Shown: piece by piece, positions 1-64,000 of the stretch | Numbering within the stretch: position 1 is the stretch's first letter | Layout of the letters: each line of letters starts with the position of its first letter | Source: an uncultured Acidobacteriota bacterium | Lineage (GTDB): Bacteria; Acidobacteriota; UBA6911 | DNA: 64,000 nucleotides | NCBI GenBank assembly: GCA_963827655.1 | Contig: CAWHCF010000013.1 | Location: 44,201 to 108,200, forward strand | Direction of reading: 5' to 3' | Notes under the pieces: generated by a model | The model's database searches: none | Seen by the model: the letters and a program-made list of their open reading frames with translations, nothing else | What the model was told of the DNA's origin: nothing | Translations under genes and position numbers: made by a program

Positions 1-1787
1 CCGAAGGATTGTCGGCTGACCTGGAGCGGCTCGACCGCTACTATCAATCCGCAGGCTATGCCGCGGTTTCAATCGGGAAGCCGGAAATCTCCGTGCGAAC
101 TTTTCAATCGCGAAAATGGTTTCCATTACCGAGGAAGACGCGCGAACGCGAAGGGCTGATGATACGAATTCCCATCAATGAGGGTTCGCTCTTTCAGCTT
201 GCCTCGGTTCGGATCGAGGGCGAGGCGAAGGCGGCGGCTTCGGAGATAGCCGCCCTGACGGAGTCTCTTCAGGTTCCGCGCCCGTACGATTCCTCGCTTC
301 TCGAATCAATCCGCCAGAAAATGGTGGCTGCACTCGGCCGCTCCGGTTATGCCTTCGCACAGGTTCGCCTCGATCGGGGCGTCCACGAGCCCGACAAGAT
401 CGCTGCAGTGTACAGAATCGATGCCGGCGGTCCCTTTGTCGTAGGCCAGATCCGATTCGAGGGGAATCGCCGCCTGCCGGACAAGTTTCTTCGCCGCGAG
501 CTGGCTACACTAGAGGGTGACTTGTTCGATTCCGCCAAGCTGGACGAAAGCCTCGATCGGCTCAATCGAAGCAGCCTGGTCAAGGAGCTTCAGCGCGCCG
601 ATATTGAGTTGAGCTTGAACGACCGTGACACGCTGGACGTCACGTTCAAAGTCAAGGAGAAGGATCGACAGGGCATCTATGGAACCGGCGGCACGGGAGG
701 GATCGGCGGCGGCTATCTCGGGCTTCTCTACACGGCATTCAACCTGTTGGGCATCGGTGAAGCCCTGACCGTCCAGTTGGACGGAGGAGCAGCCCAATCA
801 AACCTGCTGGTCGATCTGCTGACTCGTCATTTCCTCGGCTCCCCGTTTACCCTGGCTCTATCCGGTTTCCATCGTGTCACTAACATCAACGTCGCGCGGA
901 TCGTTCCGGGGCCCGAGGACCTCATTGGAGTGTTGTGGCGCCGTTCGACGGGTTTCGGCGTCTCGGGAAGTTATCCACTGACTCCGGCTGCCCAGTTCGG
1001 AATCGGGGTTCAATTGAAGCGCGACTCCACGCGCGAAGCAGGCGGGAGCGGCGCCGGCCAGACAGCAACGCCGGTGGTCTACAAATCGGAGCTGAGTCCG
1101 TCATTCAGCTTTGATTCAACCCGCGGGATCGGGGCCGAAACGCGCGGCAGCAAGCTATTGCTGGCGCAGTCGTGGCGCGGGACCCCGTTTCTGGGCTCGG
1201 TCAAGTCGACCCGGCCCTCCCTGCAGTACGGTCGTTATCTGAAAGCCCCCAGGAAGAGCGGCCTGGCTTTCCAGGCTTACGCTACATTCGTTCAGCCGCA
1301 CGCAGGCCGCGCTCTCGCGCTGGAGGAGCGATTCTTCCCCGGGAATGAAATTGCGCGCGGCTTCCGGCGCGGCGCTCTCTCGCCCTGGAGCTATGCCCCG
1401 GACCTTGGTTCCGAAGCGCTTCGGCCTGCAGGGGCGGACGCGCTCGGACGGTTTTCGGCAGAGTACCGGGTGCCGCTGCGAGGGCCGCTCAGCTCGGCGC
1501 TTTTTCTCGACCTGGGATGGACGCGGGTAAGGCGCGGGGACGTTGAGTCCGCCGAAAGGGTAAGCCTGATCGAGGCGACCAACGGCTTGCTACGGGCCTC
1601 GACCGGTGGGGAATTGAGAATGCAGTTGCCTCTGATACGCCAGCCGGCGCGCGTGATCTTCGCCTGGAATCCTCTCCGGCTTCACACCCTGTTTCAGAGT
1701 CCGGATTCTGCGCCGCTCCGCATAGCGGATCCGCGCGGAGCGATCCGCTTCGCATTAGGACTGCAACGATTGACGATTTACGATTGA
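1..1787 (+). CDS. BamA/Omp85-family outer membrane protein (5'-truncated by window)
   Basis: POTRA-like segments (IRFEGNRRLPDKFLRRE, LDESLDRLNR, VTFKVKEK), barrel start 'FNLLGIGE', ARGF variant of the VRGF loop, 'FLDLG' near the C-terminus. Confidence 0.85.
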   Translation, partial: EGLSADLERLDRYYQSAGYAAVSIGKPEISVRTFQSRKWFPLPRKTREREGLMIRIPINEGSLFQLASVRIEGEAKAAASEIAALTESLQVPRPYDSSLLESIRQKMVAALGRSGYAFAQVRLDRGVHEPDKIAAVYRIDAGGPFVVGQIRFEGNRRLPDKFLRRELATLEGDLFDSAKLDESLDRLNRSSLVKELQRADIELSLNDRDTLDVTFKVKEKDRQGIYGTGGTGGIGGGYLGLLYTAFNLLGIGEALTVQLDGGAAQSNLLVDLLTRHFLGSPFTLALSGFHRVTNINVARIVPGPEDLIGVLWRRSTGFGVSGSYPLTPAAQFGIGVQLKRDSTREAGGSGAGQTATPVVYKSELSPSFSFDSTRGIGAETRGSKLLLAQSWRGTPFLGSVKSTRPSLQYGRYLKAPRKSGLAFQAYATFVQPHAGRALALEERFFPGNEIARGFRRGALSPWSYAPDLGSEALRPAGADALGRFSAEYRVPLRGPLSSALFLDLGWTRVRRGDVESAERVSLIEATNGLLRASTGGELRMQLPLIRQPARVIFAWNPLRLHTLFQSPDSAPLRIADPRGAIRFALGLQRLTIYD

Positions 1788-1866
1788 CGATTTACGATTG
1801 ACAATTCGCGATTAAACGCCGATTGCGATCGTAAATCGTCAATCGTCAATCGTCAATCGTAAACGT
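1766..1866. repeat. Inverted arrays of heptamer repeats (ACGATTG/ACGATTT vs CAATCGT/AAATCGT)
   Basis: About 7 tandem heptamers on the left arm and about 5 reverse-complement copies on the right arm, between convergent genes. Confidence 0.9.
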
Positions 1867-1881
1867 CCTGGTCCGGATGTT

Positions 1882-2385
1882 CTACTTAGTCTGAAAGTCT
1901 GCGCTGAGCCTCAGTGTGCCCCAGGTCGTTAGGAAGACGCCACCCTTCGCGGCTTCCTTCAATTCAATCGTAAAAGTCTCGACCGGACTGGAGGCGCTTT
2001 CCTTTTTCAGGGGCACTTTCAAGTCCTGGCTCGCTCCCGCTTGACCGGACTGCGATTGGAAAATCAATTCGAACTTGTCTTCGGCGACCTTACCCAACTG
2101 CAGGCGATAGCTTCCCTTCGGAATCTTGGTACTTCCGAAGGTCAGGTCCACGGGCGTGGTTAAGACCGACGGATCGTCCTGTCCCATACGCCACACGTCG
2201 CCGGTTTTCAATTGCCCGATCATGTCGCGCCCTTTCAACGAGGGGCGGCCATATTCAATCGTGATCGGTCCAGTCCCTGCCTTTAGCTCCGCCTTACCAC
2301 GGAGTCCTTGAGCCATCAACGGCGTTGCCAAAACACACGTCAGCAACAAACATTCAATCCAGCCGAGAGCTTTCTTATAATGCAT
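1882..2385 (-). CDS. DUF2911-family exported protein
   Basis: Signal peptide, 'IEYGRPSLKGR', 'VWRMG', 'IPKGSY'; GAGGAG RBS before ATG 2385. Confidence 0.8.
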   Translation of the reverse strand: MHYKKALGWIECLLLTCVLATPLMAQGLRGKAELKAGTGPITIEYGRPSLKGRDMIGQLKTGDVWRMGQDDPSVLTTPVDLTFGSTKIPKGSYRLQLGKVAEDKFELIFQSQSGQAGASQDLKVPLKKESASSPVETFTIELKEAAKGGVFLTTWGTLRLSADFQTK

Positions 2386-2560
2386 CGCTTTCTCCTCAGG
2401 GTTAGAAAGGGACAAAGAATAGCACCTGTCCCCGTTTCTTTCCAAGTTTCAAGGCGGAGATAGTATTAGTTCGTTGCGGATATCCGGTAGCTGTGCAACA
2501 CGGTCAATTCGATCGTCAGGTAACGAGGTCAAGAAGATGTCCGCGTTATTAAGCCCGAAA

Positions 2561-2591
2561 GCTGACGGCTGACCGCTGATAGCTGATCGCT
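2561..2591. repeat. Short GCTGANN heptamer tandem repeat
   Basis: gctgacg gctgacc gctgata gctgatc gct. Confidence 0.8.
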
Positions 2592-2642
2592 CTCGATCAT
2601 TTTGATTGCGGCCTTACGGCTGCGTTGTGGTTTCAGGCCAAA

Positions 2643-3938
2643 ATGACAACTGCCACCACCTCCCAACGACAGATCCTGTTGTTCTGGCTTCCGCTGGCTG
2701 CAAGCTGGACTCTCATGGGGATGGAGGGTCCGATCCTGCAGGCGATCATCGCGCGCCTTCCCAACCTCGAGACCCAGCTGGCGGCTTTCGGCATTGTGAT
2801 GAGCGTCGAGATTGCCATCGAAAGTCCGGTGATCATGCTTCTCGCAACCAGTACCGCCCTGGTCACCAACGCGCAAAGCTATTACACCCTGCGCCGTTTC
2901 ATGATCTGGGTCAACCTCCTGGTCACCCTGGTTGCTTTTCTGGTGGCGTTTACACCGCTCTATCGATTGCTGGTGTCGACTCTCATGGGTATCCCGACGC
3001 ACATTGCGGAAGCGGCTCGGCCCGGGATGAAAATAATGACATTCTGGTCCGCTGCTATCGGAGTTCGCCGTTTCCAGCAAGGCGTCTTGATCCGTCAGGG
3101 TCAGACGCGCTGGATAGGATACGGCACATTGGTGCGTCTGATTTCGTCTGCCGGAACGGGCATTCTGCTGGCTGTCCTTGTGCCGCTGCCGGGAGTTTAC
3201 ATTGCCAGCATCAGCCTGATGGCGGGGGTCGCCCTGGAGGCGCTGTTTATTGGATGGGCGGCCCGGCCCACGGTTGCCCGAATCCTGTCTTGGCCTGGTC
3301 AGGGCATTGGCGAGATCCTTTCATTCAATGATGTCGCTCGATATCACGCGCCACTTGCGGCCACATCGCTTCTGACCCTCTTGATCCAGCCTTTGATCGG
3401 CGCCGGATTGGCAAGGATGCAGTTTCCCGAGGAAAACCTGGCGGCATGGCCTGTGGTCTGGGGAGTGCTGTTCATCTTCCGCAGTCCCGCGTTTGCACTT
3501 CCGGAAGCGATCATCACACTGATATCCGAAAGGCGCTTGTTGGATCCTGTCCGCCAATTCTGCCGGAGGGTGGGAATTGCATCCTCATTGGCTCTTCTGA
3601 TCCTCACCGCGTCGCCGCTTTTGACTCTGTACCTGCGTTACCTCGCGGGACTGCCGGACAGCCTGTCACGTTTTGTCGTGCCGGGCCTGGTCCTCGGTGT
3701 TTTTATTCCGCTGGTCAATTCGATCCACAGCTGGTATCGCGGGCTCCTCATGGTAGGACGCCTGACCGGCGTGATTTACTGGAGCATGGCGCTTGGCCTG
3801 CTGGTGGCCGCGCTGGTTATCTTCGTCGGAGTAAAACTGCGCGCTCCAGGAGTCGCGACCGGCGTGACGGCAATGATAGCGTCGATGCTGGCGGAGATTT
3901 ACTATCTGCGAAAGAGATCGAATTCGGTGGTCTTTTAG
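2643..3938 (+). CDS. MOP-superfamily (MATE/ANKH-like) membrane transporter
   Basis: About 12 hydrophobic segments with an internal duplication (FWLPLAASW...IIARL / YHAPLAATS...GLARM). Confidence 0.65.
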   Translation: MTTATTSQRQILLFWLPLAASWTLMGMEGPILQAIIARLPNLETQLAAFGIVMSVEIAIESPVIMLLATSTALVTNAQSYYTLRRFMIWVNLLVTLVAFLVAFTPLYRLLVSTLMGIPTHIAEAARPGMKIMTFWSAAIGVRRFQQGVLIRQGQTRWIGYGTLVRLISSAGTGILLAVLVPLPGVYIASISLMAGVALEALFIGWAARPTVARILSWPGQGIGEILSFNDVARYHAPLAATSLLTLLIQPLIGAGLARMQFPEENLAAWPVVWGVLFIFRSPAFALPEAIITLISERRLLDPVRQFCRRVGIASSLALLILTASPLLTLYLRYLAGLPDSLSRFVVPGLVLGVFIPLVNSIHSWYRGLLMVGRLTGVIYWSMALGLLVAALVIFVGVKLRAPGVATGVTAMIASMLAEIYYLRKRSNSVVF

Positions 3939-3987
3939 TGTCTTCGCGTCTTCGTGGTTAGTTATAATCGCGGGCTTTCAGCCGTCA

Positions 3988-5481
3988 GTGGAGGAAGGTG
4001 TGATCAATTTCCGTCGCCGGGGCAGCTTCTGTCTCATCTCCTTGCTGCTGGCGCCCCTGAGCTGGAGCCAGACCCGGCCGGACAGGCGGCCCAACTTTAT
4101 CCTTATTATTGCAGACGACATGGCCTGGGATGACTACGGCGCGTACGGTCACCGTACCATCAAGACGCCGAACCTCGATCGTCTGGCGCGCCAGGGCATG
4201 CGTTTCGACCGCGCGTTTCTGACCGCTTCTTCCTGTAGTCCCAGCCGGGCAAGCTTGATCACCGGGCGGTATCCGCACAGCGCCGATGCCGAGCAGCTCC
4301 ATTGGCCGCTCCCTAAAGAGCAGATCACGTTCGTCGAGCTGCTCAAAAAGGCGGGCTACTGGACTGCGGCGGCCGGCAAGTGGCACCTCGGTGACGACGT
4401 GAAAGACCGGTTCGACCAGGTGCGTGAGGCGGACCCGGCCGGATTTCAGCTCGGGAGCAGTGGAGGGCTGGCCGTCAAGTCCGGGGCGGGCGCGGTTCAG
4501 AGCGGGTGCGATCAGTGGCTGCCGACCTTGCGCGCCCGTCCGCGGGGCAAGCCGTTTTTTCTCTGGCTGGCTTCCCTGGATCCGCATCGGGACTATGAGG
4601 AGAACACAATTCCGCAACCGCATCGGCCCGCCGACGTCGTGGTGCCACCCTACCTGCCGGACATTGCTGAGGTACGAAAAGAGCTTGCGCTTTACTACGA
4701 CGAGATCAGCCGGCTCGACCGGTTTGTCGCCGAGGTGCTGGCGGAACTCGATCGCCAGGGAGAGGCGGAGCATACGCTTGTGCTGTTCATGAGTGACAAC
4801 GGTCGGCCTTTCCCCAGGGCCAAGACCACGACGTATGACAGCGGCATCAAGACCCCCTGGGTCGTGCGCTGGCCGGCTCGCGTCAAAGCGGGGAGCGTTT
4901 GCAAGAATCTGGTGAGCGCAATCGACATCGCCCCGACGTTTATCGAACTGGCGGGTATCGTTCCTCGTGCCGGCTTTCAGGGGAAGAGCTTCGCCCGGCT
5001 ACTGGAGGACCCGCAGCGTGCAATCCACGACTACGTGTACGCGGAAGACAACTGGCACGATTACGCGGACCATGCTCGGGCGGTGCGATCGCTTCAATAC
5101 AAGTACATCCGCAATTACTACGACGACCTTCCCGGCACGCCGGGCGCCGATGCCGTTCGCAGCAGCACGTTTCAGGCGATGCTGCGGCTGCGAGTTGCGG
5201 GCGCGCTCAGTAATGAGCAGAGCAATGTGTTTGCCAGGCCCCGGCCGCGCGAGGAGTTCTACGACACGACGGCCGATCCGCACGAACTGCGGAATCTCGT
5301 CGACGACCCGCGCTATGCCGCGACTCTTGCGGAGATGCGGAAAGCTCTTCTCGACTGGGAGCGGGAAACCGGCGACCGCGTGCCGCGTATCAGGACCCCC
5401 GACGAATTCGATCGGGAAACTGGAACTCCACTGCCGAATCGCAAGCGACCGCGCCCGTCGAAGAAGGAGTTGGGCTTGTGA
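3988..5481 (+). CDS. Cys-type sulfatase (sulfamidase/SGSH-like)
   Basis: RPNFILIIADD, CSPSRASLITGRY, GKWH, DPHR, SDNG motifs; signal peptide. Confidence 0.93.
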   Translation: MEEGVINFRRRGSFCLISLLLAPLSWSQTRPDRRPNFILIIADDMAWDDYGAYGHRTIKTPNLDRLARQGMRFDRAFLTASSCSPSRASLITGRYPHSADAEQLHWPLPKEQITFVELLKKAGYWTAAAGKWHLGDDVKDRFDQVREADPAGFQLGSSGGLAVKSGAGAVQSGCDQWLPTLRARPRGKPFFLWLASLDPHRDYEENTIPQPHRPADVVVPPYLPDIAEVRKELALYYDEISRLDRFVAEVLAELDRQGEAEHTLVLFMSDNGRPFPRAKTTTYDSGIKTPWVVRWPARVKAGSVCKNLVSAIDIAPTFIELAGIVPRAGFQGKSFARLLEDPQRAIHDYVYAEDNWHDYADHARAVRSLQYKYIRNYYDDLPGTPGADAVRSSTFQAMLRLRVAGALSNEQSNVFARPRPREEFYDTTADPHELRNLVDDPRYAATLAEMRKALLDWERETGDRVPRIRTPDEFDRETGTPLPNRKRPRPSKKELGL

Positions 5482-5547
5482 CCGCGTCTTCGCGACTTTG
5501 CGTCCTGGTGGTGGGTCTTTACCCGGAGGGAAAGGAGAGCTGTTCAA

Positions 5548-6828
5548 ATGCGATTCAGAACTGACTGGCTTGTTTTATTCTGCCTGGCCGCTTATCCGGC
5601 GCAGGCGCAGTATGAGCTGCTTCTGTCGGGCGGCCACGTCATCGACCCGAAAAACCGGATCAACCAGCGCATGGATATCGGCATTGCCGATGGAAAGATC
5701 GCCGCGGTCGCATCGAAGATCGAACCAGCGCGAGCCAAGCGGACCATCGATCTTTCAGGGCTATACATGACGCCTGGACTGATCGATCTCCATACCCACC
5801 TTTTTGCGACTACCGGTATTCCCGGGGCGTGGGCCGGCGACAGCAGCGTCTTTCCGGACGGCTTCAGCTTTCGCGCCGGCGTCACCACGATGGCCGATGC
5901 CGGATCTTCGGGTTGGCGCAATTTTGAGACTTTCCGTCATACCGTGATCGACCGCGCGCGAACTCGAGTCCTGGCGTTCATCAATGTGGTCGGCCTGGGC
6001 ATGATCAACGATTTCGTAGAGCAGGATCGAAATGACATGAAACCCGATGAATTGGCCCGCCTGGCGCGCAAACACAAGGATGTCGTCGTAGGTATAAAAT
6101 CCGCGCACTATCAGGGTATCGATTGGACTTCGGTGGATCGCGCGATCGAGGCGGGTAAATTGGCCGACATTCCGATCATGGTAGATTTCGGCTACTTTCT
6201 CCCGGACCGCCCCTACTGGAAGCTCGTAACCGAGCGCCTGCGGCCGGGCGACATCAGTACCCACATGTTTCGTGGACCTGTCCCTTATGTTGATGATAAA
6301 GGCAAGCTGTTTGATTATCTTGCGCGCGCGCGGGCCCGGGGCGTGAAATTTGACGTCGGCCATGGCGGGGGAAGCTTCGTCATGAGAAACGCCGTTCCGG
6401 CCATCGCGCAGGGGTTTTATCCGGACTCCATCTCGACCGATCTTCATACTGGTAGCATGAACGGAGCCATGATCGACATGCCCACGACGATGTCGAAATT
6501 GCTGGTAATGGGAATGCCTTTAAACGAAGTGGTCCTGCGCTCGACCTGGAACCCGGCGGAAATGATCCGGAGACCGGAGCTGGGACATTTGAGTGTAGGC
6601 GCTCTCGCCGACATCGCCGTCTGGAAACTGCTCGAGGGTGATTTCGGCTTCGCCGATGCGGCCGGCGGAAAAATAACAGGGAAGCAGCGCCTGTTTTGCG
6701 AGCTGACCTTCAAAGACGGGCGTATCGTGTGGGACTGGAACGCGCGAGGCGGCGCCGATTATAAGACTCTCACCCCTACCTACGGAATCAGGGAAGGCAT
6801 CGATCATATCGTGAAGCCTAAACAGTAA
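5548..6828 (+). CDS. Metal-dependent amidohydrolase/deacetylase (dihydroorotase-like)
   Basis: PGLIDLHTH, GVTTMADAGSSG, DVGHGGGSF, ISTDLH motifs. Confidence 0.88.
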   Translation: MRFRTDWLVLFCLAAYPAQAQYELLLSGGHVIDPKNRINQRMDIGIADGKIAAVASKIEPARAKRTIDLSGLYMTPGLIDLHTHLFATTGIPGAWAGDSSVFPDGFSFRAGVTTMADAGSSGWRNFETFRHTVIDRARTRVLAFINVVGLGMINDFVEQDRNDMKPDELARLARKHKDVVVGIKSAHYQGIDWTSVDRAIEAGKLADIPIMVDFGYFLPDRPYWKLVTERLRPGDISTHMFRGPVPYVDDKGKLFDYLARARARGVKFDVGHGGGSFVMRNAVPAIAQGFYPDSISTDLHTGSMNGAMIDMPTTMSKLLVMGMPLNEVVLRSTWNPAEMIRRPELGHLSVGALADIAVWKLLEGDFGFADAAGGKITGKQRLFCELTFKDGRIVWDWNARGGADYKTLTPTYGIREGIDHIVKPKQ

Positions 6829-6920
6829 GGTTTGTCACTTAGCTTTTCTTCGTGTCTTTGAGGCTTAGTGGTTGGTTTTTGACACGAAGAAACGCGAAGC
6901 ATCTTAATAAGGATGAAGTA

Positions 6921-8201
6921 ATGACGCACGACACTGCTTTTGAGATGGCCACCTCCAGCATCCGTTTCGGACCAGGGGTCACGCGCGAGATTGGCATGGA
7001 TCTCGCCGACATGAATATCAAACGGGTCATGGTCCTTACCGATCCCAATCTGAGCCGGCTGGCTCCGGTGGCGACTGTTCTTGAATCCCTCTCTGACAGC
7101 AAGATCGAGTTTGTGCTTTTTGACCGCGTGCGCGTGGAGCCGACCGATGCCTCGTTCCGCGAGGCCATCGCCGTAGCGGCCCAGGGGAGGTTCGATGGCT
7201 TTGTCGCGGTGGGGGGCGGCTCGACGATTGACACGGCCAAAGCCGCCAACCTGTACTCGACCTATCCGCCTTCGGATTTTCTGGACTATGTCAATCTGCC
7301 GGTCGGAAAAGGGCTGCCGGTCCCCGGCCCGTTGAAACCGCTCGTGGCCGTGCCCACGACCGCAGGCACCGGAAGCGAGACCACCGGGATCGCGATTTTC
7401 GACTACACGGCGCTCCACGCAAAGACCGGCATCGCGCATCGGCGCCTGAAACCGACGCTTGGCATTCTCGATCCGGACAACACGCGAACCCTCCCGCCGC
7501 AGGTTGCTGTGGCCAGCGGCTTCGACGTCCTGAGCCACGCGATTGAATCATTCACCGCAATGCCTTTCGATCGCCGTCCGCGACCCGAGCGTCCGACCCT
7601 GCGGCCGGCGTACCAGGGATCCAATCCGGTCAGTGACATCTGGTCGCTCGAGGCGCTGCGGATGGTCGCAAAGTATCTGGTCCGCGCCGTGGAGGATTCT
7701 TCCGACGAAGAGGCGCGCGCGCGCATGCTTCTGGCAGCTGCCTGCGCCGGGATCGGCTTCGGGAATGCGGGAGTTCACTTGCCGCATGGAATGTCCTATC
7801 CAGTTTCCGGCATGGTCCGAAAGTTTCGCCCGGAGGGCTATCCGGTTGAACATCCCTTGGTACCTCATGGGATGTCGGTCATCTTGAATGCGCCGGCTGT
7901 GTTTCGGTTTACGGCGGAGGCATGCCCCGATCGGCATCTGATCGCGGCGGAAATCCTGGGCGCCGACGTGTCGCGCGCCCATCCGGCGGATGCGGGCAAG
8001 ATCCTCGCCGATCGAATTACGGGCTTGATGCGGCGGCTTCAGGTGCCGAACGGGCTGCGCGAGCTCGGTTACGACCGCGCCGACATCCCTGCCCTGGTCG
8101 CGGGCACGGTTCCTCAGCACCGCGTGACAAAGCTGTCACCGCGCCCCGCCGGCGAACCGGAGCTGGCGCGTTTGTTCGAGGAGGCGCTGGTGGCGTGGTA
8201 A
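6921..8201 (+). CDS. Hydroxyacid-oxoacid transhydrogenase (Fe-containing ADH family, ADHFE1-like)
   Basis: VEPTDASF, GGGSTIDTAK, PTTAGTGSE, RPAYQGSNP, GNAGVHLPHGMSYPV, VPHG. Confidence 0.9.
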   Translation: MTHDTAFEMATSSIRFGPGVTREIGMDLADMNIKRVMVLTDPNLSRLAPVATVLESLSDSKIEFVLFDRVRVEPTDASFREAIAVAAQGRFDGFVAVGGGSTIDTAKAANLYSTYPPSDFLDYVNLPVGKGLPVPGPLKPLVAVPTTAGTGSETTGIAIFDYTALHAKTGIAHRRLKPTLGILDPDNTRTLPPQVAVASGFDVLSHAIESFTAMPFDRRPRPERPTLRPAYQGSNPVSDIWSLEALRMVAKYLVRAVEDSSDEEARARMLLAAACAGIGFGNAGVHLPHGMSYPVSGMVRKFRPEGYPVEHPLVPHGMSVILNAPAVFRFTAEACPDRHLIAAEILGADVSRAHPADAGKILADRITGLMRRLQVPNGLRELGYDRADIPALVAGTVPQHRVTKLSPRPAGEPELARLFEEALVAW

Positions 8202-8235
8202 CTCTCCCGTCATGCAGAGAAGAAGTTGTAGTGGA

Positions 8236-9111
8236 TTACGGCAGCCCCAGAAGCTTTGCCGGATTGACCTTGGCCATGCGGTCGACTTCGGCCTCGGTGA
8301 ATCCCTGCGCGCGCAGCGCCCGGAAGAACGCCTCCAGGCCGTCCGGATGCAGCGGGTTTCCGGCCTGGCCCAGGTCGCTCGAGATAATGCAGTGCTCGGG
8401 CCCGACGGCCCGGATAGCCGCGGCGTACGCTCCGATGTCGTACACCTTGTTCGGCCCGATCAGCGCGTTGTAGACGAATTCGAGAAATGCGCCGAGTGCC
8501 GCGGCCCGCTTCATGTCATCCACTGTCATCTTTACCGGAGGAAGCATCGCGTGTGTGACGACGATCCGGTCTACGCCGGCCGCCCGGGCTTCTCGAATCA
8601 GCATCAGGGCTTCGTCGGGGGCCGAGTGCCCCGTCGCAAGCGTCAGTTTGTGCTTGCCGATGATCGAGAGCACTTCCTTGACTTCCGCAAGTAGCGCGCC
8701 GCCTCGCGACACCGGGACATAGGGACGGTCCTCCTTGGCGTCGCGCACCTGGTTCTCGGCATCAAAGGTCGGCATCCAGACCACGCGCCCCCAGCCACCT
8801 TTGACGCGCGTCATCCGTTCGACGGCGGCCGCGTTGATCCCGCCGACGGTGCGGTTCAGCGCAATGCCGCCGAAAAGCTCGATCCCGGGAACCTCCTTGC
8901 GCGCCAGGTAGGCCAGCGACGCCGTCGGCTCGTAGTGATTCTTGAGCACCAGCGCTCGCATGCGGCGGCTCTTCGCAAGCTTGGCCGCGTCGATGGCGTC
9001 AATCGAGCGCGGAACGCTGTCGGGATCGGAGTGGACGTGGATGTCGACGACTCCCTGCAAGCCCTGCGCCCAGAGCGCCGCCGGCAAGAAAAGGAAAGCG
9101 AGAAACCTCAT
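8236..9111 (-). CDS. DUF6282-like TIM-barrel metal-binding protein
   Basis: DIHVHSDPD, VLKNH, VWMPT, LATGH, VVTH, ISSDLGQ, NPAKLL. Confidence 0.75.
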   Translation of the reverse strand: MRFLAFLFLPAALWAQGLQGVVDIHVHSDPDSVPRSIDAIDAAKLAKSRRMRALVLKNHYEPTASLAYLARKEVPGIELFGGIALNRTVGGINAAAVERMTRVKGGWGRVVWMPTFDAENQVRDAKEDRPYVPVSRGGALLAEVKEVLSIIGKHKLTLATGHSAPDEALMLIREARAAGVDRIVVTHAMLPPVKMTVDDMKRAAALGAFLEFVYNALIGPNKVYDIGAYAAAIRAVGPEHCIISSDLGQAGNPLHPDGLEAFFRALRAQGFTEAEVDRMAKVNPAKLLGLP

Positions 9112-9246
9112 CGGTCAGTGTTCTCCTTTGGGCTTTCTGGCGTCCGACCCTGGGAATCTCAGGTCGTGCCGGGTGCTATTAGGAATATTAAAGGAAGCGC
9201 ATTCGCGCCGTGGGTCCTGCCGGTGACATAGAAGCTGGCTTCCGGC

Positions 9247-12200
9247 TCATCTTTGCAAGCTCTTCATGGCAGATGTCTTTTTTACTTGGTTCCGTCTTCG
9301 GACTTCCTCGTCCGTAGCTGCCGCGCCAGAGTTTCACCGTACTGTCGACACTTCCTGCGGCCAATCCTTTGCCATCCGGCGAAAATGCCACTGACGAGAC
9401 CATACCAACTCTAAGTCCGTTGAGAGTGACCATTTCCTGCCCTGTGATCAAATCCCAAAGCTTCACGGTCCGATCATAACTTCCGGAAACCAACCTCTTG
9501 CCGTCCGGCGAAAATGCCACTGAAGAGACCGGCTGCGTATGCCCCTTGAGAGTAAGCATTTCCTGTTCCGCGACCACGTCCCAAAGCTTAACGGTCCGGT
9601 CATAACTTCCCGAAGCCAACCTCTTCCCGTCCGGCGAAAATGCCACTGAACGAGACCGGCTCCGTATGCCCCTTGAGAGTAAGTGCTTCCTGCCCCGTGA
9701 CCACGTCCCACAGCTTCACAGTTCGGTCACAACTTCCCGAAGCCAATCTCTTCCCGTCCGGCGAAAATGCTACTGAAGAGACCGCACGCCGCATGCCCCT
9801 TGGAGAGTGAGCACTTCCTGCCCCGTGGCCACATCCCACAGCTTCACGATTGCGTCACGACTTCCCGAAGCCAACCTCTTGCCGTCTGGCGAAAATGCCA
9901 GTGACCGAACCTGACATGCCCCTTGAGAGTGAGCACTTCCTGCCCCGTGGCCACATCCCACAGCTTCACGGTTCCGTCATAACTTCCCGAAGCCAACCTC
10001 TTGCCGTCTGGCGAAAATGCCACTGACGAGACCTCCTGCCGCATGTCCCTTGAGAGTTGAGCAGTTCCTGCCCGGTGGCCACATCCCACAGCTTCACGGT
10101 TCGGTCATGACTTCCCGAAGCTAACCTCTTGCCGTCTGGCGAGAATGCCACAGAAGAGACCAGATCCGCATGCCCCTTGAAAGTAAGCAGTTCCTGCCCC
10201 GTGGCCACATCCCACAGCTTCACGGTTCGGTCATAACTTCCCGAAGCCAACCTCTTGCCGTCTGGCGAGAATGCCACTGAAGAGACCAGATCCGCATGCC
10301 CCTTGAGAGTGAGCACTTCCTGCCCCGTGGCCACGTCCCACAGCTTCACGGTTCGGTCATAACTTCCCGAAGCTAACCTCTTGCCATCGGGCGAAAATGC
10401 CACTGAAGAGACCAGACTCCGCGTGCCCCTTGAGAGTGAGCAGTTCCTGTCCCGTGGCCACGTCCCACAGCTTCACCGTTCGGTCATAACTTCCCGAAGC
10501 CAATCTCTTGCCATCTGGCGAAAATGCTAATGACAGGACCAGTTCCCACGTCTAGAGAGTGCCTTCCGTGCCCACTCCCACAACTTCTCGGCTAGGCTTC
10601 CCGAAGCCAACCTCGCGCCATCCAGCGAAAATGACGGGACTAACTCCGGATTTCCCCTGAGAGTGAGCAGTTCCTGTCCCGTTGCCACATCCCACAGCTT
10701 CAAGGTTAGGTCAGGACTTCCCGAAGCTAACCTCTTGCCGTCGGGCGAAAATGCTACTGACGCGAAGCCTCGCCGCGATGCCCCTTGAGAGTAAGCACTT
10801 CCTGCTCCCGTGGCCACATCCCACAGCTTCACGGTTCGATCATCACTTCCCGAAGCCAACCTCTTGCCGTCCGGCGAAAATGCTACTGACAGAGACCTCC
10901 CCTGCATGCCCCTTGAGAGTCAGTACGTTCCTGCCCCGTGACCACATCCCACAGCTTCACGGTTCGGTCACGACTTCCCGAAGCTAACCTCTTGCCGTCT
11001 GGCGAAAATGCTACTGAAGAGATCAGATCCGCATGTCCCCTCGAAAGTGAGCACGTTCCTGCCCAGTGGCCACATCCCACAGCTTCACGGTTCGGTCATA
11101 ACTTCCCGAAGCCAACCTCTTGCCGTCTGGCGAAAATGCCACTGAAGAGATCTGCCCTCGCATGCGGCAATGTGAATAGGTCGCCATGACAGAGTCGCCA
11201 GAAGTAATACCATTCAAAGCCGCGCAAATCCTCCTGGCCAGGCTTGGGCAAATGAGCCGTCAAGCAGCTCCCGCATACGCGCCAATGCTCGCTGTTTCCC
11301 AGGCTTGCTGAGCCAGGTTCATGTGTGCTGCATAAAGGAGCCGACGATTGGCCTGCTCCTGCTGAACCGCGCGATTGCGTTGCACGATCGAAACCACCGC
11401 GAAGACTGGCGATCACGAGAACAATGAGGGCCGCAACTCCCGCCGCGCGTAATAAACCGCGCCGATAGGCCGCGCGCTGGCGTCGCAGTTCGGCGTCGGG
11501 CATGTTCTCGGTGATCCACGCGCGGTCGAATACACGCTGCGTAAATCCGATTCCGCACCCTCAGGCTGACCATCCTCAACCCGCGTGATGCCCGACAGCC
11601 GAAGGATGCTGACCAGCGGGTTGGTCTCGTCGTCGCGGCACGCGCTTCTTTCGATGCACCTGCGCGTAGAGACTCAGCAACCCGGCCAGATCGACTTCGC
11701 TCCGCAGCATCCGCTCGCGCACGAACAGCAGGTTGTCGTCCCGCTCCCGCGCCCGGCGCGAAAAGAACAGCTCCTCGCATATCCGATCCACACCCTCGGG
11801 TCGCGTTCACGCTCGCGTCTTCGGCCACCGCCTGGCAAAGCCGCTGCGTCAGGTACGGATGCCCGCCGGTCCAATAAAGAATCCGCTTCGAGCAGCGCTC
11901 GCCGCGAGCTTCTCCTCGCGCCTTAGCCCCTGCGCCAGGGGTGCGGCTTCTGCCTCGGTGAAGTCGTGCAGCTCAATGCGCTGCCCAATGTTGAACGGCG
12001 TCGTACGCGTGTCCCGGATCAGATCCGAAGGCGTCGCCACGCCCGAGCAGGCAAAAGGTCAGTCGCTCCAGCTCCGGTTCTTCGCGTGCGGCGGTTGTAG
12101 AACTCCCGAATCCCGGCAAAGAACTCATCGGTCGAAAAGGGAAGGCTGCGGACCGAATCGATCTCGTCGATGAAGATCACCACGCGACCGACACAGCGGC

Positions 12201-12605
12201 GCAATATCACCTTCCGGATTGCCTGCAGTCCACCGCTGCAGCGGGCCGAGTCGGGTCTCGTCTTGCCAGAAATCCTCGAGCTCGTCTTCCAGATCGAGCT
12301 GCTGCCCGATCTGGCGTGAGCAGGCCGCCATACCACTGCTCGGCGCTGAGGTTCTGTCCGATCGCGGTCAGATCGAGCACGGCCACGCCGATTCCTTCTT
12401 CGCGCAGCCGCGCCGCCGTGCGCACCATGAGGGAGGATTTACCCATCTGCCGGGCGGTCAGGACGTAACAGAACTTGCCCTTGTTTGAGTCCTTCGTATA
12501 GCTCGGTGTCGGCCTGCCGCTCGACGTAGCAAGGCGGCATCGCGCCGCAGAGTCCCGCCGGTGACGTAGAAACCGCTGTTGAAGCTCGAGCCTGCTCGCG
12601 CTCAT
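9247..12605 (-). CDS. AAA_35 (STAND-like) ATPase - TM - WD40 repeat protein, many frameshifts
   Basis: Rebuilt across frames: FYVTGG, Walker [12 protein letters not shown], Walker [30 protein letters not shown], hydrophobic helix [28 protein letters not shown] linker, about 15 WD40 repeats. End is approximate. Confidence 0.8.
9320..11175 (-). repeat. Coding tandem array of about 15 near-identical ~126-bp WD40 units
   Basis: Recurrent cccacagcttcacggttcggtcataacttcccgaagccaacctcttgccgtctggcgaaaatgccactga, mostly every 122-129 bp; one shortened unit near 10577. Confidence 0.95.
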
Positions 12606-14828
12606 AGCAAATGTTTCTCCAGATACGTTGGCGTAAAGCTGACAGCGAGGCTTCACAGATTGCGCCGACTCACCTGACATCAAGCCCTGCACTGCGCAGA
12701 CGGTAAAAGCTCTCCGGACTAGGGCACGGCTGACCTCGCAGCACCCCCCGCACCACCTCACACAGAGCAGCGTCCTGCGCTGAGAGAGACGAGCATTCGG
12801 CGCAAATGATCGCCGAAAGGTCCTTCATCGTGATCGGCCTGAGCTTCGAAGGCGGGAAGGTCCGAAGCCATGAGTCGCCATCTCGTGCAGACCACGGCGG
12901 ACAAGGTAGGGATGACCGCCCACCAGCCGGTAATAACGCGCCAGCTCCGCCTTGTTTCTGAGCGGGGAACCATAGCGCTGGTTAAGTTCTTCTACTTGTT
13001 GGAAGGTGAAATCTTCGAGCCATAGTCGGGTTCCAACGTTGAACGGCGATTGGTTCAGGTCGGTGATAAACAGGTGCGCCTCGGTCGCATAGGCTATGGC
13101 GAGCGTGAGACGCTGCCACGGACCGGCAGGATCGAGCGCCCGCCTGTTGTGCCAGGAACGAAAGAGTCCGAAGACCTCGCTGCCAAAACTCGCAGGTGAA
13201 AAGCCGAGTCGACTTCATCCAGCCCCCAGACGATGGGCGACCCGACGTTGGCAAATACCTGGCGCCGCAAGTATCGCTCGAAGTTGATGCTGGAGCTGAG
13301 ATGGGGATTCCATGCCTCATGGGGAAACACATCGAGTCGAGCTGGTCCGCAAGCAATTCTGCCAGCGTCAGAAGTAATTTGTCGATCGATTGCAGATAAG
13401 CCGCGCTGAGGTTCTGAAAATCGGTGAGCACTACCCGCGCCCCTGCCTGTCGCGCCTTCTGCAAACCTCGAGCCAGCAGCGATGTCTTGCCCACCTGGCG
13501 CGCCCCTTTGACCAAAACAATGCTGTCCTGGCGCGCAATGGCAGAGTGGAATTCGATATCTGTGCGTCGAACAATGTAAAAATCAGAATCCAGCGCGACG
13601 GCTCCACCCACAGGCTCAAGCTTCCCGCCGGAAGGTGTCGGATGAGTGGGCCCAGTCGGGCTCCGATGGGCTGAGCGGCTGGGGCGGTGGTTGGTCCTCT
13701 TTGGCGTGCTCTACAGTCTGTGGCGCGTCCCGCTTCAGCCTGGCCTCAAGCTCCAGCTCGAGCCTCAGGCTTTTCAGATCGATCAGCAAGTCCATCGAGA
13801 CCTGGTAGCGCTCTTCACGGTCTTTCGCCAGGGCCTTGCTCACAATTCTTTCGAGCTCCTGGAGGAATCTCCCGAGTGTAGCGCGCCAGCGGCGGGGGCT
13901 GCTGATTCAAGATCGCGGCCATCACCTCGGCGGACGTAACCCCTTCAAACGGCTCACGTCTCGCCGCCATTTCATAGAGCACCACCCCGAGGCTAAAAAT
14001 GTCAGTCCTGCCGTCAACCGGCCGTCCCATTATCTGCTCCGGGGACATATACCGAGCCGTTCCCATCACCTTGCCCGGGTCGGTGTCCAGCTGTCCGATT
14101 GTTGAGACTTTGCGATCCTTGACGGAGGGTCGCTCGATCAACTTGGCCAGTCCAAAGTCCAAAACTTTGACGTACCCATCGCGCCTCACCATGATGTTCT
14201 CGGGCTTGATGTCGCGATGCACGATTCCAACCTCGTGGGCTCCCGACAGAGCGCTCGCGACTTGAACCGCCACGTCGAGAAGTTCCCGCACCTTGATCGG
14301 TGAGCCCGCGAGACGCTCCCGCAGCGTCTGCCCGTCGATGAATTCGGTGGCAATGAAATACGCTCCCTCGACCTCTCCGATCTCGAATATGGTAAGGATG
14401 TTGGGATGATTCAGCGCCGATGCGGCTCGAGCTTCCCGCTCGAAGCGTCGCACCCGTTCGCGATCCTGAGTGAACTCCCTGGGCAGAAACTTGAGCGCAA
14501 TTTTACGTCCTAGACGGGTGTCCTCCGCGAGATAGACCTCCCCCATCCCTCCGGCGCCAAGCAAGGAAAGTACCTGGTAGTGGCCAATCTGTCGCCCAAG
14601 CAAAGACGCGGTTTTGTCCGCGGCGATTGCTTCGGCTTCAACGTGCAAAGCGGGCGCGGTCAGGAAGCTGCCCGCTTGGTTGTGGGCCGCAAGTAGAGCC
14701 TCCACTTCCCTTCGTAATTCCTCATCGCTGCCGCAGGCTCTCTCGACGAACGAGGGGCGCTGGCTCTCTTCGCATTCGAGCGCGGAATAGTAGAGTTCGT
14801 TGATACGCTGCCACCGTTCAGGCTTCAT
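12602..14828 (-). CDS. Ser/Thr protein kinase fused to an AAA_35 ATPase domain, frameshifted
   Basis: [32 protein letters not shown]; Pro-rich linker; KLEPVGGAV, Walker [12 protein letters not shown], Walker B WGLDEVD; TGA overlaps the next ATG (ATGA, 12602-12605). Confidence 0.8.
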
Positions 14829-15094
14829 CTTATGCCCGAGGCTGACTTCGAAAAGGCTGAGAGGGCGCCGACCTGCACTGCCGCGCCCTCCTGGTCACAC
14901 TTCTGATAGTGCTTGCAGGTCTCAATTAGTAAGGCGTGGACCCTATCTCAAAGCTGCCAAGGAATCGAAAGATTGTTCGGTTACCCGTCTCCGCTGATCA
15001 GTCAAATGATATCGGCTCAGGTAAAGAGCAAACGCAATAGCAAGAGTTACCGCAAAGACGCCAAAACGCGAAGAGAACTATGGAGTCGATGATG

Positions 15095-15676
15095 TTAGCT
15101 GTTCTTCGTAACTTGTCCCAGCTCGCGATACAGCCAGGCTCGCGCAAGGTTCCACTCTCGCATGACCGTTCGGGGGGATACCTTCAGTACTTCAGCGGCT
15201 TCCTCCACACTCAGTCCACCAAAGAACTTCAACTCAACAATCTGGGCTTTGCGTGAGTCCAGCTTGGCCAGACTCTTCAATGCATCATCCAGTGCAATCA
15301 AGTCCCGTCCCCGGTCATGTGATAGAGTCGCAGCTTCCTCGAGCGAAACCTGCACCGCTTTCCCCCCTCGCTTGGTGTAGCGACGCGACCGGGCAAAATC
15401 GACCAGGATTCGCCGCATTAGCTGGGCTGCTACTCCGAAGAAATGCGCGCGGCTTTGCCAGTGCACATTTTTCCAGTCAACCAGGCGTAGGTAGGCTTCA
15501 TTGACCAGAGCAGTGGTCTGCAGAGCATGGCCGACCCGCTCTCGCTGCATGTACCTTCTGGCCAGCCGATGCAACTCCCCGTGGACCAGCGGGAGTATTT
15601 GGTCAAGAGCCGTCTGATCACCGTCGCTCCAAGCCAGGAGCAGCTGTGTGACTTCTTTGTTAGAGGATGTCGCCAT
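15095..15676 (-). CDS. ECF sigma factor, TIGR02999 (kinase-associated) family
   Basis: VTQLLLAWSDGD, LQTTALVNEAYLRL, HFFGVAAQLMRRILVD, VELKFFGGL, WNLARAWL. Confidence 0.92.
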   Translation of the reverse strand: MATSSNKEVTQLLLAWSDGDQTALDQILPLVHGELHRLARRYMQRERVGHALQTTALVNEAYLRLVDWKNVHWQSRAHFFGVAAQLMRRILVDFARSRRYTKRGGKAVQVSLEEAATLSHDRGRDLIALDDALKSLAKLDSRKAQIVELKFFGGLSVEEAAEVLKVSPRTVMREWNLARAWLYRELGQVTKNS

Positions 15677-15973
15677 TCCGCTTCCGAGGTTTAAACATCG
15701 CCGCTGAGGACCAGCTGCTCGAGTCTAGCATCGATCCTAACAGTCAGGCCAATATGCTCTAAAATCACCCCGCGATGAGGCTTGGAGTCTAATACGGTTT
15801 GGGCTCCCTGGATTGGACCAAGCTTGTTTAGGGCTCTGCTTACGAGGTGGCGGCTTCCTTAATATTTACGGCGCGCACCTGCAACGCGCCCTCCCGGTTG
15901 AGATTCGATGCTGTTTGCTTTAGTCTAAAAATATCGATGTTATCAGGCAATCGAAAAGGGAAGCGGCGGGTTC

Positions 15974-16038
15974 TTGGAGTGCGGTAGCTTGTTAAGCTTG
16001 TTACCGCCCTGGTTGGCGAAGCTTGCTTCGCCTTGTGC
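15974..16038 (+). repeat. Dispersed REP-like palindromic element, family A copy 1
   Basis: TTGGAGTGCGGTAGCTTG..TACCGCCCTGGTTGGCGAAGCTTGCTTCGCC; related reverse-strand copies at ~30240, ~42607 and ~61755. Confidence 0.75.
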
Positions 16039-16113
16039 AAGCAACGAACTTGCGAATTGCATGCCTCTGGTTTTCGGGCGCCGTGTCACCTGGAGAGGAG
16101 GCGAGGAGCCGAA

Positions 16114-16989
16114 ATGACAGCAGCGACGAAAGCAGCGCCGGCGCGTCGGGACACTATCGATCAAGTGATCGAAGCGCTGAACGATGTCGTGGACAGCGCA
16201 CGGCGCGAAGGGAGTCGCCTGGGGTATTTTGCCGCGCTGTACCGCAACGTAACCATCGAGGTAAAGCGAGGCATCGCTCAGGGACGATTCGACGACGGCG
16301 GACGCATGGAGCGCTTCGACGTGATATTTGCGGGTCGCTACCTGGCGGCGCTTGAGTCTTACCGCCGGGGCGAGCGAACCAGTCAATGCTGGGTGACCTG
16401 CTTTCAAAGCTGCCCTCAGTGGCGGCCGATCGTCCTTCAGCACCTGCTGCTCGGAATGAACGCCCACATCAATTTTGACCTCGCGGTCGCCGCTGCAACG
16501 ACGGCGCCCGGTCAGGAACTCGCGGCTCTCAGGCGCGATTTCGATGAGATCAACAATATCCTTTCGGCCATGATCGGAGGCGTCCAATACCGTCTCTCCC
16601 TGATCTGGCCCTGGATGTGGCTGTTGGACCGCATCGGCGGCAGAACACAAAACGCCATCCTCAACTTCTCCATCGAGCACGCGCGGCGGGCGGCCTGGGC
16701 GGCCGCCGAACGCCTGGCTTTCATCGATCCGGGGCGGCGCGATGCCGAGCTCGAAGAGCTGGACCGAAGCGCAGCGCGGATTGCTCATCTGGTCCGGAAT
16801 CCTCCTCTGACCATTCGCCTCGCCAACCTCTGGGTCCGAATGGGCGAACTGCGCGACATCCGAAAGATCATTGACTGTCTCTGTCTAGGGCTTCACCGTC
16901 TCCGTGTCCTGGCGGCTGGCTTTTTTCTGCACGCGCCAAGGAGCTCCAGGGGGGGGCTGCGCTTGACTTTGCCAAACCGCGTGTGCTAG
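16114..16989 (+). CDS. DUF5995-family protein
   Basis: GYFAALY, F..IFAGRYL, LLLGMNAHINFDL, DFDEINNIL; GAGGAG RBS. The C-terminus may be extended by an indel. Confidence 0.8.
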   Translation: MTAATKAAPARRDTIDQVIEALNDVVDSARREGSRLGYFAALYRNVTIEVKRGIAQGRFDDGGRMERFDVIFAGRYLAALESYRRGERTSQCWVTCFQSCPQWRPIVLQHLLLGMNAHINFDLAVAAATTAPGQELAALRRDFDEINNILSAMIGGVQYRLSLIWPWMWLLDRIGGRTQNAILNFSIEHARRAAWAAAERLAFIDPGRRDAELEELDRSAARIAHLVRNPPLTIRLANLWVRMGELRDIRKIIDCLCLGLHRLRVLAAGFFLHAPRSSRGGLRLTLPNRVC

Positions 16990-16992
16990 ACG
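16963..16992 (+). promoter_or_regulatory. Putative sigma70 promoter of the TonB-dependent receptor
   Basis: TTGACT-18 nt-TAGACG with extended TG, about 100 nt upstream of ATG 17090. Confidence 0.4.
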
Positions 16993-17089
16993 GGTAGTCA
17001 TCACGGGAAATCAAATCACCTCGCTGAACTCCTTGGTCCTTTGTCGGCGCCCGCCTGATCGCCGGCGCCGAACGTGAAAGGAACGTGAT

Positions 17090-20000
17090 ATGAACAAGAG
17101 AACATCCAGTTATTGTGGTGGCGCGCTTTGCCTGTTACTTCTCGTCGCGACGGCCGGCGCGCAACAGTTTACCGGAACACTTCAGGGCGTTGTCCGGGAC
17201 GCGAGCGGCGCGGTCATTCCCGGCGCTGAAGTATCCGTGACCAACGCGGGCACCAACCAAAGCCGAATCCTGATCACCGATGCCAGCGGAGCCTACGTGG
17301 CTCCCCTCTTGAAGCCGGGAACCTATCGCGTCTCGGTAAGGCTGACGGGCTTCAAGACCTCGACGATCGACGAGGTCAAGATTGACGTTCAGCAGACGCG
17401 CGTTGTCGACCTGCGTCTCGATGTCGGCGAGATGAACGATACCGTGAACGTCTCGGCGAACGCTGCAGCGCTCGAAGTCTCGACCTCAACCGTCAACCAG
17501 ACCATCGAGAACAAACGGATTGTCGATCTGCCGCTGAACGGCCGCAATCCTTTCACTCTGGCGACGCTGAGCCCCGGCGTGATTCCGGCTCCCGGCTCCT
17601 CCCCCTGGATCAGCGGGGGACGCAATGCCACGAGCGAAGTTACCATCGATGGCGTCTCGAACGTGGGGCCGGAAAACAACGTCTCAATCCTCGATCTGCT
17701 CTACACTCCCTCGGTGGACGCCGTCCAGGAATTCAACGTTCAGACCAATGTGGTCAGCGCCGAGTTCGGGCGGCTCGGCGGCGGGGTGATCAACGTCATT
17801 ACCCGCAGCGGTACCAACGCATTCCACGCCAGCTTGTATGAGTTTCACCGCAATTCGGCCCTGGATGCGAACAACTTCTTCAGCAATCGGGCCGGCATTC
17901 CACTGCGCAGCTTCAAGCGCAACCAGTTCGGCGCGACCGCGGGCGGCCCGGTCGTGATTCCGGGACTCTACCGCGGACGCGATCGCACGTTCTTTTTCGT
18001 CGACTACGAAGGACAGCGACAGAGCGCCGCGAGTGTCTCGACTTTCACCGTGCCGCTCAACGAATGGCGTCGCGGCGACTTCTCGGGCTTGCGCAATGCG
18101 TCCGGGAATCCGATTCTCATCTACGATCCGCTGACCACGCGCGAAGTCAGTCCGGGAAGATTTGCCCGCGATCCCTTTGCGGGGAACATCATTCCCGAGA
18201 CGCGCATCAATCCGGTCGCGCGCAGCGTGATGCCGTTCTGGCCGCAGCCCAACGTCGCTCCCACAAGCGTGTTTACCCAGACCAATAACTATGCGGCCGC
18301 CGGATCGGCCGTGAGCGACTTCGACAAGTTCGACGCGCGCGTCGACCACAACATTCTTCCGAACTGGCGGGTCTTCGTTCGTGGCTCGGCGCAGTGGGGC
18401 AAAGGCATACCCGTCAACTTCTTCGGCAATGTCGCCACCCCCAGCGGCTCCGGGCCAAGCGACAGCGGGAACCGGAGTGTCACAATCGATCAGGCCATCA
18501 CGCTCAACCCCAGGCTGCTGTTGAACGTCCGCTACGGTTTCGGGCGCCGCTTCACCAACGCGCGGCCGTTTTCGACCGGCTACGATTTCACTCAGCTCGG
18601 TTTTCCGCAATCCGTAAAGCGCGCCGCGGAGCTTCAGGCGCTCGAGTTCCCGCGCTTTAACGCCAGCGGGCTGACGTCTCTTGGGCAGCCGACTTTCACC
18701 GATCTGGACATCCTGCCGATGACTCACTCGTTCAACGTAAATCTGACACAGACGACCGGACGGCACACCCTCAAGTGGGGCATGGACTACCGCAAGCTGA
18801 TGATTAATTTCCTCCAGCTCGGTCAGCCTTCGGGAGAGTACAGCTTTGATTCCCGCTGGACGCAGCTGGATCCCAACGTAGCCAGCTCGACGGCCGGGTT
18901 CGGCCTCGCCTCGCTGCTGATCGGCGTTCCGACCGGCGGGCAGATCAGCCACGACCCCACGCCCGCATCGGCCAGCTCTTACTGGGCCTGGTACCTCCAG
19001 GACGATTGGAAGCTGACCTCGCGTCTGACCCTTAACCTCGGCTTGCGCTACGAGCTCGACGTACCACGAACCGAGCGGTTCGATCGGCTGGCCATTTTCC
19101 GTTTCGACGCCCCCTCACCGATCGCGGGCCGGGTCGCGGGGTTCCCGAACCTGAGAGGCGCGATGGACTTCGTCGATGAGGACAACCGGCGCCAGGCGCC
19201 GACCGACAGGAACAACTGGGGTCCGCGCTTCGGATTCGCTTATAACCTGACCGACAAGACCGTCGTGCGCGGCGCCTACGGCGTTTTCTTCTCGGCCTCG
19301 GCGCTGCAGGCTGCAGGGCACACCGGAACGGCGGGGATGGAGGGTTTTCGCAGTTCGACTCCCTTCGTCACCAGCCTGGACGGCCGCACACCCCTCAACT
19401 TCCTCGAGAATCCCTTTCCCGACGGCTTCAACTTTCCCACCGGAAAGTCGCTGGGCGCCGAGACGTTCCTGGGTCTCGGGGTTAGCGAGAGCGTCTTCGT
19501 CGACGACGCCAATCCGTACATTCAGCAGTGGAATTTCAATCTGCAGCGGGAGATGCCCGGGAGTGTCGTCTTTGAGGCGGCCTACATTGGATCGAAGGGG
19601 ACGCGCCTGATCGATGGCGAAAGCGGTGTCGTGCTGAACCAGCTGCCGGTGGAATTTCAAAGGTTGGGAACGCAGCTGCAGAATCTGGTTCCCAATCCCT
19701 TTTTTGGCGTAATCACGAATCCGGTTTCGACGCTCAGCCGGTCCGAGGTACAGCTGGGCCAGCTGTTGCGTCCTTATCCGCAGTACACGGCCGTCAACGG
19801 TTTCCGCAAGCCGAATGGGTTTTCCATCTATCACGCGCTCACCCTTAGAGCCGACAAACGCTTCTCGCGCGGCCTCAGCTTCCTGGCGTCGTACACCTGG
19901 GGCAAACTGATCGACGACGTATCGCAGACCGTGACCTTCCTGGGACCGGCCGGAAACAAGCAGGACGCTTACAACCGCAAGGCCGAGCGTTCGATCTCGA

Positions 20001-20566
20001 CTCAGGACGTGGCGCAGCGCCTGGTTCTCAGCTACGTGTATGAGCTCCCCTTCGGGACGAACAAGCGGTTATTCAACGGTGACGGCTGGGCCACGCGCTG
20101 GTTACTGAGCGGGTGGCAATTCAACGGTATCACGACTTTTCAGGGCGGGACGCCGCTGATTATCACGAGCGGACAGAACAACACCGGCCTCTTCAGCCCC
20201 GGACAGCGCCCGAACACAAATGGCGAGAGCGCGCGCCTGACAGGCGGAACGCGTTCCGAGCGCATAGCGAAGTGGTTTGACACTTCGGTTTTTTCCTTTG
20301 CGCCGCCGTTTACTTTTGGCAGTGTGCCGCGGACATTGCCGGACGCTCGCACGCCAGGGACGAGCCTTTGGGACCTCTCGGTTTTCAAAAACACAACTTT
20401 TGGAGAGGGGAGGTACACGGTCCAGTTCCGGGCGGAGTTCTTCAATGCATTCAACAACGTCAACCTCAACGCCCCGGAACAAAGCCTGGCGTCGGGTAGC
20501 TTTGGCGCAATCTCGGCGGCCGGAGGCCCGCGTCAGATCCAGGTTGCGTTGAAGCTGCTGTTCTGA
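17090..20566 (+). CDS. TonB-dependent receptor (Oar-like, carboxypeptidase-regulatory N-terminal domain)
   Basis: Signal peptide, DLPLNGRN, DAVQEF, TRSGTN, YLQDDWK, LNLGLRYE, NWGPRFGFA, QFRAEFFN, RQIQVALKLLF. Confidence 0.93.
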   Translation: MNKRTSSYCGGALCLLLLVATAGAQQFTGTLQGVVRDASGAVIPGAEVSVTNAGTNQSRILITDASGAYVAPLLKPGTYRVSVRLTGFKTSTIDEVKIDVQQTRVVDLRLDVGEMNDTVNVSANAAALEVSTSTVNQTIENKRIVDLPLNGRNPFTLATLSPGVIPAPGSSPWISGGRNATSEVTIDGVSNVGPENNVSILDLLYTPSVDAVQEFNVQTNVVSAEFGRLGGGVINVITRSGTNAFHASLYEFHRNSALDANNFFSNRAGIPLRSFKRNQFGATAGGPVVIPGLYRGRDRTFFFVDYEGQRQSAASVSTFTVPLNEWRRGDFSGLRNASGNPILIYDPLTTREVSPGRFARDPFAGNIIPETRINPVARSVMPFWPQPNVAPTSVFTQTNNYAAAGSAVSDFDKFDARVDHNILPNWRVFVRGSAQWGKGIPVNFFGNVATPSGSGPSDSGNRSVTIDQAITLNPRLLLNVRYGFGRRFTNARPFSTGYDFTQLGFPQSVKRAAELQALEFPRFNASGLTSLGQPTFTDLDILPMTHSFNVNLTQTTGRHTLKWGMDYRKLMINFLQLGQPSGEYSFDSRWTQLDPNVASSTAGFGLASLLIGVPTGGQISHDPTPASASSYWAWYLQDDWKLTSRLTLNLGLRYELDVPRTERFDRLAIFRFDAPSPIAGRVAGFPNLRGAMDFVDEDNRRQAPTDRNNWGPRFGFAYNLTDKTVVRGAYGVFFSASALQAAGHTGTAGMEGFRSSTPFVTSLDGRTPLNFLENPFPDGFNFPTGKSLGAETFLGLGVSESVFVDDANPYIQQWNFNLQREMPGSVVFEAAYIGSKGTRLIDGESGVVLNQLPVEFQRLGTQLQNLVPNPFFGVITNPVSTLSRSEVQLGQLLRPYPQYTAVNGFRKPNGFSIYHALTLRADKRFSRGLSFLASYTWGKLIDDVSQTVTFLGPAGNKQDAYNRKAERSISTQDVAQRLVLSYVYELPFGTNKRLFNGDGWATRWLLSGWQFNGITTFQGGTPLIITSGQNNTGLFSPGQRPNTNGESARLTGGTRSERIAKWFDTSVFSFAPPFTFGSVPRTLPDARTPGTSLWDLSVFKNTTFGEGRYTVQFRAEFFNAFNNVNLNAPEQSLASGSFGAISAAGGPRQIQVALKLLF

Positions 20567-20606
20567 TCAGACCAGCCTGGAGGTTGCGGTTGTGTAGCTT
20601 TTGGCA

Positions 20607-20680
20607 ATTGACTGGCCGATACCGTGGCCGAGCGCTACGTCAATCTGGGTTGTGCTCGGCCACGGATTGAACCGGTCAAT
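20607..20680. repeat. Long imperfect palindrome (REP-like or terminator)
   Basis: Perfect 12-bp core CCGTGGCCGAGC/GCTCGGCCACGG, extended by ATTGACTGG../..CCGGTCAAT. Confidence 0.75.
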
Positions 20681-20844
20681 CGATTCTTTCACGGAATGTC
20701 GCGGAAGAAGCAGCCTGGCTTGCCTGGAAAACATCGGGTACGCGGTCAGGCGGACTGTTTCGGGGGAGCGGATCAACAACCGGTCGGCGATGACCCCCAA
20801 AAGCGGAAAACCCAACAAACTGGAATACACCAAAACCGATTGAT

Positions 20845-21921
20845 CTACCGCAGGGTGCGGATGAAGCTGCGGATGACCTCGCTCTTTTCGTCCGGTCGTT
20901 CCGTGTATTGATGGACTTCCAGCCCACCGATGTCGCTGGGCAGCTCGAGATCACTTTCTCTAACCAGCAGGAGCAGGCGGTCGAGTCCCAGTCGGCCCCA
21001 GAACCATCCCAACTCGAGCCAGACGTTCTGGCGCGCCCGCTTTCGGAGGTTGGTTCCACCGGCGATCCCTCCGAGATCGTCGGGCGTCGCCACGACGATC
21101 GCGCCCTGCCCCTCGCCGGCGAGCCGTTCAAGCTTCGCCGGTAAGGTAGCGCCGGACACGAACTCCTCCTTCATTACCGTGAGTTGCACATTCAGCTCGT
21201 CCTCGTGTCGATTGAGAAAATTCTCCAGCAATTCGTGATCGAGGCCGTGTCCGTGGACGATGAAGATCTTCAACCGACGAGGGCCTTCGGCCCCGAGAGC
21301 TTTGAGTGCCAAGGACCGAACAGTGTCGTTCCAGGGATTCTCGAACTGGCTCAACAGATCCGGCTCGAGCATATGAGCGCGCCAGTCGTCCGATGCGCGG
21401 TTGAATGTATTCCGAAACTCATAGATCAGTTCGGCTCCCGCCCCGCCGAACGCGCCTACAGGAACGACGCGGCGGCGGCTGACCGCGCCGGCGATTCCCG
21501 CGTAATAGGCCTTTTCCGCTCCCCCGAGAATTACCGCCGCATCGGAATGCCGAATGACGCTCAGCTTGAGGAAAGCCGGCTCATCCGGACCCCAGCGCTC
21601 CGTCAGGAACGTCAGAGTGGACCGCCAATTTGCGAACAGGTCCGCTTCTTGAATTTTCGGCCGCACGAGCAGGATTTTGCCGCGGTTGTTCGCTGGGTCG
21701 AGCTTGACCGCCTGAGCAGCACCCTCGACGGCATGGTAGTCGGCGGTGCCGGGCTCACCCGAGGCGACAACCAGGGTGTGGCCGAGAGTGAAGATCCGGG
21801 AGCCAAGCGAACGACACGCCTCAGGGAAGATCTCGTGGTTCTTCGTGTGCCACTTGCTCTCGCCGGCCGTCTCGTGAGTTCCGGCCGCCGCCACCAGACC
21901 GCCGAGGAACGCGATATTCAT
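20845..21921 (-). CDS. SLOG domain - TIR (PF10137, CAP12/Pycsar-type) fusion protein
   Basis: N-terminal LOG-like motifs (EACRSLG, GHTLVV, TAD, SDAAVILGG, PVGAFGGAG); C-terminal KIFIVHGH, AIVVATPDD, RARQNVWLELGWFWGRLG, LPSDIGG. Confidence 0.8.
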   Translation of the reverse strand: MNIAFLGGLVAAAGTHETAGESKWHTKNHEIFPEACRSLGSRIFTLGHTLVVASGEPGTADYHAVEGAAQAVKLDPANNRGKILLVRPKIQEADLFANWRSTLTFLTERWGPDEPAFLKLSVIRHSDAAVILGGAEKAYYAGIAGAVSRRRVVPVGAFGGAGAELIYEFRNTFNRASDDWRAHMLEPDLLSQFENPWNDTVRSLALKALGAEGPRRLKIFIVHGHGLDHELLENFLNRHEDELNVQLTVMKEEFVSGATLPAKLERLAGEGQGAIVVATPDDLGGIAGGTNLRKRARQNVWLELGWFWGRLGLDRLLLLVRESDLELPSDIGGLEVHQYTERPDEKSEVIRSFIRTLR

Positions 21922-22076
21922 GAGTCCAGACTCTACTTTCGGCGTGGGAGTCCGTCAATCGCTCGCTTGATTCTGGCACCGTCAGGAACTGCTCGCCGCT
22001 GGTTACGTATCTATGGGAGTTACCGCTCAGAAGCAAAAGCCACCACTAAGGGTTCGCGCAGAAATAGGTTCGCATT

Positions 22077-22181
22077 CTGCTGCAGGCCCCCAGGCCCGCT
22101 GGCGAGGCGCGAGCGACGATGCGTACCCGGTGCGGTACGTGAGGAGCGAGCAACAAAGCCAGCGGGCCTGCGGGCCGCAGC
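22077..22181. repeat. REP/MITE-like nested palindrome
   Basis: Perfect 13-bp IR CAGGCCCGCTGGC (22091-22103) / GCCAGCGGGCCTG (22158-22170) enclosing a CGTACC..GGTACG hairpin. Confidence 0.8.
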
Positions 22182-22316
22182 CGACGGGCGCGATCCTCAG
22201 CGTGTTAGCCTCGCCACGGAATTGTGATTTATAATGGGCGCGGTCGGCGCCGCCGGGCGCAGCAAGATTCACTGTCGGTGGCGCGGACCAAACCAGCTTG
22301 CATCAGGGGGGAAGAG

Positions 22317-25300
22317 ATGCATAGGTTCACCAGAGTTTGCCGGCACGCCGGATGGATTGGCATTCTGTCTCTGTTTGCGGTCTCCACTGTTTATGCTCAG
22401 GTCTCCACCGGGAGCATTGCAGGCCAAGTCACGGATCAGTCGCGCGCCGTGGTGCCGTCGGCCGCTGTGACCCTGACCAATGAGGGAACGGGCGCCGAGA
22501 GAAACACGAAAACCGATTCGGCGGGCAACTACGTGTTTCCGCTGGTTGCGCCGGGCACCTACCTGCTGCGGGCGGTGGCGCCAGGGTTCAGCTCGTATGA
22601 AGTTTCCGGCCTCGAGGTGCAGGTGGCGCAACAGGTAACCCACAATCTTCAGCTCCGGGTGGGAGACACTGCCACCAAACTCGAAGTGGTGGCAACCACT
22701 CCCGTGCTGGAACAACGAAATGCGGAAATAGGGCAAGTCATCGGACAGAGGGAAGTGGTCGAGCTGCCGCTGAACGGACGCAACTTTCTTGATCTCGCCA
22801 AGCTGGTTCCAGGGGTCACCGAGCTGGCCGGGACCTCGCAAAGCAACGGGCTGGCGATCAACGGGCAGCGCGCCAACCAGATCGGCTTCTACTTCGACGG
22901 CGTGGACACGCGGACCGAGACAAGCGGCAGACCGGCCTTCGCGCCCTCGATCGAGGCGATCCAGGAATTCAAGATTCAGCAGAATGACTTCGCCGCGGAA
23001 TATGGGCGAAACCCGGCCGGCATCAATCTTACGCTGAAGCCGGGAACGAACGAGTTTCATGGCAGCCTGTTCGAGTTTCTGAGGAACGATGCTCTCGACG
23101 CGCGCAGCTTTTTTTCACCCAGCGTGGACCCGCTGCGCCGAAATCAGTTTGGCGCGGTGGTGAGCGGGCCGGTGGTGCGCAACAGGACATTCGTGATGGG
23201 CGATTATGAGGGATTGCGCACCCGGCGGGCGAATACGTTGTTCCGGAGTGTTCCGACCAACGAACAGCGAGAAGGGAACTTCGCGGGCGGCCCGCAAATC
23301 TTCGATCCGCTCACGCTGAATCCGTCAACCAACACGCGGCAGCCCTTTCCCGGCAATGTCATTCCCAAGACGCGCTTCGGCCAGATGGGAAACTCGAGCC
23401 TGAAATACTATCCCGCGCCGAATACACCGCCGTCGGGCGGCTTCAACTACGTGGTCAGCGATTCAGGGCGCAATGACGGGGATCAGTTTCACACCCGGAT
23501 CGATCACCAGATCGGTGAGAAAGACTCGCTGTTTGGAAGGTATTCCTACAGCCAGGGAGAAGTAATATCTCCTGCCGGTTTACCCTTGACCGGCGGACTG
23601 CAGGAAACGAAGGCGAACAGCATCACGGTCCAGGAATCGCACACGTTCAGCGCGACCAAAGTCAACCAGTTTCGGGTCTACTGGACCTATTTCAAGGACC
23701 GTGCGGGGTTTCCTCTTGCCGATCGTAATCTCGCCGCGGAGGAGTTCGGCCTGCTGAATCTCACTCCGGCGAGCACGGCTTACGGCCTGCCTCAGCTGAT
23801 TGTGACCGGGCTCACGACCATGGGCGCTAATCCGTTTCAGCCGTTCGGGCCGCGGGAAAACATGTATGGTCTGGCCGACGATTTCAGCTGGATCGCGGGC
23901 CGCCACGCGATGAAGTTCGGGTTTCGACGGGCGTTACTATCGTCCGGCCGCGCTGGTCCAGCAGACACCGAACAGCATTCTGACTTTCGAAAACCGGTTC
24001 ACGAACCAGCCCGGCGTTTCCGGAACGGGAAGCGCGGTAGCCGACCTCTTGCTCGGGTTTCCCTATTCCGGCCGGGCTACCCAGTTCGCGGAGAGCAACG
24101 GGTGGGTGACGCTGAAGTATTACTACTTCGGATTCTACGTTCAGGACGAGATCCGGCTGACTCCAACCTTCACGATTAACGTAGGGCTGCGCTACGAGTA
24201 CCAGACTCCTTACTACGAGCGGTTTGGCGACCTCGCGATATTCGACCTGGCGAACTCCAGGTTTCTGAAGCTGGACGAAGATATCGACCGGCTGCACGAT
24301 CCGGATCTCAACAACTTTGCTCCGCGTGTCGGATTCGCTTACTCTGTGACACCCAGGACGGTGTTGCGAGCCGGCGCCGGAGTCTTTTACGGCCAGCCGC
24401 GCGGATCCGAATTCTCGTCGTTCCAGTTGTCGCCGCCGTTTGTCATCGATGGCACTCTTGTCTCCAATCCGCTGACGCCCGATCTGATCGGCAGGCTATT
24501 CCCCAGGCCACAGGTGCGCGACCCCGCGACTGGCCAGATACTCCTGTCGCCCAACACCAACGTTTTCTCGCTCGATCCCGGTTTCCGCACCAACTACACC
24601 TATCAATGGAATTTCGGCATCCAGCAGGAGCTGGCCAATGGCTTGCTCTTCGAAGCGGCGTACGTCGGCAACAGCGCCCACAAGCTCACGGGGCGCGATC
24701 TCCCCAACCAGGCCGTCCCCGACCCGGACCCGTCGAGGCCTACGCCGGTAATCAGCCGCCGTCCCAACCCGAACATCGGCGATGTCAGCTATGTCAGTTC
24801 GCTCGACAATTCCAACTACCACGGTTTGAATGTGAAGCTGAACAACCGGTTCGCCAACGGTATTTCGGTCCTGGGCGCGTACACTTACTCCAAGGTGATG
24901 GGAATCGGCGGCGCGCTATTCGGCGACCAGTCCCGCCAGGCGGACGCGCGCAATCGCCGGGCCGAGTACGCGCGGCTGGAATTCGACCAGAGCCAGCGGC
25001 TGACCGTCGCCTGGATCTATGAGCTTCCGTTTGGAAGGGGCAAGGCGCTAGGCTCGAACCTCTCCGGAGCGGCGGGGGCGTTCGCGGGCGGCTGGTCCAT
25101 CCAGGGCGCGTACACGGCGCACTCGGGATTCCCGTTGACGCCGGCGTCCAGCGTTTCTTCGAACGTGGGCAGGCAGGACGTGAATCGGCCCGATCGCCTC
25201 TGCGACGGCAACCTGGGCGGAGACGAGCGCACGCTGAACCGCTGGTTTGACACCAGCTGTTTCGCGAATCAGCCCTTCGGGCGCTTCGGCACTTCCGGAA

Positions 25301-25542
25301 ACGGGGTGATCATCGGCCCGGGCGTGAACAACTTCGACTTCACGATCATGAAGAACACCGCAATTCCGCTGGGATCCCGCGAACCGGCGACGCTGCAGTT
25401 TCGCGCGGAATTCTTCAACGGATTCAACCACCCCTCGTTCGGAGACCCCAATCTAGGCACCGGCACCGCACAATTCGGCGTGATTCGCAGCACGCGGATC
25501 AATGGCCGGGAGATCCAGCTGGCGCTGAAGTTCTTGTTCTGA
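22317..25542 (+). CDS. TonB-dependent receptor (Oar-like), frameshift near 23925
   Basis: ORFs 22224-24179 and 24049-25542 join into one receptor: ELPLNGRN, YVQDE, NNFAPRVG, QFRAEFFN, REIQLALKFLF. Confidence 0.88.
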
Positions 25543-25544
25543 CC

Positions 25545-27062
25545 ATGACCCATACCTCGAGAGATGCCCCAACGACAGAGCCGGATATTGCCCTGCCGAC
25601 TCCCCGGATACCACGGCGAAAGCCGCTGACTGCGCACGTTGGCGTCTTCGGCGTCGGCCACCACAGCTACTGGCCGCAATTCGAGGGACTGCTGGAGGAG
25701 ATGCATCGGAAGCTCGCGGTCTTCACTGCCAAAGTTCGCGCTTGCGGGGTGCGGGTGACCGATTTCGGCTTGGTAGACGACGCTCGGTCGGCCTACGCAC
25801 TGCGCGACCGGCTCAAAGCCGCCGGGCTCGATCTCATCTTTTGCGACCTGGTGACCTACGCCACTTCGGCGACGTTCGGCGCCATCATCCGCGATCTCGA
25901 CGTGCCGATCGTGCTCGTGGCGTTACAGCCGCTCGAGGCCATGGATTACTCGCGGGCGTCGACCTTCATGCAGCTCTGCAACGACGACTTCTGCTCGGTG
26001 CCCGAGTTCACCGGCGTGGCCATCCGGATGGGGAAGAGACCGCCGCCGCTGGTTCTGGGAACTCTGGAAGGCGATGCCGAAGCCGATGCCGAAATTGCCG
26101 GCTGGTGCCGGATCGCGCGCGTGCTGCACGATCTGAAGCATGCCCGGATCGGTCATTTCGGGCACGTGCTCGAGAACATGCTCGACATGCACACCGACCA
26201 CACGGCGTTGACCGCGTCTTTCGGCTGTCACATCGTGCAAACCGAAGCTGACGAGCTCATGCGGCACTTCCGTAAAGTCTCGGACGCCGATGTTGAGCCG
26301 AGGAAGAATCAGATCCTCGAGATCTTTGAGACTCCCGACCCGAAGTCCGATCCGATTACGAGAAAATTGACCCCCGAGGACCTGGACCTGGCAGCCCGGG
26401 TTGCGGTGGCGCTCGAGCGGTTCGTCGACGAACTTGAACTGGACGGCCTCACCTATTACTACGAAGGGGAGCCGGACAGTCCGATGCGGCGGCTGGTGAG
26501 CAACCTGACCGTCGGCAACTCGCTGCTGACCGCGGCCGGATTCCCGATGTGCGGCGAGGCGGATCTCAAGACCTGCATCGCCATGCTGATTGAAGACCGG
26601 CTGGACATTGGCGGCAGCTTCGCTGAGTTTCACCCCATCGACTTCAGGGAGGGATTCGTCCTCGTGGGACACGACGGCCCGCATCACCTCAACATTGCCG
26701 ATGGAAGGCCCATTCTGCGCAGTCTGGTGAAGTATCACGGCAAGCCCGGCTCCGGCGCCAGTGTGGAGTTCAAGATCAAAGAGGGGCCCATCACCATGCT
26801 CGGCATCGGGATCACCTATGGCGGGCGGTTCAAATTCGTCATCGCCGAAGGGCAGAGTGTTCACGGTCCCATACCGCCCACCGGCAATACCAATACCCGC
26901 GGCTTCTTCCGGCCCGATGTCCGGACGTTCCTGAAGCGCTGGGTGGCAGAGGGGCCGACTCACCACTTTGCCTTGGGTATCGGGCACCACGCTGAACTCG
27001 TTCAGCGGGTGGGACAGATTCTGGGCCTGGAGACCGCCGTCGTTGCCCGGGGGTCGGACTGA
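25545..27062 (+). CDS. L-arabinose/L-fucose isomerase family protein
   Basis: YWPQFEGL, TYATS, CSVPE, GMLD-like NMLD, GEAD, SFAEF, GHDGPHH, GNTNTR, GPTHHFALG. Confidence 0.82.
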   Translation: MTHTSRDAPTTEPDIALPTPRIPRRKPLTAHVGVFGVGHHSYWPQFEGLLEEMHRKLAVFTAKVRACGVRVTDFGLVDDARSAYALRDRLKAAGLDLIFCDLVTYATSATFGAIIRDLDVPIVLVALQPLEAMDYSRASTFMQLCNDDFCSVPEFTGVAIRMGKRPPPLVLGTLEGDAEADAEIAGWCRIARVLHDLKHARIGHFGHVLENMLDMHTDHTALTASFGCHIVQTEADELMRHFRKVSDADVEPRKNQILEIFETPDPKSDPITRKLTPEDLDLAARVAVALERFVDELELDGLTYYYEGEPDSPMRRLVSNLTVGNSLLTAAGFPMCGEADLKTCIAMLIEDRLDIGGSFAEFHPIDFREGFVLVGHDGPHHLNIADGRPILRSLVKYHGKPGSGASVEFKIKEGPITMLGIGITYGGRFKFVIAEGQSVHGPIPPTGNTNTRGFFRPDVRTFLKRWVAEGPTHHFALGIGHHAELVQRVGQILGLETAVVARGSD

Positions 27063-28334
27063 TTGCTGCTCGCCGGGCGCTTCCGCTGGTTCATCGCAAT
27101 CCTCCTCTTTCTTGCCTCGGCGCTGAGCTTTTTCGACCGGCAGGTATTGTCGGTGCTGGCTCCCGAGATCCTGGCCGACCTGCGCATGACCAACGTCGAG
27201 TATTCCCATGCAGTGTCGGCCTTCACTCTGGCCTACAGCATCATGTTCACGGTCGGCGGACGGCTGGTGGACTATGTCGGGACCCGTCTGGGACTCGGCC
27301 TGTCGGTTGCGTTCTGGACGGTGGCCAGCCTTCTCCATAGCCTGGTTCAGAGCAGCCCGGAGCTGAGTTTCTTCCGATTCCTGCTCGGAGCGGGAGAAGG
27401 GGGCTGTTTTCCCGGCGCAGCCAGGGGGATCCTGGAATGGTTTCCGGCGCGGGAACGCGCGCTGGCCATGGGCATCGCCACCACGGGCGGTTCGGCGATC
27501 GGCGCTGTGCTGGCGCCGCCGCTGATCGTGTGGGCTGCGGCGCAGACCGGGTGGCGGGGCGCCTTCGTCGTGACGGGGTTGATCGGCGCGGTGTGGGTTT
27601 TCCTGTGGTTTGCGTTCTACCGGCAACCCGAACAGTCACGCTTTGCTACGGACGTCGAACGAAACCACATACTGGCCGATCGTACCCGGCAGACTGATGA
27701 GCGTGCGCGGCGTCCCTGGCCGCTCGCAAAGCTTCTTTCCCGCAAAGAAGTCTGGGGCGTCACCCTGACACGCTTCCTGCTCGACCCGGTCTTCTATTTC
27801 TACATGTTCTGGATCCCGCAGTATCTGCATCAGGAGCGGGGCGCCTCGCTGCAGGACATTGGACGCCTGACGTGGATTCCCTTTTTCACGCTCGGCGTTT
27901 CTTCGCTGGCAGGCGGCGCCGTGTCGGACATTCTGGTGCGGCGCGGCTGGACCACCGGCCGCGCGCGCAAGACCATCATGGCGGCGGCGGCCTTTCTGAC
28001 GCCGGTCTCGATTCTGGCGTTATATGCTCCGGATTCGTTCTGGGCTGTGGTTCTTCTCGGCGTCCTGATGTTCGCGCACGGATTCTGGATGACCAACTAC
28101 ATGACACTCATCGCCGACCTGTTCCCGCCTTCCACTGTCGCGACGGTGGTGGGTCTCACCGGAACGGCGGGGGGCATCGGAGGTTTTCTGTCGAGCCTCA
28201 TGGTTGGCCGATTCGTCGAAGCCTGGTCATTCACGCCGGCGTTCGTGATTTGCGGGATACTCTACCCGGTCGGGCTGGTGATCATTCTCGTGACGATTCG
28301 GCGCGCGGAAGCCCAAGTGGAGTTGCAACAGTAG
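27063..28334 (+). CDS. MFS transporter (ExuT/ACS-like sugar-acid permease)
   Basis: RWFI..DRQ, RFLLGAGEGG, WFPARERA, DPVFYFYMFWIP. Confidence 0.88.
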   Translation: MLLAGRFRWFIAILLFLASALSFFDRQVLSVLAPEILADLRMTNVEYSHAVSAFTLAYSIMFTVGGRLVDYVGTRLGLGLSVAFWTVASLLHSLVQSSPELSFFRFLLGAGEGGCFPGAARGILEWFPARERALAMGIATTGGSAIGAVLAPPLIVWAAAQTGWRGAFVVTGLIGAVWVFLWFAFYRQPEQSRFATDVERNHILADRTRQTDERARRPWPLAKLLSRKEVWGVTLTRFLLDPVFYFYMFWIPQYLHQERGASLQDIGRLTWIPFFTLGVSSLAGGAVSDILVRRGWTTGRARKTIMAAAAFLTPVSILALYAPDSFWAVVLLGVLMFAHGFWMTNYMTLIADLFPPSTVATVVGLTGTAGGIGGFLSSLMVGRFVEAWSFTPAFVICGILYPVGLVIILVTIRRAEAQVELQQ

Positions 28335-28491
28335 CATCACCCCACTAACCACGAAGACTCGAAGACACCAAGAAACGCGAAGTCCCACGACGGTTCGACC
28401 CGTGGCAGCTCAGTTTCTTAACGGAGCATCGGCATCGTGGTATGGTGCTGTGACTTCCTTGAGTGCCAACCCCAAAACACTGGAGGCTAGA

Positions 28492-28840
28492 ATGGCGATT
28501 CGCACGTTCCAAATCTCGAGTTACACGGTCACACTGGGTGACAAGTTGACCGGCTTCTTTTGGTGGGACGACCATCAAGGCTCGAGGGGTTATTTCATGC
28601 ATAGGGCCCGATGACCAGCGCGTCGTAGCATACTTCCTGTCCGCTGATAGTCCGGTGCCGGCGCCTACAACGACCGTCGGGGGCAAATGGGGGCCTGTTT
28701 TCCTGGAGAAAGAACTGATTGGGCAGTGGATCGATTTGCTGCGAAACGAAACACCGCTGTACGGGTACATCAACACCGATCATCCGGAATGGACTAACAT
28801 CTCGACGAGTTCAGAACCCGTGGGAGAGCACGAAGTGTGA
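28492..28840 (+). CDS. Small hypothetical protein (frameshift near 28551)
   Basis: GGAGG RBS; joined frames give about 115 aa ending WIDLLRNETPLY...STSSEPVGEHEV. Confidence 0.55.
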
Positions 28841-28961
28841 CACGGACCGCTCGACGGCGGTGCCAAAAGCATCGTGAGATTTCTTTTTTCCTGGGGGAAC
28901 CCCTGTGCCTTGCAATCTAGTAGAATAGTCTCCACCAGGAAGCGGAGTGCATCCCAAAACC

Positions 28962-29823
28962 GTGAGCGACATCTTCATCAGCTACGCCAGGCCGGATCGC
29001 GCAAAGGCACAAATGCTGGCCAAGGCTCTTGAGGAACTAGGCTGGTCTGTTTGGTGGGACCCCAAGATCCGTCCCGGCAAAACCTTTCATGAGGTGATTA
29101 ATCAGGCACTGGAAGCGGCAAAGTGCGTCATCGTTTTGTGGTCACGAAAGTCAGTTCAGTCCAACTGGGTGATCGAGGAAGCCACAGAAGGAAAGGAGCG
29201 AAGAGTTCTCGTCCCGGCTTTAATTGAAGACGACGTCAAGATTCCACTTGGATTTCGGCAACTTCATGCGTCACGCCTAACGGATTGGCAGGGAGAGCCG
29301 ATGGGTCATTTCGAGTTTGACGAACTCAAGGAAGCGGTCAAGGACCTGCTAGGCGGCTCACTCAAGGTCAGCCCAGGTAAAGGAGCGGCCTCTGTAAAAG
29401 GGGCCCGTGAGGTACCTTGGCTTGCAGACTTGAAGTCGGAGGCGCTTGCCTCCGATCTTAAAGGTCCCGGAAGGCGTCTACCTCGACCCGGAAACGAAAT
29501 TGATGTGGACCATCAAGGACAACGGTCAAGACCTCACTTGGGAGGCGGCGAACGAATACGCCCGCCAATTGAGGCTGGGTGGCTATTCCGATTGGCGGTT
29601 ACCGACGATCGAAGAGCTGGAGCCACTCTATGATCCAAAGGGCGGAAAGGAATACAACATTAGAAAGCCGTTCCAGCTGACTTCTCACTGGGTCTGGAGC
29701 TCGACAAGGGAAGGCTCGGATTCCGCGTGGCGCTTCAACTTCGCCAGCGGCAAGCGCTACTCCTTCCACATGGACCACTCCGACTGCTTCCGCGCCTTGT
29801 GTGTGCGTCGTTCCGGAGAATGA
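28962..29823 (+). CDS. TIR_2 - DUF1566 (C-type-lectin-fold) protein, frameshift near 29465; candidate DGR target
   Basis: DIFISYA, WSVWWD, VIVLWS..SV.SNWVIEEA; then DPETKLMW, TWEAA, GGYSDWRLPTIEEL, WVWSS, AW.FNF, RALCVR. Confidence 0.82.
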
Positions 29824-29884
29824 TGTGGGTCATTAGGTCATTTGATTATTTTTTAGGTTTTTTCGGAAGAGGCGAGAAGGCAAT

Positions 29885-29944
29885 CTATTCAAGTAGGGCA
29901 CTGAGGTCAACATAGACGTCGATATCGATGATGTGCTTTGCCAC
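29885..29944 (-). pseudogene. Truncated PIN-domain (VapC-like) toxin N-terminus
   Basis: VAKHIIDIDVYVDL then an early stop; overlaps the antitoxin 3' end. Confidence 0.4.
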
Positions 29945-30137
29945 CTAAAGACATTTTATCCACCCCGCCTTTCCTGGCGACTTTTTCCAAAGACTTGAGG
30001 ATCTTTTCTCGGAAAACAACGAGATCTAATGCGGAGTCTATGGCCTCGGTTTCGGTCTTTGCGCCCAGGATCCTCTTGGCGCGGAGGATTTTCTTTTGAT
30101 CCAGATAGAAGTTCTTTCGTTTTAGGTTAGCTTTCAT
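29907..30137 (-). CDS. VapB-like antitoxin
   Basis: KRKNFYLD..KI.RAKRILGAKTETEAID.AL pattern. Confidence 0.65.
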   Translation of the reverse strand: MKANLKRKNFYLDQKKILRAKRILGAKTETEAIDSALDLVVFREKILKSLEKVARKGGVDKMSLGGKAHHRYRRLC

Positions 30138-30239
30138 ATCCCGCTCACATATGCACAATAAAACATTCCATACGTATCAACAACAAGTACACGCCACCGC
30201 TCAACCTCACTCAGTAGGCCGCGTGAAGCTAAACTCCAG

Positions 30240-30287
30240 AGGCGAAACAAGCTTCGCCAAACCAGCGGTAAGGCGGCCGCACTCCAG
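30240..30287 (-). repeat. Dispersed REP-like element, family A copy 2
   Basis: Reverse complement CTGGAGTGCGGCCGCCTTACCGCTGGTTTGGCGAAGCTTGTTTCGCC matches the 15974 copy. Confidence 0.7.
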
Positions 30288-30294
30288 GAGTGCG

Positions 30295-31716
30295 TCACGC
30301 CGTGATCTGGGGGATCAATTCGCCGTGGACGTCGGTCAGCCGCATGTTGCGGCCATTGAAGAAGTAGGTCAGGCGCTTGTGGTCGAGTCCGAGCAGGTGC
30401 AGCATCGTGGCGTGGAGGTCGTGAACCGTGATGGGCTGCTCGATGGCCTTGTAGCCGAACTCGTCGGATACCCCGATCACCTGGCCGCCTCGGATTCCCG
30501 CCCCGGCCATCCATAAACTCATGGCGCCGGGATTGTGGTCGCGCCCGATGCCGCGCTGGGAGATGGGCATGCGGCCAAACTCGGTATGCCAGATCACCAG
30601 GGTCGAGTCGAGCAAGCCGCGTTGCTTCAAATCCGCCATCAGGCCGGCGATCGGTTTGTCGACCTCGAGCGCGTGCTGCCCGTGATTGTCGACGATGCTG
30701 TCGTGGGCGTCCCAGGTGTCGACGTTGGAGTTGATGTAGGCGCCGCTCCAAAGCTGAACGAAGCGAACTCCACGCTCGATCAGCCGCCGGGCGACCAGAC
30801 ACTGCTTGCCGAATGGCTCGGTGACCGCGTGGTCGAGCCCGTAGAGCCGCCTGGTCGCTTCGGTTTCCTTGCCCAGATCGACCGCCTCGGGAGCGTAGCG
30901 TTGCATCCGGTATGCCAGCTCATACGATGAGATGCGCGCGGCGAATTCAGAGCTGCCGGGGTGCTGCGCCTCGTGCTGCTGATTGAGCTGGGCCAGAAGG
31001 TCCAGCCGGGCCCGCTGTTGCTCGGGAGCCAGGTAGCTGGAGGGAGGCCGCAAATCCAGGATCGGGTCGCCCGACGAACGGAAAACCGTCGCCTGGTACG
31101 CTGCCGGCAGATAACCTGCGCTCCAATTGTTCGGCCCGTTGTAAGGCCCGCCTTTCTGATCGTAGATCACGACGAATGCCGGCAGGTTCTGGTTTTCGCT
31201 CCCGAGACCATAAGTGACCCAGGAGCCAAGGCTGGGAAAGCCCGGCAGCAGCGCGCCGGTGTTCCATTCGAAGTGCGAGATGGAATGGTCGTTGGACCGG
31301 CCCATCGCGGAGCGGATCAAGGCGAAGTCATCCACGCACGTTGCCATGTGGGGGAAAAGCTCGGAGACCTCGATTCCGGATTTCCCGCAGCGCTTGAACT
31401 TGTACGGGCTTCTCATGATGGGCCCGGGGTATCCCTGCTGGACCTGGATTTCGCCCTCCACCGGAAGGGGCTGACCGTGGTAGCGATCGAGCGCCGGCTT
31501 GGGATCGAACGTGTCGATGTGGCTCACGCCGCCGCTCATGAAGAGCGAGATCACCGCTTTCGCGCGCGGCTTGAAGTGAGGCGATTTCTGCGCGAACGGC
31601 GACTTCGTGTCAGCCGCAAGCAGGCCGTCCCGTCCGAGCAGCCAGGCAAGGGCCAGGCCGCTGATTCCTTCGCCGGCCTGGAACAAGAAATCTCGGCGGG
31701 GAATAAACTTGCTCAT
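30295..31716 (-). CDS. DUF1501 domain protein
   Basis: RRDFL Tat-like leader, FMSGGVSHIDTFDPKP, GSWVTYGLGSEN, ERGVRFVQ, WDAH, EFGR, GRDHN, RLTDVHG. Confidence 0.92.
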   Translation of the reverse strand: MSKFIPRRDFLFQAGEGISGLALAWLLGRDGLLAADTKSPFAQKSPHFKPRAKAVISLFMSGGVSHIDTFDPKPALDRYHGQPLPVEGEIQVQQGYPGPIMRSPYKFKRCGKSGIEVSELFPHMATCVDDFALIRSAMGRSNDHSISHFEWNTGALLPGFPSLGSWVTYGLGSENQNLPAFVVIYDQKGGPYNGPNNWSAGYLPAAYQATVFRSSGDPILDLRPPSSYLAPEQQRARLDLLAQLNQQHEAQHPGSSEFAARISSYELAYRMQRYAPEAVDLGKETEATRRLYGLDHAVTEPFGKQCLVARRLIERGVRFVQLWSGAYINSNVDTWDAHDSIVDNHGQHALEVDKPIAGLMADLKQRGLLDSTLVIWHTEFGRMPISQRGIGRDHNPGAMSLWMAGAGIRGGQVIGVSDEFGYKAIEQPITVHDLHATMLHLLGLDHKRLTYFFNGRNMRLTDVHGELIPQITA

Positions 31717-31749
31717 GTCAAATAATCACCGCGAAGACACAAAGAAAGT

Positions 31750-34347
31750 CTAGTTAATGTAAACAAACTCATTGAGGTTCAGGATCACATTGCACAGATC
31801 GGTTAACGCCTCGTGATCCGGCTCGGCGCCCGAGCGGCCGGCATGGTATGCACGCTGCCTGGCCAGAAAAGACAGGGTGGTGTTTACCTCGTCCGGCCTG
31901 GGACTGCGGTTAAGAGACATACGATAGGCGGCTTGGACCTGCGCCTCGGGATCCGCCCCCGCCTTCTGGCGCACCCGGGTGGCCAGGTGCCGGGACTGAA
32001 GCAGGACAAACTCGTTGTTCATCAAGGTCAGCGCCTGGGTTGGCACCGTGGTGGTGTTGCGCCGCTCGCACGTCACCATGGAGTCGGGCTGATCGAACAC
32101 TTCGAACATCGGATACTTCAAGGCGCGCTTCCAGTAGGAATAAATGCTGCGCCGCCAGGTGGAGTGGTCTTCCTTGGTCAACACCCACTTGCCGATCTTC
32201 TTGGCATCCTCGTGCACCGATGGCGGCACGGCCGGGAAGAAGGGCGGGCCGCCGGCTTCGAGATTCAACTGGCCGCTGGCCGACAGAATCACGTCCCGGA
32301 TAATCTCCGCCTCGAGGCGCCGCACGGGAAATCGCCAGAGATAGAGGTTGTTCGGATCCTTCTCCAGATTCTCGGCACGGCTATAAGTGGATGCCATCTG
32401 ATACGCCTGTGAAGTCATGATCAGGCGGTGCATCCGCTTCAAGCTCCAGCCCTCACGCACGAACTCGGTCGCGAGCCAGTCGAGCAGCTGGGGATGCGTG
32501 GGAAGCGTCCCCATGGTTCCGAAGTTGCTCGGCGTGGCGACGATGCCGCGGCCAAAATGATGGTGCCAGATCCGATTGATCATCACTCGCGCGGTCAGTG
32601 GATTCTGCTCCGACGCAATCCACTCCGCCAACGCGCGGCGTCGTCCGCTCGTGGGACGCCGGTCCGCCGGTGCGCGCGCCGTCACCGGCTTGCCCTCGGT
32701 CAGAGCCGTCAGGAATCCCGGCTCGATGTTCAGCGGCTTGCCGTCGACGGTGCAGAGCGGCGGCGCCGTGTAGGGCTTGCCTGGTTCCGGAATGTAGGAG
32801 CCCGGGAAATCGAGCTTGAACCGATGGGCCGTCGTGCCGGGAACGGGTTCATCCCCGGGACCATCGGGCGTGAAGCGGTAATCCCCGTCGCGGATTCCGG
32901 CCGCGACCGGCAGCGGTTTAGGCATCCGCTTCTCGAGGTCGCGGATCTGCGCCTCGATCTTCTGGGCTGTCGCGCGGTCCTCGGGACTCATCCCCAGATC
33001 CCGCCGGCCCCCGATGTTGATGGAAAGAACCTGGGTGGCAAGGAGCTTCTGTCCCGGCGTTCTCTGTTCCTCGGGGGTCCGCACTGCGGCCTGAACGTCT
33101 TCGGGAAACGTCGCCAGCTTCTTCTCGAACAGAGCCTTGCGATAGGGCTCTTCGATCTGCTTCAGGCGCTCTCGGAGAGGCTTGGTCTGGGCTGCGACCT
33201 CCGACCGAATGCGCTCGTGCTCGGCCACCACGTCGCTCGGCGCGAGCGGATGGTTGTAATCCACAAAAGGAAAAAACACCGCCATCATCCGGTAATAGTC
33301 GGCCTGGGGGATAGGATCGAATTTGTGATCGTGGCAGCGGGCGCAGCTGACTGTGAGCCCCAGAAACGCGCGGCTGGTGGTGCCGATCAAATCGTCAAGG
33401 TAATCGTAGCGATAGTGCGGATTCTGCTTCTCCCGGAACAGGACGCGTGGCGCGATGCGGTTGAAGCCGGTAGCAATCAGGCTGTCATAAGTCACCTCGT
33501 CGAGCTCGTCGCCCGCCAGCTGCTCCAGAATGAATTGCGTGTACGGCTTGTCGGCGTTGAGAGATTGAATCACGTAGTCGCGATAGCGCCAGGCGTTGGG
33601 ATTGTCGTCATCGTGGATATGACCCCAGCTGTCGGCGTACCGGGCAACATCCAGCCAGTGGCGCCCCCAACGCTCTCCATAATGAGGCGAGGCCAGCAGT
33701 CGATCGATCAGACTTTCGAACGCGTTTGGCGCCGGATCCTTGACGAAAGCCTCGACCTCTTCGGGGCTGGGCAGCAAGCCGATCAGGTCCAGGTAAGCGC
33801 GGCGGATCAGGGTGTGGCGGTCGGCCGCGGGAGCGGGCGCCAGGCCTTTCTCGTCCAGCGTCTTCTTGATGAAGGCATCGATAGGATGGGCGCTCCAGGG
33901 CACATCTCCCAGCTGGGGAACCGGACGCCTGACCGGTTTTTGGAAGGCCCACCAGGTCCGGGCCGGGACGGCAGTGGTGTCGATCTCCGCGGGCGCTCCT
34001 TGCCATTCGGCCCCGCTCTCGATCCAGCGTTTCAGATTCGCGATTTCGCCCTCGCTGAGCTCGCCGCCGAAGGGCATTTGCGGCCGATCCTCCCCGGTCA
34101 CTCTGCGGTACATCAGGCTGCCCGCCGCATTCCCAGGGGTCAACGCGGGACCAGCCTGGCCTCCCTTCAACGCTTTCTCACGCGTGGAGAGGTCCAACGC
34201 CCCCATCTGCAGCGCTGATCCGTGACACTGGAGGCACTTTTGATTCAGGATCGGGGCGATATCGCGGGAAAACGAGACAGGGCGTTCTTGCGCCCAGGCG
34301 GCGGGGAACAGAAGTAGTGCTGCCAGTGGTGAGATCCGATGGACCAT
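31750..34347 (-). CDS. Planctomycete-type cytochrome c / DUF1549 / DUF1553 (PSD1) protein
   Basis: CLQCH, WWAFQKP, HPIDAFI, YGERWGRHWLDVARY, CARCHDHKFDPI, NPLTARV, HPQLLDWLA, NLNEFVY. Confidence 0.92.
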   Translation of the reverse strand: MVHRISPLAALLLFPAAWAQERPVSFSRDIAPILNQKCLQCHGSALQMGALDLSTREKALKGGQAGPALTPGNAAGSLMYRRVTGEDRPQMPFGGELSEGEIANLKRWIESGAEWQGAPAEIDTTAVPARTWWAFQKPVRRPVPQLGDVPWSAHPIDAFIKKTLDEKGLAPAPAADRHTLIRRAYLDLIGLLPSPEEVEAFVKDPAPNAFESLIDRLLASPHYGERWGRHWLDVARYADSWGHIHDDDNPNAWRYRDYVIQSLNADKPYTQFILEQLAGDELDEVTYDSLIATGFNRIAPRVLFREKQNPHYRYDYLDDLIGTTSRAFLGLTVSCARCHDHKFDPIPQADYYRMMAVFFPFVDYNHPLAPSDVVAEHERIRSEVAAQTKPLRERLKQIEEPYRKALFEKKLATFPEDVQAAVRTPEEQRTPGQKLLATQVLSINIGGRRDLGMSPEDRATAQKIEAQIRDLEKRMPKPLPVAAGIRDGDYRFTPDGPGDEPVPGTTAHRFKLDFPGSYIPEPGKPYTAPPLCTVDGKPLNIEPGFLTALTEGKPVTARAPADRRPTSGRRRALAEWIASEQNPLTARVMINRIWHHHFGRGIVATPSNFGTMGTLPTHPQLLDWLATEFVREGWSLKRMHRLIMTSQAYQMASTYSRAENLEKDPNNLYLWRFPVRRLEAEIIRDVILSASGQLNLEAGGPPFFPAVPPSVHEDAKKIGKWVLTKEDHSTWRRSIYSYWKRALKYPMFEVFDQPDSMVTCERRNTTTVPTQALTLMNNEFVLLQSRHLATRVRQKAGADPEAQVQAAYRMSLNRSPRPDEVNTTLSFLARQRAYHAGRSGAEPDHEALTDLCNVILNLNEFVYIN

Positions 34348-34370
34348 TGCTCTTGAAAACCGGGCGTCGA

Positions 34371-34586
34371 TCAAATATCCACGGGAGTGAGCGAGAAGAT
34401 GCGGGCGAACTGCGATGCTCTCCTCAGATCTCCTCGCCGCAATGCCTCTCGGACATCATCTAATTTGTATGCATCTTCCAATGAAATGTAAGGCGACCAT
34501 CCGCTCTCCGTATCAAGGAGGTCGACCTCTACTTCGGCAACGAAGTTACCCTCGTGAACATACTTCTTCTTTCGTCTGGCCATCAC
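34371..34586 (-). CDS. Small protein coupled to the DUF4258 gene (putative antitoxin)
   Basis: 71 aa, start overlaps the upstream stop; VHEG.FVAEVEV..WSPY.S.EDAYKLD.VR.AL. Confidence 0.6.
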   Translation of the reverse strand: MMARRKKKYVHEGNFVAEVEVDLLDTESGWSPYISLEDAYKLDDVREALRRGDLRRASQFARIFSLTPVDI

Positions 34587-34903
34587 GTTTTCCTCGTGAA
34601 GTTATCGATCCACCGGCTCGGATCAGGACGATAGCCAGTAACCACGACAGCCGGCCCATCGGATCCACGCGGAATTCCCCATACTACGTGAATTGCTTTT
34701 CCTTGCCTATCCCTCTGCAGCACCAAAACACATGGTCCTTTAGCATAGTCGGGATATTCCTCTATCAATTGTCCCGCCCGAACTCCTTGAACTACGTCGC
34801 GCACGTTAATCTCGTCTTCGGCAAGCTCTCCATACCCATGCTCGGAAACTCTGATTTCGCCGCGAGCCACCAGGTCCAGAATCCGATTGAGAAGCTGGCT
34901 CAC
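34583..34903 (-). CDS. DUF4258 domain protein (putative toxin)
   Basis: SEHG, IEEYPD..KGP..LVL, IHVVW, VVTGYRPDP..W. Confidence 0.8.
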   Translation of the reverse strand: MSQLLNRILDLVARGEIRVSEHGYGELAEDEINVRDVVQGVRAGQLIEEYPDYAKGPCVLVLQRDRQGKAIHVVWGIPRGSDGPAVVVTGYRPDPSRWIDNFTRKT

Positions 34904-34949
34904 GCGAAGAACCTTACCTCAGAATTTCGCGTCGGGCAACGTGACTGCT

Positions 34950-37900
34950 CTACCAGATCAATTTTAGCGCCAGCTGGACGACTCTCCCGGAACCGGCGCC
35001 GCGGATGCGTCCGAAGCTGGCCGAGGTTCGTTGCCGGTCGGGCGCCTGGAAGTTCACCTGGTTGAAAGCGTTGAAGAATTCGCCGCGGAGTTGAACCTTC
35101 AGCGGCTCGGTGACACGAAAATCTTTCATGACTGCCAGATTCGAGATGGCCGACGCCGGCCCGCTGATAGTGTTCCGCCCCCCATTGCCGTAGGTGCCCA
35201 GCGGTATCTGGGCGATCGGAACGTAGGCGCCGGTGTTGAAGAACTGGAGCACGAAACTCATCCCGATTCTGATGGTCCAGGGTGAGGTCCTCGTGAGTCA
35301 CGCCTGGCCTCAGCTGTGCGTGCTGCAGGCCTTGCTGTCCGGTCCCGTCGACCGCGACATCGGTCCCCATCACTATGTTCAGACGGGGCGCCGCTCTGGA
35401 CGAAGTGGATTCCCGACACGCTCCATCCTCCCAGCACGCCCGTGGCGAAGGCGTTCTGAAATCTCACGTCCGGGCTCCAAAGCCAGGAAACCGATACAAC
35501 GTGCCGGTGATCGAAGTTGCCGCGCCCGCGATCCTGATTCAGGTTAAAAGGGTTGGCCACGCCGGGGGTCAAGCCCGGCTCGGGAGCCACGACGTTGTCG
35601 ATCAGCTTCGATAATACATAGTATCCCCGCACGGAGGTCCCTCTGCTGAAGCGCTTGTCGACGCCGACCTGCAGGCTGTGGTACCAGGCGCGGTAGTCGT
35701 TCCCCAGAACGCGGCTTTGAGTGTTGATCAAACCGAGCGTCTCCGGATAGAGCACGCGGTCGTTGGTGTTCTGCGCCGTCGGCGGGCCCCCGTTGAGGCG
35801 AGAGGGCATGAACACGGCAGGGTTCCAGTGACGGTGCCCTTCCAGCTTGGTTGAGATCTTGCCGGCGTAACTGGCCTCGACCATCATGTCGCCGGCAATC
35901 TGCCGCTGGATCGTGAGGTTCATCGAATGAGTGTACGGTGTCCGCAAGTAAGGCTCCGTGTAAACCGTCAGGGCCGGCACAGGGAAGAACTGGCAGTTGA
36001 CGCCGGGGAACTGAGCGATGTTCACGCAGCCGAACTCCCCCTGCAAAACCCCCTCGGGCGGGAACGGCCGGTTCAAGGAAGTGTACGGGTCGTCCATGCG
36101 GCCGTTGCGCAGCAGGTCGACGCCGCGCCAGGGCGCCTCGGCCGTGTGGACGACGTTCGCGCTGATCTGATCGAAGAAGACACCGTAGCCGCCTCGCACA
36201 CTGGTTTTCCCATTGCCGAAGACGTCCCAGGCAAATCCGAAGCGCGGCGCGAAGTTGTTCATGTCGTTGAAAGTCAGCTTTCCGTTGTCCGGCAGCCCCG
36301 GATCGCCCGGAAACAGCACGCCGGGTACGGCGTCGGGCTTGACTGTGGAGCGAACGCCCGGCTTGATCGCGGTGTGCTTGCCGTACTGCTGGTCCCAGGG
36401 AAACATGGGCTCGTAGCGCAGGCCGAAGGTCAGTGCCAGCCTGGGGTGGACCTTGAACTCATCCTGGATGTACCAGAAGTGCTTCCAGGCAATCGGATCG
36501 CTGCCCCCCTGTCCGAACGTCACCTCCAGCCGGTCGAAGGCGCCGAGCAGAAAGTCGGCCGTCGAGTCGCCGGTACGCGCGCCGCTGAACACCATGGTGC
36601 GTCCCTGCATCAGCCGCTTGTCCAGCACCCAGTCCACGTAGTGGCCTTCGTAGCCGAACTTTAACGTGTGGCGGCCGTAAGTCTTGGTCATCGAGTCGCG
36701 CCAGTGCCAGTTTCGGTAATTTTGCCCCACGGGGTTGATATTCGACAGATTGAACCGGCCGGTCGCCGTGAAGGTAAGCCCCTCGCCGTTTGACCCGGCC
36801 GGCAGGTTGATGCCAAGGCTGCGCGGCGCGTACTGGATATCGGGCTCGGTGTTGGAGTCGGCGTGAAGGAAGGAGAAAGTCGCCTCATTGAGGAAAGTCG
36901 GGCTGAAGGTATAGGTGCTGGTGACGCCGGCGTTGTTGGACGTCACGTCGCGGTCGGCGGTGACATAACCCGGCAAGTCGCTCGATGTGAACCTGCGGTC
37001 GTAGAAATCGCGGAAGTAGTGGCCGAAAATGTTGTGATTGCGGCTGTGCAGGAAATCGATCCGGGTCATCAAGCTGTAGTTGGAGGAGGGCTCCGATCGA
37101 AGTTGAAAGACCGTGCCGGTGGGTGAGATCGGAACGAACTGCTCCATCACCGTACGCGCGGCCGGGCTGATGCAGCTCGGGCTGATGACGTTGCCGGCCA
37201 CGCATGGCTGGCCGCCGGCGCCGGTAAGAGGCTGGCCGGTGAGGCCGTCCACGGGATTCCGAAGCGCCGTCTGCAAGTTTGAAAAGTCGCCGCGCCGCTG
37301 AGCTTCGGTCGGCACGAAGGCCTGGGACGAGCCGACCTCGCTCCGGTTCCATAGCCGTTGGTAATACCCGAAAAAGAACAGCTTGTCTTTGCGGATCGGT
37401 CCGCCGCCGGCGGCGCCCGCCTGGTTTTGCCGCGTCGTTGGCCGCCGGGGCTGGAAGAAGCTGCGCGCATTCAGCACGTCGTTGCGCAGGAACTCCCAGG
37501 CGCTCCCGTGAAAATTGTTGGTTCCGGACTTTGACGTTACCGACATCTGGCTGCCCGAGTTGTTGCTGTATTCGGCGCCGAAATTGTGAGTCTGGATGCG
37601 AATTTCCTGCACGGCATCGGGCGGCGGATAGTTCATCCCTGTGGTCTGGCCGAAGTGGATGAAATTCGCCCCGTTGAAGGTGAAATTATTGTTCACCGCG
37701 CGGCCGCCGTTAACGCTCATGGTCGGCCCGTTTCGCGTGTCGCCCATTTCCTGCGGGGCGAAGATCTCGGTGACCCCCGGGACGATGCCCGCCAGGGCGA
37801 CCACGTTGCGCCCGTTAAGCGGAAGGTCTTGAACCCGTCGGTCGTCCACCAGGCCGGAGAGCGACTGGTTCGTCGTGTTCACGAGCGTGGCCTGGCTGGT

Positions 37901-38275
37901 GACGGTCACCTCGGTTTGTACAGCTCCCACCTTCAGCCCGAGGTCCAGGCGCAGGTTTTCGCTCACCGTCAGCCGGACGCCGGTCTGCACTTGTTTTTCG
38001 AACCCGGGCGCCTGGGCGGAAATCTGATAGGTCCCAGGGGGCATGGCGAGGAGGTTGTAGAAGCCGGTGTCGTCCGACAGCACTGAGCGGGTCAGTTGTT
38101 GTTCGATGGAAACAGCCGTTACGGTCGCGCCGGGCAGCGCTGCGCCGGTAGGGTCGCGAACGAAACCGCTGATCGTGCCTGCAACCTGGGCATTCAGGCT
38201 GGGAACGCCAAGGAGCAGGATCAGAGCCGTTGCCGGCAACCAGACGCGGTTACGGGACATCGCTTCGAGTGACAT
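34950..38275 (-). CDS. TonB-dependent receptor (Oar-like), frameshifts near 35380 and 35265
   Basis: DLPLNGRN, DAVQE, KSGTN, YIQDEFK, NNFAPRFG; C-terminal QLRGEFFNAFN..RVVQLALKLIW lies in another frame. Confidence 0.88.
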
Positions 38276-38377
38276 GGGGGTCCTCCTGAAGGAAGAGTTG
38301 TTGGTTTGATAATGGGAGAGGCGACGTGCGAGAAGCAAGCGAATTTTTGGTTGGGAACGGGTGGGGCGAGGGGAGAA

Positions 38378-38461
38378 TTGGTGGTGTTTGCTCGCGTCTC
38401 CGTGGTTAGCGCTGCGAAACAAATACCATCAAGACGCCAAGACGCGAAGAAACGCCAAGAA
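38378..38461. repeat. Nonamer-based palindromic element, family B
   Basis: ..CGTCTCCGTGGT-spacer-GCGAAACAAATACCA-(CAAGACGC)n; same core at 50371 and 54035. Confidence 0.7.
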
Positions 38462-38475
38462 TAAACACCTTCCTC

Positions 38476-38682
38476 TCACTTATTCTCTGCGACTCGCTTC
38501 CGGGCGTCTTGAGCCTCTTGCAGACTCCGGAATCTGAAAACACCCCGAGGGTAGATCCGCTTTCGAACCCTAAAATAACGCGCACAGTGACGCAGGAAAC
38601 GGGCGAACGAGTCTTCAGTTGGCGTCGCTCGGACGGACGCCGCGTTCATTTCCTCAACAGAATGGAACTTTTCGACTGGCAT
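38476..38682 (-). CDS. Small protein downstream of the nucleotidyltransferase
   Basis: 68 aa with internal repeat KFHSVEEM / RFRSLQEA; starts a few nt after the upstream stop. Confidence 0.6.
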   Translation of the reverse strand: MPVEKFHSVEEMNAASVRATPTEDSFARFLRHCARYFRVRKRIYPRGVFRFRSLQEAQDARKRVAENK

Positions 38683-38688
38683 GCTCGC

Positions 38689-39174
38689 TTATTGGGGCTC
38701 CTCGTCGTCACTCAAGTCGAACCGCGCGCGCAACGCCGCGGCATCTTGCCGATCAAGGGGGCGGACCGTATCTTTCTTTAGCCGGTAAAGCGCTTTAGGC
38801 GTAGCGATGCGCACGCGAATGCCCTCCACATCCTTGACCTCGGCGTCGACGGTATCGAAGTTCGCGGCTTCGCCGAGACGAGTCATTACATCGAAAAAGA
38901 GATCGCCGCTTGGAGGGTAATAGCGCAGGGCAGGATAGTCTCCCATCAGGTCCACCGCCTTGATCTCGTCAATGTGCGGATCATCGGCATAGGCTTTTCG
39001 GAATGCCCTCCGGAGTCGCTCGATGTTTGCCTCTGTCGCTCGAATCAACAGGTCGACATCCTCAGTCGCACGAATCAGTCCATGAAAGCCCATCGCCGTG
39101 GCGCCTATCAGGACATATTCCAGCCCTTCGGACTCGAACGACCTGAAGACGCGTAACATATCGTCGCGAATCAC
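38689..39174 (-). CDS. Minimal nucleotidyltransferase (Pol-beta superfamily, DUF6036/AbiEii-like)
   Basis: YVLIGATAM..HG..RATEDVDLL, LYRLK....RP.DRQD. Confidence 0.78.
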   Translation of the reverse strand: MIRDDMLRVFRSFESEGLEYVLIGATAMGFHGLIRATEDVDLLIRATEANIERLRRAFRKAYADDPHIDEIKAVDLMGDYPALRYYPPSGDLFFDVMTRLGEAANFDTVDAEVKDVEGIRVRIATPKALYRLKKDTVRPLDRQDAAALRARFDLSDDEEPQ

Positions 39175-39347
39175 CCGCTTATACTACTGCTGCCGCTGGA
39201 TAATTTCTTGCTCAATTCGAAACAGGAGCCCTCAGTCGGCCGCGTTGGGGAGGCGGGAAGGCGGCGGCAGGAGCGGTCGGTTGTTGCCGGGAGTGCTGGA
39301 CAGAGCCGGAGAGAGCCGCCGGAGCGTCCAATGTCAAACCTCCCGAA

Positions 39348-42052
39348 CTATTCCGCGCGCAGCGCCGTGAGCGGTTCGACGCGCGCTGCCCGCCAAGCCG
39401 GTATTACGCAGGCGATGAGCGCAGCCGCAGCCAGTACCGCCGGAACGGTGACAAAGGTGACGAGGTCGTACTGGTTCGTTTGATAGAGCAGCGAGGCCAC
39501 GAACCGGGTGAGGCCGAGGGAGACGACAAGGCCGGCCGCGAGGCCCAGCGCGACTAGTTGTGCGCCCTGTGCCACGATCATTCGCATTACCGTGCGCCGC
39601 TCGGCACCGAGGGCCAGCCGCACGGCGATCTCCCTGGTCCGCTGCGTGATCGTGAATGCAAGGAGGCCGTAGAGACCGATCGAAGCGAGGAACAACGCGA
39701 CCGCGGCGAACGCTCCTACGAGCAGCGTACTGAAGCGTTGAGGCGCGACAATATCGCTGACCTGTTGGTCCATCAGCTCGATGTGCTGTATCGCCAAGTC
39801 TCGATCGAGATTGGAAATCGCCTGCCGAATCAGTGCTACCAGTGCGCGCGGTTCACCCTGAACAAGGACGGCTGCTTTCACGTCACGGCCGAACTGATTC
39901 ACGGCGCCATTGAGAAAGAAATCGGGAAACTGCCGGAACGGCTCGTACGCGTGGATCCCCGGCTCTGCGCCGATCGGACCATCAGCAACATTACCTGCGA
40001 CGCCGACAACCGTCAGCCACGGAGTCTGGCTCGCAGCGATCCCCCACTTCAATCTCCTGCCGACCGGATCCTGTCCCGGCCAGAACAGATCAGCCAGCTT
40101 CTCGTTGATGATCACGACCCTGCGGTTTTGTCCGTGCTCGTCGTTGTTAAAGAATCGGCCTCGTCTGAGCGTCATTCCAAGGGTCTCGAAGTATGGGCCA
40201 TGCACCCACGTCAGGTGCGTCGTCGGCTGCGCGCCGTCGGGAATGTTCGCGCCTTCGGGTGTAAACGCGCGTCGCTCGTACGTCGTCAGCGGAAGATCCG
40301 TGGCCAAGGCCACGGATCGCACCCCTGGGAGAGCCAACAGGCTCCGGTAGAGCGACTCATGAAACGTGCGCACGCTGGTTGCCGTTGCGTAGAACGTTCG
40401 CGGCAGCGTCATCGACGCGGCGACCACCTGCGCCGGTCGGAAGCCCATATCGGTTGACATCAGCGTCCCGAAACTCCGAATGAAGAGCCCCGCTGCTACC
40501 AGGAGCACGAACGCGAGTCCTACGGTCGACACGACGAAACCGCGCTGGATACGAAGCTTCCTGGGTGCGAGCGTCGTTCGGGGCGTGTCGTCGCGTAGCG
40601 AGTTGCCCGGACTGCCACGGCCCAAGCGTTGTCAGCGGAAGGAGTGCGAAGATGACGGCCGTGGCGAGACACATCACGCCGGTAAAAGCGAGGACGCGAA
40701 GATCGATCGCGACATCGTGAAGGCCCGGAATCGTCCGCGCAATGACCGACGGAATTGCTTTAACGGCCCAGTAGGCGGTTGTAATTCCAGTCACACCTCC
40801 GGCCGCGGAAAGCAACAACGCCTCGCACAAGAGCAACTGGACGAGCCGACTCCGGCGAGCGCCGAGCGCCGTCCGCACGGCGAACTCGCGCGACCGACCG
40901 GCGACACGACTCAGAATGAGGTTTGCGACATTGGCACACGCGACCAACAGGACAAGCCCCACCGCGGCCATGAGCATCAGCAGCGGCGCTTCGAATTGCC
41001 CAGAAATTTCCTCGCGCAGCGGCTGCGCCGCGAGTCGCGGTGAAAATCCGACGTTGCGGAGCATGGGCGGATAGTTCTCAGCGATCTGTCCGGCGAGCAC
41101 ATCCAACTCCGCCCGAGCCGCCTGGAGCGAGATTCCGTCCTTCAGTCGCGCGATGACACTGTTGTTGTGCATGCTTGCGCGTTCAGCGCGTTCTCGGTCC
41201 GTAAATGCGATCGGCACCCAGATATCTGCGGGCTGACTGTTGAATTGAGAACCACGCCGCGGAAACACAAATGTCGCTGGCATGATCCCGATCACGGTGT
41301 ACGGCTGGCGATCGAGCTGTATGCTCTGACCGACAATGGAGGGATTGGCGGCATAGCGCCTCTGCCACAGGCCCCAGCTCAGAATGGCAACATTCACGCC
41401 GGGACGATCCTCTGCCATCGAGAACGAGCGGCCGACAGTCGGCCCAATTCCCAGCGTGCGAAACAGATCGGCGGAGACCTTCGCGCCTTCTATACGTTCC
41501 GGATTATCGCCACCCGAGACTTCGAATGGGACATTCCGATATGCTGCAGCTCTCTCGAACGACTGCTGATATCTTCGGAAATCGTCGAAATCCAAGGCGG
41601 AGAAGGGGAACCTGTCGATGCCACGTTGCTGAAAATCCTTCTTGCACCGACACGAGCCGGTCCTCGTCGGTATATCCGAGCGGGCGAATCAGTGCGGCAT
41701 TGATGATGCTGAAGAAGGCCGTGTTCGCACCGATGCCGAGGCCGAGTGTGAGGACAACGACGAAGGCAAACCCGCGGCTGCGCCGAAGCGTCCGCGCGGC
41801 ATACCTGAGATCCTGAACCAGAGTGCTCATTCTCGGGGCGAACGCCCATGCCTCACGCAGGTCTTCCCGAACCTTTGTGACGTTGCCAAACCGCCGGTGC
41901 GCGTCGGCACCAGCATTGATTGCTCCGGACGTACGAAGCTGATCCTCTCGCATAGCGAGGTGAAACGCCACTTCGTCCTGGAGGTCTTGCTCCGACTGCC
42001 GCCGCAGGAGCGCCGACAGACGAAGACGCAGACTGTTCAGCCACTCAGTCAC
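39348..42052 (-). CDS. ADOP-family duplicated ABC permease (MacB/FtsX domains), frameshifts near 41640 and 40620
   Basis: E..FHL, RRFGN, QDLRYAAR, LGIGANTAFFS, LLVACANVANL, REIAVRLALGA, PAWRAARVEPLTALRAE. Confidence 0.88.
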
Positions 42053-42065
42053 GCCTCTCCTCCAA

Positions 42066-42407
42066 TCAGGCGCCTTGCAGTACGCGGTCTATCGCCACAC
42101 TGGTGCGGCGCCACGACTCCGTCGTGTCCTTCAGGCGCTTCCGGCCGCTTGCGGTGAGCCGGTAATACTTGGCTCGACGGTTGTTGGCTGAGACGTCCCA
42201 TTCCGCCGTCAGCAGTCCACGCAGCTCCAGCCGATGCAACGCCGGATACAACGCGCCCTCTTGCACGGAAAGCGCCTCGGCGGAAGCCACATGAATCCAT
42301 TCGGCGATCTCGTACCCGTGCTTCTGGCCGGTGGCGAGCGTTCTGAGAATCAGCAGCTCTAACGTGCCCTGCAACAGGTCGGCCGGCTTGCTCGGATCTG
42401 CTCCCAT
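42066..42407 (-). CDS. PadR-family transcriptional regulator (acidobacterial ADOP-associated type)
   Basis: LLQGTLELLILRTL, HGYEI, EGALYPALHRLE, NNRRAKYY.LT..G. Confidence 0.92.
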   Translation of the reverse strand: MGADPSKPADLLQGTLELLILRTLATGQKHGYEIAEWIHVASAEALSVQEGALYPALHRLELRGLLTAEWDVSANNRRAKYYRLTASGRKRLKDTTESWRRTSVAIDRVLQGA

Positions 42408-42430
42408 AACACCCTTAGGGCAGCAAGTAT

Positions 42431-42450
42431 CCCCTAAGATGCTTATGTGA
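42431..42450. promoter_or_regulatory. Possible PadR operator
   Basis: Short dyad TAAG-ATG-CTTA about 30 nt upstream of the padR start; autoregulation is inferred. Confidence 0.3.
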
Positions 42451-42606
42451 GTCAACTAGGATGTGACAGTATCTCGGGGACCCTGGCGAGTAGCGAGAAA
42501 ATCGACGTAGTGAACAGTGGGTCTTCGCAAACAAATACGGCAATCGAAAGACCCGACGATACCAGGTGCGGTCAGCTCAATGCACGCACCCTTGCCGAAA
42601 GCTCAC

Positions 42607-42800
42607 GCTTCGCCGAACCAGGGCGGTAGCAAGCTCTGAACCTTACACGGAAGTGCCGCACCTTTCGGCGCTCAGCAACTGCGCTTCTTGTTGTCCCGGC
42701 CTCACGAGACGTCTCGAACTCAGATTACCCTGGTAAGCGAAGCGCAGCCCTGGCGGTAGGGATTTATAGTCAATGCGCCCTGAAGGGGCGCCGGAGCAAT
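42607..42800. repeat. Family A REP-like copy 3 plus degenerate GCCCTGAAGGGGC-type palindrome
   Basis: gcttcgccgaaccagggcggtagcaagct (42607-42635) and gcgccctgaaggggcgc (~42775-42791). Confidence 0.6.
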
Positions 42801-43045
42801 GATAGCGCATCCGGCATGCCCTAGCCGGGCAACGTCTCTTATGCCCTGTCGTGACCGGAGGGCTTAGACAGCTCCGCTTGCCCCCGGATCTGAATGTCCT
42901 TTGCGACGCTCTCATGGGCGCGAGATTGACATAACCAATCAGGTCTGGCACCGACTTGCGTGTAAGGTTAACAGCAAGCTACCGCACTGCACGTGCGCCT
43001 TAGAGAAACAGTTCTTCAAATCCCTCGGCGTGGGCGTCAAACCAA

Positions 43046-44416
43046 TCAGCCAGTCTTTGCGTCTGTGGCGATACCGTCGGCGCTTGCCGGCACAATTCCT
43101 ATCTCCCTCAAGACTCCCGGATCTTCGAAAGCGCCGTGCAGGTAAGTCCCGATCACTCGCTCGCGGCGGAACCCTTCCGCCCGCCCGTCGCTCAATACCG
43201 CGAAAGGCGAGTCGTGGTCGGCGCGTGGCGTGGTCTCGCCGATGTGAATCTCGTAGGCGGAAAACAAATGTCCCTGCGGGGTATGGGCGTTTACCACGCG
43301 GGTGGTCTTTTCCTTGAGCAAGACTGTTCGTGTCGGAAGCAGGCCAAGGCCGGCGATCTCGACCCGGCCGGATTCCATTCCGTAGGGGTCGGCAATGACA
43401 TGCCCCAGCATTTGAAGGCCTCCACAGATTCCGATGATCGTCGCGCCGCCTCGGTGCTGGGTTTGAATCCAATCGGACAGCCCTCTCTCTTGCAGCCACA
43501 GCAGGTCCTCGATCGTGTTCTTGGTTCCGGGCAAGAATATAAAGTCGAAGGCTTCGTCAACGGGACGATCCAACCACCGTGCCCGAGGCATTAGGCGGAA
43601 ATCGGTCGTGTTCGAGATCCTGGGGAGGCGAACAATCGCGCACCGGCATCCGGCAGGCTGCTCCATTCGGGCGCTGTGGGACGGAACCGACAAGCTGTCT
43701 TCGTCATCCAGTCGAATGTCTTCGGCGAAGGGAAACACCCCCAGGCAGGGACAAGCGGTTTTTTCCTCGAGAATGCGACGTCCCTCATCGAACAAAGACC
43801 GATCGCCTCTGAATTTGTTCAGTGCGAAGGCGCGAAGCAGCGATCGCTCCGGTTGCGTGAGCAGATGGACCGTTCCAATGATAGACGCAAAGACGCCGCC
43901 GCGCTCGATATCGCTCACCAGCAACCAGGGAGCGGAGAGGCGGGTCACAAGCCCAAGATTCACAAGATCCCACGGGCGCAAGTTCAACTCCGTTACGCTG
44001 CCGGCTCCCTCGACCACGACGACTTCAAACCGGGCGGCGAGGTTTTCGTACGCCTCCATGACGTTGGCCAGCAGGAAGTCGTAGTGCTCGTAGTAGGCGC
44101 GCGCCGGAAGAGTCTGCCAGATCTTGCCATTCACGATGACCTGGCTCCCTCCGCCCGAGTTGGGCTTGAGCAGGATGGGATTCATGGATGGTTCCGGTTC
44201 CAGGCCGCAGGCCCACGCTTGCGCCGCTTGAGCCCGGCCGATTTCACCGCCGCCGCGGCAAGGGTAGGAATTGTTGGACATGTTCTGGGCTTTGAAGGGG
44301 GCCACGCGAACGCCGCGCCGGCGCAGCCAGGCGCAGATCGCCGTGGCCATCCAGCTTTTCCCTGAATGAGAAGAAGTGCCACCCACGAAAATCGGCTTGG
44401 CGCGGGGCCCGGTCAT
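43046..44416 (-). CDS. cobQ: Cobyric acid synthase
   Basis: GTSSHSGKS, PFKAQNMSNN, EIGRAQ, MNPILLKP, EGAGS, DIERGG, ISNTTDF, LPGTKNT, GICGG.QMLG, YEIH.G, GTYLHG. Confidence 0.95.
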   Translation of the reverse strand: MTGPRAKPIFVGGTSSHSGKSWMATAICAWLRRRGVRVAPFKAQNMSNNSYPCRGGGEIGRAQAAQAWACGLEPEPSMNPILLKPNSGGGSQVIVNGKIWQTLPARAYYEHYDFLLANVMEAYENLAARFEVVVVEGAGSVTELNLRPWDLVNLGLVTRLSAPWLLVSDIERGGVFASIIGTVHLLTQPERSLLRAFALNKFRGDRSLFDEGRRILEEKTACPCLGVFPFAEDIRLDDEDSLSVPSHSARMEQPAGCRCAIVRLPRISNTTDFRLMPRARWLDRPVDEAFDFIFLPGTKNTIEDLLWLQERGLSDWIQTQHRGGATIIGICGGLQMLGHVIADPYGMESGRVEIAGLGLLPTRTVLLKEKTTRVVNAHTPQGHLFSAYEIHIGETTPRADHDSPFAVLSDGRAEGFRRERVIGTYLHGAFEDPGVLREIGIVPASADGIATDAKTG

Positions 44417-44462
44417 CGTTGCAATGCTCCCTTGTTCCGATTGGGGCGCGAATTTCGAACGG

Positions 44463-45440
44463 CTAGAACCTCTTGCGGACCAGCCAGACCAGGTAAGGTC
44501 CGCCGATGATTGCCAGAACTGCGCCGGCGGGCAGTTCGGCCGGTACCAGGACCACGCGGCCGATGGTATCGCAACAGGCCAGCAGCACGCCGCCGAGCAG
44601 AAAAGAGCAGGGCATGAGGATGCGATTATCCGGGCTGATCCGCGAGCGCACCAGGTGGGGAACAATCAGTCCGACGAAGCCGATCGGCCCCGTCAATGCG
44701 ATAGCCCCGGCGGTCAAGACCGAACCGCAGAGATAGCCCGTGCTCATGACCCGCCGGACGTCGACACCACGGGCAGCGGCCCAGGACTCCCCCACCGCCA
44801 TCAGGTTCCAGTCCCGAGCGCGGAGAATAAGAATCGCCGAGGCGGCGACGACCGTGGCGGCAAAGACCAACAGCGCGCGGTAGCTAACCGAATCGACGCT
44901 CCCCAGCAACCATTGCGTGATCGAGAACGAACGGCGCTCGGGAACGACGCTGTAAATCAGCAATATGAATGCGGAACAGATGCTATTGAGCGAAACGCCG
45001 GAAAGAAGCAAGCGGACCCCGGACAGCTGGCCGCCCTTGAACGAAGCCCCGGCCACAATGGCAAGTACGGCCGCCGCGCCCGCCAGTGCTCCGGCCCAGG
45101 AAGCGGGAAAACCCAGAATCCGGTCCAGGTTGAGCGCCAGGGTGAGGACGGCCCCGAGCGCCGCCCCCGCGGAAACGCCGAGAGTGTACGGGGTGGCCAG
45201 CGACTCGCGGAGCATGGCCTGGAAAAGGCTTCCGGTCACGGAAAGCGCGCCCCCGGCGAGCAGACCGAGAAGCGTTCGTGAGAGCCGAAGCTCAATCAGG
45301 ATCGGATAGTCGGGGACCTGCCGGGCCAGGACGCGCTGGATGGTAATGGTGCCCGGTCCGACCCAGGGTAACAGGACGGCCGCCAGCAGGAAGGCTGCGC
45401 TGCATCCGACGATCCAGCCCGTCGCCTGAGGCACTCTCAT
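44463..45440 (-). CDS. Corrinoid ABC transporter permease (BtuC/FecCD family)
   Basis: LRLSR, LATPYTLGVSAGA, WLLGS, A.ARGV, GPIGFVGLIVPH, ELPAG, GGPY. Confidence 0.9.
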   Translation of the reverse strand: MRVPQATGWIVGCSAAFLLAAVLLPWVGPGTITIQRVLARQVPDYPILIELRLSRTLLGLLAGGALSVTGSLFQAMLRESLATPYTLGVSAGAALGAVLTLALNLDRILGFPASWAGALAGAAAVLAIVAGASFKGGQLSGVRLLLSGVSLNSICSAFILLIYSVVPERRSFSITQWLLGSVDSVSYRALLVFAATVVAASAILILRARDWNLMAVGESWAAARGVDVRRVMSTGYLCGSVLTAGAIALTGPIGFVGLIVPHLVRSRISPDNRILMPCSFLLGGVLLACCDTIGRVVLVPAELPAGAVLAIIGGPYLVWLVRKRF

Positions 45441-46204
45441 TGATATAACACCCACGGCCTTCCTTCCGGCGTCCGGGCCAGCTTGAGCCGGGGTGAAAGA
45501 TACTCGAGCCACGCCGGTTCGCGGGCCGCCTGTTCCACGGGAACGTCTGCCGCGATGCGGCCGTCGTGCAGCACCAATAAACGCGTGCAGTGGGCAAGCG
45601 CCAGATTCAGGTCATGAGTGACGGCGATGCAAAGAGCGCCGTCCCGTGCGACGGTTGCCAGCGTCGAGAAGCACTGCAGCTGTTGATCGACGTCCAGGTA
45701 GGTGGATGGCTCATCGAATAGCAGAATTCTGGGGCCTTGCGCCAGGCAGGCAGCCAGGAGAACCCGTTGCTTTTCTCCGCCGCTCAGAGACGAGTAGAGT
45801 CGGTGTTTGAACGCGAGGCATCCCATCTTCAGCATGGCGTCGTCCGCATGCGACCTGTCGTCGTCCGACTCGAACCATCGATCCGCGTGCGGGTATCGGC
45901 CCATCAGGACAACCTGCTCCACGGTGAAGGGAAGCTCATTCCTGACTCCCTGCGGCAGATGGCTGATCCAATGGGATCGGTCGCGCGCGGACAATTCCGA
46001 CAAATGCCGCCCGTCCAGCTTCACCGATCCTGAACCGGGGATGCGAAGACCCGCGATGATATCGAGGAGCGTGCTCTTTCCGGCTCCGTTCAGCCCGAGC
46101 AGCACCAGGAATTCTCCGGGCGCGGCCGCGAGTTGCACGGATTTCAGGATGACCCGCGAGGCGTAGCGGAACCCGACGTCCCTGACCTCCATCAAGGCGG
46201 TCAT
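45437..46204 (-). CDS. Corrinoid ABC transporter ATP-binding protein (BtuD/FecE family)
   Basis: GLNGAGKST, MGRYPH, LSGGEKQR, DEP, HDLNLA. Confidence 0.92.
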   Translation of the reverse strand: MTALMEVRDVGFRYASRVILKSVQLAAAPGEFLVLLGLNGAGKSTLLDIIAGLRIPGSGSVKLDGRHLSELSARDRSHWISHLPQGVRNELPFTVEQVVLMGRYPHADRWFESDDDRSHADDAMLKMGCLAFKHRLYSSLSGGEKQRVLLAACLAQGPRILLFDEPSTYLDVDQQLQCFSTLATVARDGALCIAVTHDLNLALAHCTRLLVLHDGRIAADVPVEQAAREPAWLEYLSPRLKLARTPEGRPWVLYQ

Positions 46205-47061
46205 CGCCCGCCACTCTCCCGAATAGGCTTCCTCATCAACTCCACTGCGTCAACTACGCGAGGGCCGGGCACCACCAGCGCCTCGGACGTAATGGCAACC
46301 ACTCGACCGTTACGCACGGCGCTCAGCTCCTTATGCTGCAGCCATGGTTCCCTCATGCGCTCCTGCATCATCTGCGCGTCTTGCTTGAGGTCGCCCATTC
46401 CCGAGGCGTCGAGGATCAGATCCGGATCGAGCCGGACCACGGTCTCGAGCGAGATGCGCGGGTAGGGAATCAGATTCGAGTCAGCCAGGATGTTGCGGCC
46501 TCCGGCAATTTCCAGAAGCTCTCCCAGATAGGCCGTGGGTCCGGCGCCAATCATGTTTGTCAGCCGGCCCGGGTCTTTGCCGACCAGGAGCAGCACTGAA
46601 GGCTTTCGAGCGCCTTGCGCCTCGCCCTGGATGGCATCCAGCCGGGAGCGGATGTTCTGAACCAGTCGCTCCGCCTGAACCGTCGCGCCCGCCGCCCGCC
46701 CGATCTCCCGAATGCCGACGTACACCTCGGAGAGAGAGGTTTGATTTACCTCGACGAATCGAATACCCAGCGCTGTCAGTCGGCCGGAAAGCGTGGCGGA
46801 CCCGGAATGAATGATGGCCAGATCCGGCCGTAGCAGAGCGATCTTTTCCGGATCGGGCCTGGCATAGGTTCCGACTTTCGGCAGGCGCGAAACTTCCGGC
46901 GGGTAGCGGCAATAGGTCGACACGCCAACGACGTGGTTCCCCACTCCAAGGGCGAACAGGGTTTCGGTAATGCTGGGAGAAGTCGAAACGATCCGCATCG
47001 GCTGCCCGAAAGCCGCCAGTGTCACAAGCACCCAGCCGATGAAGAGAAGTTTCTTTTTCAT
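46201..47061 (-). CDS. Corrinoid ABC transporter substrate-binding protein (BtuF-like)
   Basis: RIVSTSPSITETLFALG, VGVSTYC.YP, EKI..LRPDL, AGG.N, PGPR. Confidence 0.88.
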   Translation of the reverse strand: MKKKLLFIGWVLVTLAAFGQPMRIVSTSPSITETLFALGVGNHVVGVSTYCRYPPEVSRLPKVGTYARPDPEKIALLRPDLAIIHSGSATLSGRLTALGIRFVEVNQTSLSEVYVGIREIGRAAGATVQAERLVQNIRSRLDAIQGEAQGARKPSVLLLVGKDPGRLTNMIGAGPTAYLGELLEIAGGRNILADSNLIPYPRISLETVVRLDPDLILDASGMGDLKQDAQMMQERMREPWLQHKELSAVRNGRVVAITSEALVVPGPRVVDAVELMRKPIRESGGR

Positions 47062-47185
47062 CGCCTCTGAAGACCGTATCCGATTGCGAATGCGGCCTGC
47101 GGATTCAGGCATCCGTGTATTCGCCGCCATTGGTATGCTGGCCGTAAGAACTGTGAAAAAATAGGTCTGTGGCACGGCTCAATCA

Positions 47186-47385
47186 GAGACCGTCGCAAAA
47201 CATTCGAGACCTGTGCGGACGGGCTATCAAGCCCGTCCGGTCCCCAGTCGCGCAATGAACTTCTAATGGTAAGTCTCTCCGATCAAGTTGCTTGCGACGG
47301 GTCAATGACCCGTCGCCACACAGCTCTTGGAAAATATCTAAGCCATGGACCCGTGCCACGCCCCCATTTTCCTCACACGCTGTGA
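47186..47385. repeat. Cluster of REP-like hairpins inside the corrinoid locus
   Basis: CGGACGGGCT/AGCCCGTCCG (47216-47239), GCGACGGGTCA/TGACCCGTCGC (47294-47316), imperfect ACAGC..GGAAAAT/ATTTTCC..GCTGT (~47320-47383). Confidence 0.75.
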
Positions 47386-47532
47386 GACCCCGGATTCTCG
47401 AACAACAGCAAAACAGCCGACCACGAGCACGTGATCGTGGACGTGGCCGGGTTTTTCCTCGCGTGAAGCAAGGTTCGCCAAATCGGCGAAAGACCGAACC
47501 GGCGAGCGCCGTCGTCGCAAGAAACAACCGGC

Positions 47533-48319
47533 TCACGCCTTGTCGCTCCGAGGATGAAAAACGTAGACCGGCTCGCCGCCGGCGGTAGAAAGGGTCTCGG
47601 CGCGCACGCCGAACACGCGCTCCAGCGTTTCGGGCAGAAGCACCCGGTCGCGCTCGCCGCAGTGTGCAATGTGACCGGATTCGATCAGCGCAACGCGGGA
47701 CGCGTAACGGGCCACAGCGTTCAGGTCGTGGGTTGCAAGAGCGACGGACCTGCCTGCGCTCACCAGCTTGCGGCAGAGATCCAGAATGCCCATAGCGTGC
47801 TCGACATCCAGACTGGCCGTGGGCTCGTCGAGCAACACGAAGTCAGGCTCGACCGCCAGACTGCGAGCGATCAGCACCCGCTGGCGCTCGCCGCCGGAAA
47901 GCGTGTTGACGAAGCGGTGGCGCAAGGCGCTGATGTCGCAACACTCCAGAGCCGTCTCGATGGCCGCGCGATCGGCCCGGCCTTCACGCTGGAATCTGCC
48001 TCGGTGCGGGTATCGGCCCATGGCAACCACCTCTTCGACGGTGAAAGCAAAGTCGAGGCGTCCGTCTTGCGGAAGGAAGGCGATGCGCCGCGCGATCTCC
48101 CGCCTTGACAGGCTGCCGATCGGCCGCCGGTCGAGCAGAATAGAACCTGCAGAAATCGGCCATATCCCCGCGAGCGCGCGCAGCAATGTGCTCTTGCCGC
48201 TGCCATTCGGGCCGACGATTGCCAGCAATTCTCCGGGCCCGATCCGCAGGTCGATCCTGTTCGAGAATGGAGCGTTCGCCGCGCTTGACGGCGACCAGGC
48301 TGGCCTCGAGCAGGTTCAT
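47533..48319 (-). CDS. Second ABC transporter ATP-binding protein (BtuD/FecE family), frameshift near 48260
   Basis: MNLLEA.. start overlaps the permease stop; GPNGSGKST, LSGGERQR, DEPT, HDLN. Confidence 0.88.
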
Positions 48320-49368
48320 AGGCCGCTGGCCTCGCGCTGGCGTCTCATCAGGAGCGCGATGAAGACGGGACCTCCGCAAAGCGCGGTAACAACACCCAGG
48401 CGAATCTCGACCGGCGGATGGATGGTACGGGCGGCGAGGTCGCAGAGGACCAGGAAGGCCGCGCCCGCAAGCGCGCCCGCCGGAAGCAATGCTCGATTCG
48501 ACGGCCCCACGAGAAGACGCACGCCGTGGGGCACGACCAACCCGACGAATCCGACCAGGCCGGCGACCGCCACACACGCGCCGGTGAGCATGGCCGCCGT
48601 AAGAGTAATGAATCGTTTGGACGCTTCGACGTCCACTCCGAAGGAAGCGGCGGTCTCTTCGCCCTGTTGCATCAGGTCCAGGTCACGGGCCTGCAGCATC
48701 GCGGCCGAGAGACCGAGCACGACAAATGGAGCGCACAGCCAGAAGTGCGTCCACGAGCGTGCGTCCAGTCCCCCCATCATCCAGAAAACGATTTCCTGAG
48801 CAATCTGCCAGTTAACGATATTGAGCGACAGGAGCAGGCTGGATACCGCCGTGAGCAAAGAGCCGGCAGCAATCCCGGCCAGCAGCAGCGTTCCTACCGC
48901 CGTAACGCCTCCGCGGGTCGCCATGCCGTACACGAGAACCAGATGCGACCAACGCCCCCACCATGGCTGCGAGCGGCAGCGACACGACACGATCCGTGCG
49001 CTCCAGCCGGTCACGAAGGAGATGACGGCTCCCAGCACCGCGCCGGAGCCGGCGCCGACCAGGCCGGGCTCCGCCAGCGGATTGCGGAACAGAGCCTGCA
49101 TGACGGTTCCGCCGGTCGCCAGCCCCATTCCCACGAAGGCTGCCACCAGCACACGCGGGACTCGAATCTGCCATACCACCACGATATCGGCTGGCGTGAC
49201 GCCGTGCGGGTCGATCCACCCGGTGGGCAGGAGGTTCAGCCCGCCCACCTGCAGAATGGTGCGCCATGAAATCGGCGTGCTGCCGATTGCGATCGCGGTG
49301 AGAAGGCTCAGGAACAGGAGTGGCAGAAGCGCAGCGTAGAAGACCCCCAGGCGTACGTGCCTATCCAT
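48316..49368 (-). CDS. Second ABC transporter permease (BtuC/FecCD family)
   Basis: IRVPR, FRNPLAEPG, WMMGG, GEETAASFGV, VGFVGLVVPH, GGPVF; short compensated frameshift at ~48945-48990. Confidence 0.9.
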   Translation of the reverse strand: MDRHVRLGVFYAALLPLLFLSLLTAIAIGSTPISWRTILQVGGLNLLPTGWIDPHGVTPADIVVVWQIRVPRVLVAAFVGMGLATGGTVMQALFRNPLAEPGLVGAGSGAVLGAVISFVTGWSARIVSCRCRSQPWWGRWSHLVLVYGMATRGGVTAVGTLLLAGIAAGSLLTAVSSLLLSLNIVNWQIAQEIVFWMMGGLDARSWTHFWLCAPFVVLGLSAAMLQARDLDLMQQGEETAASFGVDVEASKRFITLTAAMLTGACVAVAGLVGFVGLVVPHGVRLLVGPSNRALLPAGALAGAAFLVLCDLAARTIHPPVEIRLGVVTALCGGPVFIALLMRRQREASGL

Positions 49369-50353
49369 AGAGAGCCTCCGCCAGCGCGGCGACCAGGCGG
49401 GTCGTGAATGGCGACAGGGGAAGCAGGACGCGGTTTTCGAAGACGAGAATGTGACCTTCGCGCGCGGCCTGAGTGAGCGCGATTGCCGGATCTGCGAGCA
49501 GCCGGGCCCGGACTTCTTGTTCGCGGCCCGGGTCGGCTCCCGATACGATCCACTCCGGATTCCACCGGACGATCTGTTCGCTATTGACGGCGTGGGAGCC
49601 TGTGAGCCCGCCTTCCGCGGCCACATTGATGGCGCCCAGTGTGCGAACGATCTCGTCGAAGACCGTCTGGCTGCCCCAGCCGTAATGTCCGGAGATCCCC
49701 AGGATACGCGGCCGAGGCGCGTTCGGCGGCCGCCTGGCTTTCGCGGCCTCGATGGCGGCCCAGAAGCGTTTTACTTCCGCATCTGCAGTGAGGTCCTCTC
49801 CTGTCAGGTACCCGGTCAGACGAATCGTCTCCGCCAGTTCTTCGAGTGTCGTGAACATCGTGAATGCGCGGTAGATTGGCATCCCGGCCGAACGCACGAT
49901 CGCACAGTAATCCGCGCGGGAACTGTTGGATACGATCAGCAGATCCGGACTGAGCCGGAGGACTCGTTCCAGATCCGTGGCAATCGCGGGCCGGAACCGT
50001 TGAACGTGGTGATAAACGTTGCTGATGCTGGGAAGATAGGCGGTTTCGCTTACCGCGATCACGTGCTCCGGCGGGGCGACGCTGTAGACGTAATCGTCAA
50101 TCGACCAGTATTGCGAGACTATGCGTCGCGCGGGTCCGGGAACGCTGACGGTGAAGGCGTCACTGTCGATGGCCTCGCGCGGATACTCCTGGCCGCCGGT
50201 TCGAATAGCGGGGCTGCCGGGCCAATCGCTCTGCCAGGCCGCCCGGATTCCCCCGACGGGCGAGGCGAAGTGCTGCACGGCGCCGGCAACGATTCCCGTC
50301 AACGCCATTAATACCAAAGACGGCCATACACCAGCGAGACTGCGGGAGTGCAT
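49361..50353 (-). CDS. Second ABC substrate-binding protein (helical-backbone family) with N-terminal anchor
   Basis: RRIVS, ERVLRLSPDLLI, GAINVA, EQIVRWNPEWIV, A.REG.I. Confidence 0.82.
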   Translation of the reverse strand: MHSRSLAGVWPSLVLMALTGIVAGAVQHFASPVGGIRAAWQSDWPGSPAIRTGGQEYPREAIDSDAFTVSVPGPARRIVSQYWSIDDYVYSVAPPEHVIAVSETAYLPSISNVYHHVQRFRPAIATDLERVLRLSPDLLIVSNSSRADYCAIVRSAGMPIYRAFTMFTTLEELAETIRLTGYLTGEDLTADAEVKRFWAAIEAAKARRPPNAPRPRILGISGHYGWGSQTVFDEIVRTLGAINVAAEGGLTGSHAVNSEQIVRWNPEWIVSGADPGREQEVRARLLADPAIALTQAAREGHILVFENRVLLPLSPFTTRLVAALAEALYG

Positions 50354-50370
50354 CTCGTCGATCCTTGCTG

Positions 50371-50451
50371 TTTCTTCGTGCCTTGGTGTCTTTGTGGTTA
50401 ACGGTGCGAAACAAATACCACCAGGACACAAAGACACGAAGAAACACTAAG
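50371..50451. repeat. Nonamer-based palindromic element, family B
   Basis: TTCTTCGTGCCTTGGTGTCTTTGTGGT...GCGAAACAAAT-ACCACCAGGACACAAAGACACGAAGAA. Confidence 0.85.
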
Positions 50452-51032
50452 AAGCAGGAAGCGGAAGGTTGGCCGCTGGTCTCAAAGTCTGCGGGCACCG
50501 GTTCGCCCAGAAACTTCTCGCGAAGGCGATAGTAAAGATCCAGACGGCTCCAGTCCGCGTTCTTCAGCGGCTTCATGTCATCGGTCAGCGCCGGATTGGG
50601 CAGAAATACCGTTGTCATCTGTTCGCCATATCCGTTCCACAGACGCAGTCCCCAGCTTCGTCCTCCGCCACACCCGGAACCGCGCCGCTCGAAGAACGCG
50701 ATCTTTGCCACCGGCCGCATCCTTCGAAGCTCTTCCGAGGCGCTTCCTTTATGCTGGGAAATGCACAGGTGAAAGTGCCACGACCCGAGATCGACGGTCA
50801 GGTAGCCATCCGAGATTCTCACCTCCGGAGCTTCCTTGAAACAAACCTCGAAAACTGCGCCCTCGAGACAGGGGCCGACCACGATGCGCCGCCAGTTGTG
50901 AACGAACAGTTCCTCGACCAGATCCAGCATGGTGGGTTCGGACGGCGCAAAGTAGCTATAGGCCGTCAACGAATCGTCCGGGTGCCGGACAATCTCATCG
51001 AAACGTGGAGAAGGTGGGGCTATCGGCGGCAT
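50447..51032 (-). CDS. Uncharacterised protein in the B12-riboswitch operon (possible HutX/ChuX-like fold)
   Basis: GPCLEGAVFE, DGYLT, WHFHLCI, SWGLRLWN..GEQ..TVFLPNP. The 3' end is placed assuming one indel near 50480; the fold is a guess. Confidence 0.6.
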
Positions 51033-51048
51033 TTGGAGCTCCCCTGGG

Positions 51049-51627
51049 TTACCACGCTCTCGACCATCGTGGACCTTCCTTGTCATTCAGCTGGCGGAGT
51101 GAGCTGCTGACACCGGCCGCGACCTCCAGTTTCCTTCCAAAGAGCCAGAGCAGGTCGGACAGACGGTTCAGGTAAGCCAGGATGCTGGGTTCGACGGTTT
51201 CGCCCGCTTCCACCAGTCGAACGACACAGCGTTCCGCGCGGCGGCAGATCGCGCGCGCCAGGTCATAGGCTGCGCCTGCCTTATGCCCGCCCGGCACGGA
51301 CCAATCCGAAAGAAGGCCTTCCATGGCTTCGATTTCGTGCACCTGGCGGGTCAAGGCGTCGACCATCTCGAGCGTAACCGGCGCTTGACCTTTGCGGCTT
51401 TCAGGCGGCGTCGCCAGGGCGGATCCGACCCGGAAGAGTTCACGCTGAATCAGTTCGGTCCGCTCGCGAAGGTCCGGATCCTCGCACATCGAACGCGCCA
51501 GGCCGAGCGCCGAGTTCAACTCGTCCACCGAGCCGTAGGCCTCGACCCTTGCGGAAGACTTCGAAACCCGGATTCCCCCGGCAAGACTCGTCTGGCCGCC
51601 GTCACCACGTGTAGTGGCAATGCTCAT
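51049..51627 (-). CDS. pduO: ATP:corrinoid adenosyltransferase, PduO type
   Basis: T.RGD.GQTSL, RVEAYGSVDELNS, IQRELF, RAICRRAER, YLNRLSD.L. Confidence 0.92.
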   Translation of the reverse strand: MSIATTRGDGGQTSLAGGIRVSKSSARVEAYGSVDELNSALGLARSMCEDPDLRERTELIQRELFRVGSALATPPESRKGQAPVTLEMVDALTRQVHEIEAMEGLLSDWSVPGGHKAGAAYDLARAICRRAERCVVRLVEAGETVEPSILAYLNRLSDLLWLFGRKLEVAAGVSSSLRQLNDKEGPRWSRAW

Positions 51628-51742
51628 GGTACTGCCCTCCTTGAATCGGCGACAGACTTTCAACGAACTCGGGTTGGGGCGGAAGGCTGGAGAGAGCGAT
51701 CGCGTTCTTTCCGTTCTCCGCAGAAAGTCAGCCGTCGTTGGA

Positions 51743-51926
51743 TCTCAGGTAGGTCTCCTGGCTTGGAGGGGGCAGCATTTTCGCTGTCTTACCGCTTCGC
51801 CTTCCCCGACATCTTTGGAAAGTCGAGTGGCTGGTAGTGAAACGGCGAACCCTCACTCACAGTGGCGGGACCGCGCCGGTTTTTCACCGGACTTCCCTGT
51901 TATGCCCTCGAAATCGGCACCTGAGA
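51743..51926 (-). ncRNA. Cobalamin riboswitch
   Basis: P1 UCUCAGGU/ACCUGAGA; ACAGGGAAGUCCGGUGAAAAACCGGCGCGGUCCCGCCACUGUG; GCCACU..GGGAAGGC; B12 box AGCCAGGAGACCUACC. Confidence 0.95.
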
Positions 51927-51933
51927 GAGATTT

Positions 51934-52888
51934 TCAGTATGCCAGAAGCAATCCGGCAATTGCAAGCGAGGCGCCCAGGAGGCCGGTCGTCAGCACAAGC
52001 AATGCGGCTCGCGGGAAGTCGCCCTCTTGCGCCGGCCGGAGGGTCGGAAGGATCTCCCAGCCAGATCTCGGTCACGAGCCGCCCGTCGGCCCAGATCGGA
52101 CCAACCAGCCGGCGCTGAATCGCCCCGGCAGTCGTGGCTTCGCTCCAGCCGGCGTTAGGCCCCGGGACCACGGCGTGTTGTTCCCAACCGATGCGCCAGC
52201 CTTTGCGGGCCGAACATCGGGGAATAAAGAGAGCGCTTGCTCCGAGCAGCAGCCAGCTCATGCGGGCGGGAGTCCAATTCATGAGGTCATCGGTTCGAGC
52301 GCCGCACCATCCAAAACGAGAGTATCGGGGCGTTTTGTAGCCGACCATCGAATCCATGGTGCTGACGACCTTGAACAGGACCAGTCCCGGCAGGCCGCCG
52401 AGCGCGTACCAGAATATGGGGCTGAGGAAACCATCGGTGAGGCTCTCGCTCAAACTCTCGATCGCCGCCCGGCGGCAGGCGGCAGCATCCAGCTTCGACG
52501 TATCGCGTCCGACCAGTTTGGCGATGGCAAGGCGTGCGTTGGCCGTATCTCCACGCTGGGCTGCTCTTTCGACAGCCCATCCGTGACGCAGGAGATCGCG
52601 CAGCGCGAGCAGACTGTAGATCAGGAAAATGTGAATGGCCGCCGCAGCCATGCCGTGCAGGCGCGCGAAAAGCGCCCAGGTGCCGCCTACCCAAAGGGCC
52701 GCCAGTAGTAGAAAGAGCAGGATGCCCCCCAGGTAGCCGTCGAGACCGATCCGCCGCAATAGCCTCTCGAAGCCGGTCAGGGTCGAGCCCATCAGACGAA
52801 CCGGATGCGCGGCGTAAGTCGGATCCCCCAGGGCCAGGTCCAGAAGCACGCCGGCCCCGAGAAACCAGGGATTGGGCATCAAGTTCAT
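51934..52888 (-). CDS. cbiB: Adenosylcobinamide-phosphate synthase (CbiB/CobD), frameshift near 52025
   Basis: D..LGDP...HPV, LVGRDT, IESLSE...DG..SP, DSMVGYK, FGW..AR.DD, PNAGWSE; alternative frame ends ..GLLLAY* at 51934. Confidence 0.92.
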
Positions 52889-54006
52889 GGTCGCCACTTT
52901 GCCGCCCAGCCGAGCGCTATGGCATGAAGCACCAGTCGCATCGGATCGGTATCGGTAAGCTGCGCGCGAAATTCCTCCCACAGATAAGGACGGGCCGAGA
53001 GGCTGGCGGACATCGTTGCCGCCTGCTGCCGCAGGACTTCTCGTGCCGCGCCTGGCGGAAGGGTTCCGTAGCGCACACGATCGAGTACGGCTGCGATGGC
53101 ATAGGCAGCCCCTCCGACGAGCGGCTCGTAGAACACCGACTTGCTGTTCTTGCGCAACAGATCCAGGTCCCTCTCGCCCAGCATGGGGGCGATGTCATCG
53201 AAGAACGTGTCTTCGTCTAATCCGAAGCGCACGAGCGCCGAGAAGATGCTCCGGCCAAAACTGGGTTCGAGCCCGTTTTGCCAGCGCAGCGCCTCGAGAG
53301 TTGCGTCCCGAACCGACCGCCCGATCAATTCGCCCAGTTTTACGTGGGGGCTGGCTGAGGTAAGGCGATACTCACCGTAAAGCGGCGCCGCGATCGCAAA
53401 CTGGTCCGTGCCCGTTCCCGTGGCCAGATCGCCTGAATAGAGACTGCGCACGGAGAGCCGTTGCAGCGTCGCGGCCTTGGCTTCGGTCATGGTAACAACA
53501 GCCCGCGCCATGGCGGGCTCGGCCAGCGGACGGTTGATCAGGAGCATGGTGTTGATCGTCCCGTCGAGCTTCTCCCAGCCCTTTTGACCTTCGCGCCAGA
53601 CGGCGGGATCGCCCGCGCAGGCGGCGTTGCCCTGGACACCGGCGGTTACCACTGCCGTTACTTCGACGCCGTCGTCTTCGCAGGTTACGACCGTGGCATA
53701 GTTCATGTTCGCCGCGGTTCCCATCAGCGCCACTTCGCCCGGGGGCAGGGCCATCTCGGCGCAAACCACGTCGTGATAGGCCTCCTGGCCGTGGGCGTGG
53801 ATGAGTTCGTGGCGCTCGTGATGCTGTGTGGCTTCACAACTCTGGTGGTTTGCCAGATATCGGACCTGATTCGTCTGTCCGCCGTTGCGGACGGACGTGC
53901 TGAGAACGAGCTGCTCTCCTGCGAGCACGGCGGTCAGGAAACGCCCGGCACGTTGGAGGCTAAAGGTAGCTGATTCATGAAGCAGCTCCCAGGTTAATCG
54001 GCTCAT
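52885..54006 (-). CDS. cbiZ: Adenosylcobinamide amidohydrolase
   Basis: LSTS..NGG, NH, MGTAANM, VTAGV.GNA, GTIN, TEAK, ATGTGTDQ, H.KLGELIG; extended C-terminus. Confidence 0.88.
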   Translation of the reverse strand: MSRLTWELLHESATFSLQRAGRFLTAVLAGEQLVLSTSVRNGGQTNQVRYLANHQSCEATQHHERHELIHAHGQEAYHDVVCAEMALPPGEVALMGTAANMNYATVVTCEDDGVEVTAVVTAGVQGNAACAGDPAVWREGQKGWEKLDGTINTMLLINRPLAEPAMARAVVTMTEAKAATLQRLSVRSLYSGDLATGTGTDQFAIAAPLYGEYRLTSASPHVKLGELIGRSVRDATLEALRWQNGLEPSFGRSIFSALVRFGLDEDTFFDDIAPMLGERDLDLLRKNSKSVFYEPLVGGAAYAIAAVLDRVRYGTLPPGAAREVLRQQAATMSASLSARPYLWEEFRAQLTDTDPMRLVLHAIALGWAAKWRP

Positions 54007-54034
54007 GGGCGAAGGGCCTTTCATCTTTGCGCAT

Positions 54035-54101
54035 TTCTTCGTGTCTTCGTGTCTTTGTGGTGACGAAAACAAATACCACGAGGACACCAAGACACCAAGA
54101 A
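54035..54101. repeat. Nonamer-based palindromic element, family B
   Basis: TTCTTCGTGTCTTCGTGTCTTTGTGGT-GACGAAAACAAAT-ACCACGAGGACACCAAGACACCAAGAA. Confidence 0.85.
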
Positions 54102-54115
54102 TCGTGCATAAGACA

Positions 54116-56578
54116 CTATTCGTGACGGAGCGCGGTCATCGGATCGACACGGCTGGCACGGCGGGCCGGACCGTAGCAAGCGAGCAGGGCCACGAGGAGT
54201 AGGCACAGAGACACTGCCCCAAGAGTCCTCGGATCCGTCGCGGTCACACCATAGAGCTGGCTGGAAAGGAACCGCGTCAGCGCCACAGCCCCCGCGATCC
54301 CGAGCGCAACGCCGATCGAAGTCAACTTCAAGCCTTGCGCCACCACCATTGTGGTGACCTGGCCCGGCCGCGCCCCCAACGCCATGCGGACGCCGACTTC
54401 CTGAGTCCGCTGGCTCACCGTGTAGGAGATCACGCCGTAGATGCCGGTGGCGGAGAGCAAGGTCGCCAGCGCGGCGAACGCTGTCAGCAGCTGCATCATC
54501 AGGCGACGCTCCGAGAGAGCCCAGGCCGGCACCTCTTCCATGGTTCGAACAAAAGATACGGGCTGGTCGGGATCAACCTCCCATACTTTGCGTTGGACTG
54601 CGCTTGCCAGGCCCAGGGGGTCACGCGCGGTGCGGACCACCAGGTGCATCATCCGAGAAGGACTTTGTTGATAGGGAAGATAGAGGACCGGAGATCCTTC
54701 TTCCCAGAGTCCGTCTCCGCGGATCGTGCCGACCACGCCGACTACCGTAATCCAGGCGTGCTTCAAGTGGGCGTGCCAGGGGCTCTCCGAGTCGAGCGGG
54801 TCGAACCGGAACCGCTTTCCAATCGGCTCCTCGCCCGGCCAATAGCGCCGGGCCAGCTTTTCATCAATCACTGCGACGGCAGGGGCTTCGGCTGAATCCC
54901 AGGCCGTCAGATATCGCCCTCTCAGGAGGGGGATCTGCATGGACTGCAAGTATCCCGGCGTAACGACATAGTAGAGCGCGCCCGGCCTTCCTTCCGGAAG
55001 CGGAATCGGCTTGCCTTCGATGGTGAACGTCCAACCGATACCAACCTCGCTGAGATGAAGAAAGTTGATCGCATTGCTGGAAGTTGTCCCGGGCAAGTTT
55101 TCTAGCCCCTCGACGATCCGCCGGTAAAAGTTCGCGACTTCATGCGGCTCGGCATACTTTTTTTCTGGAGGCCAGATCTGCATGGTAAGGACATTTCCTG
55201 TGTTGAGTCCTCGATCGATTTGCTGCAGGGTCCAGAGACTGCGGATCATAAGGCCGGCGCCAATGGATAACGTTACAGCCAGGGCCACCTGAGAGACCAT
55301 GAGGACGTCCCGCATCCGGCGTCCCTTGGCGCCGCCGCTGGAACCTCGTCCACTCGCCTTCAGCGTCTCGCCCAGGTTCGGGCGGGATGCCTGCAAGGCC
55401 GGAAGCAGACCCAACAGAACCCCGGATAGTAGAGAGGCCCCGAGGCTGAAGGCAAACACCCTGGCGTCCAACCGGAGCGTCTCGATGCCGCCATAGAAGA
55501 ACGCCTCGAGCCGGGGGGTCAAGACCGTCACCAGAAGTTGCAGGCAGAGGACTCCCAAAACCAGCCCACCAACACAGCCGATGACGCCGAGCAGGAGGCT
55601 CTCCACCAGTAGTTGACGGATAAGGTTCGCACGGCTTGCGCCGAGCGCCGCCCGCAGCGCGATTTCCTGCCGCCGGCGCACGGCCCGGGCCAGTGTCAGA
55701 TTCGCCACGTTGGCGCAGGCGATCAAGAGAACAAAGCCGACGGCCGCAAACAGCAGCAGAATCTTCGGCCGGATCTCTTCCTTGGAAATGATGTCGGCGA
55801 CGACCAGGGTTCCCCATCCCTTGTTCTCTTTGGGGTATTGCTGCTCCAGGCTCCCGGCGATGGCGGCCATTTCCGCGCGGGCTCGCTCGATCGGTACGCC
55901 GGGCTTGAGGAGGCCGTGGACGATAATCGAGCGCGCGTCGCGGTTCAACTGGGAGGGCGTGAAGGCAAAGGGCATCCAGATCTCGACATTCTTGCCCAGG
56001 ATCGGATAAAACCAGAAATCCGGCGGCAAGACGCCGACGACCGTGAACGGCTCGGCATCTATGGAGACGGTCCTGCCGATGACCGCGGGGTCGGCGGCAA
56101 AGCGTCGCCGCCAAAAACCGTCAGTCAGGATTACGACGCGGTCGCGGCCGGGCTGCTCCTCTTCGGAACGAAAATCGCGGCCCAGCGCGGGTTGAATCCC
56201 GAGCAACGCGAAAAAACCGGGCGAGACGCGCATGCCGTGAAGCTGTTCAGGATTGCCTGGTCCGGCCAGTGTGTAGAACCAGAAGCGCGCCGCGGTGAGG
56301 CGTTCAAAGGATGTGTTGTGCTCGCGCCAATGGAGAAAGTCCAACGGCGATACGGGTACTCGCGTCCAGCCCTTGCCCGGGTTGGTTGCCCAAACCTGGA
56401 CCAGCCGGTCCCGATTCGGGAACGGCAAGGGTCGGAGCAACATGCCGTTGACCACGCTGAACATCGCGGTGTTGGAGCCGATCCCCACCGCCAGGGTCAA
56501 AGCCGCTAGCACGCAAAACCCCGGACTCTTGACCAGAGTTCGGGCGCCATAGCGAAGATCTCGCAGCAGAGCGCTCAC
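54116..56578 (-). CDS. ADOP-family duplicated ABC permease
   Basis: DLRYGAR.L.KSPGF, IGSNTAMFS, LLIACANVANL, EVGVRMALGA, PARRASRVDPMTALRHE. Confidence 0.92.
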   Translation of the reverse strand: MSALLRDLRYGARTLVKSPGFCVLAALTLAVGIGSNTAMFSVVNGMLLRPLPFPNRDRLVQVWATNPGKGWTRVPVSPLDFLHWREHNTSFERLTAARFWFYTLAGPGNPEQLHGMRVSPGFFALLGIQPALGRDFRSEEEQPGRDRVVILTDGFWRRRFAADPAVIGRTVSIDAEPFTVVGVLPPDFWFYPILGKNVEIWMPFAFTPSQLNRDARSIIVHGLLKPGVPIERARAEMAAIAGSLEQQYPKENKGWGTLVVADIISKEEIRPKILLLFAAVGFVLLIACANVANLTLARAVRRRQEIALRAALGASRANLIRQLLVESLLLGVIGCVGGLVLGVLCLQLLVTVLTPRLEAFFYGGIETLRLDARVFAFSLGASLLSGVLLGLLPALQASRPNLGETLKASGRGSSGGAKGRRMRDVLMVSQVALAVTLSIGAGLMIRSLWTLQQIDRGLNTGNVLTMQIWPPEKKYAEPHEVANFYRRIVEGLENLPGTTSSNAINFLHLSEVGIGWTFTIEGKPIPLPEGRPGALYYVVTPGYLQSMQIPLLRGRYLTAWDSAEAPAVAVIDEKLARRYWPGEEPIGKRFRFDPLDSESPWHAHLKHAWITVVGVVGTIRGDGLWEEGSPVLYLPYQQSPSRMMHLVVRTARDPLGLASAVQRKVWEVDPDQPVSFVRTMEEVPAWALSERRLMMQLLTAFAALATLLSATGIYGVISYTVSQRTQEVGVRMALGARPGQVTTMVVAQGLKLTSIGVALGIAGAVALTRFLSSQLYGVTATDPRTLGAVSLCLLLVALLACYGPARRASRVDPMTALRHE

Positions 56579-56813
56579 GCGAATGTCTCAATCTCCGGCA
56601 CGCGGATAGGAAAGCAGCGACACATTTAGTCCCAGGCCGTGATCTTACGCCGATAGATCCGTCTTTTACAGTTCCGTTGCTTTCGGCCTTCTACAGTCCT
56701 GTGGAGTTCTCTGATTCCCGTCGAGGCGCCGCCGCACGCGAGAGAAATCTGATCATTCGGTCGCTTCCACCAATTCGATGTAAGATGCCGCCGGCTAAAA
56801 AGGGAATTAGAAG

Positions 56814-57320
56814 ATGCCCCGGAAACCTAAAGCCAGTCGGCCCCACATGCCTGAGTATGGCATTCTGGACGAGAACAGCGGTAAAGGACTGCTGCCGTGG
56901 AAGTGGGCCAGGGAACGCCTGTCAAAAACGCCGTACTACTGGCTGTCCACGGTTCGCCAGGACGGCCGACCGCACGCAATGGTGGTTTGGGGAATATGGG
57001 TCGAAGACGCGCTGTACTTCAGCACGGGGCGGCAATCGCGGAAGTCGAAAAATCTTCAGAGAAATCCGAGGTGTGCGGTGAGCGTTCAATCCACCGATGA
57101 CGCGCTCGTCGTCGAAGGAACTGCGTCGGAAACGCGGGACAAAGCATTGATCAAGCGCCTTTCCAAATTATACAAGGCCAAGTATGGAATGCCTCTGGAT
57201 ACGAGCCTTGGTCCCGTTTATGTCGTGAAGCCCTCGGTCGTGTTCGGTTTCATTGGCGCGAGTCACGAAGACGACGTCAAGGGTGATTTCGAAGCTGCCG
57301 CCACGCGCTGGAAGTTCTAG
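56814..57320 (+). CDS. Pyridoxamine 5'-phosphate oxidase-like flavin-binding protein
   Basis: YWLSTVR.DGRPH...WG.W, S.K.KNL..NP, VVEG.A, TRW.F. Confidence 0.82.
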   Translation: MPRKPKASRPHMPEYGILDENSGKGLLPWKWARERLSKTPYYWLSTVRQDGRPHAMVVWGIWVEDALYFSTGRQSRKSKNLQRNPRCAVSVQSTDDALVVEGTASETRDKALIKRLSKLYKAKYGMPLDTSLGPVYVVKPSVVFGFIGASHEDDVKGDFEAAATRWKF

Positions 57321-57329
57321 CTTTCTCGA

Positions 57330-57808
57330 TCATGAAAAGGACGACGGCCCCTGGGGCGGTTCCGTCGAGCGTCCCAATTTCCATCCACTGAAGGGCTTCA
57401 CCGTTCCACAGGTTGGTCCACCGTCCCTTCCGGTGCCGGGGACCCGAGCTTCGAGTACGGCTTTGGAATCATTCACCAATCGATCGATCATCCCCCAAGT
57501 AATACCGCTGAGTGGGATCTTCAGCCGGCGACTCCAGCATGAGTCGGTTTGGCCCGCACAGGTGCCAACGTCGATGTAGACGAATCGTTCATCCAGGTGG
57601 ACCCTGTACGAGTGGGCCAAGAAAAGTCGGCATGACAGCCTTGCTGCCGGCTTTTACGTCGTACGGTGAATTCGAAGTACAGATCTTTGGCTTGTGATCG
57701 TTGCTTCTGGATGGTCTCATAAGCGGAGCCCCGGCCCTTTTGCAAACCGAAGTCCACGCCGGCGGGCGGTTTCTCCAGGACGATCCGAAGCGCCAATTCG
57801 TGTTCCAT
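57330..57808 (-). CDS. DUF5990-family protein, frameshifted
   Basis: LRIVLE.PP.GV.FGLQKG; RFVYI..G, SRRLKIPL, GGP.CGT across frames. Confidence 0.65.
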
Positions 57809-57986
57809 ATTCATCCTGTCAGAGTGCGGTTGCCAAGAGAGCGACAGCAAATCTGAAATGCGTGTCCCGCGCGCTCGGCATCGTCCTGGCACCATCTTTA
57901 AGATCGTCTCCGGCGACGAAGAAGGTTGCAGCGGCTCATCCGACGGCGGGCGACACGCAGTTTTTGGTGTCGACGCGCTGGGCGGT

Positions 57987-58391
57987 TCATTCGCTCGCTT
58001 CCTTCGGCGTGGGCCGGGGGAACGGACCCTTTCCCGGCCACACGAAGTGCCGCCCGTATGCTTCCTCAAGGTTCGGGTCCCCGGACTTCGTGAAACGGAG
58101 CCGCTGCTTCGGTCCCTTGCCCCAGCGCATATAAACGGTGCCGGAGGGCACGAGCTTGAGCTCGTGTGCGTGGAACCGGAGGATCCGCAATAATCGCGAG
58201 AGGCGCGCAAGGTTGCAGTGGATGACCCGCTCCAAGTAGGGCACCCGACCTAGCCGCCAGTCCTCGAGGTGCTCGGCCTTCAGCAGCCCCATCGCGACCA
58301 GCACGTCAACTGGTGCCACGACCTTTCCACGCTCAAGGATCGTTGCCACTGCGCGCGCGATGCGCGGGTAGAGGGGATCTTTGAGGTACAT
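57987..58391 (-). CDS. Hypothetical protein
   Basis: 134 aa with coherent composition: VAPVDVL, EDWR.GRVPYLERV, LRFTKSG....E.AY. Confidence 0.6.
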   Translation of the reverse strand: MYLKDPLYPRIARAVATILERGKVVAPVDVLVAMGLLKAEHLEDWRLGRVPYLERVIHCNLARLSRLLRILRFHAHELKLVPSGTVYMRWGKGPKQRLRFTKSGDPNLEEAYGRHFVWPGKGPFPRPTPKEASE

Positions 58392-58437
58392 AACCTACCG
58401 ACAGCAGGTTGCCGAGTCTTGCCGCGCGCGGGACCCG

Positions 58438-61298
<2,861 letters not shown>

Positions 61299-61482
61299 GT
61301 GTACCTCCTTCGAGTGTCGGGCAGCGGGCTGAGTGCGTTACCTCATTCAAGAAGAATTCTCTGATGACAAGGTGTCGACTTGGCTGGACATGGATCTCGA
61401 GGCGTTAACGAAATGCATCATGCGACAACGAGAGGTATCTACAGAAATGAGCGCTTAAACGGGGAATCACTGTAGATTATTG

Positions 61483-61580
61483 TGGCGGAGGTGCATGGGA
61501 ATCGAACCCACCGAACCCACCTTCCGGTGAATCCCACTGGATTTGAAGTCCAGGCCAGCCACCAGGCCAGATTCACCTCC
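61483..61580 (-). tRNA. selC: tRNA-Sec (anticodon UCA)
   Basis: Extended acceptor stem, 6-bp D stem with UGGU loop, CUGGA-CUUCAAA-UCCAG anticodon arm, long variable arm, GUUCGAUUC, GCCA end. Confidence 0.93.
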
Positions 61581-61754
61581 GCAACCGAGCGATTTTAGCA
61601 GAACAAGGCTGCTTGGCAAGGAGGGGACGAAGCGCAAGTCCGGTCGCTGTGATGAATCTGACGATTATTTTGAGCACCCACCACTGAGTCCACCGTTTCA
61701 TAAATACGGCAGGTAATGTATTCCGGTGGCCCGTTTAGTGCGCGAGCGTGCTTG

Positions 61755-61812
61755 GCGCAAGGCGAAGCGAGTTTCGCCAGACAAGGCAGTAGCAAGCTGC
61801 CGAACGCGCAAA
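61755..61812 (-). repeat. Dispersed REP-like element, family A copy 4
   Basis: Reverse complement CGGCAGCTTGCTACTGCCTTGTCTGGCGAAACTCGCTTCGCCTTG resembles the 15974 copy. Confidence 0.65.
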
Positions 61813-61906
61813 TGACGTTAGTGATTGCGCAACGGGTGTACAAGGTTCGAAGACGCTGGGAGGAACGAAGCCTGTCGCTGGAATGAGAATCACGTCTGAG
61901 CGCTGC

Positions 61907-61936
61907 TTGACGGACCCTGGATGGGATGTGTAGAGT
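61907..61936 (+). promoter_or_regulatory. sigma70 promoter of tRNA-Ala
   Basis: TTGACG-18 nt-TAGAGT, 10 nt before the tRNA. Confidence 0.6.
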
Positions 61937-61946
61937 TATGGGCCGT

Positions 61947-62022
61947 GGGGCTGTAGCTCAGCTGGGAGAGTGCCTGACTGGCAGTCAGGAGGTCGCGAGT
62001 TCGATCCTCGCCAGCTCCACCA
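61947..62022 (+). tRNA. tRNA-Ala (GGC)
   Basis: GGGGCTGTAGCTCAGCTGGGAGAG, CCTGA-CTGGCAG-TCAGG, G3:U70 pair, CCA end; 76 nt. Confidence 0.97.
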
Positions 62023-62032
62023 ATTTTCTCAA

Positions 62033-62711
62033 TCAGTTAGAGTGACCCGCCTGATTTTGAAATTTCCACTGTGTCAGTTTTTGTGTCAGTTCGAAGGGCA
62101 GAATCAGGATGTTGACTGCCCGCGCCTTGTGCTTGGGCGAAAGGTGAGAGTAGCGCTCGGTCATCCTGGTGTCGGCATGCCCGAGCAGCTCAGAAACCGT
62201 CTTGAGATCGACGCCATTCATAATAAGGTAACTGGCGAAGGTATGCCTGGAGTCGTGCAGGCGGAAGTTTTCGATATTGGCTTTCCGGAGCGTCGTATGG
62301 AATTGTGTCTTCACATCGGTTAGTCTGTCGCCGGTTTTGGGCGAGGGGAAGACATAGCCACGCTTGAAACGCGAGGGAAGTCCCCGCAGTGTTATTGGCT
62401 ACAGTCTCATCCATTGGGATATCCCGAGGATCGCCACTCTTCGAATCCCTGAACTGTGATTAGGCGGTTCGTGAAGTCAAGGTCCTCCCAGCGCAAATTG
62501 AACAACTCTCCCCTGCGAAGGCCGCTGTGAAGAGCAGTGAGCGCGAAAGGCCGGAAACTGTCGCGGCACGCTTTCAAAAATCGGCTGAGCTCGTCCTGGC
62601 TAAGGAATCGCTTTCGCTGGTACTTTTTTTCCTTCGTTCTTTTGATCGCAGCAACGGGGTTATCCCCAACGAGAGCTGGTTTGTCCTTGCCATCTGAACG
62701 ATATCCCCTCC
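62033..62711 (-). pseudogene. Tyrosine recombinase/integrase C-terminal part, interrupted by an IS and frameshifted
   Basis: NPV, RFLS..E, SGLRRGEL..L.W.D, HDSRHTFAS, LLGH, T.RY.H; converges on the tRNA-Ala 3' end. Confidence 0.85.
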
Positions 62712-64000
62712 TGTCTGTCGCCAATAATCCATCGCCCCAGTCTTCGTGCTGTCGAAATCAAAGAACTGCCGGGAAGTCTAATTCGTAAAAAACTCAGGAT
62801 ACGCCTCGGGATGCAAACAAACCTCGGGAATCCTCTGCACCAGCAGACACTGATCCGTTTCAGCCCAAGATGATCTGCACCAAGAAAGAGGCCTCTTCAG
62901 GCAGCCTGCTGCCAGTCGTATCGATGATGCAAGCCGCCGATGCGCGGCAACGAGACCAAACGCGCAGATTGGCCCGGCTTAAAGGAAACAGGCCGCATTG
63001 CCGGTGTGTCTTTCTCAAGAGAGTCATGGATCCGGTCCGCATGATAATAGGAGATGTAATCGCGGATCAGACGACGCAAATGAGCGTCATTGAGGACGAT
63101 CACGTGATCGAGAAGCTCTCTGCGACAGCTTCCGATCCAGCGTTCGGCAATCCCATTCTGCCAAGGACTTGCAGCGCTTGTGCGGGTGGGTTTCATGCCG
63201 CTGGATGTAAGCAGCTCGGCTACCTCCCCTCCAAACTTGCCGTCACGATCAAGAATCGCGTAGCGATACTGACAAGATTCCCGAAAGGTCTCCCTCAGCT
63301 GTTGCACAATCCAAGGGCCAGTCGGGTGTTCCGTCACATTGAAATGGAGGATTCTGCGTCGGCCATGCTCGATGACGAAGAAACAATACAAGACTCGGAA
63401 CGTCAGGGTCGGCACCGTGAAGAAGTCCATGGCCGCAATGATCTCGCGTTGATTGCGAAGGAAAGCAGCCCAAAGCCTGCCGGCGTTCAGGGGAGGAGAC
63501 AGGCGCCTGAGATAGCGGGACACGGTACGTTCGGAGACGTCCAATCCGAGTTTCAGAAGCTCCCCGTGAATTCTCGGAGCGCCCCAGCCTGGATTCTCCT
63601 ATGCCATCCGCCGGATGAGAGCTCGAACCTCGGCATTGATTATCGGCCTGCCAGCGCTCTTTGCTCGCGATCGAAGACGCCAGAACAAACGAAAGCCAGT
63701 CCGATGCCAGGCGGCAACGGTTTCTGGTTTGACGATGACCAGGACATTGCTCCATGCAGGCCAAAGACGGCGGAGCAGAATCCAGAATATTCGGTCTTCC
63801 ACTCGAAGCCGAGGGCGAGGATGTTTTCGCTTGAGTACGCGCAACTGCTGACGGAGGGCAAGGATCTCCAGGCCGAGGCTGTAACGAGAACGGAAAAAGG
63901 CATTGAGGAAGGCGAGGAAGCCAATGAGAAATGAAATCATAGGCCCGGATTTATAGCATAGTCGTCCATCCCGACGTCCGCGTTAACTGCTTGAATTTGC
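62712..64000 (-). mobile_element. Insertion sequence with rve/DDE transposase (IS481/IS3-like); transposase 62897-63940 has an in-frame TAG
   Basis: LALRQQL, WGAPRIHGEL, DFFTV, DRD.KF, SPWQN..AER, GGLHH.Y. Probable end TGTCTGTCGCCAATAATCCATC at 62712; the other end lies outside the window. Confidence 0.8.

Follow-up and report, generated by a model that had tools for sequence, protein, structure and literature searches.

A candidate two-protein membrane-spanning STAND receptor beside an ECF43-type sigma factor gene in an uncultured Acidobacteriota bacterium

In the window, a 64,000-nucleotide stretch of a contig from an uncultured Acidobacteriota bacterium, an ECF sigma factor gene is followed on the minus strand by a kinase-AAA_35 gene (gene 1) and an AAA_35-TM-WD40 gene (gene 2). 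On balance, we lean slightly toward the view that the two large proteins form a two-protein transmembrane STAND receptor, in which an outward propeller would govern a cytoplasmic kinase that phosphorylates and activates the ECF43-type sigma factor. We infer the topology, the hetero-assembly, the activation of the kinase, the phosphorylation of the sigma factor and the nature of the signal. To our knowledge, ECF43 is the only sigma class shown to be activated by direct phosphorylation, and only two of its pairs have been studied, the kinase itself being the receptor in both. The earlier note on this DNA had known of no characterised system with this architecture. This held for the gene pair, since a description of a two-protein AAA_35 pair or of a paired, membrane-spanning STAND form was not found in the literature searched, but not for the sigma/kinase half, which is already known as the ECF43 pathway (PknS-EcfK and PknT-EcfP). 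Such a receptor, with the NTPase pair between sensor and kinase, would join NLR-type switches with sigma factor phosphorylation and, if the sensor faces outward, would be an NLR-like switch operating across a membrane. The AAA_35 pair family would also gain an easily measured output, transcription from one sigma factor, and its signal, assembly and topology would therefore become experimentally approachable.

Gene order and domain architecture

All three genes named in the earlier note were found on the minus strand, with the following features.

15095..15676, minus strand: ECF sigma factor, TIGR02999/ECF43-like, 193 aa, unbroken (PF07638, TIGR02999)
14829..15094, minus strand: spacer of 266 nt from the sigma stop to the kinase start (sequence, ORF lists)
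12602..14828, minus strand: gene 1, with an 83-aa N-terminal extension, Hanks kinase, linker and AAA_35 (STAND-like NTPase) (frameshift-aware alignment, Pfam)
14580..14828, minus strand: N-terminal kinase extension, residues 1-83 (Pkinase of the relative P0001 begins at residue 84)
13797..14579, minus strand: Hanks-type kinase domain (PF00069, motifs in the alignment)
12615..13605, minus strand: AAA_35 domain 1, with Walker A, Walker B WGLDEVD and a GGHPYL motif (PF14516, AF2, Foldseek)
12602..12605, minus strand: ATGA, the gene 2 start over the gene 1 stop (direct sequence reading)
9247..12605, minus strand: gene 2, with an AAA_35-type NTPase, TM helix, juxtamembrane linker and 15 WD40 units (read-through alignments)
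11480..12575, minus strand: AAA_35 domain 2, with Walker A ARQMGKSS (PF14516 in relatives, invariant columns)
11380..11452, minus strand: single hydrophobic (TM) helix, preceded by a basic motif (read-through)
9290..11165, minus strand: WD40 array, 15 units of ~42 aa, one of them degenerate near 10540-10600 (TRF, PF00400)
13856, 13657, 13337, 13204, 13188, 12860, 12778, 12684 and 12629, minus strand: approximate indel sites of gene 1 (frameshift-aware alignment)

The sigma factor matched PF07638 in Pfam (E=1.2e-57) and TIGR02999 with 224.9 bits against a curated cut-off of 126.15. Its sigma-2 motif, GHxLQ(T/P)(T/S)ALVNEAYLRL, contains a conserved Thr55, and position 55 was T or S in all 20 ECF proteins adjoining kinase-AAA_35 genes. 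Thr55 may be the counterpart of EcfK T51, a putative correspondence drawn by analogy. No anti-sigma partner for the ECF43-type sigma factor was found at the locus, and inspection of the sequence and the ORF lists gave no start-codon ORF in the spacer. In many relatives the ECF and kinase genes overlap, whereas the 266-nt gap here weighs against the favoured reading.

Gene 1 starts with the ATG at 14828 and ends with the TGA at 12604-12602. When read through, it was identical at 717 of 738 residues (97%) to an intact relative, P0001 (739 aa). The kinase domain was recognised in the first open 337 aa (PF00069, E=9e-47), and the motif set (GxGxxG, VAIK-type Lys, HRD, DFG and SPE) was complete in the read-through alignment. 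An ECF gene lay upstream of 51 of 57 kinases with the 83-aa extension and of none of the 15 without it. AAA_35 fragments of gene 1 scored 59.1 and 100.1 bits for PF14516 (cut-off 27), and residues 408-735 of P0001 scored 260 bits. Since the kinase and AAA_35 domains are fused in P0001 and in dozens more intact relatives, they belong to one gene and not to two. Consistent with the earlier observation that gene 1 lacks a TM segment, the peak 19-residue Kyte-Doolittle value of P0001 was 1.12, and no TM helix was found in the 67 gene-1-type proteins, none of which reached 1.9.

Gene 2 ends with the stop codon at 9249-9247, and over its first 518 codons 407 of 511 residues were identical to the intact partner at locus L113. 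The window fragment scored 20.6 bits for PF14516, under the cut-off of 27, and intact relatives scored 92-106 bits. The expected hydrophobic helix (11452-11380) and the approximately 15 WD40 repeats were both recovered, and 40 of the 42 complete partners also had this helix. TRF gave a period of 128 and 14.4 copies on 9360-11165, and PF00400 matched the open fragments with E=8e-44 and 1e-37. The units are near-identical, with differences clustered after GH and in SGSxDx. A like pattern of near-identical units with focused variation is found in fungal NLR repeats. From one hydrophobic helix and the charge distribution, the array is predicted to be extracytoplasmic. It would form a double propeller of ~14-15 blades. 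Because the WD40 sensor lies beyond the membrane helix, it should face outward, suggesting a transmembrane receptor and not a cytosolic NLR-type sensor of phage proteins.

Frame breaks in the two large genes

The two large genes carry ~41 single- or double-base indels, nearly all insertions, between 13856 and 9325, and the frame breaks suspected earlier are thus real in the sequence. Frameshift-aware alignment to the intact relative gave nine events in gene 1 (eight insertions and one deletion). In gene 2 there were ~32 indels, which with few exceptions added one base (+1). The first 518 codons contained 17, every one a +1 insertion; ~14 further events were at ambiguous positions in the WD40 array, and one more lay near 9325. 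In the non-repeat part, insertions made up 25 of 26 events, each of exactly one base. Once the frame was followed, no in-frame stop was found in the window copy.

The indels were absent from contigs 98-99% identical to the locus in four metagenome runs of four studies. Contigs of independent runs were one base shorter at 12041, 12226, 12315, 12475, 12531 and 12570, all called insertion sites, and a 1326-nt contig over 12801-14130 differed by 27 substitutions and by six gaps, which are the six gene-1 events there. The best metagenome run contained at most 0.25 of the words of the stretch, so these contigs come from close relatives and are not reads of this strain. At several insertion sites the base was missing in only part of the contig depth, for example 16.9 of 51.2 at 12570. 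The dN/dS ratios were 0.126 and 0.115 against a second copy of the locus in the same genome (C18) and 0.078 against L113, indicating that the pair is under purifying selection. In a long control family of the same genome, 62 of 67 rows were without a stop.

These data bear on whether both large genes are true pseudogenes of an inactivated, decaying system of which the sigma gene is the sole survivor, a reading that we regard as very unlikely. The sheer number of breaks in 4.5 kb speaks for it, as does the C18 locus, which is broken too (27 events and two in-frame stops) and has two break sites in common with the window copy; the remaining genome is mostly clean, and the damage is therefore locus-specific. 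However, bacterial mutation is biased toward deletion, against which the 25 insertions among 26 non-repeat events stand out, and the absence of in-frame stops in the window copy also argues against decay. Because the contigs of close relatives lack the breaks, gene 1 matches an intact protein at 97% identity and dN/dS between the two copies is ~0.12, the breaks are most likely assembly-consensus errors. The genes are therefore taken as intact in the organism.

Pairing of the two AAA_35 NTPases

Pairing was scored in those 73 of 80 surveyed metagenome loci whose downstream sequence was 400 nt or longer. In 65 of these 73, a same-strand gene for a sister AAA_35 protein (AAA2-type) lay next downstream of the first (AAA1), and the -4 overlap seen at 12602..12605 was the commonest spacing (21 of 65 pairs); the translational coupling through ATGA (12605-12602) that had been read from this locus alone is thus backed by its relatives. 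No adjacent partner was present in the remaining eight loci (L112, L121, L136, L139, L147, L148, L151 and L160); at L121 a partner lies upstream. The adjacency also occurs in intact genomes of the phylum. Pairwise identities of AAA1 and AAA2 were correlated (Mantel r=0.73, a value reached in 0 of 2000 permutations), showing that the two are co-inherited.

The AAA_35 domain was modelled by AF2 with a pLDDT of 86.6 and a pTM of 0.80. The best PDB matches in Foldseek were PAB2304 (2qen, E=6e-10) and SSO1545 (2fna, E=2e-9), with TM scores of ~0.6, and further matches included Avs3, Avs4, MalT, Orc/Cdc6 and CED-4. The modelled fold is STAND-like, with an NBD, a helical and a winged-helix part, as the designation STAND-type ATPase had anticipated. 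PAB2304 and SSO1545, which are MNS-like STANDs, share this P-loop, helical and winged-helix layout, but are archaeal single-domain proteins with ~16% sequence identity to AAA_35. None of the fold-search matches was a solved STAND with a membrane-spanning layout. AAA_35, whose large pair family gave at least 4670 database matches in one search, may be the Npun2340/2341 family described by Leipe et al. 2004. Walker A (GKT/S) and Walker B (hhhhDE(V/I)D) were invariant in both domains in 37 of 37 sequences and were kept in the window read-through.

In complex prediction, the heterodimer gave a median ipSAE of 0.49 against 0.14 for the best control; 58 of 80 solved complexes and 2 of 110 mismatches passed the same mark, but the passes with scores of 0.60 or below comprised only 7 of those complexes and both of the mismatches. 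Contacts agreed by at least 60% between runs, and the partner pLDDT was at least 81. Paralogous STAND domains could score in such predictions through likeness. The modelling thus gives weak support to the hetero-assembly of the two AAA_35 NTPases, and the hetero-oligomer of the earlier note is upheld to that extent.

Gene 2 could instead encode an independent membrane protein, co-transcribed for other reasons, with the kinase governed by its own AAA_35 domain alone. The weak complex prediction, the eight loci without an adjacent partner and the complete Walker motifs of both domains, each of which could homo-oligomerise, are compatible with this. However, gene 1 lacks a sensor domain and gene 2 an output domain, so that each corresponds to one half of the usual STAND layout; together with the adjacency and spacing of the genes and their co-inheritance, this leaves two NTPases without co-assembly a rather improbable arrangement, and hetero-assembly is retained in the favoured model.

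The pair belongs to a large family in soil bacteria, which varies at both ends. The earlier note had suggested looking for effector swaps on the first AAA_35 domain, and these were found: the N-terminal output forms were kinase, kinase-TIR, TIR and wHTH, TIR and kinase-TIR together accounting for 37 of 80 loci. The C-terminal sensor forms were WD40, TPR, NHL and PEGA. An ECF gene lay upstream of 16 of 18 plain kinase-AAA_35 loci with room for one and of one of two double-kinase loci, compared with 0 of 36 loci of other forms, so that the three-gene order is a property of the plain-kinase form. In this form, all 12 complete partners were TM-WD40 proteins. On the AAA1 tree, the sensor class switched at least five times and the N-terminal class only twice; output swaps are therefore old and not rapid.

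Proposed signalling and a possible immune role

In the favoured model, gene 2 would supply a membrane-anchored sensor subunit with a cytoplasmic AAA_35 NTPase, one TM helix and the WD40 propeller outside, and gene 1 a soluble output subunit with the paralogous AAA_35, a Hanks kinase that is catalytically complete by its motifs, and the sigma-linked extension. When the propeller meets a ligand or an envelope event, the sensor NTPase would shift in nucleotide state or in oligomeric state and would recruit, or co-assemble with, its sister NTPase on the kinase subunit. The kinases, once clustered, would autophosphorylate and then transfer phosphate to the Thr/Ser that is conserved in sigma-2 of the sigma factor (T55). 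The phosphorylated sigma factor would bind RNA polymerase and turn on its regulon.

Among receptor Hanks kinases, M. tuberculosis PknD, for example, has an extracellular beta-propeller, and kinase-TM-WD40 proteins adjoin ECF genes in Acidobacteriota (L012, L073 and L086). These resemble the present system in having the kinase inside and the propeller outside, often beside an ECF sigma gene, but each is one chain with no NTPase switch, whereas here the receptor is split and an NTPase pair is interposed. According to PMC13147305, PknS phosphorylates the ECF43 sigma factor EcfK at T51 in Xanthomonas citri, and PknT phosphorylates EcfP in Vibrio parahaemolyticus. As in those pairs, a TIGR02999-type ECF gene adjoins a Hanks kinase gene without an anti-sigma gene, which is given as an ECF43 hallmark in PMC7826278. 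Further shared features are a kinase extension of ~83 aa ahead of the catalytic domain, putatively the sigma-2 Thr/Ser, and a signal from an extracytoplasmic repeat domain, which is predicted here. PknS is described in PMC13147305 as a single chain in which an N-terminal extension of 83 aa and the kinase are followed by a TM helix and TPRs in the periplasm. The gene 1 kinase, by contrast, is joined to a STAND-like NTPase and lacks a TM helix; the helix and the sensor belong instead to the gene 2 protein, which has a paralogous NTPase of its own. A single-chain receptor kinase of the PknS/PknD type was rejected for the locus on these grounds.

Alternatively, the pair may be an NLR-like conflict or immunity receptor, whose propeller senses non-self (phage, predator or competitor) and triggers a defence or cell-death response through a kinase-driven ECF regulon here and a TIR NADase in sibling forms. 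Its mechanism overlaps with the favoured model and only the role differs; we judge it unlikely. The TIR and kinase-TIR swaps, the repeated changes of sensor class, the focused variation among near-identical WD40 units and the presence of Avs3 and Avs4 among the fold matches would fit such a role. So would the patchy distribution (10 of 301 genomes of the phylum, this one included, with up to four copies in one genome), the tandem sensor-gene arrays at some loci, L145 among them, and a CAP12/Pycsar-type TIR protein located 5 kb from the locus. In PMC13147305, PknS-EcfK, a characterised ECF43 pair, is moreover described as responding to amoeba contact.

By contrast, AAA_35 had no significant match in PADLOC, with only weak matches to PDC-S01 and mad8 (E of 1.7e-5 or worse), and the gene 1 kinase matched generic kinase models only; the immune or pattern-recognition role suggested earlier therefore gained no backing from known defence families. 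In contrast to known anti-phage STANDs, the pair is predicted to have an extracellular sensor; moreover, the wHTH forms resemble ordinary transcription regulators, and the output swaps are old. The OmpR-type wHTH heads recall AfsR and SARPs. Avs3/Avs4 and MalT/AfsR-type STANDs share the NTPase fold (8dgc, 8dgf and 8bob) and a tripartite effector-NTPase-repeat organisation, but are single-chain and cytosolic. A known anti-phage STAND (Avs or bNACHT) was rejected as an identity for the pair, given that no curated defence model matched and that in 40 of 42 partners the sensor is on the C-terminal side of a TM helix.

Animal NAIP-NLRC4 and paired plant NLRs are sensor/helper STAND paralogues that are cytosolic and carry repeats on each partner. 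They likewise divide recognition repeats and output between two STAND paralogues whose co-assembly activates them, whereas here the sensor is membrane-anchored with repeats predicted to face outward, and the output partner is repeat-free. We tentatively put forward, as a conjecture with the weight of probability still against it, that soil bacteria possess a large class of NLR-like receptors, built from two proteins and spanning the membrane, in which an outward, diversifying repeat subunit nucleates a paralogous effector-NTPase; the kinase/ECF form would convert extracellular pattern recognition, through sigma phosphorylation, into a transcriptional defence programme. If so, NAIP-NLRC4 would have a trans-membrane counterpart in this class. 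The tandem sensor arrays suggest that a single output subunit may work with several alternative sensor subunits.

The three-gene locus and its frame breaks

The locus was annotated by Pfam scan, ORF listing and direct reading of the sequence, with the following result.

Features of the locus and its surroundings
15676-15095, reverse strand: ECF sigma gene, 193 aa, intact (PF07638, 1.2e-57; TIGR02999, 224.9 bits against a cut-off of 126)
266 nt, reverse strand: spacer between the sigma gene and gene 1, read from the sequence
14828-12602, reverse strand: gene 1 (kinase-AAA_35), start at 14828, stop TGA at 12604-12602; first 337 codons open, with a Hanks kinase (PF00069, 9e-47)
12605-9247, reverse strand: gene 2 (AAA_35-TM-WD40, the partner), ATG at 12605-12603, end at 9249-9247, matching the left coordinate of the earlier note
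17090-20566, forward strand: TonB-dependent-receptor-like outer-membrane protein, intact, 1158 aa, CarboxypepD_reg and OMP_b-brl_4; lies upstream of the sigma operon and on the other strand
20845-21921, reverse strand: CAP12/Pycsar-effector-type TIR protein, 358 aa, C-terminal PF10137 (5.7e-21)

The earlier note had placed a TIGR02999-type ECF gene ahead of the kinase gene, and an intact one was found there. It had also described an ATGA-coupled pair with AAA_35 in each gene; the stop of gene 1 and the start of gene 2 do share ATGA at 12605-12602, and Pfam matched AAA_35 on fragments in all three frames (59.1, 100.1 and 20.6 bits). WD40 matches likewise fell on fragments of the broken region, and a 128-nt repeat unit is present in 14.4 copies at 9360-11165 (TRF). 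The WD40 units at 9290-11165 (reverse strand) are near-identical, and their differences cluster in SGSxDx and at the three positions that follow GH. A degenerate unit lies near 10540-10600, where two propellers may meet. Between the sigma and outer-membrane genes, two long open frames overlap, 15943-16788 (reverse) and 16033-16989 (forward); the reverse-strand frame had no Pfam or NCBIfam match.

Downstream of 13856, every frame soon closes. The breaks were located by frameshift-tolerant protein-to-DNA alignment to intact relatives. Against P0001, an intact 739-aa metagenome relative of gene 1, 717 of 738 residues were identical, with nine single-base events (eight insertions and one deletion) and no stop. 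Codons 1-518 of gene 2, aligned to the intact partner at metagenome locus L113, gave 407 identical residues of 511 and 17 events, all +1 insertions. The WD40 array holds ~14 additional events, 10 of them insertions, at ambiguous positions, and one more insertion lies near 9325, which brings the total to ~41 events from 13856 to 9325. No break falls in the sigma gene, in the opening 970 nt of gene 1 or in either flanking gene.

Four runs of soil or sediment metagenomes (four studies) supplied contigs for a comparison over 11200-15700, informative only where coverage is good; no run had more than 0.25 of the stretch's sampled words. Among the indels listed, contigs had exactly one base fewer at 12041, 12226, 12315, 12475, 12531 and 12570, as against alignment-placed insertions at 12041, 12226, 12314, 12471, 12532 and 12575. 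One contig of 1326 nt, covering 12801-14130, carried 27 substitutions and six gaps, the gaps being equal in number to the gene 1 events of that span. Short contigs with one to four substitutions each had one gap at event sites 13657 and 13856. At several insertion sites, the gap appeared in just part of the contig depth.

The same genome has a second copy of the locus (contig C18, 40.2-45.5 kb of the region 40200-46150), which is broken too: it carries two in-frame stops and 27 events of mixed kinds. Two of its break sites, at gene 2 codons 96 and 125, recur in the window copy, and another ECF sigma gene follows it on the same strand (45497-46144). With dS saturated in every comparison, dN/dS between the window and C18 copies was 0.126 for gene 1 (295 codons) and 0.115 for gene 2 (376 codons), and that against L113 was 0.078. 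Because the events are single-base and nearly all insertions, near-identical DNA elsewhere lacks them, the read-through is stop-free and purifying selection is strong, the breaks are very probably errors of the consensus in a locus that is polymorphic and rich in paralogs, a far better fit than natural decay.

The damage at the locus is local, since the long OMP_b-brl_4 family (matches up to ~2.7 kb), to which the 17090-20566 protein belongs and which has 67 matches in the genome, is stop-free in 62 of them and has stops in five. Scans of the genome for GC3 phase switches and open-frame coverage missed the known breaks and carry no information on other error patches. Three regions of the same genome, C18:34000-40000, C8:185000-189000 and C9:0-3000, have almost no open frame of at least 200 aa and may be non-coding or rRNA, or more error-dense patches. 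The first of them lies directly upstream of the broken C18 locus and holds outer-membrane protein gene fragments in different frames, too distant from the TonB-like protein of the window for alignment.

A family of paired AAA_35 genes

A 129-aa fragment of AAA_35, searched against a database, had at least 4670 matches at E ≤0.001. The head, or output domain, before AAA_35 was a kinase, a kinase with TIR, TIR (in some cases with a cyclase) or an OmpR-type wHTH, according to precomputed domains with which our own Pfam scans agree. Scanning metagenomes with an alignment restricted to AAA_35 yielded 80 loci, whose ORFs were annotated by phmmer with pieces of the window and database proteins. The earlier note had proposed searching for the gene order and for effector swaps; both were recovered, the heads varying as just listed and a second, paralogous AAA_35 gene coming next on the same strand at 65 of the 73 loci that extend 400 nt or more downstream, most commonly with a 4-nt overlap (21/65). 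The loci without an adjacent downstream partner are L112, L121 (partner upstream), L136, L139, L147, L148, L151 and L160.

In intact partners, AAA_35 scores 92-106 bits and precedes WD40, TPR, NHL or PEGA/CarboxypepD_reg. As the earlier note had it, the kinase gene lacks a TM helix and gene 2 combines one with WD40: of 42 complete partners, 40 have a hydrophobic helix behind a conserved basic motif, and none of 67 gene-1-type proteins has a helix of this type. The complete partners of kinase forms were all TM-WD40 (12/12). The two TM-less partners, at L143 and L163, are both without WD40, and the domain scan, which covered L143, found NHL repeats there.

A quick maximum-likelihood tree was built from 37 AAA1 domains (AAA_35 of gene-1-type proteins). 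Head class requires only two changes on it, so head swaps are old; the sensor class of the partner requires five. Sequence identities of AAA1 and AAA2, the partner domain, are correlated (Mantel r=0.73; 0/2000 permutations as high). At E ≤1e-20 the domain was found in 10 of 301 sampled genomes of the phylum, that of the window included. In the matching genomes of this sample, frames were intact and partner matches adjacent, with up to four copies in one genome. The fragment query matched none of the 40 nearest genomes, which does not itself prove absence; the family is therefore not a trait of the lineage.

The database protein P0002 (1896 aa, kinase-AAA-AAA-WD40) was considered as a natural fusion and rejected. 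Its first AAA_35 match ends at profile position 296, and the last ~50 residues of that domain run out of frame into the partner frame; two overlapping genes were probably merged here by a frameshift or a gene-calling error. At several loci (L145:3829-16671; L105, L107 and L109; G252:C89:2787-8016), two to four AAA_35-TM-WD40 genes stand in tandem after one output gene, an arrangement suggesting that a single output subunit is served by alternative sensors.

AAA_35, which may correspond to the Npun2340/2341 family (Leipe et al. 2004), had no significant match in the PDB by sequence (best E=0.056) and has no PADLOC model. A protein atlas offered only AAA_35 and nSTAND-like clusters at 0.82, under the 0.9 mark and to be read as leads only. 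An AlphaFold2 model of AAA1 from 37 sequences (pLDDT 86.6, pTM 0.80) was nearest in Foldseek to PAB2304 (2qen) and SSO1545 (2fna), then to Avs3, MalT, Orc/Cdc6 and CED-4. By these matches the domain is a STAND or Orc-like module with NBD, helical and winged-helix parts. Walker A and Walker B are kept in 37/37 sequences of both paralogs. Complex prediction for the two cytoplasmic domains of L122 gave a median score of 0.49 against 0.14 for the best control, which is weak support.

The sigma link and the putative receptor

Of the 18 kinase-AAA_35 genes of the plain form that have room upstream, 16 are preceded by an ECF sigma gene, as are one of two double-kinase forms and none of 36 other forms. 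A search of genome contigs with P0001 returned mainly ECF-kinase pairs from Acidobacteriota and Verrucomicrobiota, with AAA_35 only at L010 and L011. Kinases whose match to P0001 begins no later than residue 10 have the 83-aa N-terminal extension as well, and 51 of the 57 with room have an ECF gene upstream; those matching only from residue 60-81 have none (0/15). In kinase-TIR forms, the kinase domain begins near residue 11.

Co-occurrence with a Hanks kinase is given as the hallmark of ECF43 in PMC7826278. PMC13147305 describes phosphorylation of EcfK by PknS at T51 and T106 and of EcfP by PknT at the residue matching T51; in the same paper, PknS has periplasmic TPRs and a TM helix besides an N-terminal extension of 83 aa. 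Position 55 (window numbering) is T or S in all 20 sigma factors beside kinase-AAA_35 genes.

Gene 1 and gene 2 are each half of the classical STAND layout, the first with output and NTPase and no sensor, the second with NTPase and sensor and no output. Pairing, coupling and co-inheritance argue that the two proteins work together. From the helix with its basic N-terminal flank, the propeller is predicted to lie outside the cell. Given the paired half-STANDs and this predicted topology, the most likely function is that of a two-protein transmembrane receptor, in which the outward propeller would sense, the NTPase pair would gate the kinase, and the kinase would activate the ECF43-type sigma factor by phosphorylation. 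The earlier note knew of no characterised system with such an architecture, and no description of the paired AAA_35 system was found in the literature searched; the main text of a STAND census (Nature 2026, PMC13581612) does not mention the pair, and its supplements may list the clade.

The signal to this putative receptor may be either non-self, as in conflict or immunity, or an ordinary cue from the environment. The wHTH siblings and the outward sensor favor plain signaling, as does the lack of a match to any known defence model; conflict is favored by the siblings that carry TIR, by a distribution that is patchy and multi-copy, by the swaps of sensor, and by WD40 units that are near-identical and variable at a few positions. 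The neighboring CAP12/Pycsar-type TIR protein, ~5 kb from the sigma gene, also points to conflict, its domain being defence-associated.
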